The notes beneath the pieces are model-generated. The model did no database searches and had not been told where the DNA came from. It saw only the letters and a program-made list of their open reading frames with translations. Source: Azolla caroliniana (taxonomy: Eukaryota > Plantae > Polypodiophyta). Taken from it: 64,000 bases of DNA. This document shows, piece after piece, positions 1 through 64,000 of this stretch (positions within the stretch are counted from its first letter, which is position 1; each line of letters starts with the position of its first letter). The position numbers and the translations under genes are program-made. The stretch covers positions 10,974,001 to 11,038,000 of the forward strand of contig JBHGNT010000003.1 in assembly GCA_043228905.1 (NCBI GenBank), read 5' to 3'.

Positions 1-1275
1 AATGCTCGTACGCCTTCATGAGGAGGAGAGGTGCATGGGCAAGCCCGAACGCTCCCTCGTCACGAGACGACCGCACGTACGAGGAAGACACAAACACACG
101 CACAAAATGCTCGTATGCCTTTATGAGGAGGAGAGGTGCTGTTACGGGCATGACCATTTAATATCCTGTGGTGAGAATTTACTGTAGTATTCTATACACG
201 TGGATAAGTGTGAGGGTTAAACGAGAGTGTAAAGAAGGGGAGGATTACTTTTAATCCTCGGGATTGAGACAACCCATTAGGTCAAGTGTGAACTAGCTTG
301 GGGGCCTTGGGTATCGCTATAAATAAGAGGCCTAGCTACCCTCATTTGATCATCTTTTGACTACATCGAGACTCTTCTCTTGTGGTGGGTCAACTCTTGT
401 AGCGAGCGCGCCAGCACCAGGTACGACTCAACGCCACGGTGGTGGTATGGGATGCCGATCAAGGCTCGAGTCCGTCTCGATCCCTTCGCTCGGGGGTGGT
501 CGGGTGGATCGGCACCCATCTTTCTCTTTCTCCTTTCTATCTATCATTACTTTATCCTTATCTTAAGCTTACTTTAGTACCTAAATCTCTAATAGATGCA
601 TGGGCAAGCCCGAAACGGTCCCTCGTCACAAGACGACCGAACGTACGAGGAAGACATAAACACACACACAAATGCTCGTACGTCTTTATGAGGAGGAGAG
701 GTGCATGGGCATGCCCAAAACACTCCCTCGTCACAAGACGACCGAACGTACAAGGAAGACACAAACACACACACAAATGCTCGTACGCCTTTATGAGGAG
801 GAGAGGTGCATGGGCAAGCTCGAAACGGTCCCTCGTCACAAGACGGCCGAACGTACAAGGAAGACACAAACACAACACGAATGGTCGTACGTCTTTGTGA
901 GGAGGAGAGGTGCATGGGCACGCTCGAAACGGTCCCTCGTCACAAGACGACCGAACGTACGAGGAAGACATAAACACACACACAAATGCTCGTACGTCTT
1001 TATGAGGAGGAGAGGTGCATGGGCAGGCCCAAAACACTCCCTCGTCACAAGACGGCCGAACGTACAAGGAAGACACAAACACACACACAAATGCTCGTAC
1101 GCCTTTATGAGGAGGAGAGGTGCATTGGCAAGCTCGAAACGGTCCCTCGTCACAAGACGGCCGAACGTACAAGGAAGACACAAACACAACACGAATGGTC
1201 GTACGTCTTTGTGAGGAGGAGAGGTGCATGGGCACGCCCGAAACGGTCCCTCGTCACAAGACGGCCGAACGTACA
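1..1275. repeat. ~105-bp tandem repeat array with ~314-bp trimeric higher-order structure, interrupted by a solo LTR
   Basis: The unit 'gaggaggagaggtgcatgggc...ccctcgtcacaagacg...aacgtac...ggaagacacaaacac' recurs at about 600, 705, 810, 914, 1019, 1124 and 1228. Variants repeat every third unit. The array runs off the left edge. Confidence 0.93.
140..594 (+). mobile_element. Solo LTR of the Gypsy-A chromovirus family
   Basis: Starts tgttacgggcatgacc and ends ctctaata. Matches the LTRs at 11279-11734, 38822-39266 and 60021-60475. TSD ggtgc/gatgc; the repeat unit resumes in register. Confidence 0.92.
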
Positions 1276-2711
1276 AGAAAGACACGAACAAAGAAAGAAG
1301 GAGAGAAAGAAACACGAATGATATCGACCAAAGAGATAAATACGTGTTTAATTCCAACGCAAGAGGATCCTTTATAAAATAGGGTTTGATTCCAATGGAA
1401 ACTTATAGTTAACCACAAGCTCAATCAAAACATAAATACTAAATGCCCTTCGAGACAAAGGCAAATCCGAACACGGCGAAGATGAACACAGGAGCACCAC
1501 CAAAATGCCAATCCCAACGAACCACGACGACCCGAACGGCAAGCACACGAGCTCGCAACGTCGAACCAACGAAGCTTGAGCTCACGAGCACTTCGAGTGC
1601 CAACGCGAAGAAGATGAGCACGTGGCGATGGGGGGATGAAGGGGTATGAGATGAAGAGAAATGGTGAATAAGAAGATGAAGAGCTCCGAACGAAAATTGG
1701 CGATAGTCTCCTCCTCCCAAAACGTCCTCCCCGAAATGAGCCCCCCTCAGCCTCATTTTATAGGAAAAAAGGAAGGGGGGTCGCCAATTTTGTCTTCAAT
1801 GAAAAATGAATAAATTTTTTCCTTAAATGACGTTGCACTGTAAAACTAGATTTGAAGCGTTCATGTCTAGCTAGAAGTCAATGTGACTATCCAGTAGCCC
1901 ATTAACTCTCTCTTGTATAATATATAATTCTATCTTTATAAATTCATAGCCTGTCCTCCCTCTACCTTTTATCTCTCCTCTCTTTTACTTTTTGCACGAG
2001 CTTCTATACCTCCTTTCCACCCTTTGTTTTCCCTTTTATTTTGTATATGCACAATTAATCGCCTTTGTGTGCACACACATTGCACATGCACATTTTGACC
2101 CCCCCCTTTCGCCGGTTTTTCCCTCTCTCGAGCACGCCACATCACGACAGCGGTTCCGCCTCATGATCCGAATGTAGTGACAGATTTTTCGCCACAGCGT
2201 ATTGGACGAGCTTTAAAATGAGTATTTAGTCAACATTGTTCACATGAGCTTTTGGATTGGAGGTTGTCATGCTAATAAATTCTAGGTACCGAGTCTCTAA
2301 GTACAAGTATAATGTTGAGCGGCAAGCTTAACTGGAGCCGGATCGGCTGGATAAGCCTGAGCCGGTGAGCAAGATGGATCGGTAAGCCGGTGAGCAATAG
2401 AGCCAGTGAGTTGGGGAGTGGGATAGCTGGATCCAATCGGTAACCGGAAGCCTAGTATTAGTTTAGACTACTAGGCAGTTATAGTCTCGTAGTAAGTGTC
2501 AGATGCTCGTGTGAGCATTGAAGTATGCAGTACTTCTGTCAGTTCCACGAGGACTTGTATAAATAGTGCTACTGAGCACAGTTGTAAGAGAGAGAGTGTT
2601 TATATTGTTTTGAATATAGCTTTTACGTTTGGCTCTCTCTGTCTCTCCCGTGTATTCTATGTATTCTCTACTTTCTCTGTTTTCTAACGCTTCCGCAAGT
2701 AATCGTTTACA

Positions 2712-2723
2712 TGGTATCAGAGC
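2712..2723 (+). promoter_or_regulatory. Primer-binding site (tRNA-iMet) of Copia-A1
   Basis: tggtatcagagc immediately follows the LTR end. Confidence 0.9.
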
Positions 2724-2812
2724 GCGAGGGTTGAGAACCTCTACAACAAACGCTTGAAAGCAAACCCTAACAGGTCGTAAGAACAACAGACAGAGAAGTG
2801 ATAGATAGAGGA

Positions 2813-5806
2813 ATGGCTAGTTCGCTCGCTGTGGAAAAACTCGATAGATCCAACTATGCATCTTGGTCGTACAAGATGCACCAGTACTTGCTTGGGCATG
2901 GCTACTCGAGTTTCGTCGAAGGAGCCAACGAAACAACACCTGATGCGGCATGTAAGGATTTCCTAGTGTGGGAACAATCGGCAAGCAGAGTGATGTACTG
3001 CTTCGCGTCAAGTGTCGGAGACCAGCTGCTGAGCCACATCCGAGACGCCAAGACGCCGAAGGAGGCTTAGGGAAACCTGAAGAAGGTTTTCGCCGCGAGC
3101 ACTACAGCCCGGAAGCTGCAACTCCGACAAGAGTTGAGCAATGTCTGACAGAAGGACATGTCGATGACGAATTACATGGCCCGGATCAAAGAGATATGTG
3201 ACTCGCTTGCCTCTATCAACGTTACCATAGTGGAAGACGAGATGGTATAGGTCTATCTTGGGGGCCTGAAGTCTAAGTTCAAAGTGTTCCGAACGACGGT
3301 GTGTACAAGGAAGAATACACCGTCATTTTTCGACTTACAGTCGATGCTCCTTGTAGAGGAGAACCACGCCGGTGCGTCAACTAGCGCACCCATTGACAGT
3401 CGGATGCTGTACACGGAAGCGGATCTGTCCTGTGGGCGTGGTGGACGAGGTGGGTTGGCATGCAATGGAGGCGGCCGGTAAGACCAGGAACAAAGGCACA
3501 GAGAATGTGCCGACAACAGTTCTGGACCCTCCGGGAGCAGAGGGACTCATGGCGGCACCGGAAGACGGCAAAAGAAGACTACAACGGAATGCTGGTACTG
3601 TGACAAAAAGGGCCATAGAGAAAGCGAGTGCTGGAGAAAACGGGCTGATTTGGACAAATCCGGATCCGGCAAGGCCGGCAAGGATTTCCGGCAAAGCGCA
3701 CTACGCGAAGGGATTGGGAGGATCCAAGAACGGTAACGGGCCAGCCTTGGTGATAAAGCACGAGGAGAACTCGATGAAGAAGACCACTTCCAAATCAGAG
3801 GAAGTGTGGTACGTTGATTCCGGTGCATCAAACCACATGACGAGCCACAAAGAGTGGTTCTCCTTTTTGGAGAAACCGGATCAACCAGGAGTAGTCGAAA
3901 CCGGAGATGACACTCCTCACCCAATCGTGCACGTCGGAGAAGTCCCTTTGAGCCACGTCGGACAGAAGGGGAAGCTGATGAACATATTACACGTTCTGAC
4001 AATCACGAAGAACCTGGTGTCGGTCTGACAGATCGTCGACCAAAGGATGCAGGTGCGATTTACGCACCTCGGGTGCTTCATTGAGGAAGAGGGCCAGATT
4101 ATTGCCCAAGGGCGCAGAGACGGGGGGATGTTTATCCTCGACACCAATGATGTCGACACCGCTCTGTTTGCAAAAGGATAGAAGGTCGAATCGGACATCG
4201 AACTATGGCACAAGCGATAGGCCACGTCAATTATCGGAGGCTTCAAGACCTGCAAGCGAAACAAATTGTTTTCGGTTTGTCGAAGTTCAGCGGCCGGAAG
4301 GCCCAAGTATGTGAAGCTTGCCAACTCGGGAAGCAACACCGGCTTTCGCTTCCCACCGAATGTAACCGGAGCCGTAACAAGCTCGACCTTATCCATTTAG
4401 ATGTGTGGGGACTGGCACAGAATGTTAGTCTTGGCAGGAGTCGATATTTCATCTCCTTCATCGACGACTATACGCGGCAGACATGGATGTACCTCATTGA
4501 GCGGAAGAGTGAAGTCTTCGAGTGTTTCCGGAGTCTCCAAAGCATGGTGGAACGGGAATCGGAGAGGAAGATCAAATGCTTGCGGTCGGATGGAGGAAAA
4601 AGAATACTTTTCCGTCCAATTCAACAATTATCTGCAGCAAAAGGGAATTCAGCGAGAGTTCAACTGCAGATACACACCGCAATAGAACAGTGCTGCCGAA
4701 AGGAAGAACCGGTCACTTATTGATGCGGCAAGGGCAATGTTGGAGGAGAAGAGCATGCCCAAATTCTACTGGGCGGAGGCAGTCCGAACGGTTGTCTACA
4801 TCCAGAACCGGATCAGTGACAAGGTGTTAGCTCACGAGCTGTATTTCGGGCGCAAGATGAATTTGAGACACCTTAAGATCTTCGGTAGCATTGCATATGT
4901 GCATGTACCGGATGAGAAGCGGAGGAAGCTGGATGCAAAATCGGAAAAATGCATCCTAATCGGCTATGCTCAAGAGAAAAAGGGTTATAAGTGTTATAAC
5001 CCCCAGACAAAGCAAGTCCGAGTTAGTCGAGATGTCGAGTTTGATGAATAGGCATCGTGGTACTCCTTACCGGCTCCGACTTCCGAATCCGACCCGATGC
5101 CGGAGGATGAGGCTAGTGAGCCTAAACCGGCCTAGGTAGATGATGATGAAGCGTTGACTCAGGATGAGAGTCCGAAATCGTTTCGGTTGAGCGGGCCGAA
5201 CGAGAGACTGAGTCAATTTGACCAGTCCGATGAGGAACCGGCGAGTAGTGGAGACTCTACCGTGCTCTCCCCGCACAAGGAACCAAGGAGACAGTTCATG
5301 CGCAAAGTGAAAGGGAAGAAAAAGATGCTGGCATTCAAAACCGGCAACGATGAGTCGGATTGGTGTGCATCCGACTCCGGCAAGGAGAAAGGCGGATCTT
5401 CGGCAACGAAGACCGAACCGGCCAAGAAAGGCCTTAAATCGGGTAACAGTGAGTTACGCCGGTCCACCTGCTAGAAGGATCCCGTCACGCAGTACGGGTA
5501 CAATGAGTACATGGCGCATCACTATGCGTACATGACTAAAGTGGCGGAAGTGCGTGAGCCGGAGAGCTACGCAGAAGCGGCAAAGGGCGCAAATTGGCGT
5601 GCCGCTATGGTGGAAGAAATTTGGGCACTTGATGTCAACGAGACATGGGATCTAGTTGACCCTCCCCGTCACTATAAACCGATCGAATGCAAGTGGGTGT
5701 ACAAGGTAAAGTACAACGCAGACGGTTCACTTAACCGATACAAGGCCCGGTTAGTGGTGAAGGGATACGCGCAGACCCACGGAATCGACTACGACGAGAC
5801 CTTCGC
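2813..5806 (+). pseudogene. Copia-A1 gag-protease-integrase-RT N-terminus, with many stops and frameshifts
   Basis: Motifs KLDRSNYASW (gag), WYVDSGASNHMT (PR), integrase core, WVYKVKYNADG...YKARLVVKGY and DYDETFA (RT). Confidence 0.92.
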
Positions 5807-6047
5807 TATTAGAGATTTAGGTACTAAAGTAAGCTTAAGATAAGGATAAAGTAATGATAGATAGAAAGGAGAAAGAGAAAGAAGGGTGTTGATCCACCCG
5901 ACCACCCCCGAGCGAATGGATTGAGACGAACTCGAGCCTCGATCGGCATCCCATACCACCGTCGTGGCGTCGAGTCGTACCTGGTGCTGGCGCACGCTCG
6001 CTACAAGAGTTGACCCACCACAAGAGTAGAGTCTCGATGTAGTCAAA

Positions 6048-9000
6048 ACTTTGGATCTCAATCAATCACGATATCCATCGGTAACCCATAAAAACGAAAT
6101 AATTCGTCAACAAATTGGTAAGCCAATTCAGGAGCTGTTACCGTGGTTTTAGTAGCAATAAATCTGGCCATTTTAGTTAGTCGATCAACGAAAACCCAGA
6201 TGGCATCATGACCTTTTTGGGTGCGAGGAAGGCTAACAATAAAATCCATGGATATACTTTCCCACTTATTATTGGGAATGTCCAAGGGATGTAAAAGTCC
6301 TGCGACTTTAAGTCGCTCGGCTTTGTTAAGCTGACACTGGTGACATTTAGTCACATAGCTATGTATGTCAGGACGCATCTTCGGCCAATAAAATTGAGTG
6401 GAGATGAGAACGAGTGTACGATGTATTCCAGGGTGCCCTGCTGAGGGTGCATCATGGCATTCAAAAAGAATCCCCTTTTTGACCTCAGGTAAATCTGGAA
6501 CACAAACCTTCCCATTACGGTAGAGCAAACCGTTAGCAATGTGGAAGTATTCCTTCGAGGATGTGGTGGTGTCTATTCCAGACTCAACTCTTGCCCACTA
6601 TTTTGCAAAATAACCGTCATCAGGATACTTTCCTCGAAGGTGATCATAAAGATATGATGTTATTTCAGTGAAGCTAAGCATGTTAACTTCACGGATGCGA
6701 CTTAGTGCATCAGCGACAGTGTTCATGGAACCTTTACGATATCGTATGGAAAAATCCAAGTCCTGGATGAGATCAGCCCATCGTGCCTTACAACCTTTCA
6801 GGTCTTGTTGGTCACAAAAATATTTCAAGGACTCGTGGTCCGTAGTTGCCACAAAGCGATTTCCATAAAGATAATGCCGCCATGTTTTGAGCGCATGTAT
6901 AACTGCAAATAGTTCCTTTTCTTGAACGGTATACCGACATTGAGCAGAATCAAGTTTCTTACTCTCGATATAAGACAACACCTATAGCAGAATCGCTTGC
7001 ATCGGTTTCAACCTCAAAAGGTTTTGAAGGATCAGGTAAAAGAAGTGAAGGAGCCTTGCAAACCAGGTCCTTGAGTTCCTTAAAGGCGAGGTTTAGTGTA
7101 GCATTCCCCACAATAGGTTTTGTAGACTTACGCGTTTGACCTTTTAAAAGATCAGTAAACGGCGTTGTCAATTGGGAGTAATTACGAAGAGACTTTCGCA
7201 AAAACCCGACAAAACCAAGGAATGATCGAACTTCTCGAATATTCCGAAGAGTGGGCCAAAGCTTGATTTTCTCAATGCGAGAAGGATCAATTTCAACTCC
7301 TCGTTCGGTTATGAGATGTCCAAGATAAGTAATTGATTTCTTGAAGAACTCACATTTTGAGATCTTCGCATAAAACTATTTGTCATGCAATGTTTGTAAA
7401 ACAAAGCGGACATGTCTAGCATGTTCTTGTAATGTACGGCTATAAACTAAAATATCATCCAAGAAAATAACGACAAATTTTCCAAGTTGTTCTCGGAAAA
7501 TGTCATTCATTTCTTGTTGAAAAGTAGCCGGAGCATTGGTCAAACCAAAAGGCATAACCAAAAACTCGTAATGGCCATAGCGCGTACGAAATGCCGTTTT
7601 AGGAACACCGTCCTCACTTATTTGTATTTGATGGTAGCCAGTACGGAGATCAAGTTTCGTAAAATACCGAGCTCCCTGGAGACGGTCAATTAGATCGTCA
7701 GCTCGGGGCAATGGGTACGAATTCTTGATCGTCACTTTATTCAAGCGTCGGTAATTAATACACATACGCCATGTGCCCTCTTTCTTTTTAACCAAGAGAA
7801 TTGGTGCACCCCATGGAGATTTACTATAACGTATATAACCCATTCGTAAATAGTCCTTGGGTTGCTTAGATACCTCATCTTCTTCGGATCGACTTAAGCG
7901 ATACGGAGGTATACTTATTGGTGCAACACCAGGTACAATATCTATACGATGGTCTATATTACGTTTAGGAGGTAACCCATCACGTAGTTCACTTGGAACA
8001 ACATCATGAAAATCATTTAAGATTTCATCAAGTTGTTGTTGTTCAAAATATGTTAATTGAACCGGGACATTATCGATATTGTAAACGTGAATGTCCGGAT
8101 CAAGAACACAATAAAATAACGTAGAACAAGACAACTCGGATATTGATGGACACGAGGAAACAATCGAGAGGGATTGTTTTTTTACACATTAAATAAAATG
8201 CGTACAATCGTTCAGTACAAAAGAAATGGAATGGCGAACCCAATCAATAAATAAAGATGAGTTTTTATTATAAAACCAGGGATAACCCAGTATTACATCG
8301 GTGGTACAAAGATTCATTACATGGAAGTCTACTTCCTCTATATAAGTATCAACAGAAATTCCTAATGAATGAATCACCCCATTGATGTATTGTACTCTTC
8401 CATCAGCCAAGTGCACTGTGTAGGTGTGATCACTTACGGTGGGTTGGATTCCCCATATCTGAACCAAACGATCATTCACAAAATTGTGTGAGCTTCCAGA
8501 ATCAAATAAAAATTGTACGGGAGATCCATTGATATACCCGTTTCCACGTAGTAAATCATTGGGACCCAATACATAGTGAGGGAAAGAACATTGAGAATTA
8601 CTTAAATGATGTGTATAGACTTGAAGGACATTAGGAATCTGACCTTTATGGTCTGCAGCTTTAGCTTTGTTGTCATGCTCTTTCCATTGGAGCTTTCGAC
8701 ATTGATATTTTGTATGACCCTTCTTTTTGCAGAATACGCAAAAAGGATGTTGTCGCTTACAATCGCGATCTAGGAATTCTTTGGGTGTCTTGCGTTTCCC
8801 AACAAATTGCGATTGCTTAGTCCCGGGCACTTCGTTGGGTTTGTTGTGGTCCTTCTTCGAAGTGCGTTGATAGCGAAGAACTATTTCAACGGCCTCTTCG
8901 AAGGATTTTGGATCCTTATCGTGCACTATCCAGTGATAGTCCGAATTGGGGATGCCATTGACAAAACAAGCTATCAACCAATTGTCCCCTTCTAGACCCG

Positions 9001-9577
9001 ATTTTTGGATTTGGGTTCTAGCATGGTGAACATAATCTTCTAGCGAGGAAAATTTCCTGCTAGAGAGGTTCATTAAAGCTTGTGTTGCCTCGGTTCGAGA
9101 GGGAGGTTGCAGAAATTGGCCCTTAAAAACCGTGACAAAATCTGTCCAGGTATCGGGCAATTTCCCCATATTACGGAGCCTACGCCACCAGGCGGCGGCC
9201 TTACCCCCGAGTTCTCCGCCGACATATGCAGTCTTCGTACTATCTGGCGTGGGATAGAGCTCAAAATGAGACTCCCATCGGCCCAACCACGTGCAGATTG
9301 CTTCTTCGGTTCTTTCCTTTTTGTCTCCCGTAAATGGCTTAACGACAAACGATGGTTCACCCTGTCGCTCATCAGGTCTATTAGTCTCACGTTGTAGACT
9401 AATGACACGTGCCTCGAGAGCACTTTGAGATTGCCGAAGTTCGGTCATCTGTTGAGCGGTGAAACTAAGGTATTGGGTTATATGTGCCAAATACATCTCA
9501 GTGGACATTTGTCCAGGAGGATTCCCTTGAGTTCCTTCCGCTTGAGCGGATGACATCGGGTCGTTAATTTGAGCCAT
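6048..9577 (-). pseudogene. Gypsy-A1 gag-pol with stops
   Basis: CCHC knuckle [48 protein letters not shown] zinc finger HDAPSAGHPG. Confidence 0.92.
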
Positions 9578-10833
9578 TAAAGATTATTTCTAGAAAAGAA
9601 ATAGGATAAGGTCAGAGAGATAGTCATAACATCATGTCGTGATGTAAACCTATCATGGGCGAGCATTAATCGATATCATTATCTCACGTCAATACCCCTC
9701 TAGACGTATGAGATGAGGTTCAAGATCAGGTTACTATGGTAACACAAAGGTGTTTTAAAAACCATGGGGGTGACAATTTAATGTCTTTCCCTGATCTCTA
9801 TATCGATTTTTTCATGGAGGCTCCCCGAGGCTCAACCATGTATGTTCGTGTCATGAGTAGTTTATATACGAAAAAAAATGTTAACAATAAACTATGTTTC
9901 TTTGCCCACATATGTGGTTTCGGCTCTTTAAGTCCTATTACGAGGACCCCGAGGTGCACTTAGACCTTAAGTCTAAACATGTTTTATAGTCATATGTATC
10001 AAGGATGTTGTATGGTCTTGGTCATATTTGAACTCGAGACCTCGAGAACAAATACATTAAACACTTGAGCCAACCAAGTAAGTTGCTCTTCTCGAAAGCT
10101 TAATGTTTGATGCGTATAAGAGATATGCGAGGCATTTGATCATATATGTTTTTTTTAATAGAACATATATGTCAAGGGTCCTTATTTCGCCCTCATTTAC
10201 CAAAACTATGTTGGTACGTTACCTAACCTCAAGTCTCGTAATTACGATGGCATACGCCAAAGTGCAACCTAATGGTAAAGCCAAATGAGCCCTCGTTTCG
10301 TAGTAGGCCCACGTGGCCCATCACATGGTCACGTCATTACGAATGCCTCTCGTAAGGACGAGGTCATGGTGGCATCGTATCCATGTAACGAGGGTGGGAT
10401 GTTGGATACGTGTGTCATTGGAGCGACCTCACTTGAAGTGGGTCAAGCCCTACGTACTCAACATCATTATGGCTATAGGCGTTTCTTTACGTAACGAAAT
10501 CAAGGTCATCAACGGGGTTGTCAACAATAGAAAATTGTTGAAAAAGGGATGGTGACAACGCCATTCTCACAAAAATGTGAGGACGGCCACCAACATCCTT
10601 TCCCCAAAAAGGAAAACATTCGATATTAAAATCACATAATAACTTATATACACATATGTATATATTATCACATATATACAATCCAATATGTATACACGTG
10701 ACCACATATGCATATATTAAACAAATCGTTATTTCAAATAGCCTGAAATGATGTAATCGAGATACGTAATCGAGGCATATACCTCTACGCACACGAAACA
10801 TCCACAAATAAGAGATCATCGTAATACGCAATT

Positions 10834-11015
10834 GAGGTATTGACCTCTTACGCATACGAGACCAAACACATATCCTTTACAATAAATCAAGGTATTAAAC
10901 TCATACGCAAACGTAACATATGTTCGTGAACGTAATACATAATTGAGGTATTAACCTCGTACGCATACGACACTCATCGCATATTATTTATATGTCAAAC
11001 GAGGTATTGATCTCG
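10834..11015. repeat. ~56-bp degenerate tandem repeat with palindromic core gaggt-attg-acctc in the Gypsy-A 5' UTR
   Basis: Cores at ~10834, 10889, 10945 and 11001. Same spacing in copy 2 at ~38381, 38437, 38493 and 38549. Confidence 0.7.
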
Positions 11016-11734
11016 TGCACATATGTAAACGTTTTAGATAATCAATTAAAGACCACTACAACATCATTGACTTAATGAAAAAAATTGACATATAAACTAA
11101 ACACATGATTTGATGGGAGTAGAGAGAATAGAAAGAAAAAAAATTATTACGGAAAGAGTTACCGAAGTTCTTTGTTGATCGTTGTCTGGATCAAGGCCGA
11201 CCGCACATCGATCGATCACCATCAATCAAAAGATAAAAGACAAACAAAGAAACATTAGTACATAAATCTGATACCAAATATTAGAGATCTAGGTACTAAA
11301 GTAAGCTTAAGATAAGGATAAAGTAATGATAGATAGAAAGGAGAAAGAGAAAGAAGGGTGCCGATCCACCCGACCACCCCCGAGCGAATGGATCGAGACG
11401 GACTCAAGCCTCGATCGGCGTCCCATACCACCGCCATGGCGTCGAGTCGTACCTGGTGCTGGCGCGCTCGCTACAAGAGTTGACCCACCACAAGAGCAGA
11501 GTCTCGATGTAGTCAAAAAGATGATGAAATGAGGGTAGCTAGGCCTCTTATTTATAGCGATACCCAAGGCCCCCAGGCAAGTTCACACTTGACCTAATGG
11601 GTTGTCTCAATCCCGAGGATTAAAAGTAATCCTCCCCTTCTTTACGCTCTCGTTTAACCCTCACACTTATCCACGTGTATAGAATACTACGGTAAATTCT
11701 CACCACGGGATATTAAATGGTCATGCCCGTATCA

Positions 11735-13535
11735 TTTGCTCCTGTAGCTAATATGACGACAGTTCGTGTGGTGTTGGCGGTTGCTGCAACAAGAGGGTGG
11801 CATCTTCACCAGATGGATGTGAAGAATGCGTTTCTTTAGGGTGATCTTGAAGAAGAAGTCTTTATGACTCCGCCCCTCGGTTTTCAATCGGAGATGAACA
11901 AGTCGGCGGTATGCCGACTAAAGAAGTCGTTGTACGGCCTGAAGCAAGCCCCTCGAGCTTGGAATGCGAAGATCACGCACCAGTTGCACAAGATGGGGGT
12001 TTGCGGCCTCCAAGTCTGACTCTTCGTTGTTCATCCGGCAAGGCTCAACCGGTCGGGTATGTATCCTTTTGTATGTTGATGATTTAGTCATCACCGGACC
12101 GGGTCTTCCAGAAGTCAACCGCGTCAAGTCCCAGTTGTCAGACGCATTTGAGATGAAGGACCTGGGGGACCTTCATTATTTTCTTGGGATCGAGGTGATC
12201 CGAACCCCCAATGGCATATTGCTCTCACAATGACATTACGTCTTGAATATGCTGTACAAGTTCGGCATGACAGAATGCCGACCTGTCTCCACACCCTTGG
12301 ACCGGAACCAGAAGCTTCGTCCCAACTCTGGACCGGCCTGCAACGAGAAACGGTTCCGAAAAATTGTTGGAAGCCTTATTTACTTGACTATCACGCGACC
12401 CGACATCAGCTATCCGGTCGGAATGATAAGTCAGTTCATGCAGAAGCCGACCGTGGAGCACCTTCAGTGCACGTAGTGGATACTGCGATATCTAAGCGGC
12501 ACAAAGGACCGGTGTTACGGGTATGACCATTTAATATCCCATGGTGAGAATTTACCGTAGTATTCTATGCACGTGGATAAATGAGGGTAGCTAGGCCTCT
12601 TATTTATAGCGATACTCAAGGTCCCCAGGCAAGTTCACACTTGACCTAATGGGTTGTCTCAATCCCGAGGATTTAAAGTAATCCTCCCCTTCTTTACAGT
12701 CTCGTTTAACCCTCACACTTGTCCACGTGTATAGAATACTACGGTAAATTCTCACCACGAGATATTAAATGGTCATACCCGTAACAACCAGGGCTTGTTA
12801 TACCGGCGCAGTATACCCGAAGAGCTGGTCGGTTACACAGATGCCGACTGGGTAGGCGATGCATCAGATCGCCGATCAACCTCCGGTTACATGTTTTCCC
12901 TAGGTAGCGTGGTTGTTGCATGGAGCAGCAAAAAGCAGCCAACAGTTGCTCTATCGAGCACTGAGGCTGAGTATCGAGGCGCTACCATTGCCACCTGTGA
13001 AGCCATTTGGCTTCGACGACTACGGCAAGACCTACAGATCGAGGTACCGACCCCGGTTCTGGTCTACTGCAACAACATAAGCAACATGCAACTCGCCAAG
13101 AACCCCGTATTCCATGCTCGCACAAAGCACATAGAAGTGCACTATCACTTCGTGCGTGAGCGTGTCCTGAGCGGTGAGGTCGAACTTCGGTATGTTCACA
13201 CGGATCGGCAAGTTGCCGACATCTTCACCAAACCACTCGGATCGGACAAGTTGCAGCACTTCACCGAAATGCTTGGTGTTCAGCATCTCGACGTGCCACA
13301 CTTGAGCGGGAGAATGGGCAAAGACACCAGAACGGCAAAGGCAAAGAGACTGCCGATTGGGCCGGTGAGGGAAGAACCGACGAAGGGAGAGTCAAGAAGA
13401 AGAAAGGAGCTGAGTCGACAAGGGAAGTCGACACGTCTGAACAAGTCGGAACAAGTGGCGGCGGCGGCAGAGTCAAGAAGGACAGAGCCGAACAAAGGAA
13501 GAAGGCCAAGACCCGGACATGGTCCAATGTGGTGA
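11735..13535 (+). pseudogene. Copia-A1 RT and RNase H, interrupted at 12513-12786
   Basis: Motifs [22 protein letters not shown] and [14 protein letters not shown]. Confidence 0.92.
12513..12786. mobile_element. 274-bp foldback element built from two inverted Gypsy-A U3 ends
   Basis: Starts tgttacgggtatgacc and ends ggtcatacccgtaaca, giving ~68-bp terminal inverted repeats. TSD accgg/accag. Confidence 0.9.
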
Positions 13536-14832
13536 AGGGCTTGGAACCAGAAGACGACCGGGAGCAACCGATTCGGACAAGAGCTGGAACGAATCAGAGA
13601 CAGTCGATTCGGTTCAACAGACAGATTCGGAAGAACTGGATCAATTCAAGGCCAAGAGGACGAGAAGGCAGCGAAAGTCGACGTCAACACGAAGGAATCG
13701 GCGAACCGGAATGCGCCGAAGTCACAGTAGCAAGGGAGCTGAATTGGGCATGTTGAGCAGACAAGCCGACCGAGGAGGTCGAGGTGCGCATAACAAGAGG
13801 GGTCGCGGCAAACAGAACCGGACCAGACGAGGAGCGCGAGCAAGGCGGAGCGACGCCAAGAGAAGTCGATTGGAAGAACCGACTGCCACAAAGGCTGACA
13901 CTAGGATCCAACCTCAAGTTAAGCTTGAGGGGGATTGGCTGGATAAGCCTGAGCCGGTGAGCGAGACAGATTGGTAAGCCGGTGAGCAACAAAGCCGGTG
14001 AGCTAGGGAGCCGGATAGTCGGAAGCCTAGTATTAGTTTAGACTACTAGGCAGTTATAGTCTCGTAGTAAGTGTCAGATGCTCGTGTGAGCATTGAAGTA
14101 TGCGGTACTTTTGTCAGTCCCACGAGGACTTGTATAAATAGTGCTACTGAGCACTGTTGTAAGAGAGAGAGAGTGTTTATATTGTTTTTTAAGGGAACAA
14201 CCCGCTCTCTATACATAACGCTCGGCCACAACCGAGCTTAGAATCATACACAGAAAACGGGAAATAAAGAACGACACGAAGAAGAGACGAGTACACAGGA
14301 TGTTTACATGGAAAAACCCAAACAGGGAAAAAACCACGGCAGCCCACAGGCTGCAAACTATCACTATGCTAGAATGTACAACAGTGAGTTCACGGAGGCA
14401 ACGACCTCGTGCTCACGATCCTCGCCACAAGCGGCGGTTACAACAGAGGCAACAACCTCTTTCTCTCTCTCTCTGTACACTGTTACACGCTCACTCTATT
14501 CTTGGACCAACAAGAATGACAACAGTCAACAGTAACATAAATGTTTGCCCTAAGTCATATTTATACTAATATGACTTTTCGGCTATTTACAAATATAGCC
14601 TCGATGGACTCTCAGAAACATATTTACGAATATGTCTCTTCATCCGGTGAGCATTCCTCACCGAGTCTGCACCATCTGGCTCTCCGTAGCCGGGTACTCC
14701 TCATCCGGTTCTCACCGGGTCTGCACCATCCGACTCTTCGTAGCCGGGGACTCCTCATCCGGTTCTCACCGGGTCTGCACCGTTCTTCTCCCTTCCCATC
14801 CGGAGGGACCTGTCTCCCAACAAACTTCCCCT

Positions 14833-17800
14833 TCACTCCGGCATGGGGTGTCTTAACAGTCCGATTCTCTTCCGGCATGCCTCCAACTTGTCGAGTATCA
14901 GCGCTTTGGTCAGCATGTCTGACCCGTTCTCAGCCGTGTGGATCTTCATCAGCGCGAACTCCTGGTCATCTACTCTTTCCCGGATCCAGTGATATCTTCG
15001 CTGGATATGCTTCGTCCGGGAATGGTAGGCCGCATTCTTAGCAAGGTGGATGGCACTTTGACTATCACAATAGAGTCGGTATTCATCTTGCCAGATACCG
15101 AGCTCTCCGATGAAGTCCTTCATCCATAATATTTCCTTGCCGGCTTCCACGGCTGCCATGTACTCCGCCTCCGTGGTTGACAATGCAACCGTCTTCTGCA
15201 GCCTCGACTGCGACGAAACAGCTCGCCCTGCATATGTCATTACATACCCGGATGTAGACCGGCTGGTATCCACATCAGCCGACATGTCCGAATCGGTGAA
15301 ACCGTCCAGTTGAGGTTTTCTGGAGCCGAATCGGAGACACATATTTGAAGTGCCCTTCAAATACCGGAGTATCCATTTGAACGCGTTCCAATGCTCCTTG
15401 CCGGGATTGCTCATGAACCAGCTCACCACTCCGACTGCGTATCCTATATCCGGTCGGGTACAAACCATTACGTACATTAAGCTCCCGACGGCAGAGGCAT
15501 ATGGAATCTTCATCATATCTGCCTTCTCTGCTTTCGTCTTCGGGCTTTGCTTACCAGATAAACTGCAGTTTGCCGGAAGTGTCGATCCGATCGGTTTCGC
15601 ATCTGACATGTTGAACCGTTGAAGCACCTTTATCACGTACTTCTCCTGTGACAGCCATAATTGCTTCTTTGACCGGTTCCGGATAATATGCATCCCCAGC
15701 ATCTGTCTTGCCGGACCCAAGTCTTTCATTGAGAAGGTCCGGTTGAGAGCCTTCTTCAGTATCCGTATTTTGACTTGATCCCGTCCGACGATCAACATGT
15801 CATCCACATACAGAAGGAGTATCAGGAAGTCATCTCCTTCGAACTTCTTCACAAACACGCAGTGATCGGCCTGTGTCTTGTGGTACCCTTGATCGGTCAT
15901 GAAGGAATCGAACTTCCGGTACCATTCCCGGGGTGCCTGCTTCAACCCGTAGAGGCTCTTCTTCAACCGGCATACCAGGTGCTCCTTCCCTTTTTCCACG
16001 AATCCTTCCGGTTGGTGCATGTAGATCTCCTCTTCGAGGTCGCCGTGAAGGAATGCCGTCTTCACGTCCAGCTGTTCTACCTCGAGGTCCATGCTTGCCA
16101 CTATACTCAGCACCGTCTGGATGGAGGTCATCTTTACTACCGGGGCAAATATCTCGTCAAAGTCCACGCCCTTTTTCTGTTGGAACCCCTTCACCACGAT
16201 CCTGGCTTTGTATCTCAGGGGGTTGCTGGCATCTCCCGGTTTCAACTTGTACACCCACTTATTTCGGAGTGCCCGCTTTCCTTTCGGCAACTCCACCAAT
16301 TCGTACGTATGGTTCTCATGCAGGGAATCCATCTCATCCTGCATGGCACTTAACCATTTTCGGCTGTGGGTGTCATTCTTCGCTTCTTCGAAGCTTTTCG
16401 GCTCCCCCTCATTGGTCAGCATAACATGCTCTGCATCTGGAAATCTCCGGGGGGCCCTTCTCTCTCTGAGAGGATATCTCCGTCTTCGGGCTTCGGTAAC
16501 CGGCTCCTCCATTTTCTCTTCATCCGAATCTGTTTCGGGGTCTTGGCTGGTTCCGGTTTCAGCTTCCTCTACTTCTTCTTCTGCCAGTCCGGTATCCTCA
16601 CCATAACCGACTGGTTCCTCGAGTGCTAACCGGTCTCTTGCCGGTTGGGTCTGCTCATCATAGAGTCTATCCTTATCGGTCGACTCAGAGTTCATTATCT
16701 TCTTCTCCGACTCCCAGTCAACGAGTGTCTTGTCCTCCATGAAGATAATATCTCGACTCCGGAATACCTTCTTGTCGACCAGGTCCCACACTCGGTAGCC
16801 GAACTCATCATCACCGTAACCGAGGAACATGCATGGCCGGGTCTTTGGATCTAACTTTCCTCTCCGGTCCTTAGCTACATGCACGTACGCGAGACACCCG
16901 AACACCTTCAGATGCCGGTAGGACACTTCCTTACCGGTCCATACTCTTTGCGGCGTGTCTCCATCCAAGGGTATTGAGGGTGATCTGTTTATCACATATG
17001 TCGCCGTCGACAGTGCCTCAGCCCAAAACTTCTTGGATAGTTTTGCATGCACTAGCATACTCCTGACCCTCTCCATTATGGTCCGGTTCATCCTCTCGGC
17101 CAGTCCGTTTAGTTCCGGCGTCTTCGGCATGGTAAATTCGAGCCGGATTCCCTTCGAACGATAGTACTCCTCGAACTGCCCCCGGTATTCACCTCCGTTA
17201 TCTGCTCGAACCGCCTTCAGTTTCCGGCCGGTTTCTCTTTCCACTCTCGCGTGGAGCTCTTTGAAGACGGATAACACCTGATCCTTCGTCTTCAACGGTG
17301 TGGCCCACAGCTTCCGGCTGTGGTCATCTATGAACATCACGAAGTACTGCGCTCCGGCATGTGACTTCGTGTCTACTTGACACACATCAGTATGCACCAA
17401 CTCCAGTGGCGCATTACGTCTCTTCGGTGGCCTTGGTCGGAAGGAGGTCCGGTTTTGCTTACCGGCCAGACAATCAGTGCACTTCTCCAAGTGCACGTTC
17501 TTCACTGGAATGAGGTTTTCTTCTGCAAGCCTCTTCATCCCCTTCTCGCTCATGTGACACAGCCTCTTGTGCCACAGCTCACCGGCAGTGTCAGATGCCA
17601 CGTTCACTTCCTTCGGACATAACTGGGCATTCATCAGGTACAGAGTGTTGACCTTCCGAGCCTGAGCCACAATCAGGCTCCCCTTGCTGAACTTCATGAC
17701 ACCGTTCCGGATTCTACCCGTGTAGCCTTCATCATCTAACCGACCGGCTGATATCATGTTCAGTCGAACCTCCGGAACGTGTCGGACATCCTTCAGTTGC

Positions 17801-18857
17801 AACTTGCATCCGGTTGGTGTTGTCAGCCACACGTCTCCTATGCCGACAGTTCGGCATGTGCCTTCATTCCCCATCCGGACAGAACCGTGATCACCGGCTG
17901 AGTAGGATGAGAAGCATTTCCGGTCCGGGGTAAGGTGGAACGACGCTTCGGAGTCTACCACCCAGGTCATCTCGTCGCCGGCAAGGTTTATCTCACTCTC
18001 CTCGGTGATGAGCATCAACTCTTCTTCACTTGCCGCGATTGCCCCCTCCGGTCTTTACCGTTCTGGTTCGGGGTCCGCTTCGAATCGGTACTGTCGATCT
18101 CCTTATCTTTTCGGAAATGCCAACAGTTCTTTTGGAAGTGTCCCGGCTTGCCGCAATAGAAGCAAGTGGGCCTCCCCCTTGACTTTGACCGTGTCCCCGA
18201 CTTCTCCCGGTTCTGGGGACTACGGTTTCTATGTCTTCCGCGTTCCGATTTGGTAAGAAGCACTTTGGAATCAGAGCTCGTATCTTTATCTTTCCGACGC
18301 ACCTCCTCATCTAGCAAGCTCGACTTTACTCTTGCTAGGGATAACCGTTTTCCTTCCGGCCCGGCGTTGCCCAAAGTGACAACCAACGTCTCCCAGCTAT
18401 CCGGGAGGGAACCGAGCAGGAGTAGCGCTAGTACCTCATTGGCGAGAGGTACTTCCAATGAAGTTTCCTGGTGGATCAGTCCCTGGAAGGCATTCATGTG
18501 CTCCGCCATGCTGGAGCCATCTTGGTACCGGAGTCTTACTAGCTTCCGGAATAGCGAAACCTGATTAACAACATTTTTGTTTTGAAACATTATGCCGATC
18601 TTCTCCCAGAGTTCATGAGCCTTGCTCTCTTCATTGAAGTTGTTGTACAGACTCATGTCAATGAAGCACCGTATGTATGCCGTTGTCTTGATGTGCATCA
18701 CCTCCCATATCGCGGCGTCGATTTTTTCCGGTCTCTTGTCCCCGAATTGAACTGGCAGCCAGAGGTCTTTAACCACGAGCATGTCCCTCATCTTCGACTT
18801 CCACACCGAATAGTTGGAGCCGGTGAGCTTGAACATGCCGCCAAATGATTCGTCCAT
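14833..18857 (-). CDS. Copia-B gag-pol polyprotein, one frameshift near 18020-18100
   Basis: ORF 18015-18929 has gag and CFYCGKPGHFQKNC. ORF 14833-18018 has PR WVVDSEAS, INT, RT LYVDDML and RH FTDSDM. Confidence 0.9.
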
Positions 18858-19359
18858 TTTCTGTGTCGTTTCGCCCTGATACCACTTGAAGGGAACAACC
18901 CGCTCTCTATACGTAATGCTCGGCCACAACCGAGCTTAGAATCATACACAAAAAACGGGAAATAAAGAACGACACGAAGAAGAGACGAGTACACAAGATG
19001 TTTACGTGGAAAAACCCAAACAGGGAAAAAACCATGGCAGCCCACAGGCTGCAAACTATCACTATGCTAGAATGTACAACAGTGAGTTCACGGAGGCAAC
19101 GACCTCGTGCTCACGATCCTCGCCACAGGCGGCGGTACAACAGAGGCAACGACCTCTTTCTCTCTCTCTCTCTGTACACTGTTACGCGCTCACTCTATTC
19201 TTGCACCAACAAGAATGACAACAGTCAATAGTAACATAAAAGTTTGCCCTAAGTCATATTTATACTAATATGACTTTTCGGCTATTTACAAATATAGCCT
19301 CGATGGACTCTCAGAAACATATTTACGAATATGTCTCTTCATCCGGTGAGCATTCCTCA

Positions 19360-19585
19360 CCGGGTCTGCACCATCCGGCTCTCCGTAGCCGGGTACTCCT
19401 CATTCGGTTCTCACCGGGTCTGCACCATCCGGCTCTCCGTAACCGGGTACTCCTTATCCGGTTCTCACCGGGTCTGCACCATCCGGCTCTCCGTAGCCGG
19501 GTACTCATCCGGTTCTCACCGGGTCTGCACCATCCGGCTCTCTGTAGCCAGGGACTCCTCATCCGGTTCTCACCGGGTCTGCACC
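19360..19585. repeat. 54-bp tandem repeat in Copia-B U3 (4 units in the 5' LTR, 2 in the 3' LTR)
   Basis: Unit ccgggtctgcaccatccggctctccgtagccgggtactcctcatccggttctca. Confidence 0.9.
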
Positions 19586-19821
19586 GTTCTTCTGCCTTCC
19601 CATCCGGAGGGACCTGTCTCCCAACAGTTTTGAATATAGCTTTTACGTTTGGCACTCTCTGTCTCTCCCGTGTACTCTGTGTATTCTCTGCTTTCTCTGT
19701 TTTCTAACGCTTCCGCAAGTAATCGTTTACATATAAGAACGACTCAATGAGAAGGAATCAGAGTAGATATGCTTAGAATGGTTCTTGGAGCTGAAGAAGC
19801 ACTTCCTACATAGTATGTCAC

Positions 19822-21093
19822 TGTTAATAATTAGGTAATTAAACATGGGTTAATTAGTGCCTACTTATATGATTAAGTTAAGCGGAAGATTAAGTGATGT
19901 GTGTGTATGTGTGTGAGAGGAAGAGAGAGAGAAGTACACTTATGAGCAACACAAGATGGGGGATGATTAACTCTATATTAAATTAGCATTATCATCATCA
20001 AATACAAAAATACCCACAATAAGGTATATATACATCTCATGTGCAAATGTGTAGATGTGTGAGTAGAATATAGGTACTAAGGTGTAAGTCCTATATTAAA
20101 TGTACTTAGGAGTGGAGGATCTAGAATATCCCACTTAAGTACGAGGTCCTATTTAAGGCGTTATAGTCAATACTTCTAACTAGATTCTATCTAGGTAACT
20201 AAGAAGTTACATGGTTGACTAACTAACTAAACTAAGTTGAGCTTGATCTCTCAACACGCCCCCTCAAGCTCAAGTATGAGGCGTCCGACATCCGGTTTTG
20301 CTTTCGGCATTGTCCGGCTTTTGATGTCGGCTTCTGTGTGGCATCCGTTCGGCCTTTGGCTTTGTTCGTCGTGGCAATCTTGGGTCCTTCCCCTCAAGCC
20401 GATGATGAAGGCTTGTAGTGTGTGGGCGAAGGCCGACTACTTCCACCCATCGTGGGTTACGAGCTGCTTCCTGCTACATTCATCGCGAAGGCATAGTGAT
20501 GGGCCATGTCCTCATTGTGGCCAAGCCGAGCCATGAGATTCTTCTCTCTAGAAGAGCGTCGAAGTTTTTCGCTCACCGATGTGAGTGCCTTGTTTACTCT
20601 GAGCGTCGGCATGATGGGTACACCGAACCCACTGTCTAGTGAGGGAACTGACACATCCGAATCACTGTCATCGGGGTGATGGACTTCGTATTTGGGCATC
20701 TTACCTTTGTCTTTGTCCAAGTACGTACTTGGCCGTGACGAGCTTGGGTCGTATGGGGGCTCTTGTGGTCCACTAGTCCTTGTCGTAATCGGACTTTTTT
20801 CGAACATGTGTTCGAAGCGATCTCCATCTTCTACCTCTTGTTTGGCAGATTATTCGAGCGGAGTTGGAGTCGAAGTTGTCTTTGGTGCATACCAGGATGA
20901 GGACTCGTCGAAGATTACGTCTCGACTTACCCGAACCGCTCAGGTAGAAGGGTTGTAGCACTTGTTTGCCTTCTTCTCGGACGAGTATCCTATGAGGATA
21001 CATTCCTCCGATTTCACGTTGGGCTTCTCCCGTTGTTTGTTCGGGATGCATACATTCGCAATGCTTCTGAACACCTTGAGGTGCGACATGATC
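19822..21093 (-). mobile_element. Internally deleted copia remnant related to Copia-A (INT C-terminus, PPT, putative 3' LTR)
   Basis: Integrase tail motifs and AHHYAF. PPT ttgagggggcg is followed by tgttgagag at ~20256. The distal LTR end at 19822 is tentative. Confidence 0.65.
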
Positions 21094-21545
21094 TGTTAAT
21101 CGTAGGCTAGACAAGACAATAACATAGGGTGTCCTTCCAGAACACCTCACCAAAGGGGTGGTATGGTAAGGAATGGAAAGACCGTAACACAGAACCGATA
21201 CTCTCCTATTGTTATCCGGATCGATTAGTTACACGTGTAGGATCAACATGATTAAGCACAGGACGGAAATGACAGGATAAACAAGATATGAAAATAACAA
21301 CACTTCTCTATTAATTATCCTTCCTTAGTTACATCATATCCGAATCCTTTTATAGGTATCTGGCTGTGTTACAAATTGTTGCGAACCGGCAACCGGCTAT
21401 GAACCGGTCCGGATCCGGATCCGGATCGGCATACCGATTCCAGGTCCATCCATCCGATCTTATAATTATAATAATTAATTCTAATTACAACTCCCTTTAT
21501 CCCAAAACTGGCTCCCCTTTCATACTTTGGCCTAACTGGCCAACA
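21094..21545 (-). mobile_element. LTR of a Tat-like element (strand assigned from TATA and R/U5 polarity)
   Basis: TGTT...AACA ends. cctataaaagg on the minus strand at 21346-21356. Adjacent tRNA-complementary site at 21548. Confidence 0.7.
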
Positions 21546-24193
21546 GATGGCACGCCCGTGGGACAATACCTTGTATGTCGAACCCACAGGTTAGCCCCTT
21601 CACCCATTCTTCCAGAATGTCCAGAATACTTCGGTCCAAGGGTTCCAACGGTTCATCGGGTAGTTGCTCCATCTGCTTCTGTTGTTGTTGCTATGATTGT
21701 TGTTGTTGTTGCTATTGTGGTTGTTGTTGCTCTCCGGCCTGATACGCTCCCTACTCTATTGGTCTCGGCGCCTCCGGCTCTGGTTCCTCCGTCCTTGGCT
21801 TCTCCCGTTGCTCCCGTTCTGCTTTTGCTGGTTCTTCTGGTCTGGCTACTTCCAGCTACTCCACTCGGGCTTCGTCTGGCTGGCCTCCTCTAGTTCCGGC
21901 TACATTCGGTGGCTCCTTCAGAGATTGCTCTTCGTCACTTATGTTGATTGCCGCCGTCATTTGCGATGCCACCTGCCATCTACACTCCCGCTCATACCAC
22001 TCAAATTGGAGTTGAGTGGCAAGCTAGTCATCATCCAACTGTTCTACCAACCACCTCCCAACCACCAATTGTTCTCCTGCTAGGGACAAGAAATCGTCCC
22101 AATGCTCTCCGCATCCATCTTGTCGAAGTTGTCACCGTCCTTCCTCCGGTTCTCAGCATCCACTCACAGAGTCTATAATTCCATCGCCTGTTGTGCCCAT
22201 TTTGACCACCATTGTACTAAGCTTTCATCAATCATACTCTTTGTCCTTTCTTTCCATGCTAGGACAATGGCGCGGATCCGGTTGAGCCCTATCTTGGATT
22301 TGTCCTCCGCAACCTGCTTTTCCTCCTTTAATTTCTTTATCAAGCCCGCGGTTGCCTGTGCTTGCACCCCGTATTCAAGCAACTGGGTTTGATACGTTGT
22401 CTGAACCCTATTCAGTGCCAATCTTGCTCGTTTCATCTCTTCATAGTACTGTTCGGTGAGCACCGTCCTTTCTCTTGCCAGTTTGTCTAGTAGCTTTGCC
22501 GACTCAACTGCCTTCGTTCGTTCTTCTGCCAAAGCCTCCATTTTCTTGGTTACTTCATTCTGGAGTTCTCTTATCTTCTCCTGTTGCCGGTCACATTCAG
22601 CCATCAATTTCTTGAGCTCTGCTTCCAAGTGTTTGTGATCCCGGTGCAGTCTTTCAAAGTCCTCAGTCTTTTGATTTAACCTCTGGTTGATCTGACTTCT
22701 TGCTCGGCCTTCTCTGTCTTTATGTTGTCGGAGTTCTTCTTTCAGTTGTTCAATCTCTCCTTCTGCCATCCGATGCAGCTTGTCTTTTTCTTGCAGCAGT
22801 TTGTCTTTTTCCTCTTTTAACCAGTTGTTGGCTGCCTGAGTCTTTTGGAGGTTTTCTTCTATTTTTCACTTCTCCTCCTCCATTGTCTTCTTCACCTCCC
22901 TGTCTCTGGCCCCCAAGGCCTCTTGAGCTGCTAACTCCTCCCTTAGGTTGGAGAGTTCTTGTTCGCGCACATTACTTGTGTCCGACGCTGTAGGAGCCAC
23001 CGGGGTGTTATTTATCTGTTCAGTCACCGGTGCCATCGGTTCTGGTCCTGTTGGTCCCGAACTGACCTGTCTAGCCGCGTCTGCTTTGGCCTTCTCAATT
23101 TCTTCCTCCATGCTCCGGATCCTCGACCGGGCTTTCTCGAGTTCCTCGGTTGTGGCGAACAACCGGTCCCCTTGTGCTCTCTTTTTGGCTTCAATTTGGC
23201 TTACCACCCTAGCCACCTGCTCCCCGATCCAACGCAACCATTGACTACCGGTGCCTTGTTGTGGTGTCCGCTCTAGTGTCACCTGAAGCTCTTGTTGTAC
23301 TGTTGTCTCTAGTAACAACTCCTTTTCTTGTTGTGCCTGTCAACCTGGTGAGGTAGGTAGTTCTATCACCGGTTCTGGTAGTACCGGTGCCACCGCTTCT
23401 GGCCGAACAAGCCCGGTCCGGTCTCTTGCCTTGGCTCTCATCCCTTAGAGCGGGGAGTCGGTGTGCTGTCCTCTACCAGACCTGATTCGTCCCCTTGCTG
23501 CTCCGCGTCGCTTCTCTTCTGGCGACGTAGGAAATTGTCGGCGGGTTCTTCCTCCGCCTCCTCCTCTTGTGTTCCGATGTTAATTCTTTGAGCCAAGGTG
23601 GGTGGATCTCACTCATGCCACCGCAACTTAATTTTAAGAGGCTTTACCGGTGGTTCTACCAGTGCCTCGGTCTCCACCTGTCGCTTCCGGCTGGGCTATT
23701 CCTTTTCCTTCTGTGCCGATCCTCCCTCTATCCAATCGGGAGTGTGCTTGGCGAGGAGTTGTTTCCACTTCGAAGGCTTGTTTGGCGTTGCATCTAGTGA
23801 ATGTTAACGTGGGGAAGCATTAGACAGAACTGGCTCATCCGGATAGTAATAGAGAATACGATGAAGGTTTAATGGAGAAGCTTAATACACAGGAGAGACA
23901 CAGAGAGCAGAACATAAATGTTGATTCAAAATAACTCTAAAACACTGTGCATACAATGTGCTATAACAACACTATTTATATAAGGTCCATAAAGGACTGA
24001 CTGAAGTACTGATAGGTACTTAAATATTCCTACGTGCGACTGACACTAACTACGAGACAATGATTACCTAGTAGTCTAGGCTAATACTAGGATTTTGGTT
24101 CTCGCTCGAATCCGGCTCTCCGATCCGGCCGGTTGTTTCTGGAAACCATCCGGATACCGATCTGGCTCATTCTTATGCATGCCAATCTGGCTC

Positions 24194-27100
24194 TATCAGG
24201 AGCAGTACTAAGACAGAGAAGTACTGTTAGGAATAGCACTAAGACAGAGAAGGAATTAGTACTAAAAGATGAGGATTAGTACTAAGGGAGGTGTAGAACT
24301 CTCAAGAGAATGAAAGAGTGTGTGAGAGAGAGAGATAGAATGAGGATAACAAAAGATATATATTATGTTAAGGGAATATCCAATAGTAGCTAGGAGGCTT
24401 AAGACTGGCGTTGAACCGATTTGGTTCGAAATAATGCCTTGTGCCTCCTTTTATAGTGTTCTCAAGAGTAATCCTGAAGTTTCTAGAATGTTCTAGAGAA
24501 ATCTGGAATATACATCAATTTTCTATAGTAAAACTTAAATGAAAATAATATCCCTCATATTACAATACATAGCCTAATGGTAAGAGCTCGACCCGTGTAA
24601 CATAAGGTCATGGGTTCGAGCCTTGTCATATCATGTCACTATCCTCCCTTTAAAACGACGAGTGTCACGAGTCATTTTGGATTGAGGATCCGGTTTGTCT
24701 GGATATTGACGATGGAAGTCTTCAAGAAGAGCACGAGCATTGGTCACATTCTCTATCGGTTCCCAAGTACACTCGTTGGGACTTTATCCTAGCCAATCGA
24801 CTATATCCTAGCCAATCTTTGGAATCGAGGATGGAGGCGACCTCGTACTTAGGTCCATCTTCAAGTTCGATCGGGGGTGGAGGTGGTTTAATACGACCTC
24901 GGATGGTGCTGTCCTGATAGGGTTCTTGGAGAGAACTATGGAACACCGGATGTATCTGTAGCTGCGGAAGTAGACCGAGACGAAAAGCGACATCATTAAT
25001 CTTTCCAATAATACAGAAAGGACCTAATCGCCGATATTCGAACTTCTCGCATGGGCGAGTAGTCTTGATGTGTCGTCGTAGTAGCCACACCCGATCTCCA
25101 ATGTCAAAACTAGATGGAAGCCAATGACGATCCGCGTAAACCTTGTGTGTTTGTTGAGCTTGCTGGAGATGAGTAGATAAATCCGCTTGTATCTTACATA
25201 GCTGCTCCAAACCATTCTCTGCACAGGGATTTATAGGTAACTCTAGGGTTTCAAATACACACCACTGGGGGTGACAACCCGTGTAAGCATAAAATGGTGT
25301 CACCTTTGTTGATGAGTGGACAGAGTTATTATATGCAAATTTGGTGAAGTGGATAATATCCACCTAGTCATCTTGATGATAGCTTAAAAAGCACCGAAGA
25401 TACTGCTCCAACGTTTGATTTGTTCGTTTTGCTTGGCTGTCTGTTTGTGGGTGGTAGCCGGAGGAGAGGTTACAAGTCACCTTAAGCATTTTAAAGAGGT
25501 GCTTCCAGAACTTCGAGACGAACTGGGGTCCACGGTCACTGATGATACTATTGGGAAGGACATGATGCAGACATACTTCACGCATGACAATTTCGACGGT
25601 TTCTTCACTAGAGATTTCCTTAGTACATGGCAGGAAATGGGCATCTTCGTATATCAATCTACTGTTGTTAAGATTGCATCGAATCCCTTAGAGACCGGAA
25701 GATTTGTGATGAAATCTAGGGCAATGGATTGTCATGGCTTCCTTGGAATTGGTAATGGTTCTAATAAACCATATAGATGATGCCTTGGCATTTTTGCTCT
25801 ACAACATGTATCACAAGTCCGAACAAAATCTTCGACAAATTGCCGCATATGGGGCCACCAGAATAATCGTTGTATTAAATGTAGTGTTTTAGTACTACCA
25901 AAATGCCCAACTGTATATGTGTCATGATAGTTTTGGACTACTTGAAGGCGACAAGTACCATTAGGAACATACAAGAGTTTCTTAAAGAATAGTAATCCAT
26001 CATGACATTCGAATTGTTGATAGTCTGTACCTGATTGTTGCGATTGTGAACAAGATGCTCGAGAGGGATCAATTTGTGCTAGAATGGCTAGAGCGAAATC
26101 ATCTGCCTTCAAGTCCTCACGTATGGTATCGATAACGTGGGAATCCAAGGGCATACTAAAGACCTGCGTTGCTTGTAGTCATGCCGATCCCAAGATTTCT
26201 TGCTTTTGGTTATCGAAAGTCGGCTCGCCGGGACGCGGTGATAGATACGAGCGCCGTGATAATGCATCTATCTTCCCTTGTTGCTTCCCCGGACGAGATG
26301 TAATTTTGAAGTCGAAACGAGTGAGGAATTGGGCCCACCAAGCTTGACGTCGATTTAACACACGAGCATTCTGAGAGTAGGCAAGGTTTTTGTGATCATT
26401 GAATACGATGATTTGATGAGAAGACGCCTCTAGAAAATGCCTCCATTGCGTACAAGAGTCCACTATTGCTAATAGCTCCTTATCATGAATTTCATAGTTG
26501 ATTTCTGCAGCGTCAAACTTGCGTGAATAGAAAGCCATAGGATGTAGCTTTTCATCATCGCCTTGTTGAGGCAGAATGCTACCCAAGGCGAAATCCGACG
26601 TGTCTGCTTCAATGATGAATGGTTTTTCTGGATCAACATGAGCTAAAATAGGAGCTAATGTAAATGCCTTCTTAAGACTCTCAAAAGCCGTGTCCGTTTC
26701 TTCAAACCAAAAGAATGATTATCCCTTCCTGGTAAGTTGTGTGAGAGGGAAAACAAGCTTTGAGTAATCTTGTATGAACTTGCGGTAAAAATTGGCAAAG
26801 CCTAAAACGCATTGCACGTCTCACAATGAACGCGGAGTCTGCCACTCTACCACTATTTTGACCTTAGCTAGATCCATGGAGATGCCTTCTGAGGAAATGA
26901 CATAGCCCAAAAATTCTATCTGGTTGCACCCAAAACTACATTTTTCCACCTTTGCATAAAGACCATGTTCTCGAAGTCATTTTAGTACTAACAGTACATG
27001 AGAATCATGATCTTCTTGGGTCTTCAAATAAACCAGCAAATCATCCAAATAGATGATAAAAAAATCATCGAAGAGATCTCGGAATATATCATTTGCCATG

Positions 27101-29565
27101 TGTTGGAAGACTGCTAGTGCGTTAGTGAGGCTGAATGGCATGACCGTATACTCGAAGTGCTCGTATTTGGTTTGAAACATAGTCTTCCATTCATCCCTGG
27201 TCGGATCCGTACGAGGTTATATGCTCCTCGTAAGTCGATGTTTGTGAAGAACCTTACACCATTGATTCGTTCTAAAAGACTTGAGATAAGGGGAAGTGCA
27301 TGCCTATTCCTGATGGTGACCTTATTCAAGCCACGGTAGTCTACGACGAAACGAAGTGATCCATCCTTTTCCTTGACGAAGAAAATGGGTGCGCCAGCTG
27401 GAGATTTCAAATATTGAATGAGACCATTTGCCAAGTTCTCCTCTATATAGGCTCGAAGGACTTCTAGCTCGGTTGGTGACAAATTGTAGATCGGTCCCCA
27501 TGGTGGCTCTTTTCCCGGTTGTAAATGATGGGGCAATCATACGGTCGATGGTGAGGAAGCGTATTGGCTCGTAATTTATCGAACACATATGCATAATGAC
27601 GATACTTCTCTGGAAGTTGAATGGTGGACTCCTCTTTATTGATACGGGAGGGGTTTACCGATATTGTGAAGAGAAACATTTCTTCATTGCGTCCTTCCTC
27701 ACGCAACTGATGTAGCGAAATGGTTGCAATCTTATGAGTAGATCCTTGGGTTTGTCGACACCGTATTTCTCTTGTTCTCCAATCTATGGTTGGGTTATGT
27801 AATTCGAACCATGGTAACCCCAAAACAATGGGATGTTCTGGGATAGTAATTATATTAAATGATACTACACACACTAAGTTATCTAGGACAATATTAACGG
27901 GTTCTGACTCTTCTATAATATTTCCCGAAGCAATGGGACGACCATCAATGACTACTACAGAGGCTGGACACGAGAGTTTTTTTAGGGATATCTGATGACC
28001 TTGGGCAAAATTCCTATCCATGAAGCAAGAGTTGGTTCCGGAATCTAAGAGTGCTAAGACATGTACTAGAGGAGTACTTTTAGTACTAACCATTACTTGA
28101 GCTAAGAACACATTGCTAACTGGCTTAAAGGAAATGGAACCACTAATGCGCTGCACAGATCAAGGGTTGTCCAACGAAAAGGCTCCTATTTTGGCTGGAC
28201 TTAATCGTTTAACTCTTCTTCTAGTTGGCTTAGGATTTCAAATTTGTTTGGAAGGCTTGGGCTATTAGGACTATCAGACACACCTAGAGAAATAGACCCA
28301 GGTTTAGTACTATTAGTACTAACGGTTATTTGATTTACTTGTCTTTTCGGCCGATGGGGGCAGTTCACTGCAATATGCCCCGGTTCACCGCAATAAAGAC
28401 ATAATAGATTTGCCGTGTGTCGCTGCTTTTCTTCTTCCAATAGTGGTTCACGACGATGTGTGGTGTCGATTTCCATTGGAGTTGGAGTATTTGTTGGAGA
28501 CGTATTGAATGACTCCCTTGGGAAAGGCTTTGCTATGATTGAAGTGGAGGTGGGCTCCGATCTTGTCCTTGGCATTTGGAACTGACGTTCCAAACGTCGT
28601 TCAAAGAGACGATTATCGCATCGCACTGCACGACTGATTGCTTCTGTCAATGACTTTGGCTCATCGGGGAAAGTTAAGAGTAAATCTTTAACATCATTAC
28701 GTAGGCCAAAAAGAAATTACTCCATTAGTGCCTGGTCATCCCAGGGAATATCGGTGGCGAGAAGACGGAAATCCGCAGCATAAGCCGAGACTGGCCGCTC
28801 ACCTTGGCGCAATCTTCGGATTTTGTTGATTGCTGTTCTAACACTGTCGGTATCTCCAAAACAGGCTTTAAACTCGGTAATAAACTCTTCGAAATTATTT
28901 AACAAGGGAGGGCTTTTTTCTAACAGGGGGGCGAACCATGCCAAAGTCGTGTCACTAAGTAGAGTGCCTATTAGTCCCACTCGTGATGCATCGGTGGGAT
29001 ATTGAGAAGGATGCATTTGAATGACTAATCATACCTGATTAAGGAATCCTCTAAACTGTGATCGCGTTCCATCGAATTTCATGGGAAGGCCGATCGTGGG
29101 TTCTTTATGAACCCCTTGTGTACTGAGTCCTTGTTGTTGCATTGCTACTATGGTTGCTTTGAGCTGTTCCACGCGTAACGCTAGTTCCTCGTGTTGTTGT
29201 TGCGTCTGCTACTTCTCTAAGGAGATTTGTTAAAGCTCCCCCAACAATTGTTGATTTTCTTGTTACAATGCGAGAAACTTCTCTTTCAAGCATTGCAACT
29301 CCGAGAAAACGGATTGATATTCTTGAGCGCTAATAGTGGCCATAGTATGAGAGAAGAGAGGAATAAGAGATTAGTATGAAGGGAGGGAGAAGTAAGAAGA
29401 TGAGGGAAGAGAAGGAAGGGGAGAAAATTGGTTCAAACTGTCAAGAGCAGTACTAAGACAGAGAAGTATTGTAAGGAACAATACTAAGACAGTGAAGGAA
29501 TTAGTACTAAAAGATGAGGATTAGTACTAAGGGAGGTGTAGAACTCTCGAGAGAATGAAAGAGTG

Positions 29566-29606
<41 letters not shown>

Positions 29607-30313
29607 GATAACAAAAGATATATATTATGTTAAGGGAATATACAATAGTAGCTAGGAGGCTTAAAACTGGCGTTGAACCGATTTGGTTCGAAATAATGCC
29701 TTGTGCCTCCTTTTATAGTGTTCTCAAGAGTACTCTTGAAGTTTTCTAGAATGCTCTAGAGAAATTTGGAATATACATCAATTTTCTATAGTAAAACTTA
29801 AATGAAAATAATATTCTTCGTATTACAATACATAGCCTAATGGTAAGAGCTCGACCCATGTAACATAAGGTCATGGTTTTGAGTCTTGCCATATCATGAC
29901 ATTATTCCCTCTTTAAAACGATGAGTGTCACGAGTCGTTTTAGATCGAGGACCCGGTTTGTCTGGATATTGACGATGGAAGTCTTCAAGAAGAGCACGAG
30001 CATTGGTAACATTATCTATCGGTTCCCAACTACACTCGCTGGGACTATATCCTAGTTAATTGACAAAATAGTAGAGCTTCTTACGAACAATCTTTGGAAT
30101 TGAGGATGGCGGTAACCTCGTACTCAGTTCCATCTTCAAGTTCGATCGGGGGTGGCGGTGGTTTAATACAACCTGGGATGGTGCTTTCCTGATAGGGTTC
30201 TAGGAGAGAACTATGGAAAATAATATTCTTCGCATTACAATACATAGCCTAATGGTAAGAGCTTGACCCATGTAACATAAGGTCATGGGTTCGAGTTTTG
30301 CCATATCATGACA
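24194..30313 (-). mobile_element. Ty3/gypsy chromovirus 'Gypsy-B' (Tcn1/Tf1-sushi-like), degenerate, with an extra chromodomain-PPT segment and partial third LTR
   Basis: LTRs 24194-24638 and 29439-29901, partial LTR ~30215-30313. TSD ggctc. Gag KFDGTRSQFRGF, PR LLDSGTNS, RT YLDDLLVY, GPF motif, chromodomain YEVASILDS. No tRNA PBS. Confidence 0.92.
29568..29601. repeat. (GA)n microsatellite in the Gypsy-B 5' LTR
   Basis: About 15 GA units, versus a short run in the 3' LTR near 24324. Confidence 0.9.
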
Positions 30314-32321
30314 GGCTCAAGCTTATTCAGCTGATTCGGATCCGGTTGAGCTTGCTCGCTCAACACTCCCCCTCAAGCTCAACTTGAGGTCGGATCATGG
30401 AGTTAGTGTCTGCGACAACCGGTTCTTCTACCCAACTCCTAGCGTTGCCCCGCCTTGCTCGCGCTCCTCGTTCGGTTCAGTCCTATTTGCCCCAACCCTT
30501 CTGGTTCTGCGCACCAGGCCCATTTCAGCTCCCTCGCTGTTGCGACTCCGGCAGTTGTTGACCCGTCGGTTCCTTCGTGTTGGCATTGACTTTCGTTGCG
30601 TTCGTGTCCGGTTGGCCTTTAGTTGATCCGGCTCCTCCGAACCGAATCTAACTGTTGAAGCGAATCCGATGTCTCCGATTCGTTCCAGTCCTTGTCCGAA
30701 ATGACTGCTCCCGATTTGTTCTGGCTCTTGTTCGAGTTGGTGTTCGCCAACTCATCTTCTGGTTTCAGGCCCTTCACCACATCAGACCATGTCCGGGTCT
30801 TGGCCTTCTCCTTCCGGTCAGCTATGTCCTTCTTGACTCTGTCATTGCTGCCGTTTGTTCCGACTTGTTCGGATGTGCCGACTTCGTTCGTCGACTCGGC
30901 TTCCTTTTTCCCTTTGTCTTCCCCTTTGTTGGTTCTTCCCTTTCCGGTTCCTTGTCTGGTGCCGTCCGCAGTTTCATTGCCTTTGCCCATTATGGCACCG
31001 GTTTCTTTGCCGTTGCCCATTCTCCCCCTCAAGTGCGGCATGTTGAGATGTTGAACACCAAGCATTTCGGTGAAGTGCTACAACTTGGACGATCCGAGTG
31101 GTTTGGTGAAGATGTCGGCAACCTGCAAATCCATCTGAACATACCGAACTTCGACTTCACCGCTCAGGACCCGCTCATGCACGAAGTGATAATATACTTC
31201 TATCTGCTTCGTTCGAGCATGGAATACAGGGTTCTTGGCGAGTTGTATGTTGCTCATGTTGTCATAGTGGATCAGGATTGGGGTCGGGACCTCGATCCGG
31301 AGATCTCGCAGCAGTCGCCGAAGCTAGATGGCTTCACATGTGGCATTGGTAGCGCCCCAGTACTCAGCCTCAGTGCTAGACAAACACACTGTTGGCTGGT
31401 TTTTGCTGCTCCATGCAACAGCTGCGCTACCAAGGGAAAACATGTAACCGGAGGTGGATTAGCGATCCGATGCATCACCAGCCCAGTCAACATATGTGTA
31501 GCCGACTAGCTCTTTAGTTATACCATGCCGATATAATAGTCCTTGGTTCTTCGTGCCGCTCACATACCATAATATTTGATACGCGCACTGAAGGTGCTCC
31601 ACGGTTAGCTTCTACATGAATTGGTTGATCACATCAACTAGATAATTGATGTCGGGTTGGGTAATTGTCATGTATATCAGGCTTCCGACTATTTGTCAAA
31701 ACTGTTTCTCATCATAGGCCGGTCAGGAGTTGGGACGGAGCTTCTAGTTCCAGTCCAGGGGAGTAGAGACAGGTCGACATTCCGTCATGCCGAACTTGTA
31801 TAACATATTCAATACATAATGGCGTTGTGAGAGCAATATGCCATCGGGGGTTCGGATCACCTTGATCCCAAGAAAATATCGAAGGTCCCCCAGGTCCTTC
31901 ATCTCAAATCCGTCCGATAGCTGGGACTTCACTCGGTCAATTTCATTGAGACCGGGTCCGGTGATGACTAAATCACCTACATAAAGTAAGATGCAAACCG
32001 GACCATCCAGACCTTCCTAGATGAACAACGATGAGTCAGATTTAGAGGTCACAAACCCCATCTTATGCAACCGATGCGTGATCTTCACATTCCAAGCTCG
32101 AGGGGCTGGTTTCAGACCGTAAAGTGACTTCTTAAGCCGGCACACCGCCGACTTGTTCATCTCCGACTGAAAACCGGGAGGTTGAATCATATAGACCTGT
32201 TCTTCAAGATCACCTTGAAGAAACAAATTCTTCACGTCCATTTGGTGAAGATGGCACCCCCTTGCCGCAACAACTGCCAGTACCACACGAACCGTCGTCA
32301 TCTTCGCCACTAGAGCGAAGG

Positions 32322-35300
32322 TATTGGAGACATGAACTAACGTAACCATAAAATAATGATAAAAGATAGAAAGGAGAGAGAGAAAGAAGGGTGCCGATCC
32401 ACCCGACCACCCCCGAGCGCAGGGATCGAGACAAACTCGAGCCTCGATCGGTGTCCCATATCACCGTCGTGGCGTCGAGTCGTACCTGGTGCTGGCGCAC
32501 TCACTACAAGAGTTGATCCACCACGAAACAGAGTCTCAACGTAGTCAACAAGATGATGAAATGAGGGTAGCTAGGCCTCTTATTTATAGCGATACCCAAG
32601 GCTCCTAGCCAAGTTCACACATGGCCTAATGGGTTGTCTCAATCCCGAGGATTAAAAGTAATCCTCCACTTCTTTACACTCTCATTTAACCCTCACACTT
32701 ATCCACGTGTATAGAATACTACGGTAAACTCTCACCACGGGATATTATATGGTCATGCCCGTAAGATACTCCCCCTCTTTAAAACATTGCACTCTTGCAA
32801 TGGAAAGTTAGGGAAGGTAGTTCTGAGAGTATTTTCGCGTTCCCATGTGGATTTCTTTAGTACGTAATTTTTTTGTTTTAACATCGAGAATTCTTTCTGG
32901 TACATGTATTTTAGAAGATAATTCTTCAGAAGTAAACAAAGTTTTAGTTGTAACTGTATTGTCGCCGCAAGAACCTAGAAGTTATTTTAGACGACTCACA
33001 TGAAAAATTGGATGAATTTCAACACCATTGGGAAGAGCGAGACGATAGGCTGATGACCCAATGCGTTTGAAGACTGTAAAAGGTCCACAAAACCATGGGG
33101 CTAACTTAACACACTTACCCTTAGACAATGTCTTAGAATTGTGAGGTACACATAAAACTACTTTCTGTCCAGGGTGGAATACACAAGGTTGCCTATGATG
33201 ATCAGCATAAAAATGCGCTCTATCTTGAGCTGTTTTTATATTATCTCGTGCAATATGCAACATATCTTGCATATCCCGACGAAAGTTTTGTGTACATCGC
33301 AACTCATCTTGATGTATATTAACATCAATCGGGGCTCGTGGCTGAAAACCAAACATCAACATAAAAGGACTATATCCCGTCGATGTATGCTTGGAGCTGT
33401 TATAAGCAACTCCAAAATTGGGAGATAACGTTCCCATTTTGTTGGTTTTGCACCAACGTATGCTCAAAGCATGTCCTCAATAATTTGATTTATTCGTTCT
33501 GTCTGTCCATTGCATTGAGGATGATTCGTGGTGCTTATGCTCAATGTAGTTTTTGAAGACTTGCGTCCAAAAGTCACTAGTAAACTTTGGATCTCGATCA
33601 CTCACGATATCCATCAGTAACCCATAAAAACGAAATAACTCATCAACGAATTGGTAACCCAATTCAGGAGCTGTTACCGTGGTTTTAGTAGCAATAAATC
33701 TGGCCATTTTAGTTAGTCTATCAACCACAACCCAGATGGCATCATGGCCTTCTTAGGTGCGAGGAAGGCTAACTATAAAATCGATGGATATAGTTTCCCA
33801 CTTATTATCGGGAATGTCCAAGGGATGTAAAAGTGCTTCGGCTTTAAGTCGCTTGGCTTTGTTAACCTGACATTGGTGACATTTAGTCACATAGCTATGT
33901 ATGTCAGGGCGCATCATAGGCCAATAGAATTGAGTGGAGATTAGAACGAGTGTACGATGTATTCTAGGGTGCCCTATTGAGGGTGCATCATGGCATTAAA
34001 AAATAATTCTCTTTTTGACCTCAGGCAAATCTGGAACACAAACCTTCCCATTACGGTAGAGCAGACCGTTAGTAATGTGGAAGTATTCCTTCAACAATGT
34101 GGTGGTGTTTGTTCTAGACTCAACTCTTGCCCAGTATTTCACAAAATAACTATCATCAGGATACTTTCCTCGAATGTGATCATAAAGATCTGATGTTATT
34201 TCAATGAAGCTAAGCATGTTAACGTCACGGATGGGACTTAGTGCGATAGTGTTCATGGAACCTTTATGATATCGTATGGAAAATCGAAGTCCTAGATGAG
34301 ATCAGCCCATCGTGCCTTACAACCTTTCAGGTCTTGTTGGTCACAAAAATATTGCAAGGACTCGTGGTCCGTAGTTACCACAAAGCGATTTCCATAAAGA
34401 TAATGGCGCCATGTTTTGAGCGCATGTATAACTGCAAATAATTCCTTTTCTTGAACGGTATACCGAGATTCAGCAGAATCAAGTTTCTTACTCTCGAATG
34501 TTATTGGTTTACCATCTTGATATAAGATAGCACCTATAGCATAATCTCTTGCATCAGTTTCAACCTCAAAAGGTTTTGAAGGATTAGGTAAAAGAAGCGA
34601 AGGAGCCTTGCACACCAGGTCCTTGAGTTCCTTAAAGGTGAGGTCTAGTGTAACATTCTAGACAATAGGTTTTGTAGACTTTCGCGTTTCACCTTTTAGA
34701 AGATCAGTAAACGACGTTGTCAATTGGGAGTAATTACGAAGGGATTTTTGGAAAAACCCGACAAAACCAAGGAATGACGGAACTTCTCGAATATTCCGAA
34801 GAGTGGGCCAAAGCTGGATTTTCTCAATGCGAGAAGGATCAATTTCAACTCCTCATTCGGTTTTTAGATGTCCAAGATAAGTAATTGATTTCTTGAAGAA
34901 CTCAAATTTTGAGATCTTCGCATAAAACTGTTTGTCACGCAATGTTTGTAAAACAAAGTGGACATGTTTAGTATGTTCTTGTAATGTACGGCTATAAACT
35001 AAAATATCATCCAAGAAAATAACAACAAATTTTCCAAGTTTTTCTCCGAAAATATCATTCATTTCTTGTTGAAATGTAGCCAGAGCATTGGTCAAACCAA
35101 AAGGCATAGCCAAAAACTCATAATGGCCATAGTGCGTACGAAATGCCGTTCTAGGAACATCGTCCTCACTTATACGAATTTGATGGTAGCCAATACGGAG
35201 ATCAAGTTTCGTAAAATACCGAGCTCCCTAGAGACGGTCAATTAGATCATCAACTCGGGGCAATGGATACAAATTCTTGATCACTTTATTCAAGCGTCGG

Positions 35301-38300
35301 TAATTAATACACATACGCCATGTGCCCTCTTTCTTTTTAACCAAGAGAACTGGTGCACCCCATGGAGATTTACTATAACGTATATAACCCATTCGTAAAT
35401 AGTCCTTGAGTTGCTTAGATACCTCATCCTCTTCGGATTGACTTAAGTGATAAGGAGGTATACTTATTGGTGCAACACCAGGTACAATATCTATACGATG
35501 GTCTATATTACGTTTAGGAGGTAACCCATCACGTAGTTCACTTGGAACAACATCATGAAAATCATTTAAGATTTCATCAAGTTGTTGTTGTTCAAAATAT
35601 GTTAATTGAACCGGGACATTATCGATATTGTAAACGTGAATGTCCGGATCAAGAACACAATAAAATAACGTAGAACAAGACAACTCGGATATTGATGGAC
35701 ACGAGGAAACAATCGAGAGGGATTGTTTTTTTACACATTAAATAAAATGCGTACAATCGTTCAGTACAAAAGAAATGGAATGGCGAACCCAATCAATAAA
35801 TAAAGATGAGTTTTTATTATAAAACCAGGGATAACCCAGTATTACATCGGTGGTACAAAGATTCATTACATGGAAGTCTACTTCCTCTATATAAGTATCA
35901 ACAGAAATTCCTAATGAATGAATCACCCCGTTGATGTATTGTACTCTTCCATCAGCCAAGTGCACTGTGTAGGTGTGATCACTTACGGTGGGTTGGATTC
36001 CCCATATCTGAACCAAACGATCATTCACAAAATTGTGTGAGCTTCCAGAATCAAATAAAAATTGTACGGGAGATCCATTGATATACCCGTTTCCACGTAG
36101 TAAATCATTGGGACCCAATACATAGTGAGGGAAAGAACATTGACAATTACTTAAATAATGTGTATAGACCTGAAGGACATTAGGAATCTGACCTTTATGG
36201 TTTGCATCTTTAGCTTTGTTGTCGTGCTCTTTCTGTTGGAGCTTTCAACATTAGTCTTTTGTATGTCCCTTCTTGTTGCGGAATACGCAAAAAGGATGTT
36301 GTCGCTTACAATCACGATCCATGAATTCGTTGGGTGTCTTGCATTTCCCAACGAATTGTGATTGCTTAGTCCCGGGTGCTTCGTTGGGTTTGTTGTGGTC
36401 CTTTTTCGAAGTGAGTTGATAGCGAAGAACTATTGCAACGGCCTCTTCGAAGGATTTTGGATCCTTATTGTGCACTATCTAGTGATAGTCTGAATTGGGG
36501 ATGCCATTGACAAAACAAGCTATCAACCAATTGTCCCTTTCTAGACCCGACTTTTGGATTTGGGTTCTAGCATGGTGAACATAATCTTCTAGCGAGGAAA
36601 ATTTCCTGCTAGAGAGGTTCATTAAAGCTTCTGGTGCCTTGGTTCGAGAGGGAGGTTGCAGAAATTGGCCCATGAAAACTGTGACAAAATCTGTCCAGGT
36701 ATCAGGCAATTTCCCCAAAGTTCGGAGCCCACGTCACCAGGCGGCGGCCTTACCCCCTAGTTCTCGGCCGACATATGCAATCTTCATACTATCTGGCGTG
36801 GGATAGAGCTCAAAATGAAATTCCCATTGGCCCAACCACGTGCAAATTGCTTCTTCGGTTCTTTCCTTTTTTTCTCCCATAATGGCTTAACGACAAACGA
36901 TGCTTCATCCTATCCCTCATCAGGTCTATTAGTCTCACGTTGTAAACTAATGACACGTGCCTCGAGAGCACTTTGAGATTGCCGAAGGTTTGTCATCTGT
37001 TGAGCGGTGAAATTAAGGTATTGGGTTATTTGCGAAAAATATATCTCAATGGACATTTGTCTAGGAGGATTCCCTTGAGTTCCTTCCACTTGAGCGGATG
37101 ACATTGGGTTGTTAGTTTGAGCCATTGAATGATTATTTTTGGCAAAGAAATAGGATAAGGTCAGCCAAATAGTCATAACATCATGTCAGGATGTAAACAT
37201 GTCATGGGCAAACATTAATCGATATCATGATCTCACGTCAATACCCCTCTAGACGTATGAGATGAGGTTCAAGATAAGGTTACTATGGTAACACTAAGGT
37301 GTTTTAAAAACCATGGGGGTGACAAATAAATGTCTTTCCTTGATATCTATATCGATTTTTTTCATGGCGGCTCCCCGAGGCTCAACCATGTATGTTCGCG
37401 TCATGAATAGTTTATACACGAAAAAAATGTTAACAATAAACTATGTTTCGGTGCCCACATATGTGGTTTCGGCTCTTTAAGTCCTATTACGAGGACCCCG
37501 AAGTGCACTTAGACCTCAAGTCTAAACATGTGTTATAGTCATATGTATCAACGATGTTGTATGGTCTTGGTTATATTTGGACTCGAGACCTCGAGAACAA
37601 TTGCATTAAACACTTAAGCTAACCAATTAGGTTGCTCTTTTTGAATGTTTAATGTTTCATGTGTATAAGAGATATGCAAGGCATTTGCCCATATATGTAT
37701 TTTTAAAAGAAACATATATGTCAAGAGTCCTTATTTCCCCCTCGTTTACCACAAACTTTGTTGGTACGTTACCTAACCTCAAGTCTCGTAATTACGATGG
37801 CATACACCAAAGTGCAACCTAATGGTCAAGCCAAATGAGCCCTCTTTTCATAGTAGGCCCACGTGGCCCATCACATGGTTACGTCATTACGAATTCCTTT
37901 CATAAGAATGATCTCATGGTGGCATCATATCCATGTAATGAGGGAGGGATGTTGGATATATGTGTCATAAGAGCAATCTCACATGAAGTGGGTTAAGCCC
38001 TACGTACTCAAAAACATTGTGGCTATGATTGTTTCATTACGTAACGAAATATCGAAGTGACCAACAGGGATGTCAACAAAAAATTGTTGAAAAAGGGATG
38101 GTGAAAAAGCTATTCTCACAAAAATGTGAGGAAGGCCACCAAGATCCTTTTCTCGACAAGGACAACATTCGATAGAAATCACGTAATATCAAATATACAC
38201 ATATGTTTACTTATCACATATATACGATCAAATACGTATACATGTGACCACATATGCATACATTAAACAAATCGTTACATCAAATAGCCAGAAATGATGT

Positions 38301-39266
38301 AATCAAGATACGTAATCGAGGCATATACCCTGTACGCAAACAAAACATCCAAAAATAGTGGTTCATCGTGATACACAATTCAGGTATTGACCTCTTACGC
38401 ATACGAGACCAAACGCACATCATTTACAATGAAATCGAGGTATTGACCTCATATGCATACGTAACATATGTATGTGAGCATAATTCGCAATTGAGGTATT
38501 AACCTCGTGCACATACGACATTAATCACATATTCAATATATGTCAAATGAGGTATTGACCTCATACACATATTTAAACGTTTTATACAACCAATTAATTA
38601 CCACTACAACATCATTGAATTAATGAAAAAAATTACATATAGACTATATACATGATTAGATGGGAGAAGGAAAAATAGAATAGAAGAAGAAGGAAAGAGT
38701 TACCGAAGTTCTTTGTTGATCGTTGTCTGGGTCAAGGCCGACCGCACATCGATCAATCACCATCAATCAAGAACACCAAAGACAACAAAAGAAACATTAG
38801 AACATGAGCTCGGATACCAACTATTAGAGACATGAACTAATGTAAGAATAAAATAAGGATAAAAGATAGAAAGGAGATAGAGAAAGAAGGGTGTCGATCC
38901 ACCCCACCACCCCAGAGTGAAGGGATCGAGAAAGACTCGAGTATCGATCAATGTCCCATACCACCGCCGTGGCGTCGAGTCGTACCTGGTGCTAGCGTGA
39001 TCGCTGCAAGAGTTGATCCACCACGAAATAGAGTCTCGACCTAGTCAACAAGATGATGAAATGAGGGTAGCTAGGCCTCTTATTTATAGCGATACCCAAG
39101 TCTCCCAGGCAAGTTCACACATGGCCTAATGGGTTGTCTCAATCCCGAGGATTAAAACTAATCCTCCCCTTCTTTACACTCTCATTTAACCCTCACACTT
39201 ATCCACGTGTATAGAATACTACGGTAAATTCTCACCACGGGATATTATATGATCATGCCCGTAACA
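32322..39266 (-). mobile_element. Gypsy-A copy 2, full-length but degenerate, in sense orientation inside Copia-A2 RT
   Basis: LTRs 32322-32766 and 38822-39266. PBS tggtatccgagc, PPT aaagagggggag. Perfect TSD gaagg. Confidence 0.95.
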
Positions 39267-41849
39267 GAAGGTCTCATCATAGTCGATTCCGTGGGTCTAT
39301 GTGTATCCCTTCGCCACTAACCGGGCCTTGTACTGGTTAACCGAATCGTCAGCATTGTACTTTACCTTGTACACCCATTTGCAACCGATCAGTTTACAGT
39401 GTCGGGGAGGGTCAACGAGGTCCCATGTGTCATTGGCATGGAGTGCCCACATCTCTTCCTCCATAGTGGCACGCCAATTTGCATCCTTTGCCGCTTCTGT
39501 GTAGCTCTCCAGCTCACGCACTTCCGCCACTTTGATCATGTACCCATAGTGATGCGCCATGTACTCATTGTACCTGTACCCCGTAACGGGGTTCTTCTGG
39601 TGGGAAGACCAGTGTAACTTGTCATCACCCGGTTTGGGGCCCTTCTTGGCCGGTTCGGACTTCATTCTCGAACATCTGCTTTTATCCTTTCCGGAGTAGG
39701 ATTCGCTCCGATCCGATTCAATATTGCCGGTTTCATATTTCGACATCTTCTTCTTCCCCTTCTCTTTGTGCGTGAACCGTCCGTCTCCTCGGTTCCTTGC
39801 GCAGGGAGAGGATGATAGAGTCTCCACTACTCGTCGGTTCCTCATCCGACTGGTCACTTTGACCCAATCGCTCGTTTGGTCGGCTAAACCGAAACAATTC
39901 CAGACTCTCTTCTAGAGTCTCAAGCTTGTCATCTTCTATCTGGGCCGGTTCAGGGTCACTGACCTCATCCTCCGGGATTGGGTCGGAGTCGGAAGTCGGA
40001 GTCGGTAGAGAGTACCATGATGCCGTCTCGTCGAACTCAACATCTTGGCTTACTCGGACCTATTTCGTCCGGGGGTTATAGCAGTTATACCCTGTTTGCT
40101 CATGCGAGTAACCGACCAAGATGCACTTGTCCTACTTCCGATCAAGATTCCTCCGCTTCTCATCTGGTACATGCACATATGCTATGCTGCCAAATATCCG
40201 AAGGTTTCTCAAATTCAGCTTGCGCCCGAAATACAACTCGTGTGCTGACACCTTGTCTCCGATCCGGTTTTGGATGTAGACGGCTGTCCGGACCGCCTCA
40301 GCCCAGTAGAATTGGGGCATGCTTTTCTCCTCTAGCATTGCCCTTGTTGGGTCAACAATCGACCGGTTCTTCCTTTCGGCCACACCGTTTTGCTCCGGTG
40401 TGTATCTGTAGCTGAATTCTCTCTGAATTTCGTTCTGTTGCAGATAACTGTTGAATTGGCCAGAAAAGTATTCTTTTCCGCCATCCGACCGCAACCACTT
40501 GATCTTCCTCCCCGTTTCACGTTCAACGAAGATTTGAAGGTTTCGGACACATTCGAAGACTTCGCTCTTCCTCTCAATGAGGTAGATCCATGTGTGCCGG
40601 CTATAGTCGTCGATGAAGGAGATGAAATACCGACTCCCGCCAAGACTAATGTTTTGTGTCGGTCCCCATACATCCGAATGGATTAAATCGAGCTTGTTAT
40701 GGCTCCGGTTTCGTTCGGTGGGGAATGGATGCCGGTGTTGCTTCCCAAGTTGGCAGTCTTCACAAATTTTGGCCTTCCGGTCGCTAAATTTCGACAAACA
40801 GAAAACAACTTGTTTCAATTGCAGGTCTTGAAGCCTCCAGTAGTTGACGTATCCGATCCGCTTATGCCAGAGATCAATGTCCAATTCAATATTCTGCCCT
40901 TTGGCAAACATGGCGGTGCCGACGTCATTAGTGTTGAGGATGAACATCCTCCCTTCTCTGCGCCCTTGTGTGATTATCTGGCCTTCTTCCTCGATGAAGC
41001 AACTGAGGTGCGTAAACCACACCTGCATCCCCTGGTCGACGATTTGTCCAACTGACACCAGGTTCTTTGTGATAGTTGTAACATGTAATACGTTCATCAG
41101 CTTCCCCCTTTGTCCGACATGGCTCAAAGGGACTTCTCCGACATGCACAATCGGGCGAGGGGTGTCGTCTCCGGTTTCGACAATCCCCGGTTGTTCCAGC
41201 TTCTCCAAAAAAGAGAACCACTCTTCATGACTCGTCATGTGGTTGGACGCTCCGGAATCAACATACCAGACTTCCTCTGATCCGGCAGTAGTCTTCTTCA
41301 TCGAGTGAGCCTTGTGCTTCATCACGAAGGCTAGCCCTTTACCGGTCTTCCCAGTTCTGGATCCTTCTGATCGTTCTGCGTAGTTCGAGCTTTGCCGGTT
41401 TTCCTGACTGGTTTTGCCGGATCCAGATTTGTCCGAATCGGTGCGGTTCTTCTAGCACTTGCTTTCCCTATGACCCTTTTTGCCACAGTACCAGCATTCT
41501 GTATCGTCTTTTCTTTGCCGGCTTTCGGCGCCGCTTTGACTCCCCCTGCTTGTGGAGAGTTCGAAATGACTGTTGGCACTACCTCTGTGCCTTCAGTCCT
41601 GCTCTTGCCGGCCGCCTCCATTGCATGCCGACCCACCTCGTCCTCCACGTCCACAGGGCCGATCTGACTCCATGTACAACATCTGACTATCCGATTCAGT
41701 GGTCCTCAACCCACTCACGTGGTTTTCTTCGACCATCAACATTCATTGTAAGTCGAAGAAGGACGGTGGCTTCTCCCGAGTGCAGATCGTTGTTCGGATT
41801 GGCCCGTACCTTTGCGGTAGACCATCGAGGTAGATTTGGACCATCTCGT

Positions 41850-42692
41850 TGTCATGCCTTTTGGCTCCGGATCGTTGCGTGAGTTGGGTGGGAACCATTG
41901 GGGTTTTGGACTAGGAGGAAATAAATTCTAAAGCAATTAAGAATGTGAAATATATTGTAAGAAAGAAAGATATGAAAAACTCGTGAATCCCATGAGTATA
42001 GTGTATTAGTGAGTACTCAAATTAAGAGAGAAAAATAGTTAGCAAATTCGTGGATCCCATGATTATATTATATTAATCAACCCTTGTAAAATAATCAACA
42101 ACCTCTATACATCTTTCTCTCTTCCTTATATAGTGTTGGAAGAGTCTAAGTTTATCACATGCAAGCATCATGCTTTTCCTATCTTTAGTTTTCATGCACA
42201 GTGCATGTGCATGATTAGCTTTCTATCTCATCTTTTCTTTTAACTCGAGTGTCTATGCATGAATAACTTTTTGTACCATGCATGTCTAGAAATTTTACAT
42301 GGGATAAAGTTTAGTATAACTTTAAAATTCATAATACGCTAGTATAATGATAAGGCTTAACATTATTAACATGGAGGTGCAAGGTTCGAATCTTGCCCTA
42401 TGCATGTAATATATAATTTTATACTTTCTTCTATTTACAAATATGTCTCTTCATCTGGTGAGAGACTCTCGCCGACCTTCTTCATCCGGCTCTTGCCGGT
42501 TCTGCTTCATCCGGTTCTCGCCGGTTCTCTTTATCCGGTTCTTACCGGATCCTCCTTACCGGCCCTCTTCGTCCGTTTCTCACCGACTCTCACCGGCCTT
42601 CTTCATACGGCTCTTGCCGGGTCTCCTCCATATCCTATCCGGAGAAACAAAAAATGTAATTTTTCACGTAGTGTGCGAATTACACTACGACA
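41850..42692 (-). mobile_element. Solo LTR (type D) of the tRNA-Trp-primed gypsy family, inserted in Copia-A2 gag
   Basis: TGTC...GACA ends and 4-bp TSD tcgt. Removing it restores gag MDEDEMVQIYL. Homologous to 57546-58389. Confidence 0.9.
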
Positions 42693-44255
42693 TCGTCTTC
42701 GTCCATTGTAATGTTGATGGACCCGAGTACGTCACAAATCTCCTTTATCTTGGTGGTGTAGTTTGTAACCGACATGTCTCTTTGCCGGATGTTGTTCAGC
42801 TCTTGCCGAAGTTGCAACTTACGGGTTGTGGTACTCACGGTGAAGATCTTCTTCAGATTTCCCCAGGCCTCCTTCGGCGTTTTTACATCCTTTATGTAGC
42901 CAAGCATCTGGTCGTGCACACAGGATGCGAGGAAGTACAATACTCGACTCCCTCCTTGCTCCCCTATTGGGAAGTCATTGTGTGCCGGCTCCGGCGCTAC
43001 CTCGTTCGTTCGTTCCACGAAGCTCCAATATCCATACCCAGCAGGTACTAGTGCATTTTATATGACCAGGACGCGTAGTTGCTTCGGTCGAGCTTCTCTG
43101 TGGGAAGTGAACTCACCATACCTTTGTCCATATCTTCTCTTTGTCTATTGTTATCGGGTTCTAGGGTTCGTCTTCAAAAGCAAGTGTGAATATTAACGTG
43201 CAGAAGCATTAGACAGAACTGGCTTAGCCGGATGGCAACAGAAAATAAGATGAAGGTTTAATGGAGAAGCTTAACATACAGAGAGTATACACAAGAGAGA
43301 CAGAGAGAGTAGAATGCAAACGTTGATTCAAAATAACTCTAAAACTCTATGCATACAATGTGCTATAACAACACTATTTATACAAGGTCCATAAAGGAGT
43401 GACAGAAGTACTGACAGGTACTTCAATATTCCTACGTGCGATTGACACTAGCTACGAGACAATGATTACCTAGTAGTCTAGGCTACTACTAGGCTTCTGG
43501 TTCCTGCTCGAATTCGGCTCTCCGATCCGGCCGGTTGTTTCCGGATACCGATCAGGCTGATCCTTCCGGATGCCGATTCGGCTCAGGCTTATTCAGTTGA
43601 TCCGGATCCGGTTGAGCTTGCTCGCTCAACACATCCGCTGGTTGGCCCTGCTTCTTCGGCTTTATTGTTGGCACTAGTGGTGCGAGGAGGCTGAGCCATT
43701 GGGCCACCGTTGTCCATACTTTTTTTCCATCCACTACGGATTGGATGGCCACTCTCAGAGAATCGGCGATGATTGCGGGGGGTCGGGGTGCATGAACCAT
43801 ACTCGTGGAGCACACGAGCCACTTCTCGGAACAAGGCGTCATCACCGCCCTCTGTCCTGTATGCTCTACTGGCAAGGGAGTACTCGCCGAAGAACTACAT
43901 CAACGTCTCTGGGGAAGGATTCTCAATAGAGTAGATCCCTCCCTCCGGCAATCAGATTAAGGCACGGATAGCCTCCTCTGTTATTTCCTCTAGGTTGATC
44001 TTTTTTGCGACCTTTTCCGGTTTGTCGTGGGGAGGTGCTTTTCCTATTCGAAGAAAACTCTCCAATCCATGTTTTGTAAACCATTTCTTCGCAGTCTCGG
44101 AGAGCGCAATGGGCTCCAATGTGGCGTCTGCTTCGGTGGTGGTGGTAAGCTTTGGGGTGCCTGCGGTAGATTCTTGCGTTCACCTGATCACCTGTATCCG
44201 CTTCTGTGTGCTAAGTGCTCTATGTTCGCGAAATGAGAGAGACTCTATAACGTCG

Positions 44256-47020
44256 TGTCGTGAAGAAAACCAGCCCTAAGAGGAATCAAAGAATTAAAGG
44301 CGTGAACCCGCCCTTGCACGAGTGTGCGCGAATTGATACATTGTACATAACTAGGAATAGGATGGCTGATGTAAACATACTAGGTATTAGATATTTGCTA
44401 ATTAGGAAATCAATGTGTATCTCTGTCTGAAGGGATAGAGAATAAGGTTAGCGTGTTTGATGTAACGGCCTCCTCGGAGACCTATAAAAGGGAAGGGGAA
44501 TAGAAGAAGGGTATCACGTTTTGGGGAGAGAGAGGACGAGGTGCTGTCAGACTGGGAGCTGAGCTCTCTCGTCCTCTACAAGGTTGCAACCGTTGTAATT
44601 ATCACTGTTATTGTAATAGAATTTCTTGTTTTCTGCTACCTGTGCTATCTGTGTTATCTATGTTCAGAGAGCCTCTTCACCCATCTCTCTTGAGTATGCT
44701 CCTTGATTGAGTCGTTATACATGTTGGTGGTTCAATCAGCCGGCAAGCGTTGCCGGTTGCTGATAGGTCTAGCAAACCTCACACTGTCCCACTTCTCACA
44801 CCCTCTTCTCTCTCTTGCTCCTCGGTTCAAGGCCCTCGTGGTCCCGCCTTCTTCTACACGCACGCGCGTAATATCGCGACATCTTTGGTGAACCCGACGT
44901 GAAGAAGGCGGCAGAGGAGTGAAGATGAGGGAATCGGAGCTCGCCGAAGCCATGGCAACAACAGTCGATCGAATAGTAAATGCTCGCGAGGGCACGGGCG
45001 CCCTCGACAGGACCATTGAAGCAATTGTCAGCACGATAGGCCGATTCGGTCGGAAGGATGCCACGAGCTATTTGGTAGCCTACCGAGCCGAGATGGTGAT
45101 GAGAGACATTCCGAAGGATAGGCGTCTAACCGGGCATCCACGTAAAGGTGCTCGAGGTACATGCTGGATGCCGGACCTGGGGAGAATTTGAAGCACGGCT
45201 TCTCGAGAGGTACGGGCTTGATGACGCGCTTCGGTTATCGAAGCGGGACTTCATGGAGTGGGTGGAAACCCCCGGGAGGGGGAGGAATGCATTGGTGCTC
45301 CTCCGGGAGTTCGAAGAATGCTTCACACGGCTCTCAATGCTCGACAGGACCGTGCTGTACACGAGTCATGTCATGTTGTTTGTAAAATCGGTGGATGTGC
45401 GGGATAGGGGCCAGGTGGGTCTCCTGCTAGAGACAGATGATGGGCTGACGACCGACTGGGCCGTGGTCAAAGGGGTCTGCAACCGCTTCCACAAACGGCG
45501 AGACTTGGGCGATGAGAAGTCGTTGATGACGGGACCCACCCCGACAAGAAAGTTCGACGAGCCTTTGCCGGCACGAAGGGAGGAAACCCGGGATTGGATT
45601 GAAACTGGCCCAACGTCGACCGGAGCAGTCAAGGGCCCATCCAGGGGAGCGGCTCTTGAGGAGTTGACACAAATGGTGCGCGACCTGCAGATCGCGTAGG
45701 CTCGGAGAGACAGTAGAGGGCAACCACGCCACTAAAGGCCACCGGCTAGACAAGAGTGTATGTGGTGCGACGGGGTCGGGCACAACCGGCGAGACTATGT
45801 GGAGTTTGCTGAAGCCCTCAGGGGTAATGTGGTGTTCCTATGGAACAGATGGGTGGACACTGGTGATACTCGGAGAGAGGTGGAGACGAATTTTGGGCGT
45901 GGCGGGATGAAGCGGCTAATGGAAGAAGCGGAGGCGTGCCATGTGGAGGTTGTCCATTATTCAGCATCGGTCGGGATCCAGGTGGGAGGTGACGAAGACC
46001 GGAAAACGAAGAACTCTGGCTTCTGACCCTCAGTGCTAGAAGGCATCTCTGGCGCACGACTAGAGAGGGAGGAAGCGATTCGCGCAGAGTGGTGGGTCCG
46101 GGAGGTCACTGGGTGGGACGATCCGGTTGAGGAGAAGATCGGTCTCGTGGAAGTGGCGTGCCAAAACTATGAGGTTCTGGGGAAGGCAGGAGGTCCCGGG
46201 CCCTCACAATGGTACGAGACTCGGCTTGGGCAGAAGCAAAACGGTGCCGGTAACCTCGACGCACCGAATAGAACGAAGCAGACTGGCTAAGCACCGAGAT
46301 TGAAAGGACGACAGACTTGCAGAAGGTTCCAAAAGAACGGATCCTCGACAGCAAGGTCGAGCTATCTTTGCGGGAAGTGCTTGGGATCGCGAAGAAGGAA
46401 TTCCACGATTCCATCGTGGACTTAGTGAAGCGGAAACGGCTCTCTACAGAACCGGAACCGGAGAAGCCGGTCGAGGTGCGGACGACGCACCTGGAGGATG
46501 CAACCCTAGAAGACGAGTTGGCGGATAGCCACTACTCGAGGTTACATTGGGCCAGGGCCACCGCAGAAACCCCTGTCCGGATCGGGGACGTGCAGGAGCC
46601 GGTGGTTGCATTCATAGACCATGGTTCGGAGATAAACCTGATGTCCATGGACTTCTACAGGAAAAGGAAGTGGCCAATCAACACCAAGCACGGGTGGAAG
46701 ATACGCGCGGCGACGTGCGCAACGGAGGAGTTGCATGGTGCGTGCCCGAATGTACGCATAAAGATTGGCGACGTCAAGATAGATCAACACTTCTTTGTGC
46801 AGGAGACATCCTCGCACCTGGTGATACTCGGCGAGCCGTACATTCCGGCGACACATAAAGAGCCAAGATGGACGACACTCTGTCCAATTCCTTACCGTGC
46901 GACCGAACCATGAGCGGAACCGGGAAACCCTCGGCAACAGCGAACGAGGGGGTTTTAGAGAGGGCTATCAAGGCGTGGGGCTGCGATAGTCCGGACACCC
47001 CGGAGGAACCCCACACCTGT
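44256..47020 (+). mobile_element. 3'-truncated tRNA-Trp-primed gypsy (LTR, PBS, gag-protease pseudogene)
   Basis: LTR 44256-44881 (tgtcg...gcgaca). PBS tggtgaacccgacgtgaa at 44886-44903. gag-PR homologous to 50687-52747 (IDHGSEINL). Confidence 0.87.
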
Positions 47021-47023
47021 ACC

Positions 47024-47547
47024 TGTTACCCGTAAGAATATACGGGGAGGCATAAGGGTATGTGTAAAGTAAATGAGTATGTGAGGATGAGTATGTATGA
47101 GCACATGCACAATTATGTGCATGTGACAAGAATGTAACAGTCATATTATTAATCGTTACACTATGTACTATATAAACCCCTAATGGGGCATGTAATGGAA
47201 TATACATTTTTCCCCTCTCATTTTGTGTCACTTTCAATTTGTCTTTCTCTCTAGCTCTCTCACTATCCTAGAATGGCTTCACCCCCCACCCCAACAACAC
47301 TTTTGGCATGGTTGAATGGCCGACCCTCCCTTGAGAGGAAGTCTATCCCTCACTCGCCCTCTCCAACACAAATGTCTCTCTCCATCTTTGTGTGTTCGTT
47401 TGTGTCTGTGTCAGAGAGTATCGTCGTTTGTCTGTGTAATCTCTATGTTGAGAGCCTTCTTGTGTTCTCCTTTCTCTACCTTGTTCAGAGGAACCTATTC
47501 AGTCCTCATGCAAATTCATTCATAAGCACACCACAGGGAATGTTACA
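47024..47547 (+). mobile_element. Putative LTR of an unidentified family
   Basis: tgttac...gttaca ends, ctatataaacccc TATA, followed by a degenerate gtgtatca. No partner LTR or TSD found. Confidence 0.35.
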
Positions 47548-49170
47548 GTGTATCATCCATGATGTTGCCTGCTCCTCCTCGGCCAAACCTTACATGAGAC
47601 GCAAGTATGATGGTGAATATTGTGAAAGTGTTTTTAGAATTCAAGGTATTGAAGTCTACAAGAATATAAGGTATGGTGCGTTCACATCTGGAGGGCAAGA
47701 TCACGAGCTAAGGTCTTGAGGATAAGTCAAACAAAAAGCAAGACACGTGGAGAAAAGTAAAAGAAGAAAAAAACGGGCACCAAAACGTAGTTTGCAACGA
47801 ACGCTCATAACTCAATCATTTGGAAGGAAAATATAATGTGAAAATATGGGTTGGAAAGCTTGTGAAGGTAGCTATCCATAGCTTTTTAAATATCTAAAGT
47901 TAGAGCTTGGAAGAGGGAGATATGACGATTTGAAGATCGTTGTGTCATAGATAAGAATAGGACTCGATGAAAACTCTAAAAAAAGCATAAAAAAGAAAGC
48001 AAGGGAAGCTTATCCAGTGGAAGAGAACTTTATATAAAGGAAGAAGAATAAGGTGGTGTGAAGGAGTCTCTTTGTTGTGATTTTTTTCCAATTCATGTAG
48101 TGTTGTTTGAATTCCTATCAATAGATATTTGTAGTTGTATCTTCTTTCTATTTTCTTTATTTCATGATCAATAGATCTTTGTAGTTTTAGATTTATATAT
48201 CTTCTTTATCTTTTCTTTCTATCATCACTCCTTCAAATATGATCGGGAGAGGCTGGGCCTTTGTCCTTTCCTCTTCCTTTTCCCTTGTTGCTGCTACTCT
48301 CTTGGAGAGCCCAAGTGCAGCGACTTGTCAGCAGACAAGTTTGGCATCTACAAGAAACCCTCAGATGCTAGCTCACTACGCGTTATCTGGGCATGAACTT
48401 CTTCTTGATGGAAACTTCCCCGTTTGCACGGATGATTCTTCCTCTACTTTTTTCCTTTTCCTGATCTTCTCTTTCTCCATCTCCATCTCTTCTCGATCTC
48501 CGCTGCAAGAGCCTAGTTTTGTTGAGGGAAGTAGGAAGAAAGTGCAACAATAGTAGAAAGATGGGAGAAGAAGATGGTGAGAGTAAGAAACAGAGATGAG
48601 GAGGCAGGGATCGAGGAAGAAAACGGAGACGTCTCCCAACGCTCATAATCAGGTAGAGGATGGTCTTGATCTTCTTCATAGCACGCGGGCACACTTTGAG
48701 AATGAAGTCATATACTCAGTGAGCTACCTTCTGGTGAGATCCCCTTTGCGAAGCACAAAGAGGCGGCCTCAGTCCAGCGACCATAGTTGTTGCCACCGGG
48801 GGAATGCTTGCTGCACTCATATGCCTATTGGGGAGGCAGACAGAATGGAATATAATCATGGGAGTGATAACGCAGCTGCATCCCTTTCCTGCAGATCATC
48901 AGGCTCAATCTTATATATGTATGATCCTGTTGACGCCTCATCCACGGTGTCTCACGAGTGTTGTAGCATCTGCCAAGAAGAAGTCCAAGAAGAAGTCCAA
49001 GAAGACGTCGTCTTCATCCCTAGAGATTTGGACGGCAATCTTCTAAGGGATGCTACAGCCATCAACAACAAGGACATGATCAGCCTAGCCCTATCACAAG
49101 GTCCTTTGCAGACAATTTGTTGAGCTTATCCAACCTGAAAACTGGATCTGGCTCAAACAACCTTGTACAG

Positions 49171-49607
49171 AAGAGCGAAAAGCTCAAGGTCAACAAAGCC
49201 ATCGAGAAAGGGAACATGGATGGAGATCGGATCTATGCCGAGAATGCGATTCGTATGAGAAACAAGCAGTTGAATTATCACGCCTCGATGCAATGATATC
49301 TCGCCTCCATACACAGAGCAATATGCAAACCATAAACTAATCCATGGATTAGTTTGAACATATGTTTGTCAATATGGAGGTCAAGGCTGAGTTTGTTGAG
49401 CTGGCCATGGTTGGAAGCACATCTCTTTCTAACCCTGAAGATCAAGTTAACTGTCTTATGAAACAAGTTGTGGATGATTATGGCCTTGAGGTTTCTGTTG
49501 GTCTTCCTCAACCTGCCGCTGCGTCTCATGTTGTAGCAGAAGAAGATAACGTTTCTGTTATTGAAGATGATCTGAGTCAGCGCCTTCCAGAGTGGAAGAG
49601 TCGGTGA
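49171..49607 (+). pseudogene. CHMP1: CHMP1/VPS46 (ESCRT-III) gene fragment with stops and two internal deletions
   Basis: [27 protein letters not shown]...SRLDA...[10 protein letters not shown]...GSTSLS...[14 protein letters not shown]...EDDLSQRL matches plant CHMP1 as I recall it. Confidence 0.88.
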
Positions 49608-50686
49608 AGGAAAATTCACACACTCATACACAGGGTTTGTACGTCTCTAGACCTTCTATCGTTGCCGCCGCCGCCATTGCCACTACCGCCGCAATCATTT
49701 CCATCTCCACGAGTGCCGCTGCCGCCATCATTGCTGATGCCGCCGCACCATCATTGCCGCCACTGCCGCAATCATTACCGCCTCCACAGTGCCATCATCG
49801 CAGCCACACCGCCACCATCGCCGTCACCGTCGTGATCGTTGTTTCACTAGATCACGCAAGCCGGCAACACGCGAACAAACGAGGAATCCATCCCGACACC
49901 AATTCTGGATACTGCCAAACAAGAGGAACCTCATGTCATGTCACCAGAAATTACCACTACGGTGAACAGCACGGAACGGCGAGCGAAGTTCCCCGCAATA
50001 CCAGACAACGAAACCACCGACCAAGAGGAACCCCATCCACCGGCGCTGTCGTGACGATTTTTTGCTACTGTGTGAAACCGAGTGAGACGAATAAACCAAG
50101 GATGTGCAACATTGCACATGCACTTAGCAAATAAACCTAGCCTAGTGGCACTTGAGTTCATACACAGGGGTGCAAGCAAGATTTGAACCTTGCACCTCTA
50201 AGATACAAGATGATTGCCTTACCATTAGGACAACTATCATATAGTGTAGATTCTATGTATTTCCTTTTCATATACAAATTATAGACGAAACAACCATAGA
50301 AAACCATGTGCACAAAACCATGGTTTGTGCATGACATAAGCAAAACCGTGTGCACAAAACCATGGTTTTAGCCCATGGTTTTGTGCATGTCACGAGCATG
50401 GAAAGACCTATAAAAGCCTCTAGTTGGGCTTGTGTAAGGGGGGCTCAATATGTGATATCACCAACACCATTATCATCAATATAATTGTCTTTATCTTCTT
50501 CATTATTTTCTACTTCTCAAGTGTACAAGCTTTCTTCTTCTCAAGTGAACAAATTCCGTCTAATCTTACATTGATCGTCATCTCTTCGATAATTCCGCGA
50601 ACGTCCTCCCCAGTCCAAGACCCCGGTGGTCGCTCGAGTAGCACACGCACGCGCGAATCTTCGCGACATCAGTTGGTGAACCCGAC

Positions 50687-52747
50687 GTGAAGACGGGTGG
50701 CAAGGAGATGGAGGCTCAACAAGCTAACAATATGATGGCGATGTTCGAACGGATGCTTCAAGAACAACGCACGATGTCGGAGATTTCGGCATCAGTAGAG
50801 CGGCTCGTGCAACGCAACGGGCAATTTAATGGTAAGGATGTGTCGCGATATTTGCAGGACTACAAGGCGGAGATGCTCCGGTGCCGGGCTTCGGAAGGAC
50901 TGCAAGTGACATCCTTTAACCGGGTGGCGACCGACGGGCTTCAAGGGAGTATCCACGGGTTGCAACAACAAAATCCGACGTGGGAAGCATTCGAAGAGGC
51001 GTTAAAGACCACGTTTGCCATCGAGGACTCCTCCAAGGCAACGCGGAGGGGATTCGAGGATTGGGTGGAAACGTCAGGTAAGGGGTTGAAGGTCCTCGAA
51101 GTATTTTCGACATTCGAAAGTCGGTTCGGGAGGTTGTCCGCGAGAGATCAAACTATTCTTGCACCGGACAAAGTCATCATGTTTTTGCGAGCTGTGGACG
51201 TCCGGGACCGGAAAGATCTCGGAGTGCTTCTTGAGGACACGACCACCGAAAGCGGCCTCACCGAAACATGGGAAAGCGTGCGGGATATCGTCGCGCGGTA
51301 CACGAAGAGGGGGCAATGGCTTGCCAACGAAGAAAAGAGGGTTTCGGAACCGATTCCGAAACCGAGAACGGGACTGGAAGACCATCAACCGAGGGCTCGG
51401 GAGATTACGGCCGAGAAGGGAGTCGACGCGTCTACGGTGGAGCAGCTGCTGAAGGAGATGGAGAATCTAAAGATCGCGATGGTGAAGAAGTCGGATGACC
51501 GCCCCACAAGCTCCAAATATACGGATCGACGGTGCATATGGTGCGATAGCGCCGAACACGATCGGAGGGATTGCGACGACCATAAGGAGGCGCTACGACG
51601 GGATCTCATCTACTACGAGGGAAACCGGATTCATTCGATGGACTCTCGGAAGCCACTCCGACCGAACTTCCGGAAAGGCGGCATGAAGAAGGTGCTCGAG
51701 GAGGAGTTAGCGGCAAGAAGCAACTATGCGACAACCGCGGGAATATGTGTCGGGGAGTCATCGGGAGCGAAGGCGTCTTTCTGGCCGGAGGTGCTAGGAA
51801 ACACCGAGAAAACCGACTCCAACGATATCCGAAACACCGCGGAAGGCGTCCGGGAAGCTACGGGATGGGAGTGCCCTGTCGACAAGAATAGCATATACGC
51901 CCTGTGTCAATTACATGAGGTGTACGTGGACGAGAAACGATGGCGCACGGAGGATGCGGCCGGACCATCGAAGATACCGGAAAACTGGAACTCCGGAGGT
52001 AAGGGAAAAGAAAAGGCGACTCCGGCATTCAAGCTCGCCTCGGACATAGAACAACAAACCGACTTGAAAAGAGTGTTCGAGGAAAGAATCTTGGATAGCC
52101 GGGTCGATTTTTCGCTGCGGGAACTACTCGGAATAGCGAAGAAGGAGTTTCACGATCTTCTCGTGGATCTCGTGAAAAGGAAGAGACAAAGTACGGAGGA
52201 AAATGCTCCAAGGGTGAATGCAAATACCGTTTCAATGAACGACACCGAAGTGGAAGGCGAAATTCCGAACTCCCACTATACAAGGCCACACTGGGCACGT
52301 GCGACTACGGAGACTCCGGTCCGAATCGGCAACATCAAAGAACCCGTGCTAGCATTGATTGATCACGGATCGGAGATCAACTTGATGTCCAAGGAGTTCT
52401 ACCGAAAGGGGAAGTGGCCTATAAACACCAACCATGGATGGAAGATTCGGGCAGCCACGAAAACGACAGAAGACCTATTTGCGGCTTGTCCGGATGTGAC
52501 GGTAAAGATCGGGGATGTCGAAATTGACCAAAATTTCTTTGTGCAGGATGAGGTTTCACATTCTGTCATCCTCGGCCAACCCTTTATCACGGCTTCACGG
52601 ATGGAGACGAAGGTGCTCGATAGTGGTGCGGCTTTTGCGCGAATTCGGAGCCAAAACGGAGGGAAATCCGTCCAATTCCTAACGGTGCCGGCAAATCACG
52701 AAAGGAACAAGAGGGAACTCTTGCCCCAAGTGAGAATGGATTTTTAA
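50687..52747 (+). CDS. gag: Gag-protease
   Basis: 686-aa open ORF with CCHC knuckle CIWCDSAEHDRRDC and protease-like LIDHGSEIN...VILGQPF. Confidence 0.88.
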   Translation: MKTGGKEMEAQQANNMMAMFERMLQEQRTMSEISASVERLVQRNGQFNGKDVSRYLQDYKAEMLRCRASEGLQVTSFNRVATDGLQGSIHGLQQQNPTWEAFEEALKTTFAIEDSSKATRRGFEDWVETSGKGLKVLEVFSTFESRFGRLSARDQTILAPDKVIMFLRAVDVRDRKDLGVLLEDTTTESGLTETWESVRDIVARYTKRGQWLANEEKRVSEPIPKPRTGLEDHQPRAREITAEKGVDASTVEQLLKEMENLKIAMVKKSDDRPTSSKYTDRRCIWCDSAEHDRRDCDDHKEALRRDLIYYEGNRIHSMDSRKPLRPNFRKGGMKKVLEEELAARSNYATTAGICVGESSGAKASFWPEVLGNTEKTDSNDIRNTAEGVREATGWECPVDKNSIYALCQLHEVYVDEKRWRTEDAAGPSKIPENWNSGGKGKEKATPAFKLASDIEQQTDLKRVFEERILDSRVDFSLRELLGIAKKEFHDLLVDLVKRKRQSTEENAPRVNANTVSMNDTEVEGEIPNSHYTRPHWARATTETPVRIGNIKEPVLALIDHGSEINLMSKEFYRKGKWPINTNHGWKIRAATKTTEDLFAACPDVTVKIGDVEIDQNFFVQDEVSHSVILGQPFITASRMETKVLDSGAAFARIRSQNGGKSVQFLTVPANHERNKRELLPQVRMDF

Positions 52748-52801
52748 AGCGGACTGTTGCGGAGTGGGGAAGTGATAGTCCGAGAAGCCCTGATACCCCA
52801 C
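52738..52801 (+). promoter_or_regulatory. Putative -1 ribosomal frameshift signal (slippery GGATTTT plus H-type pseudoknot)
   Basis: G GAT TTT TAA ends gag-PR. Stem 52750-52760 pairs with 52772-52782; loop gtgggg pairs with ccccac at 52796-52801. Confidence 0.72.
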
Positions 52802-55800
52802 ACGGGAAGAAAACTCTCGGAGCAAAACAAGTACGAATCGGGCCGGATGGGGCATCTACGTACACGGCCGTAACCGGAGGAATGAAGAAACAATACCGAC
52901 AAGTGGAGGATAAGTTACGGTCGGCATCAATAATAAAAGAAGACGAAGAAATCGTGGGAGTAATCGAGGAAGTGTTCTATGGGAATACACTACAACGGCT
53001 TGAAGAGCTTGCGGAAGATAAAAGCCAAGGGAACCGGGTAGTCCCGGTGGAATCGGTCGAGATGTACGAGATCGTTGCGAAAATGGGGCCGGATGCGCTC
53101 CGCAAAGAAGAAGCAATGGTAAGTACGAAATACAAGACCGTGGAGAAGAAGGTAAAACCGGCCGCGGGACCACTACCCGCCGATAGCGAACAAAAGAGGA
53201 AAGAAGTCTCGGGAGATCCGACACTTCGGAAGACCGTGGATATCGGACATGCCTTCACAGATGAGACCCGGAAGAAACTTCGGATCGGTGGAGGTGGGTT
53301 CCTCTTACAAGAAGAAGAAAAACGGTTTCGAGAGATGTTGGAGCAACACGGCAAAGCATTCGCGTTCACATCGAGGGAGATCGGATGCATTGATCCAAAG
53401 ATAGTGGAGCCGATGGTGATTTTCACGATTGATCATGTACCGTGGAACCTGAAGCCGATTCCGGTGCCACGGGCGCATATTCCGAAAGTCATCGACTTAC
53501 TCAAGGAGAAGGTGGCGATGGGGATTCTAGAGCCATCAAGTGCTCCGTACTCAAATCGATGGTTTACGGTTCCGAAGAAGAATGGGTCACTCCGATTCAT
53601 CCAAGACTTGCAACCGGTGAACAAGGTCACGATCCGGAACTCGGGAGTCGGTCCGATAGTGGACGAATTCGCGGAAGCTTTTGCCGGACGTGCGATATAC
53701 TCCATCGGGGACCTATACTCGGGGTATGACCAATTCCAACTAGCCGTGGAGAGCCGAGACATCACTACCATGCGGACACCGATAGGACTAGTTCGAATGT
53801 GCACACTACCACAAGGAGCGACAAACTCGGTTGCACATATGATGAACGCGATGAACAAGGTGCTTCGAGATTGCATCCCGGAGATAACGATGCCGTTTCT
53901 AGATGACATTCCGATGAAAGGATGCGCGGTGGAAGAAAAAGATGAGACTATGGATGATCGGGGATGCCGAAAGTTCGTGGTCGACCATATTCATGATTGC
54001 GAGAAAGTGTTGCGAAAGCTAGAAGATGTGCACCTAACACTTTCCGGGGAGAAATCGGCATTCGGGCAAGAAGAAATATTGGTGGTTGGACATCTATGTG
54101 GACCCTACGGCCGAAGACCGTCACCAACAAAGATCGATGCGATTCAAGCTATGAAGGAAGTATGTGAGTCAACGTCGGAAGTCCGAAGGTTTCTAGGTGC
54201 GTGTGCATTCTATCACATATGGATTCCGCACTATGCACATATAGCGGACCCGCTCTATCACTTGTTGCGGAAAGGTAAGAAATTCGAGTGGAAACCGGAA
54301 CACACTAAAGCCATGAGGAAGCTCAAGAAGACACTATGGAGGGCGGAATCACTTAAGAAGCCAAGCTACGAGCGGCCAATCATAGTAACGGTTGATACAA
54401 GTCCAACCGGTATCGGGTGGGTCATCAATCAAGCCGACTCGGATGGTTCGCGGTATCCGATTCGATTTGGAGCAAAGGTCCTCAACGAAAGGCAACGCGG
54501 ATATGCACAAATCAAAAGAGAATTGTGGGGAGTCGTGTCGGCGATAAAATCGGATCGGGATTATTTGATCGGAGCTGAAGTGGTGATCGAGACGGATTGT
54601 CTTCCGATACTCGGGATGATGCGGTGTTGTACGATACCGGATGTGGCTATGCTAAGGTGGATTGCATATGTCAAGTCACTTAATCCGGAGGTTTGACACA
54701 TCTCGGGGAAGGACAACGCGGTAGCGGACATGTTATCGAGGGCGCGGTTTGAAGACGACATAACCGAATCAGATAATGAAGAAGTTTCCGAAGACTACTT
54801 CACGTCAGAACACATATGCCGAGTGAACGTGATCCGAGAATTCCGGGAAGAAGAATACGAGGGGGAAACCTTGATGATCGGGAAGATGCTACAAGAGGTC
54901 GAGGATTCAACCAATGATAAAGAAAGGAGAGCCGAGATCCGAAGGAAGAAGAGGCAAGTCCAAAAGTTCTTCTTGGAAAACGGTTTAATATGGAGGACGC
55001 CGAAAAGACCGGATGGGATACCACTTCGAGTAGTCGGGACGAAAGAGCAACGAAACCGGATAATGTCCGAGTTCCACGAATCCGATTGGGCTGGACATCG
55101 AGGAACATGGGCAACTTTTGTGAAAATCAAGCAAAGATATTGGTGGAAGAACATGTATAAAGATGTCGCGGAGTTCACAGAAAGCTGCGAGAAATGTCAA
55201 GTCTACTCCGGGGTCCGACACCGAGATGAGCTGCATCCGACATTCTCACCGACAATCAACTTCAAGTGGATGGTCGACATTGTAGCTATGCCGACCGGGA
55301 TTGGACAAAAGAAATACTTGGTGTTAGCTCGAGAAGATCTCACAAACCAAGTTGAAGGTCGAGCGCTTCGGAGGAAAACGTGTGCCGCGGTGTGCCAATT
55401 TCTTTTGGAAGAAGTGTTTTGTAGGTACGGCTGCGTAGGACAAGTGATTGCGGACCGGGGAGAACTCGACTCGGACAAAGCTAGGGGATTCTTCGCCAAA
55501 CATGGAGTTCGGTTAACGTTGACAACGGCCTACAATCCGGAGGCCAACGGGAAGATCGAACGAGGACATAGTCCGATCGTGAAAGCACTTGCGAAGGCAT
55601 GCGACGGAAGGGTGAAGGATTGGCCACAAATGCTTCCGTATGCACTATGGGCGGATCGGACGACGCATAGCTCCGTGACCGGTTACATGCCGGCAGAACT
55701 CATGACCGGACAAGCACCGGTAATGCCAACGGAAACCGCAATCGCGACATGGACAATACTACCGTGGAAGGAAGAGATGAGCCGGGAAGAACTACTAGCG

Positions 55801-56337
55801 GTCCGGATACGACAACTGGAGGGAAGACCGAAAGATGTAGCGGAAGCGTCACGCCGACAACAAGAAGCACGGTTCCGGAACAAAAGCCGGTTCGACACAA
55901 AGCACCGACTACGACCGAGGAGGATTGAAGAAGGAGATTGGGTGATCGTCTATGATAGTAGCTTGGACCATCAACATACAACGATGCGGAAATTCGCGAA
56001 AAGGTGGTTCGGGCCGTACGAGGTTCGGAAGGTCTTCGACAACGGGACGTACCGACTGTCCGAGTTGGATGGAACAATACTACGAGTGCCTATAGCCGGG
56101 AAGCGGGTAAAGATTTTCAAGAAGCGGACCGACGACAAACCTTATGTGATCCAAGTCGAGGCCGACAACGAGGAGCAATCGGACGAAGACCACAATGATG
56201 CGGGAAGCGAAGAAAGTGGATTACAACTCATAGTCGACATAAGGGGAGAATCGGAGGAAGCTTCGGATGAAGACGGATACGAAGAATCAAGAACTTCGGC
56301 ACATACCGGAGGATGTGCGGGTTTGGAGGGGGCGAGA
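52741..56337 (+). CDS. pol: Pol (RT-RNase H-integrase) in the -1 frame; one premature TGA at 54694-54696; no chromodomain
   Basis: Frame open from 52741. RT FLDDI, RH TVDTSPTG, INT HESDWAGH...CEKC and DDE core, WFGPY. Confidence 0.88.
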
Positions 56338-56345
56338 CCAAATGA

Positions 56346-56967
56346 TGTCGCGAAGATTCGCGCGTGCGTGTGCTACTCGAGCGACCACCGGGGTCTTGGA
56401 CTGGGGAGGACGTTCGCGGAATTATCGAAGAGATGACGATCAATGTAAGATTAGACGGAATTTGTTCACTTGAGAAGAAGAAAGCTTGTACACTTGAGAA
56501 GTAGAAAATAATGAAGAAGATAAAGACAATTATATTGATGATAATGGTGTTGGTGATATCACATATTGAGCCCCCCTTACACAAGCCCAACTAGAGGCTT
56601 TTATAGGTCTTTCCATGCTCGTGACATGCACAAAACCATGGGCTAAAACCATGGTTTTGTGCACACGGTTTTGCTTATGTCATGCACAAACCATGGTTTT
56701 GTGCACATGGTTTTCTATGGTTGTTTCGTCTATAATTTGTATATGAAAAGGAAATACATAGAATCTACACTATATGATAGTTGTCCTAATGGTAAGGCAA
56801 TCATCTTGTATCTTAGAGGTGCAAGGTTCAAATCTTGCTTGCACCCCTGTGTATGAACTCAAGTGCCACTAGGCTAGGTTTATTTGCTAAGTGCATGTGC
56901 AATGTTGCACATCCTTGGTTTATTCGTCTCACTCGGTTTCACACAGTAGCAAAAAATCGTCACGACA
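56346..56967 (-). repeat. Inverted, apparently identical copy of LTR-C (622 bp)
   Basis: Reverse complement of 50047-50668. Spurious ORFs 50158-50355 and 56659-56856 translate identically. Confidence 0.95.
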
Positions 56968-57506
56968 TCCACCCCCACCAAACCCGCACATCCTCCGGTA
57001 TGTGCCGAGAAAGGTGAAGAGGTGAGATCTTTGGCAACGGTGATCAACCGAGTTCCTCTGCACGCTCGTCGACTTCGTCTTCCACTTCGAGTATGCGCAA
57101 TCTTTCCAACCGAACCACCGTAGCCACCCGATCCACCATATCCGGCGCTCACACCTTCTTCCCCGATTGGTTGTAGTAGATCTACCGAACGATGTCGTCG
57201 ATACGACCGCTCTTCCTTCGTCCACCGCGCGTGTCCTTCGATTGGACTCCTGGCCACTCCTCACGCTCACCGTCTTCAACTGGGTATTGTAGATCGTTCG
57301 TGTCGATCTCCGATTAGGCCGGGATGCCGACCCGAACGAAGGAAGATCCACATGGGAGCCGATCGACCGGGGCCGACCCGGCCGAAACCTAATTCGGCGA
57401 AAATCGATCGGACGATTCCGATCCAAAAGGGGGCCGACCCAGCCAGAATCAATCGGTCGAGCCCGACTCGGGGAAATGTGAATGCAGACGAAGGCCAACG
57501 AAGCCA

Positions 57507-57541
57507 AGAAGGTTGCGTGTTCGTTCACGTCGGGTTCACCA
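57507..57541 (-). promoter_or_regulatory. Extended PBS complementary to the 3' half of tRNA-Trp
   Basis: The + strand reads agaaggttgcgtgttcg-ttcacgtcgggttcacca, the plant tRNA-Trp 3' half with CCA and lacking A58. Confidence 0.8.
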
Positions 57542-58184
57542 ACTGTGTCGCGCCTTTCGGCTCCGGATCGTTGCGTGAGTCGGGTGGGAACCACAGAGGT
57601 CTTGGACTAGGAGAAAGAAGTTCGTGAGATAGAGATTAATTATGAGTAAATAGCAAAGAGAAAGATAAGAAACTCGTGAATCACACGAGTATACTATATT
57701 AATTGGTACTTAGGGTTTTAAGAGAGAAGTAGATGTATAAATCGTGAATCCCACGAATAATTTTTGTATTGATTAATTCTTAATCCAAATAATCAACAAC
57801 CCTTTACATATTTCTCTCCTCCTTATATAAGGAAGGAAGAGCTAAGCATGGCTTCATGCTTTTTTATTTTTTACAAAAAGTGTTCATGTCCACTAAATGT
57901 GCATGTGATGCTTTTTTATTTCCTAAGTATAGGGCTCATGCACGCTAGATGTGCATGAGTTATTTTTAGTGTCTCGTCTTTTTCATATATTAAAAAAAAT
58001 ACACGATTTACCTTTTAATAAAGGTATGCATAAATAAAGGTCTTATACACATTAAATCTATATTTAAAACACTTAAGATAATTTAATGTAATGGTAAGGT
58101 TGGGGTTTGTCAACGTGGAGGTGCAGAGTTCGAATCACGCCTTGCGCAGTAGTGAGTATTTCCTTTTTTTACATTTATGTCTCT

Positions 58185-58310
58185 ATGCCGTTTTTCCTCC
58201 TTGCCGGTATGCCGTTTTCTTCCTTGCCGGTATGCCGTTTTCCTCCTTGCCGGTATGCCGTTTTTCCGGTATGCCGTTTTTCCTCCTTGCCGGTATGCCG
58301 TTTTCTTCCG
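58185..58310. repeat. ~23-bp tandem repeat (ccggtatgccgtttttcctccttg) in LTR-D U3
   Basis: About five copies, one of them shortened. Confidence 0.85.
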
Positions 58311-59051
58311 GTTCTCACCGAGCACTCCATTCTCTATCCGGAGGGACAAAAATATAATTTCCACATAGTGTGCAACCTACACTACGACAGCGCATACACT
58401 TAAGGCCAACTGCACGGAGAATGTTCCGGACCAAGAGGAACCGCAACACCACTCCCCAGAGCGTACAACGATGGCCAACATCACGGAGGAAGTGACGGAC
58501 GAACCAGAGCCGCGACCTACCGCAAGTCTGCGGGCCGACATCACGGAGGAAGTGACGGACGAACCAGAGCCACGACCTACCGCAAGCCTGCGGACGGTTG
58601 AACCAAACCCCCTAGCCCAAGAAGAGCCCACAGAACCCGGACTGCCCACATAGGATGACTACGACACCATGCGAAGCCCTCCGGACCAAGCAGGGGAACC
58701 ACACAACGACACGCCTACAAGCCCTACGCCGTCCCCGGACACAAACACCGTAGCAGAACCAAACATCAGGGCCATTTTGGATGAAGATTAAAGGGATGGG
58801 TCCGACATGCCATGGCATTGTCCCACCGGCGTGCCAGGTGTTGTCCGCCAGAATAGTAATCGACGGACAAGAGCGTAGTAACATGGAATAGAGTAATATT
58901 ATAACGCATGTAACGGTTCACGCAGGAAGCGTGAATGGCTAAAAGATCCTGCGTATATAAAGGGCAGAAAACCTCTAATAGAGGTAGCGTGTAATTTTAA
59001 ATGTAAAAGGCGTATCTTAATAGAGTTCTATCTTCTCTGATATCTATGCAT

Positions 59052-59689
59052 TGTCGTGCCTTTCGACGTCAGATCGTTTGCGTGAGTCAGGTGGGAACCG
59101 CTGGGGTTTTGGACTAGGAGAACGAAGAATATGAGATAATGTTAGTTAGGAAGAGATTGTAAGAAGAAAATATGAAACTCGTGAATCCCACGAGTATAAT
59201 GTATTAATGGGTAATTAGATTGTAAGAGAGAATTAGATGGTAAAATCGTGAATCCCACGAATATTTTGTATTAATCAATCCTTCTAAAAAAAGTCAACAA
59301 CCCTATACATCTTTCTCTCTTCCTTATATAGTGTTGGAAGAGTCCAAGTTTATCAAATGCAAGCATCATCCTTTTCCTAACTTTAGTTTTCATGCACACT
59401 ACATGTGCATGATTAGCTTTCTATCCCATCTTTTCGTTTAACTCGAGTGTGTATGCATGAATAACTTTTTGTACCATGCATGTCTAGAAATTTTACATGG
59501 GATAAAGTTTAGTATAACTTTAAAATTCATAATACGCTAGTATAATGATAAGGCTTAACATTATTAACATGGAGGTGCAAGGTTCGAATCCTGCCCTATG
59601 CACGTAATAAATATTTTTAATATTTTATTTTTATTTATTATATGTACTCTAAATTGGATATACTATAGTGTGTGATTCACACTACGACA
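59052..59689 (-). mobile_element. Solo LTR-D with non-matching flanks
   Basis: tgtcg...cgaca ends. Flanks gcat and acgt belong to different sequences. Confidence 0.85.
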
Positions 59690-60020
59690 ACGTGAAACGT
59701 GAATTTCTGCCCTTGCAGATAATGTCGAAACTTATTGATGTTGTAGATCATCCCCTACGCCTCACGTTCCGTTGTGGAATAGTTACACTCTGCCGTTGAT
59801 AATTTCTGACTAGCGTAGTACACCGGCCAGTACCAATTCGGCTCCGTGAGATACATTAGCGCACTTCCTATTGCTATGTCTGAGGCATCTACGAACACGT
59901 GGAATGGCTTCGCCCAAACTGGTTGCTGTACGACGGGTGCCTGCGTTTGCATTACCTTTAGCGCATCATATGCCTTTTCTTTCATCATTGTCCATTGGAA
60001 GGGAGTCCGATGAACGGCAA
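59690..60020 (-). pseudogene. Gypsy RT-linker/RNase H fragment (non-chromovirus type)
   Basis: PFHVFVDASDIAIG...YYASQKLSTAECNYSTTEREA...KFRHYLQGQKFTFHV. Confidence 0.85.
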
Positions 60021-63000
60021 TATTATAGATCTTGGTACTAACGTAAGCTTAAGATAAGGATAATGAAAAGATAGATAGAAAGGAGAAAGAGAAAGAAGGG
60101 TGCCGATCCACCCGACCACCCCCGAGCGAAGGGATCGAGACGGACTCGAGCCTCGATCGGCGTCCCATACCACCGACGTGGTGTCGAGTCGTACCTGGTG
60201 CTGGCGCGCTCGCTACAAGAGTTGACCCACCACACGAGCAGAGTCTCGATGTAGTCAAAAGATGATCAAATGAGGGTAGCTAGGCCTCTTATTTATAGCG
60301 AAACCCAAGGCCCCCAGGCAAGTTCACACTTGACCTAATGGGTTGTCTCAATCCCGAGGATTAAAAGTAATCCTCCCCTTCTTTACACTCTCATTTAACC
60401 CTCACACTTATCCACGTGTATAGAATACTACGGTAAATTCTTACCACGGGATATTATATGGTCATGCCCGTAACATACTCCCCCTCTTTAAAACATTGCA
60501 CTCTTGCAATGGAAAGTTAGGGAAGTTAGTTCTAAGAGTATTTTCGCGTTCCCATGTGGCATCTTTTATTGATTTATCCATCCATTTTATTTTGAATTCT
60601 CGGATTTCTTTAGTACGTAATTTTTTTGTTTTAACATCGAGAATTCTTTCTGGTACATGTGGTTTAGAAGATAATTCTTCAGAAGTAACCAGAGTTTCAG
60701 TCGTAACTGTATTGAAAGACTGGATGAATTCCGACACCATCGGGAAGAGCGAGACGATAGGCTGATGACCCAATGCGTTTGAGGACTGTAAAAGGTCCAC
60801 AAAACCGTGGGGCTAACTTAGCGCACTTACCCGTAGACAATGTCTTAGAATTGTGAGGTACACGTAAAAATACCTTCTGTCCAGGGTTGAATACACGAGG
60901 TTGCCTATGATGATCGGCATAAAAACGTGCTCTATCTTGAGCTGTTTTTATATTATCTCGTGCAATATGCAACATATCTTGCATATCCCGAAGAAAGTTT
61001 TGCGTACTTCGCAACTCATCATGATGTATATTAACATCAATCGGGGCTCGTGGCTGAAAACCAAACATCAACATAAAAGGACTATATCCCGTCGACGTAT
61101 GCTTGGAGCTGTTATAAGCAAACTCCAAAATTGGGAGATAACGTTCCCATTTTGTTGGTTTTGCACCAACGTATGCTTGAAGCATGTCCTCAATAATTTG
61201 ATTTACTCGTTCTGTCTGTCCATCGGATTGAGGATGATCCGTGGAGCTCATGCTCAACGTAGTTTCTAACTTCTTAAAGACTTGTGTCCAGAAGTCACTA
61301 GTAAACTTTGGATCTCGATCACTCACGATATCCATCGGTAACCCATAAAAACGAAACAATTCGTCAACAAATTGGTAAGCCAATTCAGGAGCTGTTACCG
61401 TGGTTTTAGTAGCAATAAATCTGGCCATTTTAGTTAGTCGATCAACGACAACCCAGATGGCATCATGACCTTTTTGGGTGCGAGGAAGGCTAACAATAAA
61501 ATCCATGGATATACTTTCCCACTTATTATTGGGAATGTCCAAGGGATGTAAAAGTCCTGCGGCTTTAAGTCGCTCGACTTTGTTAACCTGACACTGGTGA
61601 CATTTAGTCACATAGCTATGTATGTCAGGACGCATCTTAGGCCAATAAAATTGAGTGGAGATGAGAACGAGTGTACGATGTATTCCAAGGTGCCCTGCTG
61701 AGGGTGCATCATGGCATTAAAAAAGAATCCTCTTTTTGACCTCGGGTAAATCTGGAACACAAACCTTCCCATTACGGTAGAGCAAACCGTTAGCAATGTG
61801 GAAGTATTCCTTCAAGGATGTGCTGGTGTCTGTTCCAGACTCAACTCTAGCCCAGTATTTTGTGAAATAACTGTCATCAGGATACTTTCCTCGAAGGTGA
61901 TCATAAAGATCTGATGATATTTCAGTGAAGCTAAGCGTGTTAACTTCACGGATGCGACTTAGTGCATCAACGACAATGTTCATGGAACCTTTACGATATC
62001 GTATGGAAAAATCAAAGTCCTGGATGAGATCAGCCCATCGTGCCTTACGACCTTTCAGGTCTTGTTGGTCACAAAAATATTTCAAGGACTCGTGGTCCGT
62101 AGTTACCACAAAGTGATTTCCATAAAGATAATGGCGCCATGTTTTGAGCGCATGTATAACTGCAAATAATTCCTTTTCTTGAACGGTATACTGACATTGA
62201 GCAGAATCAAGTTTCTTACTCTCGAATGCTATTGGTTTACCATCTTGATACAAGACTGCACCTATAGCATAATCGCTTGCATCGGTTTCAACCTCAAAAG
62301 GTTTTGAAGGATCAGGTAAAAGAAGTGAAGGAGCCTTGCAAACTAGGTCCTTGAGTTCCTTAAATGCAAGGTCTAGTGTAGCATTCCACACAATAGGTTT
62401 TGTAGACTTACGCGTTTGACCTTTTAAAAGATCAGTAAACGGCATCGTCAATTGGGAGTAATTACGAAGAGACTTTCGCAAAAACCCGACAAAACCACGG
62501 AATGATCGAACTTCTCGAATATTCCGAAGAGTGGGCCAAAGCTTGATTTTTTCAATGCGAGAAGGATCAATTTCAACTCCTCGTTCGGTTATGAGATGTC
62601 CTAGATAAGTAATTGATTTCTTGAAGAACTCACATTTTGAGATCTTCGCATAAAACTGTTTGTCACGCAATGTTTGTAAAACAAAGCGAACATGTCTAGC
62701 ATGTTCTTGTAATGTACGGCTATAAACTAAAATATCATCCAAGAAAATAACGACAAATTTTCCAAGTTGTTCTCGGAAAATGTCATTCATTTCTTGTTCA
62801 AAAGTAGCCGGAGCATTGGTCAAACCAAAAGGCATAACCAAAAACTCGTAATGGCCATAGCGCGTACGAAATGCCGTTTTAGGAACATCGTCCTCACTTA
62901 TTCGTATTTGATGGTAGCCAGTACGGAGATCAAGTTTCGTAAAATACCGAGCTCCCTGGAGACGGTCAATTAGATCGTCAGCCCGGGGCAATGGATATGA

Positions 63001-64000
63001 ATTCTTGATCTTCACTTTATTCAAGCGTCGGTAATTAATACACATACGCCATGTGCCCTCTTTCTTTTTAACCAAGAGAACTGGTGCACCCCATGGAGAT
63101 TTACTATAACGTATATAACTCATTCGTAAATAGTCCTTGAGTTGCTTAGATACCTCATCTTCTTCGGATCGACTTAAGCGATACGGAGGTATACTTATTG
63201 GTGCAACACCAGGTACAATATCTATACGATGGTCTATATTACGTTTAGGAGGTAACCCATCAGGTAGTTCACTTGGAAAAACATCATGAAAATCATTTAA
63301 GATTTCATCAAGTTGTTGTTGTTCAAAATATGTTAATTGAATCGGGACATTATCGATATTGTAAACGTGAATGTCCGGATCAAGTACACAATAAAATAAC
63401 GTAGAACAAGACAACTCGGATATTGATGGACACGAGGAAACAATCGAGAGGGATTGTTTTTTTACACATTGAATAAAATGCGTACAATCGTTCAGTACAA
63501 AAGAAATGGAATGACGAACCCAATCAATAAATAAAGAAGAGTTTTTATTATAAAACCAGGGATAACCCAGTATTACATCAGTGGTACAAAGATTCATTAC
63601 ATGGAAGTCTACTTCCTCTATATAAGTATCAATAGAAATTCCTAATGAATGAATCGCCCCGTTGATGTATTGTACTCTTCCATCAGCCAAGTGCACCGTG
63701 TAGGTGTGATCACTTACGGTGGGTTGGATTCCCCATATCTGAACCAAACGATCATTCACAAAATTGTGTGAGCTTCCCGAATCAAATAAAAACTGTACGG
63801 GAGATCCATTGATATACCCGTTTGCACGTAGTAAATCATTGGGACCCAATACATAGTGAGGGAAAGAACATTGACAATTACTTAAATGATGTGTATAGAC
63901 CTGAAGGACATTAGGAATTTGACCTTTATGGTCTGCAGCTTTAGCTTTGTTGTCGTGCTCTTTCCGTTGGAGCTTTCGACATTGATCTTTTGTATGACCC
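60021..64000 (-). mobile_element. Gypsy-A copy 3, best preserved; continues beyond the window
   Basis: 3' LTR 60021-60475, PPT 60476-60489, chromodomain PERILDVK...KW...DATWE, INT 60697-61635, PR-RT-RH ORF 61717-63849. Confidence 0.95.

Follow-up and report, generated by a model that had tools for sequence, protein, structure and literature searches.

How does the LTR of a gypsy retrotransposon come to lie in a genome as a short hairpin with the same U3 terminus at either end? The question is raised by a 274-bp insert in the window, the 64,000-nucleotide stretch of Azolla caroliniana DNA analysed here, and its answer depends on whether the insert is real, whether it moves as a unit, and how it was made.

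The Insert and Its Host

The positions of the PPT and PBS identify TGTTACGGG as the U3 end of the LTR; with the gene orientation of the parent family, which reads gag, protease, RT, and integrase on the minus strand, they place U3 at both ends of the insert (Table 1). An earlier note had described the locus as an LTR-made foldback with two U3 ends and its own target-site duplication (TSD), and this description holds: the U3 ends are exact on both sides, and the TSD is single in the empty paralogue. The short arm has the 68 bp it was said to have, while the long arm, put at about 205 bp, actually has 208 bp.

Table 1. Coordinates of the foldback insert, its host, and the copies of the parent gypsy family in the window.
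Feature	Position	Strand	TSD or remark
Solo LTR of parent family	140..594	+	TSD GGTGC/GATGC
Copy A, 3' LTR without bases 1-216	5807..11734	-	TSD TTCGC/TTTGC
Host: 3' part of decayed Ty1/copia (RT-RNase H region), interrupted by insert	11735..13937	+	
Left TSD of insert, ACCGG	12508..12512	+	Single 5-mer in empty paralogous Copia site at 31547
Foldback insert, 274 bp	12513-12786		LTR 1-68 (+) joined to inverted LTR 1-208
Short arm, LTR 1-68	12513..12580	+	Exact U3 end TGTTA...
Long arm, LTR 1-208	12579..12786	-	Exact U3 end
Junction AA, common to both arms	12579..12580		Best splits 208/66, 207/67, 206/68
TGAGGGT, complement of LTR 199-205	12582..12588	+	Part of predicted priming 3' end
TATA-like box, LTR 179-186	12601..12608	-	Predicted start near junction, points into short arm
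TGAGGGT at LTR 72-78	12709..12715	-	Predicted landing site
Right TSD of insert, ACCAG	12787..12791	+	
Copy B, two full LTRs	32322..39266	-	TSD GAAGG/GAAGG
Copy C, 3' LTR (60021-60475) and integrase region	60021..64000	-	Runs off window

The domain identity of the Copia host is based on motifs seen directly and on the RVT_2 match of its paralogue at 30364-32319, to which it is 74-81% alike. Contigs of Copia paralogues skip 279 bases at this site, that is, 274 + 5, with joints at 12507>12787 and 12511>12791. The insert has a MITE-type shape, being 274 bp long and non-coding with 68-bp terminal inverted arms at 94%, and its TG..CA ends and 5-bp TSD are the parent gypsy family's own ends and TSD length. 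LTR bases 209-456 are missing, and R, U5, PBS, and PPT are all absent, the U3/R border of the LTR being placed by prediction from the TATA box at LTR 179.

Could the structure be an assembly or library foldback artefact? Repeats crowd this region, and no independent reads show the window junction. However, between the arms there are 4 differences in 68 sites, all transitions, and this divergence, together with two rare letters that they have in common (see below), argues against misassembly and for one parent. Moreover, the private mutations of the arms are old, and the flanks are direct duplications rather than mirror images, which argues against a read or assembly foldback; another foldback was assembled twice from separate samples (metagenome loci L102 and L111). 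An artefact is barely credible, and the insert at 12513-12786 is confirmed as real. Since the divergence of its arms is near that of the LTR pairs in copy A (10 of 239) and copy B (36 of 445), it is likely to have formed during the parent family's active period.

The Parent Gypsy Family

The TSDs of the parent family in the window are 5 bp long (Table 1), and ACCGG/ACCAG is, as proposed earlier, typical of it. Gypsy domains and an SH3 domain were found in the window copies, and a chromodomain (PF00385) on P0001, a 96%-identical integrase relative; the best named match is in Ceratopteris richardii (58%) and points to a fern as the likely host. From these matches, the family would be typed as chromovirus-type Ty3/gypsy. 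It is very abundant: the summed contig depth over U3, which is not a copy number, is several hundred thousand, versus tens for single contigs.

All six LTR 3' ends in the window (594, 5807, 11279, 32322, 38822, and 60021) read TA, not CA; several metagenome LTR copies end in CA, and the window sublineage has spread with the non-canonical U5 end. In copy A, one deletion at 6046-6049, with a short T-run homology, removed about 820 bp of the 3' internal region together with LTR 1-216. The deleted piece was considered as the source of the insert and rejected, since the breakpoints differ (216 versus 208); that the deletion has its own short homology also counts against it.

One Parent for Both Arms and Predicted Pairing at the Junction

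The variant gggtatgacc had been read as a sign that both arms derive from one molecule. Its T, at LTR base 10, is indeed present in both arms, in none of the five other window LTRs, and in 3 of 94 ordinary copies. A second letter, 19T, is also in both arms; among the 75 ordinary copies free of indels, 10T occurs in 1% and 19T in 4%. A match to the insert arms without a transversion difference is seen in only 2 of 94 ordinary copies, one of them being the solo LTR at 140-594. These findings support the view that both arms come from one parent element, which is not equal to one molecule; the base-10 T alone, just one transition, was rejected as proof of the latter.

The junction had been placed by TGAGGGT, a motif present in both orientations, and the motif is there (all five LTR copies checked have it at LTR 72-78 and its complement at 199-205), but the switch point lies 3 nt past it, with a 2-nt bulge, and is not in register. 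Pairing is possible between ACCCTCATTT, with which the long arm ends on its 3' side, and LTR 67-78, and it includes one G-T pair as well as this bulge. Among 23,871 conceivable pairs it comes 15th, and in a wider model 50th of 19,250; the helix 72-78/199-205 is in both the MFE and the centroid fold of the U3 strand. In a contig of run X3, an opposite-strand joint at LTR 121/71 falls at the exact edge of an 11-bp stem ranking 9 of 23,871; the joint comes from this single contig at a depth of 7.6, and its topology is an indirect reading.

Recurrence Among Metagenome Loci

A 22-nt U3 motif was found at no fewer than 121 metagenome loci, and 53 of those listed have at least 130 nt downstream. The metagenome host may be a related species rather than the window's, and the contigs are low in coverage, with chimeras frequent among them (none of the 5 LTRs that look solo has a TSD). 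The earlier note had proposed a census in which several copies of the window junction would mean a mobile family and a single copy a one-off event. The outcome lies outside both: the exact junction has 0 matches in the metagenome collection, yet foldbacks that differ in junction and have TSDs of their own are seen repeatedly. Of the 121 loci listed, 12 have an inverted second U3 end, and 11 of these are distinct (L111 is L102 from another assembly and was counted once; L007 and L065, doubtful or not foldbacks, were left out, and L109 was added by eye).

Among the listed loci, eight distinct ones have both flanks. A 5/5 TSD is present at four (L006, L102, L106, and L117) and a 4/5 TSD at L008, the chance per locus being 0.0013 for 5/5 and 0.019 for 4/5 or better, and there is no TSD at the other three (L124, L043, and L060). 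The foldback flanks are not mirror images (4-11 of 30 matching). L008 and L124 have a flank in common with a contig that continues differently, and L083, L109, and L113 are cut by contig ends.

The five TSD-bearing foldbacks are 120, 120, 122, 121, and 168 bp long, with long/short breakpoints at about 71/49 (three times), 95/26, and 141/27. Junctions differ among foldbacks; L006, L102, and L106 (120-122 bp) have one in common, which switches inside a quasi-palindrome around CACGTG at LTR 50-71, whose pairing ranks 104 and 113 of 19,250 in two reference copies. Junctions with a 2-4 nt overlap rank poorly (L008 at 2181 and L113 at about 700 of 19,250), and for those of L117 and L124 no rank was obtainable. 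Eleven of the 12 listed foldbacks are from the 3-A sublineage (extra A at LTR 68-69), which is absent from the window copies. Short-read assemblies break at full LTRs, which inflates the proportion of foldbacks among loci, and because such assembly favours short arms, the clustering of junctions in U3 is unusable as evidence. For most elements, the raw arm-to-arm distance is not below that of random LTR pairs; minority letters in common and transversions alone separate arm pairs from random pairs.

In a search of runs, the best share was 0.45 among the 22 runs listed; none of those listed is of RNA, which carries no information on transcription. Four runs compared with the insert at an 85% cut were swamped by family copies, and none of the listed pieces spans the insert. 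Four runs were compared with ordinary U3 at a 90% cut, which likely drops the 3-A sublineage, and may not include the window locus; the 208/68 joint is not among the matches listed for them, nor is the base-10 T listed at 2% or above. In viral contigs, the motif has 4 matches, 0 of which have LTR homology.

At L060, positions 1037-1235 hold a PPT and then a rearranged U3 ending in an inverted U3 end; unless the contig is chimeric, this is a long element with U3 at both ends. Eight bases outside the U3 end (base -8), A occurs in 50 and C in 3 of 89 distinct flanks of the listed loci (L005-L125), a target-site preference three bases outside the TSD.

A Mobile Family or Repeated Formation?

One possibility is that the foldbacks are a mobile MITE-like family, which a transposase of Ginger type, or else the integrase, excises and reinserts. 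This would account for the TIRs, the TG..CA ends, the short length, and the distinct TSDs, as well as for the one junction type at three complete sites and one or two truncated ones (L083 and L109); moreover, Ginger1 ends have the same TGTNR pattern in the available part of PMC2836005. However, the window junction is not repeated in the metagenome collection, the same-junction copies do not group together and go back to different LTR sublineages, and their TSD is 5 bp, versus 4 bp for Ginger1 (PMC2836005) and 6 bp for GingerRoot (PMC6839031) in the accessible text of these papers.

The same-junction copies were compared by pairwise counts in place of a tree, for which 49 bp is too short. L006, L102, and L106 have 2, 1, and 0 non-transition changes between their own arms, versus 2-6 between elements, and L106 has a 1-nt insertion in both arms. 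Their nearest ordinary LTRs also differ (L061/L103 for L006, L029 for L102, and L059/L066 for L106). For this small sample, independent formation at a hotspot appears a better fit than one amplified master: same-junction foldbacks from different LTR sublineages point to repeated de novo formation and not to a mobile MITE family. Among the foldbacks compared, again a small sample, there is no sign of clonal amplification as a unit, and none of the 22 window ORFs scanned is a transposase partner. The label MITE-like, given to the insert at first sight, therefore suits its shape but does not extend to clonal amplification or a transposase partner. A mobile family is improbable, and the foldbacks are likely to be a repeated copying slip pasted in by integrase rather than a self-spreading miniature transposon.

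How a Second U3 End Could Arise

On balance, we favour the explanation that the foldback is a copy-back by-product of reverse transcription, inserted by the family integrase like normal cDNA. The course of events that we infer from the sequence has five steps. A plus strand primed at the PPT would halt at LTR base 208, and its 3' end, ACCCTCATTT, would pair with plus-strand bases 67-78, either of displaced strong-stop DNA or of itself. RT would then copy back to base 1; since the template begins at U3 base 1, this would yield a second exact U3 end. To complete the other strand, the partner strand would be trimmed and extended, or synthesis would be primed again at the PPT; integrase would finally join both CA ends with a 5-bp stagger. 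Without R, U5, PBS, and PPT, the product is predicted to be dead on arrival, with no retrotransposition. In the copy-back (snap-back) defective genomes of RNA viruses, as in the self-priming of strong-stop DNA, a polymerase copies back on the nascent strand and duplicates one terminus; the insert differs from these viral genomes in that it is DNA, is integrated, and is predicted to replicate no more. According to the available part of PMC5371799, Ty3 repeatedly primes anew at the PPT and accumulates displaced plus-strand strong-stop DNA. Such displaced DNA would supply templates if, as we assume from Ty3, the Azolla family behaves in the same way, and, for as long as the family stays active, new foldbacks would keep arising, with a preference for places where U3 is self-complementary.

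Another explanation is that two full-length cDNAs, or a tail-to-tail dimer, co-integrated at one site by their U3 ends and left a break or giant palindrome, which host repair later resected and joined at an inverted microhomology. The same ends, TSD, and microhomology would be predicted, and cDNAs of one particle would have rare letters in common. The 2-4 nt overlaps at L008 and L113 fit end joining, the arms of L043 are from two different sublineages, and L060 retains a PPT beside one arm; however, L043 and L060 are without a TSD and may be chimeric contigs. Moreover, a rare double event would be required many times, and three elements of different sublineages end as near-spacerless palindromes of 120-122 bp with one junction, a form that we would not expect as the stable end of palindrome collapse. 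Nor is a weak U5 end a general driver, the window copies being TA-ended and several metagenome copies CA-ended; as a general cause, it was rejected because CA-ended copies exist. We consider the joining of two cDNAs the main rival, though unlikely. The earlier reading, a template-switched cDNA inserted by the gypsy integrase, is upheld as to the integrase-type insertion and the inverted microhomology, and a template switch is the more probable of the two routes.

It is very improbable that the insertion began as an ordinary solo LTR or element whose U5 side was exchanged for an inverted piece of U3 by a later slip of host replication. The U3 is rich in inverted repeats, and, in the accessible portion of PMC5041404, host polymerases use either viral strand as a template where HIV ends are aberrant. 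However, the slip would have had to come back at the precise border of U3 base 1 and the TSD in at least six separate cases, and host-made ends, as described in that portion of PMC5041404, usually leave long duplications or deletions and not 5 bp.

Relation to Known Elements

Copy-back products of this kind would be LTR-derived insertions, of which solo LTRs, TRIM, SMART, and LARD are known types. In the parts of PMC13570524 and PMC4717578 available, these are alike in being short, non-coding, LTR-derived, and dependent on the enzymes of the parent, as well as in their 5-bp TSD and TG..CA ends. They consist of a single LTR, or of two in direct orientation along with PBS and PPT (same parts of PMC13570524 and PMC4717578), whereas the insert has two partial, facing U3 arms without U5, PBS, and PPT. 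Two assignments were rejected: a solo LTR, because LTR 209-456 is absent and the second end is U3, and a TRIM or other non-autonomous LTR retrotransposon, because the arms are inverted and there is no PBS or PPT.

MITEs and foldback or hairpin DNA transposons have the same small size, long TIRs, TSD, and strong hairpin in the text available of PMC5172404, but the TIRs of the insert are retrotransposon U3, and its TSD is the gypsy integrase's. As far as PMC2836005 and PMC6839031 are accessible, the TIRs of Ginger1 and GingerRoot begin with TGTNR and their ancestry is integrase-related, as here; unlike the insert, these elements encode a transposase and have 4- or 6-bp TSDs. Membership in Ginger1/GingerRoot was rejected, since the insert has no coding region and a 5-bp TSD. 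Bao et al., in the available part of PMC2836005, state that an LTR origin of the Ginger1 TIRs is unclear and suggest two separate, opposite LTR insertions, whereas here the inverted U3 ends appear as one insertion. Aberrant HIV and RSV proviruses have the same viral-viral DNA joins, in either orientation and at short homologies, in the accessible portion of PMC5041404; one of their ends is inserted by the host with large duplications (same portion of PMC5041404), whereas both ends here look integrase-made.

No description of U3-U3 foldback insertions was found in the open literature, in which subscription journals and older work on the Ty1 and RSV integrases are thinly covered, and the accessible parts of PMC10085805, PMC6894440, and PMC13570524 contain nothing on such a structure. 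In annotation, hairpins of 120-300 bp with TG..CA ends and a 5-bp TSD would be filed as MITEs, though they are likely retrotransposon by-products; as a genomic record, the foldbacks suggest that two U3 ends are acceptable to a gypsy integrase in vivo. Copy-back is also a one-step candidate for the LTR-to-TIR transition behind Ginger1. A broader and tentative idea is that LTR retrotransposons routinely shed integrase-competent, two-U3 copy-back miniatures, which would be a MITE-like TIR class, a source of promoter-targeting silencing hairpins, and a one-step route from gypsy to TIR elements such as Ginger, at which L060 hints.

The Foldback as a Hairpin

As RNA, the insert is predicted to form a 71-bp stem (-150.8 kcal/mol, z -18.6), and it is potentially able to act as a source of hairpin siRNA for its family. 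A hairpin made from its own promoter was rejected, given that the TATA start is predicted at the junction; any transcript of the hairpin would therefore have to come from outside by read-through. A study of EVD in Arabidopsis sought close, opposite-facing LTRs as a trigger and, in the available part of PMC11624286, reports none with short inserts. For the first origin of LTR siRNAs, foldbacks with predictable junctions supply testable loci with opposite-facing U3. Mu killer and nested antisense EVD insertions, as far as PMC11624286 is accessible, are likewise inverted TE duplications able to form hairpin RNA. These cases arise by rearrangement or nesting, and silencing is shown for Mu killer in that accessible text, whereas here it is hypothetical.

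Other Features of the Window

Inverted LTR copies of 631 bp from another gypsy family (50047-50677 and 56337-56967, with 1 difference) enclose a gag-RT-RH-INT region. Their flanks show no TSD (GGCGC/TCCAC); a 37-bp inverted repeat frames the right copy, as do PBS-like and purine-rich stretches. The pair is unexplained; a nested opposite insertion, an in-place inversion, or a misassembly could account for it. An array of ~105-bp units at 489-1312 holds the solo LTR at 140-594 just upstream, and another insertion, L107, adjoins the same repeat.

Copies A and B of the parent family interrupt two paralogous Copia hosts at the same RT codons (DYDETF), their insertion points differing by 2 bp (flanks at 5802-5806/11735-11739 and 32317-32321/39267-39271). 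The hosts are 81% alike, both gypsy copies are antisense to them, and the TSDs differ. L068 is a third insertion at this Copia RT site, ~8 bp further on as judged from its left flank, and the DYDETF codons are possibly an insertion hotspot.

Follow-up and report, generated by a model that had tools for sequence, protein, structure and literature searches.

A tRNA 3'-end sequence in place of the polypurine tract in a lineage of Ty3/gypsy retrotransposons

In the available text of two sources, priming of the plus strand from a polypurine tract (PPT) is treated as general in retroviruses and LTR retrotransposons (PMC5371799, PMC7197481). Ty3, as far as the former describes it, primes its minus strand with a tRNA at a primer binding site (PBS) after the 5' LTR, has the order gag-PR-RT-RH-INT and is expected to start its plus strand just upstream of U3. 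The elements studied here resemble it in all three respects; however, where Ty3 carries a purine-rich, RNase H-resistant PPT, they carry a copy of a tRNA 3' end. Second or bipartite tRNA sites are known from Ty1 and Ty3 (PMC5371799) and from Drosophila gypsy (PMC1635307). Within the accessible parts of these papers, such sites, as part of the genomic RNA, complement the tRNA and aid the minus-strand primer, and the map of gypsy retains a PPT (PMC1635307), whereas the 3' site of the present lineage, which has no PPT, is of tRNA sense, ends in CCA and could pair with a tRNA only as minus-strand DNA. No description of such a site was found in the literature searched, subscription papers lying outside its coverage.

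Here we report that the PPT has been replaced lineage-wide by a tRNA-end site in a Ty3/gypsy clade. Decayed copies of this lineage, which is a non-chromovirus Ty3/gypsy lineage, lie in the window, i.e., the whole 64-kb stretch of Azolla caroliniana DNA that was analyzed (Table 1).

The window copies and their relatives

The original prediction, made from the letters of the window, had placed two 17-mers resembling a tRNA-Arg primer site 2 nt from an LTR. Both coordinates were correct, the adjoining LTRs start with TG, and the two 17-mers are the sole matches in the window at up to two mismatches (mean in shuffles, 0.01). It also held that the TATA box and a long adjacent open reading frame (here, the extra ORF) run opposite to the strand on which the 17-mer reads as a PBS, and indeed both are on the minus strand in copy 1 and both on the plus strand in copy 2. 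The ORF does exist on the TATA strand but is broken: it carries stops and frameshifts and, in copy 1, is interrupted by a nested copia block of ~20 kb (23798-43631) with a near-matching 5-bp target site duplication (TSD). Similarly, the layout said to recur at copy 2 was borne out for the site, the TATA motif, the ORF and their plus-strand sense, but the copy's own LTR is a fragment followed by a foreign one (59050-59689), which belongs to an unrelated Phygy-like family with further copies near 41849 and 57546. Copy 2's extra ORF has its left part before 50046, on the far side of a Phygy-like insertion flanked by the TSD GCGC. Both copies are without gag-pol. The LTR of a third member, at 47024, begins with TG and is not preceded by a tRNA site.

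Table 1. Features of the PPT-less lineage in the window
Feature	Position	Strand	Remark
Copy 1, 3' LTR, 452 bp, TG...CA	21094..21545	-	U3-R-U5 in minus sense; TATA box 21347-21354
Copy 1, 2-nt spacer between CCA and LTR TG	21546..21547	-	TC in window
Copy 1, sense copy of tRNA 3' end (T-stem 3' strand, acceptor 3' strand, CCA)	21548..21564	-	
Copy 1, 4-bp hairpin, inserted at T-loop position	21566..21576	-	
Copy 1, T-arm box, tRNA positions 49-58	21578..21587	-	
Copy 1, extra ORF, 3' part, broken; coiled coil, acidic tail	21604..23797	-	
Copy 1, extra ORF, 5' part, beyond nested copia block	43632..44128	-	Matches P0003 residues 98-285
Third member, 5' LTR (47024 to ~47299), L030 family	47024..47313	+	Decayed PBS at 47304
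Copy 2, extra ORF tail, ends ...ILDED-stop	58391..58791	+	Stop 58789-58791
Copy 2, site: T-arm box 58796-58805, hairpin 58807-58818, tRNA 3' end 58820-58836	58796..58836	+	
Copy 2, 3' LTR fragment, L010/L059 family	58839..59049	+	TATA 58954; Phygy-like LTR cuts at 59050

The LTR of copy 1 sits inside a copia integrase gene and, over its full length, is colinear with that of a relative, locus L023, whose LTR measures 453 bp. At its 21094 end, five to six contigs with loose ends were found in each of four runs. Its spacer reads TG in nearly all run contigs (21546 G>C, 61-77 contigs per run). Summed contig depth, which is not copy number, reaches 37,000-80,000 in the bin holding the site, compared with ~300-1,100 in the next bin of the ORF, so that far more contigs carry the site than its flank.

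Other residents of the window, a nest of plant LTR retrotransposons of copia, chromovirus and Phygy-like gypsy type, include a block at 50047-58390 that begins with a near-intact Phygy-like element with LTR (50047-50671), PBS and gag-pol. The Phygy-like elements, together with the Riccia relatives of the lineage's RT, suggest that the host is a non-seed plant. Downstream of the near-intact element, the block also contains an inverted LTR copy (56341-56967, 99.8% identical to LTR 50047-50671), which terminates a short element on the opposite strand whose 5' LTR differs (57546-58390). A single TSD, GCGC, brackets the whole block, which may be a product of inversion-type autointegration or of an LTR swap. 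An RT/RNase H fragment of the PPT-less lineage (59689-60018, minus strand, 74% identical to polyprotein P0010) adjoins a Phygy-like LTR; the flanks of this LTR lack the match expected of a TSD, pointing to a recombination event that joined two insertions. At 49140-49610 on the plus strand lies an intronless, broken copy of a host gene, possibly a retrocopy; from a motif in its translation, we take it to resemble CHMP1/VPS46 (ESCRT-III). Positions 1-1300 form a tandem array whose ~105-bp units are broken up at 140-594 by a solo gypsy LTR. A sigma-70 promoter scan was set aside as irrelevant to a plant LTR.

Relatives were collected by scanning metagenome contigs with a pattern made of the 17-nt core and the 2-nt spacer, which gave at least 120 loci. 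Since this pattern required the site, members with a normal PPT could not surface among them, and conservation of core and spacer in these loci is circular. TGT follows in 106 of the 120 matches listed; the other 14, without TGT start, T-arm and hairpin, were set aside as chance matches. Among the matches listed, homologs of the extra ORF lie upstream of the site and share its sense in 35 loci, with no antisense case, gag and integrase lie on the TATA strand in all six loci that hold them, and a TATA motif is found in sense in 41 and in antisense in 7 of 44 LTRs. Matches to the lineage's polyprotein on the antisense strand were absent from the at least 120 loci. One locus, L008, presents on a single strand a gypsy integrase (rve, E 1e-13) upstream of an intact extra ORF of 1170 aa, the site and the LTR, as well as a PBS, and in five others (L051, L036, L059, L046 and L023) a gag region follows LTR and PBS in the same sense as the site; L059 belongs to the family of copy 2, L023 and L046 to the subfamily of copy 1. 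Contig paths that lead from site through LTR to PBS are probably two LTRs collapsed. Pieced together from partial contigs, with no contig spanning a whole autonomous element, the layout is 5' LTR, PBS, gag-pol, extra ORF, tRNA site, 2 nt and 3' LTR, all in TATA sense. Given that gag, integrase and extra ORF are on the TATA strand and that the PBS is at the other LTR, the site marks the 3' junction and not the 5' one. None of the elements came with both of its outer flanks, no clear TSD was seen at the two LTRs examined (L065, L057), and viral contigs held neither the site nor relatives.

This arrangement bears directly on the reading of the site as an ordinary PBS, in which either the ORF would be an antisense one at the 5' end or the element would package an RNA of opposite sense to its LTR-driven mRNA. 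Seen from the opposite strand, the 17-mer does resemble a typical PBS, placed 2 nt from the end of an LTR, and antisense extra ORFs are common in Retand according to the accessible text of PMC11963269. However, gag and integrase share the TATA strand in all six loci, a sense PBS with no pyrimidine tract beside it is present at the other LTR junction, and the antisense gag match in L067, to which matches in L007 and L064 are similar, comes from a nested Phygy element that has a PBS and an LTR of its own. We therefore regard an ordinary PBS as exceedingly improbable. Its version with a 5' antisense ORF is refuted on anatomy, and the packaging of an antisense RNA, which the original prediction had offered as one of two explanations, found no support, as the antisense reading yields a tRNA-end copy and no PPT at the other end. 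Likewise, the layout that the prediction had named as speaking against itself, with gag-pol on the PBS-reading strand and a PPT at the other LTR, was seen in none of the at least 120 metagenome loci.

Nine short nonautonomous elements (L014, L026, L027, L029, L031, L038, L045, L058 and L071) run from PBS to site within one contig over ~0.8-2.2 kb and keep both tRNA sites, which makes them would-be minimal substrates; some of these elements form tandem arrays with a common LTR. L058 and L069 each carry, beside an LTR of the same lineage, a second site-plus-LTR copy in inverted orientation, and in L058 one LTR abuts an inverted LTR.

The 3' site and its tRNA partners

While the predicted 17-mer is present, the full site is larger, with a length of ~40 nt, and is built from a T-arm box, a 4-bp covarying hairpin and the tRNA 3' end with CCA. 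Although the T-arm box, the hairpin, a preceding T and the TGT start were outside the search pattern, they are kept across 21 flank clusters. The T-arm box reaches a mean of 8.1 matches out of 10 (4.7 in control windows), and, among the matches listed, a T stands directly before the core in 103 of 104 sites. A perfect 4-bp hairpin stem is found in 69 of the 104 sites listed, compared with a mean of 3.5 and a maximum of 9 in shuffles, and the stems of these sites fall into ten types with changes on both sides. The core is one base shorter than the stand-in tRNA genes in every listed locus, a length that the search pattern required. Within the T-arm box, position 58 is the most variable per locus, and it is there that the hairpin sits; in the tRNA, this position is presumably m1A. 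Rfam gave no tRNA match at the site, and neither strand of the site folded better than shuffles.

Within the 30 nt that precede the LTR, no purine run is longer than 4 nt in 100 of 104 sites (among the matches listed), compared with longest runs of 6-12 in six canonical elements of the window. Furthermore, five site-free LTR copies, none of them from copy 1's own family, begin with TG after unrelated flanks. The proposal that a tRNA site has taken the place of the PPT thus fits the anatomy, with a tRNA 3' end including CCA, and no PPT, before the LTR. It is very improbable that a purine run elsewhere primes the plus strand and that the tRNA copy is a relic, or serves packaging or targeting by tRNA fragments. 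The obvious candidate is the run at 21491-21503, after which the original prediction had placed an alternative LTR start for copy 1. This run is indeed kept in the close relatives L095 and L097, and, for copy 1's own family, no 5' LTR lacking the site came to light; yet the run is missing in four sister LTRs (L023, L046, L081 and L083) that are colinear from the TGTT start and retain the site, and the five site-free LTRs of other families begin at the same TG as the 3' copies. As for tRNA-fragment targeting, a copy in sense could, we infer, not be a target on the genomic RNA.

At the opposite end of the element, 22 loci among the matches listed have a normal PBS behind the LTR; in 20 of them it is of tRNA-Arg type and fits the same tRNA end as the 3' site, and in two it is of another type. 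Covariation between the tenth base of the PBS and the matching base of the 3' site holds in 21 of 22 rows (12 G-C, 9 A-T and 1 G-T); these rows represent 20 loci from about six related families, 3 of 25 having been dropped for lack of a PBS belonging to the same element. Such covariation would be in line with one primer serving both strands, either by a tRNA linked to the 5' end of minus-strand DNA that folds back onto the site and is freed by RNase H or by the site pairing with the element's own PBS. However, the families are related, so that the covariation may rest on few events, and in L023 and L046, from the subfamily of copy 1, the PBS has only its first 4 nt in common with the complement of the 3' site, which means that the two ends of this subfamily can neither pair with each other nor share one primer. 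We consequently think a common primer quite unlikely. A loose end in the window's organism has the same PBS letters as L023 and L046. This second PBS type we take to be that of tRNA-Arg(UCG); a comparison with phage stand-in tRNAs gave a mixture of Arg, Asp and others and did not confirm this assignment. A further argument, that the PBS is recopied from its primer, was dropped, because the available text of PMC5371799 reports otherwise for Ty1 and Ty3.

Behind the PBS of autonomous families come a hairpin and a T-loop-complementary box (L008 5513-5550, L051, L059 and L023 3862-3893). This build mirrors the 3' site, and an inverted copy of an extended PBS of this kind (PBS, hairpin and T-loop box) may have given rise to the latter. 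With its hairpin removed, the site motif matches tRNA-Arg genes, including two phage genes with TCT (two of four loci). Prokaryotic stand-ins for the main site are mostly tRNA-Arg with TCG and sometimes TCT, with Arg at the match in 20 of 26 loci. The plant partner of the main site is presumably tRNA-Arg(UCU), an anticodon taken from the two phage genes and from the tRNAs of plants. Stand-in tRNA-Arg(TCT) genes show blockwise pairing to the minus strand of each window site, at -46 to -53 kcal/mol as against -32 to -38 kcal/mol for the best shuffles, a strength to be expected given that these are phage genes retrieved with a site-derived pattern and not the host tRNA. No pairing was found between these stand-ins and the sense strand of either window site.

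Candidate primers of the plus strand

Judging from sequence, we lean toward a second host tRNA that anneals to the minus-strand DNA at the site and primes the plus strand. In such a scheme, a first tRNA would prime the minus strand at the PBS, as usual, and RNase H, motifs of which are present in polyprotein P0010, would clear the RNA and expose the complement of the site on the new minus-strand DNA. The second tRNA could then pair in three blocks that add up to ~27 nt, leaving the hairpin as a loop at the T-loop position and a single base of the tRNA in a bulge. Extension of its CCA end by RT across the 2-nt spacer into U3 would reproduce the geometry of a PPT primer, after which removal of the tRNA by RNase H and trimming of 2 nt by integrase would leave 5' LTRs that begin with TG. 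In more general terms, it seems rather probable that the PPT was dropped and that both strands are primed by host tRNAs from two inward-facing sites, using two different tRNAs in some families.

Alternatively, a tRNA-like, hairpin-bearing and RNase H-resistant stretch of the element's own RNA, cut after CCA like a tRNA primer, might prime the plus strand with no second tRNA, which we consider unlikely, if less so than a common primer, a purine run elsewhere or an ordinary PBS. Its 2-nt geometry equals that of the PPT, the sense RNA is able to form the T-stem, and the RNase H of Ty3 selects the PPT by local shape, according to the accessible part of PMC5371799. Two comparisons of the strands address this point: outside position 58, family-level substitutions are compatible by wobble with minus-strand pairing in 13 cases and incompatible in 16, and near-pairs in the hairpin comprise 13 G-U in sense versus 11 in antisense. 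Neither clearly favored the minus strand, as an own-RNA primer would allow, and they do not separate the two kinds of primer. Other observations speak against an own-RNA primer. In the largest clusters, G53>A and T55>C are changes that a tRNA on minus-strand DNA would tolerate by wobble, and G53>A disrupts the T-stem of the sense RNA; moreover, the 5' PBS of autonomous elements is similarly built, with PBS, hairpin and T-loop box on the strand that pairs with the tRNA, and the sense RNA folds no better than shuffled sequences (z -1.35 and -0.41).

If a second tRNA is indeed the primer, this lineage would provide the first known case of a natural LTR retroelement whose plus strand is primed by a tRNA. 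Under either leading model, RT and RNase H would have to choose the primer by an undescribed route, a choice that is made testable by a 40-nt site, natural hairpin variants and families with different 5' tRNAs. There is also a consequence for annotation, in that tools which orient elements by PBS and PPT can place such elements backwards, an ambiguity that the original prediction also encountered.

Classification and comparison with known elements

The full polyproteins nearest to the lineage, P0010 and P0012, are 74-75% identical to the integrase of L008 and encode gag, RT, RH and INT in this order in a single ORF. Neither PF13456 nor PF00075 was found in them, i.e., they are without aRH, and both domains appear in more distant matches. 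In an RT tree of 41 rows, which left out matches with fewer than 170 aligned residues and had no REXdb references among its rows, the lineage's clade of seven rows (100/97) joins Riccia elements (97/91), and nine of ten aRH-labeled rows form a separate clade (96/92). The label "Tat-like" in the original prediction therefore did not survive as a statement of membership, since aRH defines Tat in the available text of PMC6317226. Two other assignments were rejected. Retand/TatIII would bring an antisense extra ORF between pol and the 3' LTR, and that of the lineage shares the strand of the integrase in L008 and the strand of the site in all 35 listed loci with a match; for Phygy, the RT is only 25% identical to the Phygy-like RT of the window, and the lineage has an extra ORF.

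This extra ORF family (P0001-P0009, L008 1381-4893) encodes ~970-1170 aa and is intact in several families, with a conserved N-terminal domain, a low-complexity linker, a coiled coil and a conserved acidic C-terminal word. Pfam returned no informative family for it, and neither a PMD nor a Transposase_28 match was obtained. The N-terminal domain shows a weak feature likeness to ATHILA and Transposase_32 clusters (0.84, a lead only), and all Atlas matches of the extra ORF that bear a family name stay below 0.9.

Compared with the Tat elements TatIII, Ogre and Retand, as far as PMC6317226 is accessible, the lineage has in common a non-chromovirus RT, a long 3' region with an extra ORF and the tRNA-Arg PBS that is common in them; unlike Tat, it lacks aRH, its RT lies apart from aRH-bearing RTs and its extra ORF is in sense. 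Tat-like moss elements without extra ORFs are also mentioned in the available text of PMC4408406. With Athila, the lineage shares the absence of aRH and the single gag-pol ORF, both traits seen in P0010 and P0012, as well as a large 3' extra ORF, but in the same partial source Athila PBSs are mostly of tRNA-Asp type (72%; PMC6317226), whereas those of the lineage are mostly of tRNA-Arg type. Its RT groups with the Riccia elements and not with an aRH-free clade from Asteraceae and Pinus, which we infer to be Athila. Phygy differs by a tRNA-Trp PBS and, in contrast to the lineage, has no extra ORF. With respect to plus-strand priming, a parallel is offered by 3'PPT mutants of HIV-1, in which the 3' PPT is likewise lost as a primer. 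According to the accessible part of PMC13332604, plus-strand priming in these mutants falls to the central PPT, and the DNA ends up as 1-LTR circles rather than integrated. The present lineage, in contrast, has exact TG...CA ends in many integrated families, and, by integrating with such ends and no PPT, it provides a natural exception to the PPT rule.

What the first reader, a model, noticed from the sequence alone, without database searches (positions are those of the whole stretch)
57507..57541. Genomic fossil of reverse transcriptase skipping m1A58: a 35-nt tRNA-Trp copy lacking exactly A58
Seen: sister elements have the standard 18-nt PBS (44886, 50674). Here the match continues 17 nt further through the T-arm and variable loop, but the T-loop reads TTCG-TT instead of TTCGATT. 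Known: m1A58 normally stops plus-strand strong-stop synthesis at 18 nt, and RT read-through at m1A leaves mismatches or deletions. Inference: read-through of the modified primer was fixed in DNA and may have caused the aberrant transfer behind the composite. Alternatively it is a heritable extended PBS that bulges A58. The tRNA sequence is recalled, not searched.
Basis: partly seen in the sequence, partly recalled or inferred. Interest (0 to 1): 0.75.

Follow-up and report, generated by a model that had tools for sequence, protein, structure and literature searches.

The report
Retrotransposon fossil of skipped tRNA base
One copy of a plant jumping gene carries an over-long DNA copy of the tRNA that starts its replication, missing exactly the base that such tRNAs usually methylate, likely because its reverse transcriptase jumped that base instead of stopping and then landed on the wrong template.

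Summary
Confirmed. On the minus strand, 57541-57507 matches plant tRNA-Trp(CCA) positions 76-41 at 35/35 bases with one gap, uniquely at A58. All 135 tRNA-gene matches fetched carry A58. The element works like Phygy Ty3/gypsy (tRNA-Trp primer site, 4-bp NCGN target duplication). In four public runs the family norm is an 18-nt primer site followed by the gag leader, so the extension is not a family trait. The last 5 nt of the extension are shared with the parent of the downstream sequence, a microhomology junction. Best reading: plus-strand strong-stop DNA read through m1A58 by skipping it, could not use the normal site, and transferred by microhomology into another template. It sits in an 8.3-kb tail-to-tail composite of two LTR families with one GCGC duplication, likely from swapped plus-strand transfers between co-packaged RNAs (less certain). 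Over-extension and m1A 'jumps' are known in vitro; I found no paper on a genomic A58-deletion copy. The scan noted tRNA over-copying in two other genomes and a similar inverted composite in this one. A clean, likely dead-end accident that records a tRNA modification in DNA.

The parts
57524..57541 (-). Standard 18-nt primer-binding site, complement of tRNA-Trp(CCA) 76-59
   Evidence: identical to sites at 44886 and 50674
57512..57523 (-). Read-through extension, complement of tRNA-Trp 57-46; A58 absent between 57523 and 57524
57507..57511 (-). 5-nt microhomology shared by tRNA 45-41 and the parent of segment X; likely transfer point
   Evidence: parent contigs match up to 57511 and then diverge
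57542..57545 (-). 4-nt linker between LTR-C end (CA) and the primer site
57546..58389 (-). LTR-C (844 bp, TG...CA), 5' LTR of the right arm; outer end is a U3 end
   Evidence: solo relatives at 41850-42692 and 59052-59689
56968..57506 (-). Segment X (539 bp): 3' internal region of a related element ending in a G-rich polypurine tract; no Pfam match
56346..56967 (-). LTR-B copy 2, inverted, identical to copy 1 over the LTR
   Evidence: 630/631 over LTR plus stub; the difference lies in the linker, 50672
56337..56345 (-). 9-nt stub: 5-nt linker plus first 4 nt of the primer site, joined without homology to the polypurine tract end of the left arm
50692..56336 (+). gag-protease and RT-RNaseH-integrase of a Phygy-like Ty3/gypsy element (one frame change near 52.7 kb, one in-frame stop at 54694-54696), ending in a polypurine tract normally followed by LTR-C
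50674..50691 (+). Standard 18-nt tRNA-Trp primer site of the left arm
50047..50668 (+). LTR-B copy 1, 5' LTR of the left arm; outer end is a U3 end
50043..50046 (.). Left copy of 4-bp target duplication GCGC (NCGN)
58390..58393 (.). Right copy of 4-bp target duplication GCGC

Best explanation
The 35 bases are a DNA copy of the 3' half of host tRNA-Trp lacking A58, likely made once when a Phygy-like retrotransposon reverse transcriptase, copying its own primer during plus-strand strong-stop synthesis, skipped the methylated A58 instead of stopping there. Shown: the tRNA match, the unique gap at 58, the 18-nt family norm, the 5-nt microhomology at the junction and the composite's anatomy. Inferred: m1A58 in this host; the over-long 3' tail could not pair at the normal primer site, so it annealed by 5 nt to an internal site of another minus strand and deleted everything between. 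Inferred with less certainty (about 0.55): that minus strand belonged to a co-packaged LTR-B-family RNA; the LTR-B strong-stop DNA in turn used the free primer site of the LTR-C genome; the two hybrids were joined end to end at their 3' ends and integrated as one 8.3-kb unit through two U3 ends. Neither arm has matching direct LTRs, so the product is likely unable to replicate.
For: 35/35 match with the only zero-mismatch gap at 58; A58 in 135 of 135 tRNA-gene matches. Orientation and place (tRNA complement, contiguous with the primer site, on the element's sense strand) are those of plus strong-stop over-extension (PMC13191261 section 10; PMC8599865 passages). Deletions ('jumps') at m1A are a measured RT signature (PMC7144921 passages). 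m1A58 signature is ubiquitous in Arabidopsis nuclear tRNAs (PMC11658184 passages). Family norm: contigs leave the stretch at 57523/57524 into the gag leader in all four runs (27, 15, 13 and 5 contigs in the rows shown); depth over the extension 3122/1224/971/0 against 321119/56367/53147/4832 over the primer site, with A put in behind 57523 at depth 3061/1204/957/0. Parent of X diverges behind 57511 (7, 6 and 2 contigs in X2, X8, X1; X7 records stop at 57510-57511). Random indel unlikely: relatives align without frame break over about 3.4 kb of pol and 2 kb of gag, and the LTR-B copies are identical over 622 bp. Composite: GCGC on both outer ends, same length and motif as Phygy duplications; an exact 14-mer on both flanks; the left arm's tract is followed by LTR-C in 8 contigs of X1; X1 unitig depths pol 365, LTR-C 805, LTR-B 310, X 74-87 fit pol belonging with LTR-C (a hint only). 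Intermolecular plus-strand transfer is proposed for HIV proviruses with unequal LTRs (PMC9278108 passages).
Against: One copy in one assembly; no listed contig bridges the extension-X junction (32 of 1267 records shown), so the junction is not independently confirmed, and the best run holds only 0.61 of the words. m1A58 was not measured in this host. Jumps are enzyme-dependent; wild-type HIV RT and TGIRT lacked distinct jumps. A 4-bp NCGN match at two ends arises by chance about 1 in 16 to 30 (my estimate), and left-versus-right flank BLAST (34.0 bits) barely beat the best of 79 control tiles (32.6). The solo LTR at 59052-59689 has unequal 4-bp flanks. A 37-bp inverted repeat flanks LTR-B copy 2, so a later flip of that LTR could have changed which family each arm seems to belong to; short contigs cannot exclude it. 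Depth sums are not copy numbers.
Confidence: 0.78

Rival explanations
1. Read-through happened on an unmethylated primer tRNA; A58 was copied, and the single missing base is a later mutation or a sequencing or assembly error.
For: Unmodified tRNA is copied past 58 in vitro and in TRMT6 mutants. The junction is seen in one assembly only.
Against: The gap falls on exactly the modified base, in a non-homopolymer context. No frameshifting indel in about 5.4 kb of neighbouring coding sequence bounds such errors below about 6 in 10,000 per base (rule of three, my arithmetic).
Confidence: 0.07
2. The extension is a heritable, functional long primer site of a (non-autonomous) subfamily that pairs with the T-arm while bulging m1A58.
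For: Extended primer pairing and over-extension sequences exist in lentiviruses. An earlier, unchecked note reports about 500 inherited over-copies in another genome (e1-10321918). A few percent of extension depth is not accounted for by A-carrying contigs.
Against: Both neighbours of the extension continue into other sequence in the family: primer site into gag leader, X into its own upstream region. The arm has two unrelated LTRs (only 79- and 35-bp weak matches), so it likely cannot complete first-strand transfer.
Confidence: 0.04
3. The A58 skip is real, but the composite arose separately: a normal LTR-B element and an internally deleted LTR-C element came together by nested insertion, deletion or inversion after integration, or by mis-assembly; the transfer was within one family.
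For: Flipping LTR-B copy 2 between the 37-bp inverted repeats (56296-56332 and 56972-57008) gives a complete direct-repeat element. The 4-bp duplication alone is weak evidence.
Against: The central junction lies exactly at a polypurine-tract/U3 boundary on one side and 4 nt into the primer site on the other: both are reverse-transcription landmarks. One duplication flanks both outer ends. X1 depths pair pol with LTR-C.
Confidence: 0.1
4. A free tRNA was captured by a minus-strand template switch (hairpin-induced tRNA-mediated recombination type) or is a chance tRNA pseudogene fragment.
For: tRNA capture occurs in HIV and MLV (described second-hand in PMC12220202); the parent of X seems to hold an inverted repeat near the junction (X1 joint 57323/57511).
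Against: The piece is the primer tRNA itself, contiguous and in register with the primer site, and complementary on the sense strand; a minus-strand switch onto a tRNA would leave it in the opposite orientation (inference). No tRNA gene lies in the window.
Confidence: 0.01

Closest known systems
Over-extended plus-strand strong-stop DNA of HIV-1 (PMC13191261 section 10 and passages; PMC8599865 passages; PMC11251516 passages)
   Same: Copying of the primer tRNA past position 58; such products fail normal transfer when they run beyond about position 54.
   Different: There it is seen in vitro or in cells lacking the methylase and is described as non-integrating; here the copy skips 58, runs to 45-41, was rescued by microhomology and is fixed in a plant genome.
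Deletions by plus-strand transfer error, Pulsinelli and Temin 1991 (not held; title seen in the reference list of PMC9278108; content recalled)
   Same: Recalled: tRNA sequence beyond the primer site joined to a downstream site by short homology, deleting what lies between.
   Different: Single-round avian retroviral vector; here a natural Ty3/gypsy copy, with a deletion at 58, and likely a transfer to another family's template.
m1A reverse-transcription signature with 'jumps' (PMC7144921 passages; PMC4787781 passages)
   Same: Single-base deletion exactly at an m1A site.
   Different: Measured for commercial enzymes in vitro; here likely made in vivo by a natural retrotransposon enzyme.
Phygy clade, non-chromovirus Ty3/gypsy (PMC6317226 passages, section 9, one supplement table row)
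   Same: tRNA-Trp primer site, 4-bp NCGN duplication, no chromodomain, coding region fills the interior.
   Different: Phygy was defined from Physcomitrella by phylogeny, which I did not test; named homologues here are from Riccia and Adiantum; this copy is a two-family composite.
Template-switch complex LTR insertions (PMC1950507 abstract and section 4); HIV proviruses with asymmetric LTRs (PMC9278108 passages)
   Same: Two co-packaged RNAs fused during reverse transcription and integrated with one target duplication; unequal LTRs from intermolecular plus-strand transfer.
   Different: Those complexes are head-to-tail with near-identical outer LTRs; this one is tail-to-tail with outer LTRs of two families and two U3 ends.

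Membership tests
Over-extended strong-stop fossil (m1A58 read-through) | Extension contiguous and in register with the primer site, complementary to the same primer tRNA | tested here: met
Over-extended strong-stop fossil (m1A58 read-through) | Error at position 58 and tRNA genes intact there | tested here: met
   gap only at 58; A in 135 of 135 gene matches; host-run contigs carry A
Over-extended strong-stop fossil (m1A58 read-through) | Short homology at the aberrant transfer point | tested here: met
   5 nt, 57507-57511
Over-extended strong-stop fossil (m1A58 read-through) | Host tRNA-Trp carries m1A58 | not testable with these tools
   general for Arabidopsis nuclear tRNAs and retroviral primers including tRNA-Trp; not measured for this host
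Heritable extended primer site | Many copies share the extension | tested here: not met
   family contigs leave at 57523/57524 into the gag leader; extension depth 0-2% and mostly with A58; no whole genome held
Ty3/gypsy | gag, protease, RT, RNase H, integrase in that order | tested here: met
   RVT_1, RT_RNaseH, Integrase_H2C2, rve in order; protease motif read from the translation, no Pfam protease hit
Phygy | tRNA-Trp primer site (81% of members) | tested here: met
Phygy | 4-bp NCGN target duplication | tested here: met
   GCGC for the composite, ACGA for the solo LTR at 41850-42692; unequal flanks at the solo LTR 59052-59689
Phygy | No chromodomain; coding region spans nearly the whole interior | tested here: met
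   no chromodomain hit; ORFs cover 50709-56336
Phygy | Length 7.7-10.0 kb | tested here: inconclusive
   two LTR-C plus this interior would give about 7.4 kb; no intact copy in the window
Phygy | Placement in the Phygy clade by RT/RH/INT phylogeny | not tested
   no REXdb reference sequences held; homologues named from Riccia and Adiantum, 52-73% identity
Template-switch complex (Sabot and Schulman) | One target duplication around a two-element fusion | tested here: met
Template-switch complex (Sabot and Schulman) | Head-to-tail layout with near-identical outer LTRs | tested here: not met
   arms are inverted; outer LTRs are of different families

The most novel reading that the evidence does not exclude
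Plant genomes keep a readable record of tRNA modifications written by their own retrotransposon reverse transcriptases: m1A58 skips like this one, a hypervariable base right after the primer site, and longer copies with errors at position 37. Read-through of m1A58 would also be a trigger for reciprocal plus-strand swaps between co-packaged LTR families, giving inverted two-family units that integrate through two U3 ends: a route for inter-family recombination.
Probability: 0.35. Interest if true: 0.7.

Novelty: new variant of a known kind. Interest (0 to 1): 0.5.

Why it matters
That m1A58 ends plus-strand strong-stop synthesis rests on retroviral work; this is natural evidence for the same rule, and for its failure by base skipping, in a seed-free-plant Ty3/gypsy lineage. 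If such fossils are common, assemblies alone could map tRNA modifications and each enzyme's error signature. It also gives a concrete mechanism for internally deleted and two-family hybrid elements. As a single, likely inert copy, its own biological effect is probably nil.

Tried and rejected
No whole genome is held, so copies could not be counted directly. ARAGORN found no tRNA gene in the window; Rfam gave only a chance miRNA hit, E 1.7. Viral contigs: 0 matches for the extended pattern and 0 for the 18-nt site. Genome contigs: 11 matches of the 18-mer, none with the extension, by context chance hits. tblastn against phages: no match. No RNA holder was listed among the runs. The parent's upstream motif has no good match in the window (one 4-mismatch hit). 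Segment X has no Pfam match and no homologue in the window except the 37-bp tract motif. I first read the minus-strand ORF 56929-57606 and segment X as a gag start; rejected, because X ends in a polypurine tract and the ORF has no family. Earlier notes on a tract-less, tRNA-Arg-primed lineage in this genome do not apply: both arms here have a G-rich tract. Pulsinelli and Temin 1991, Konstantinova 2006 and Colicelli and Goff 1986 are not held. Sequence look-up in earlier findings and a second word look-up returned nothing.

Full report
Observation. The window is a plant-like region packed with LTR retrotransposons; no whole genome is held. On the minus strand, an LTR ending at 57546 is followed by a 4-nt linker and a primer-binding site from 57541. 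Against gene L003 the window matches positions 73 to 41 plus CCA exactly, with 58 missing; only that gap gives zero mismatches, and the match ends at 40. Sister sites at 44886 and 50674 stop at 18 nt (2-5 of 17 matches to the extension, against 17 of 17).

Accident or family trait. Twenty public runs hold part of the stretch, the best 0.61 of its words. I laid four of them, all short contigs. Contigs that match the primer site leave the stretch at 57523 or 57524 and continue into the same gag leader that follows the site at 50674 (27, 15, 13 and 5 contigs in the rows shown; 47 rows hidden), including X1 records that also cover the LTR-C end. Depth over the extension is 3122, 1224, 971 and 0, against 321119, 56367, 53147 and 4832 over the primer site, and contigs with an A put in behind 57523 have depth 3061, 1204, 957 and 0 (5, 6, 6, 0 contigs). 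These look like host tRNA-Trp genes or related copies. So the family uses an 18-nt site and the host's tRNA-like copies keep A58. The small remainder of depth could hide one contig with the gap; no listed record bridges the junction (32 of 1267 shown).

The junction. Sequence downstream of the extension (segment X, 57506-56968) exists in other copies, which match up to 57511 and then continue into their own upstream sequence. Thus 57507-57511 belongs to both the tRNA (45-41) and the parent: a 5-nt microhomology, about 1 in 1000 by chance; the same 5-mer occurs 3 times in 5.6 kb of the coding interior. Twelve bases are certainly tRNA-derived.

Is the gap a modification signature? Relatives align to the neighbouring pol over about 3.4 kb and to gag over about 2 kb without frame break, and the two LTR-B copies are identical over 622 bp, so random or assembly indels are rarer than about 6 in 10,000 per base here (my arithmetic). 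Deletions at m1A are a measured signature of some reverse transcriptases, though wild-type HIV RT and TGIRT lacked distinct jumps (PMC7144921, passages; PMC4787781, passages, covers mismatch and arrest). m1A58 is the normal strong-stop, and products that run beyond about 54 fail normal transfer (PMC13191261, section 10 and passages; PMC8599865, passages; PMC11251516, passages). Its signature is ubiquitous in Arabidopsis nuclear tRNAs (PMC11658184, passages); it was not measured in this host.

The composite. 50047-58389 reads: LTR-B, 18-nt site, gag-pol, polypurine tract; then, inverted, a 9-nt stub (linker plus 4 nt of primer site), LTR-B, a second tract, X, the extended site, LTR-C. Both outer ends are LTR starts and both are flanked by GCGC. 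An exact 14-mer occurs on both flanks and, within 2 mismatches on the plus strand, only once more, at 49917; flank BLAST was only marginally above 79 controls. In X1, 8 contigs continue from 56336 into an LTR-C start and 2 continue from 56337 into the primer site, so the central joint is blunt and falls on two reverse-transcription landmarks. X1 unitig depths (pol 365, LTR-C 805, LTR-B 310, X 74-87) suggest that pol belongs with LTR-C and X with LTR-B; this is a hint, not a count. The simplest model is a swap of plus-strand strong-stop DNAs between two co-packaged families that share the primer: the over-long LTR-C product landed by microhomology in the LTR-B template, the LTR-B product used the LTR-C genome's primer site and stopped at the tract boundary, the two were joined at their 3' ends, and integrase used two U3 ends. 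A later flip of LTR-B copy 2 between 37-bp inverted repeats would give the same picture with a within-family transfer; I cannot exclude it.

Family. Domains are Ty3/gypsy without chromodomain; named homologues come from Riccia and Adiantum. Phygy is described with tRNA-Trp sites (81%), 4-bp NCGN duplications (100%) and 7.7-10 kb length (PMC6317226, passages, section 9, one supplement row). It works like Phygy; clade membership was not tested by a tree.

Novelty. Each step has a precedent: over-extension (above), plus-strand-transfer deletions (Pulsinelli and Temin 1991: not held, title seen, content recalled), intermolecular transfer (PMC9278108, passages; PMC12789967, passages, reports the second transfer as mostly intramolecular), fused insertions (PMC1950507, abstract and section 4; head-to-tail, unlike this one), and tRNA capture (PMC12220202, abstract, parts 2-3 of 7 and passages). 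Searches found no paper on a genomic LTR element with a primer copy deleted at 58; the library lacks most subscription journals. The scan's unchecked notes report over-copied primers in two other genomes and another inverted two-family unit in this genome. Verdict: real, well supported, a new variant of a known error class, likely a dead end; interest 0.5.

Noticed in passing
window 57523 / 50692 / 44904 (base right after the 18-nt primer site): This base, opposite tRNA position 58, varies in the family: G in the two window sisters, A in the majority loose-end cells, C in a minority of contigs, while the next bases are mostly conserved. It may be an error hot spot at m1A58; C would be a skip plus one base.
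   Followed up: no
loose ends before window 57507 in runs X2 and X7: Three contigs per run continue tRNA-like to about position 31 with T at G37 in a mixed consensus (agreement 0.71). Could be longer read-through copies with an m1G37 misread, or tRNA pseudogenes.
   Followed up: no
window 57323 / 57511: An X1 contig joins these places on opposite strands: the parent of X seems to hold an inverted repeat near the transfer point, a possible pause site.
   Followed up: no
window 52624-52747: gag-protease and pol overlap in different frames near a T/A-rich run; several relatives' pol proteins start at about the same place, suggesting a natural programmed frameshift.
   Followed up: partly
window 56296-56332 and 56972-57008: A 37-bp motif next to the polypurine tract is shared by LTR-B and LTR-C families and by others in the runs, although their LTRs are unrelated over most of their length; it holds a small hairpin.
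   Followed up: partly
window 44300-50046 and 58394-59050: Host element A (tRNA-Trp site at 44886, gag-protease similar to the left arm, no pol hit) into which the composite inserted.
   Followed up: partly
window 41850-42692 and 59052-59689: Two solo LTR-C copies; the first has a perfect ACGA duplication inside a copia element, the second unequal flanks.
   Followed up: partly
window 594-1290: Tandem array of about 105-bp units, also at the window start.
   Followed up: no
window 12513-12786: Short inverted piece of an LTR family (12513-12588 against 12709-12786) beside its direct copy; another small fold-back junction.
   Followed up: no
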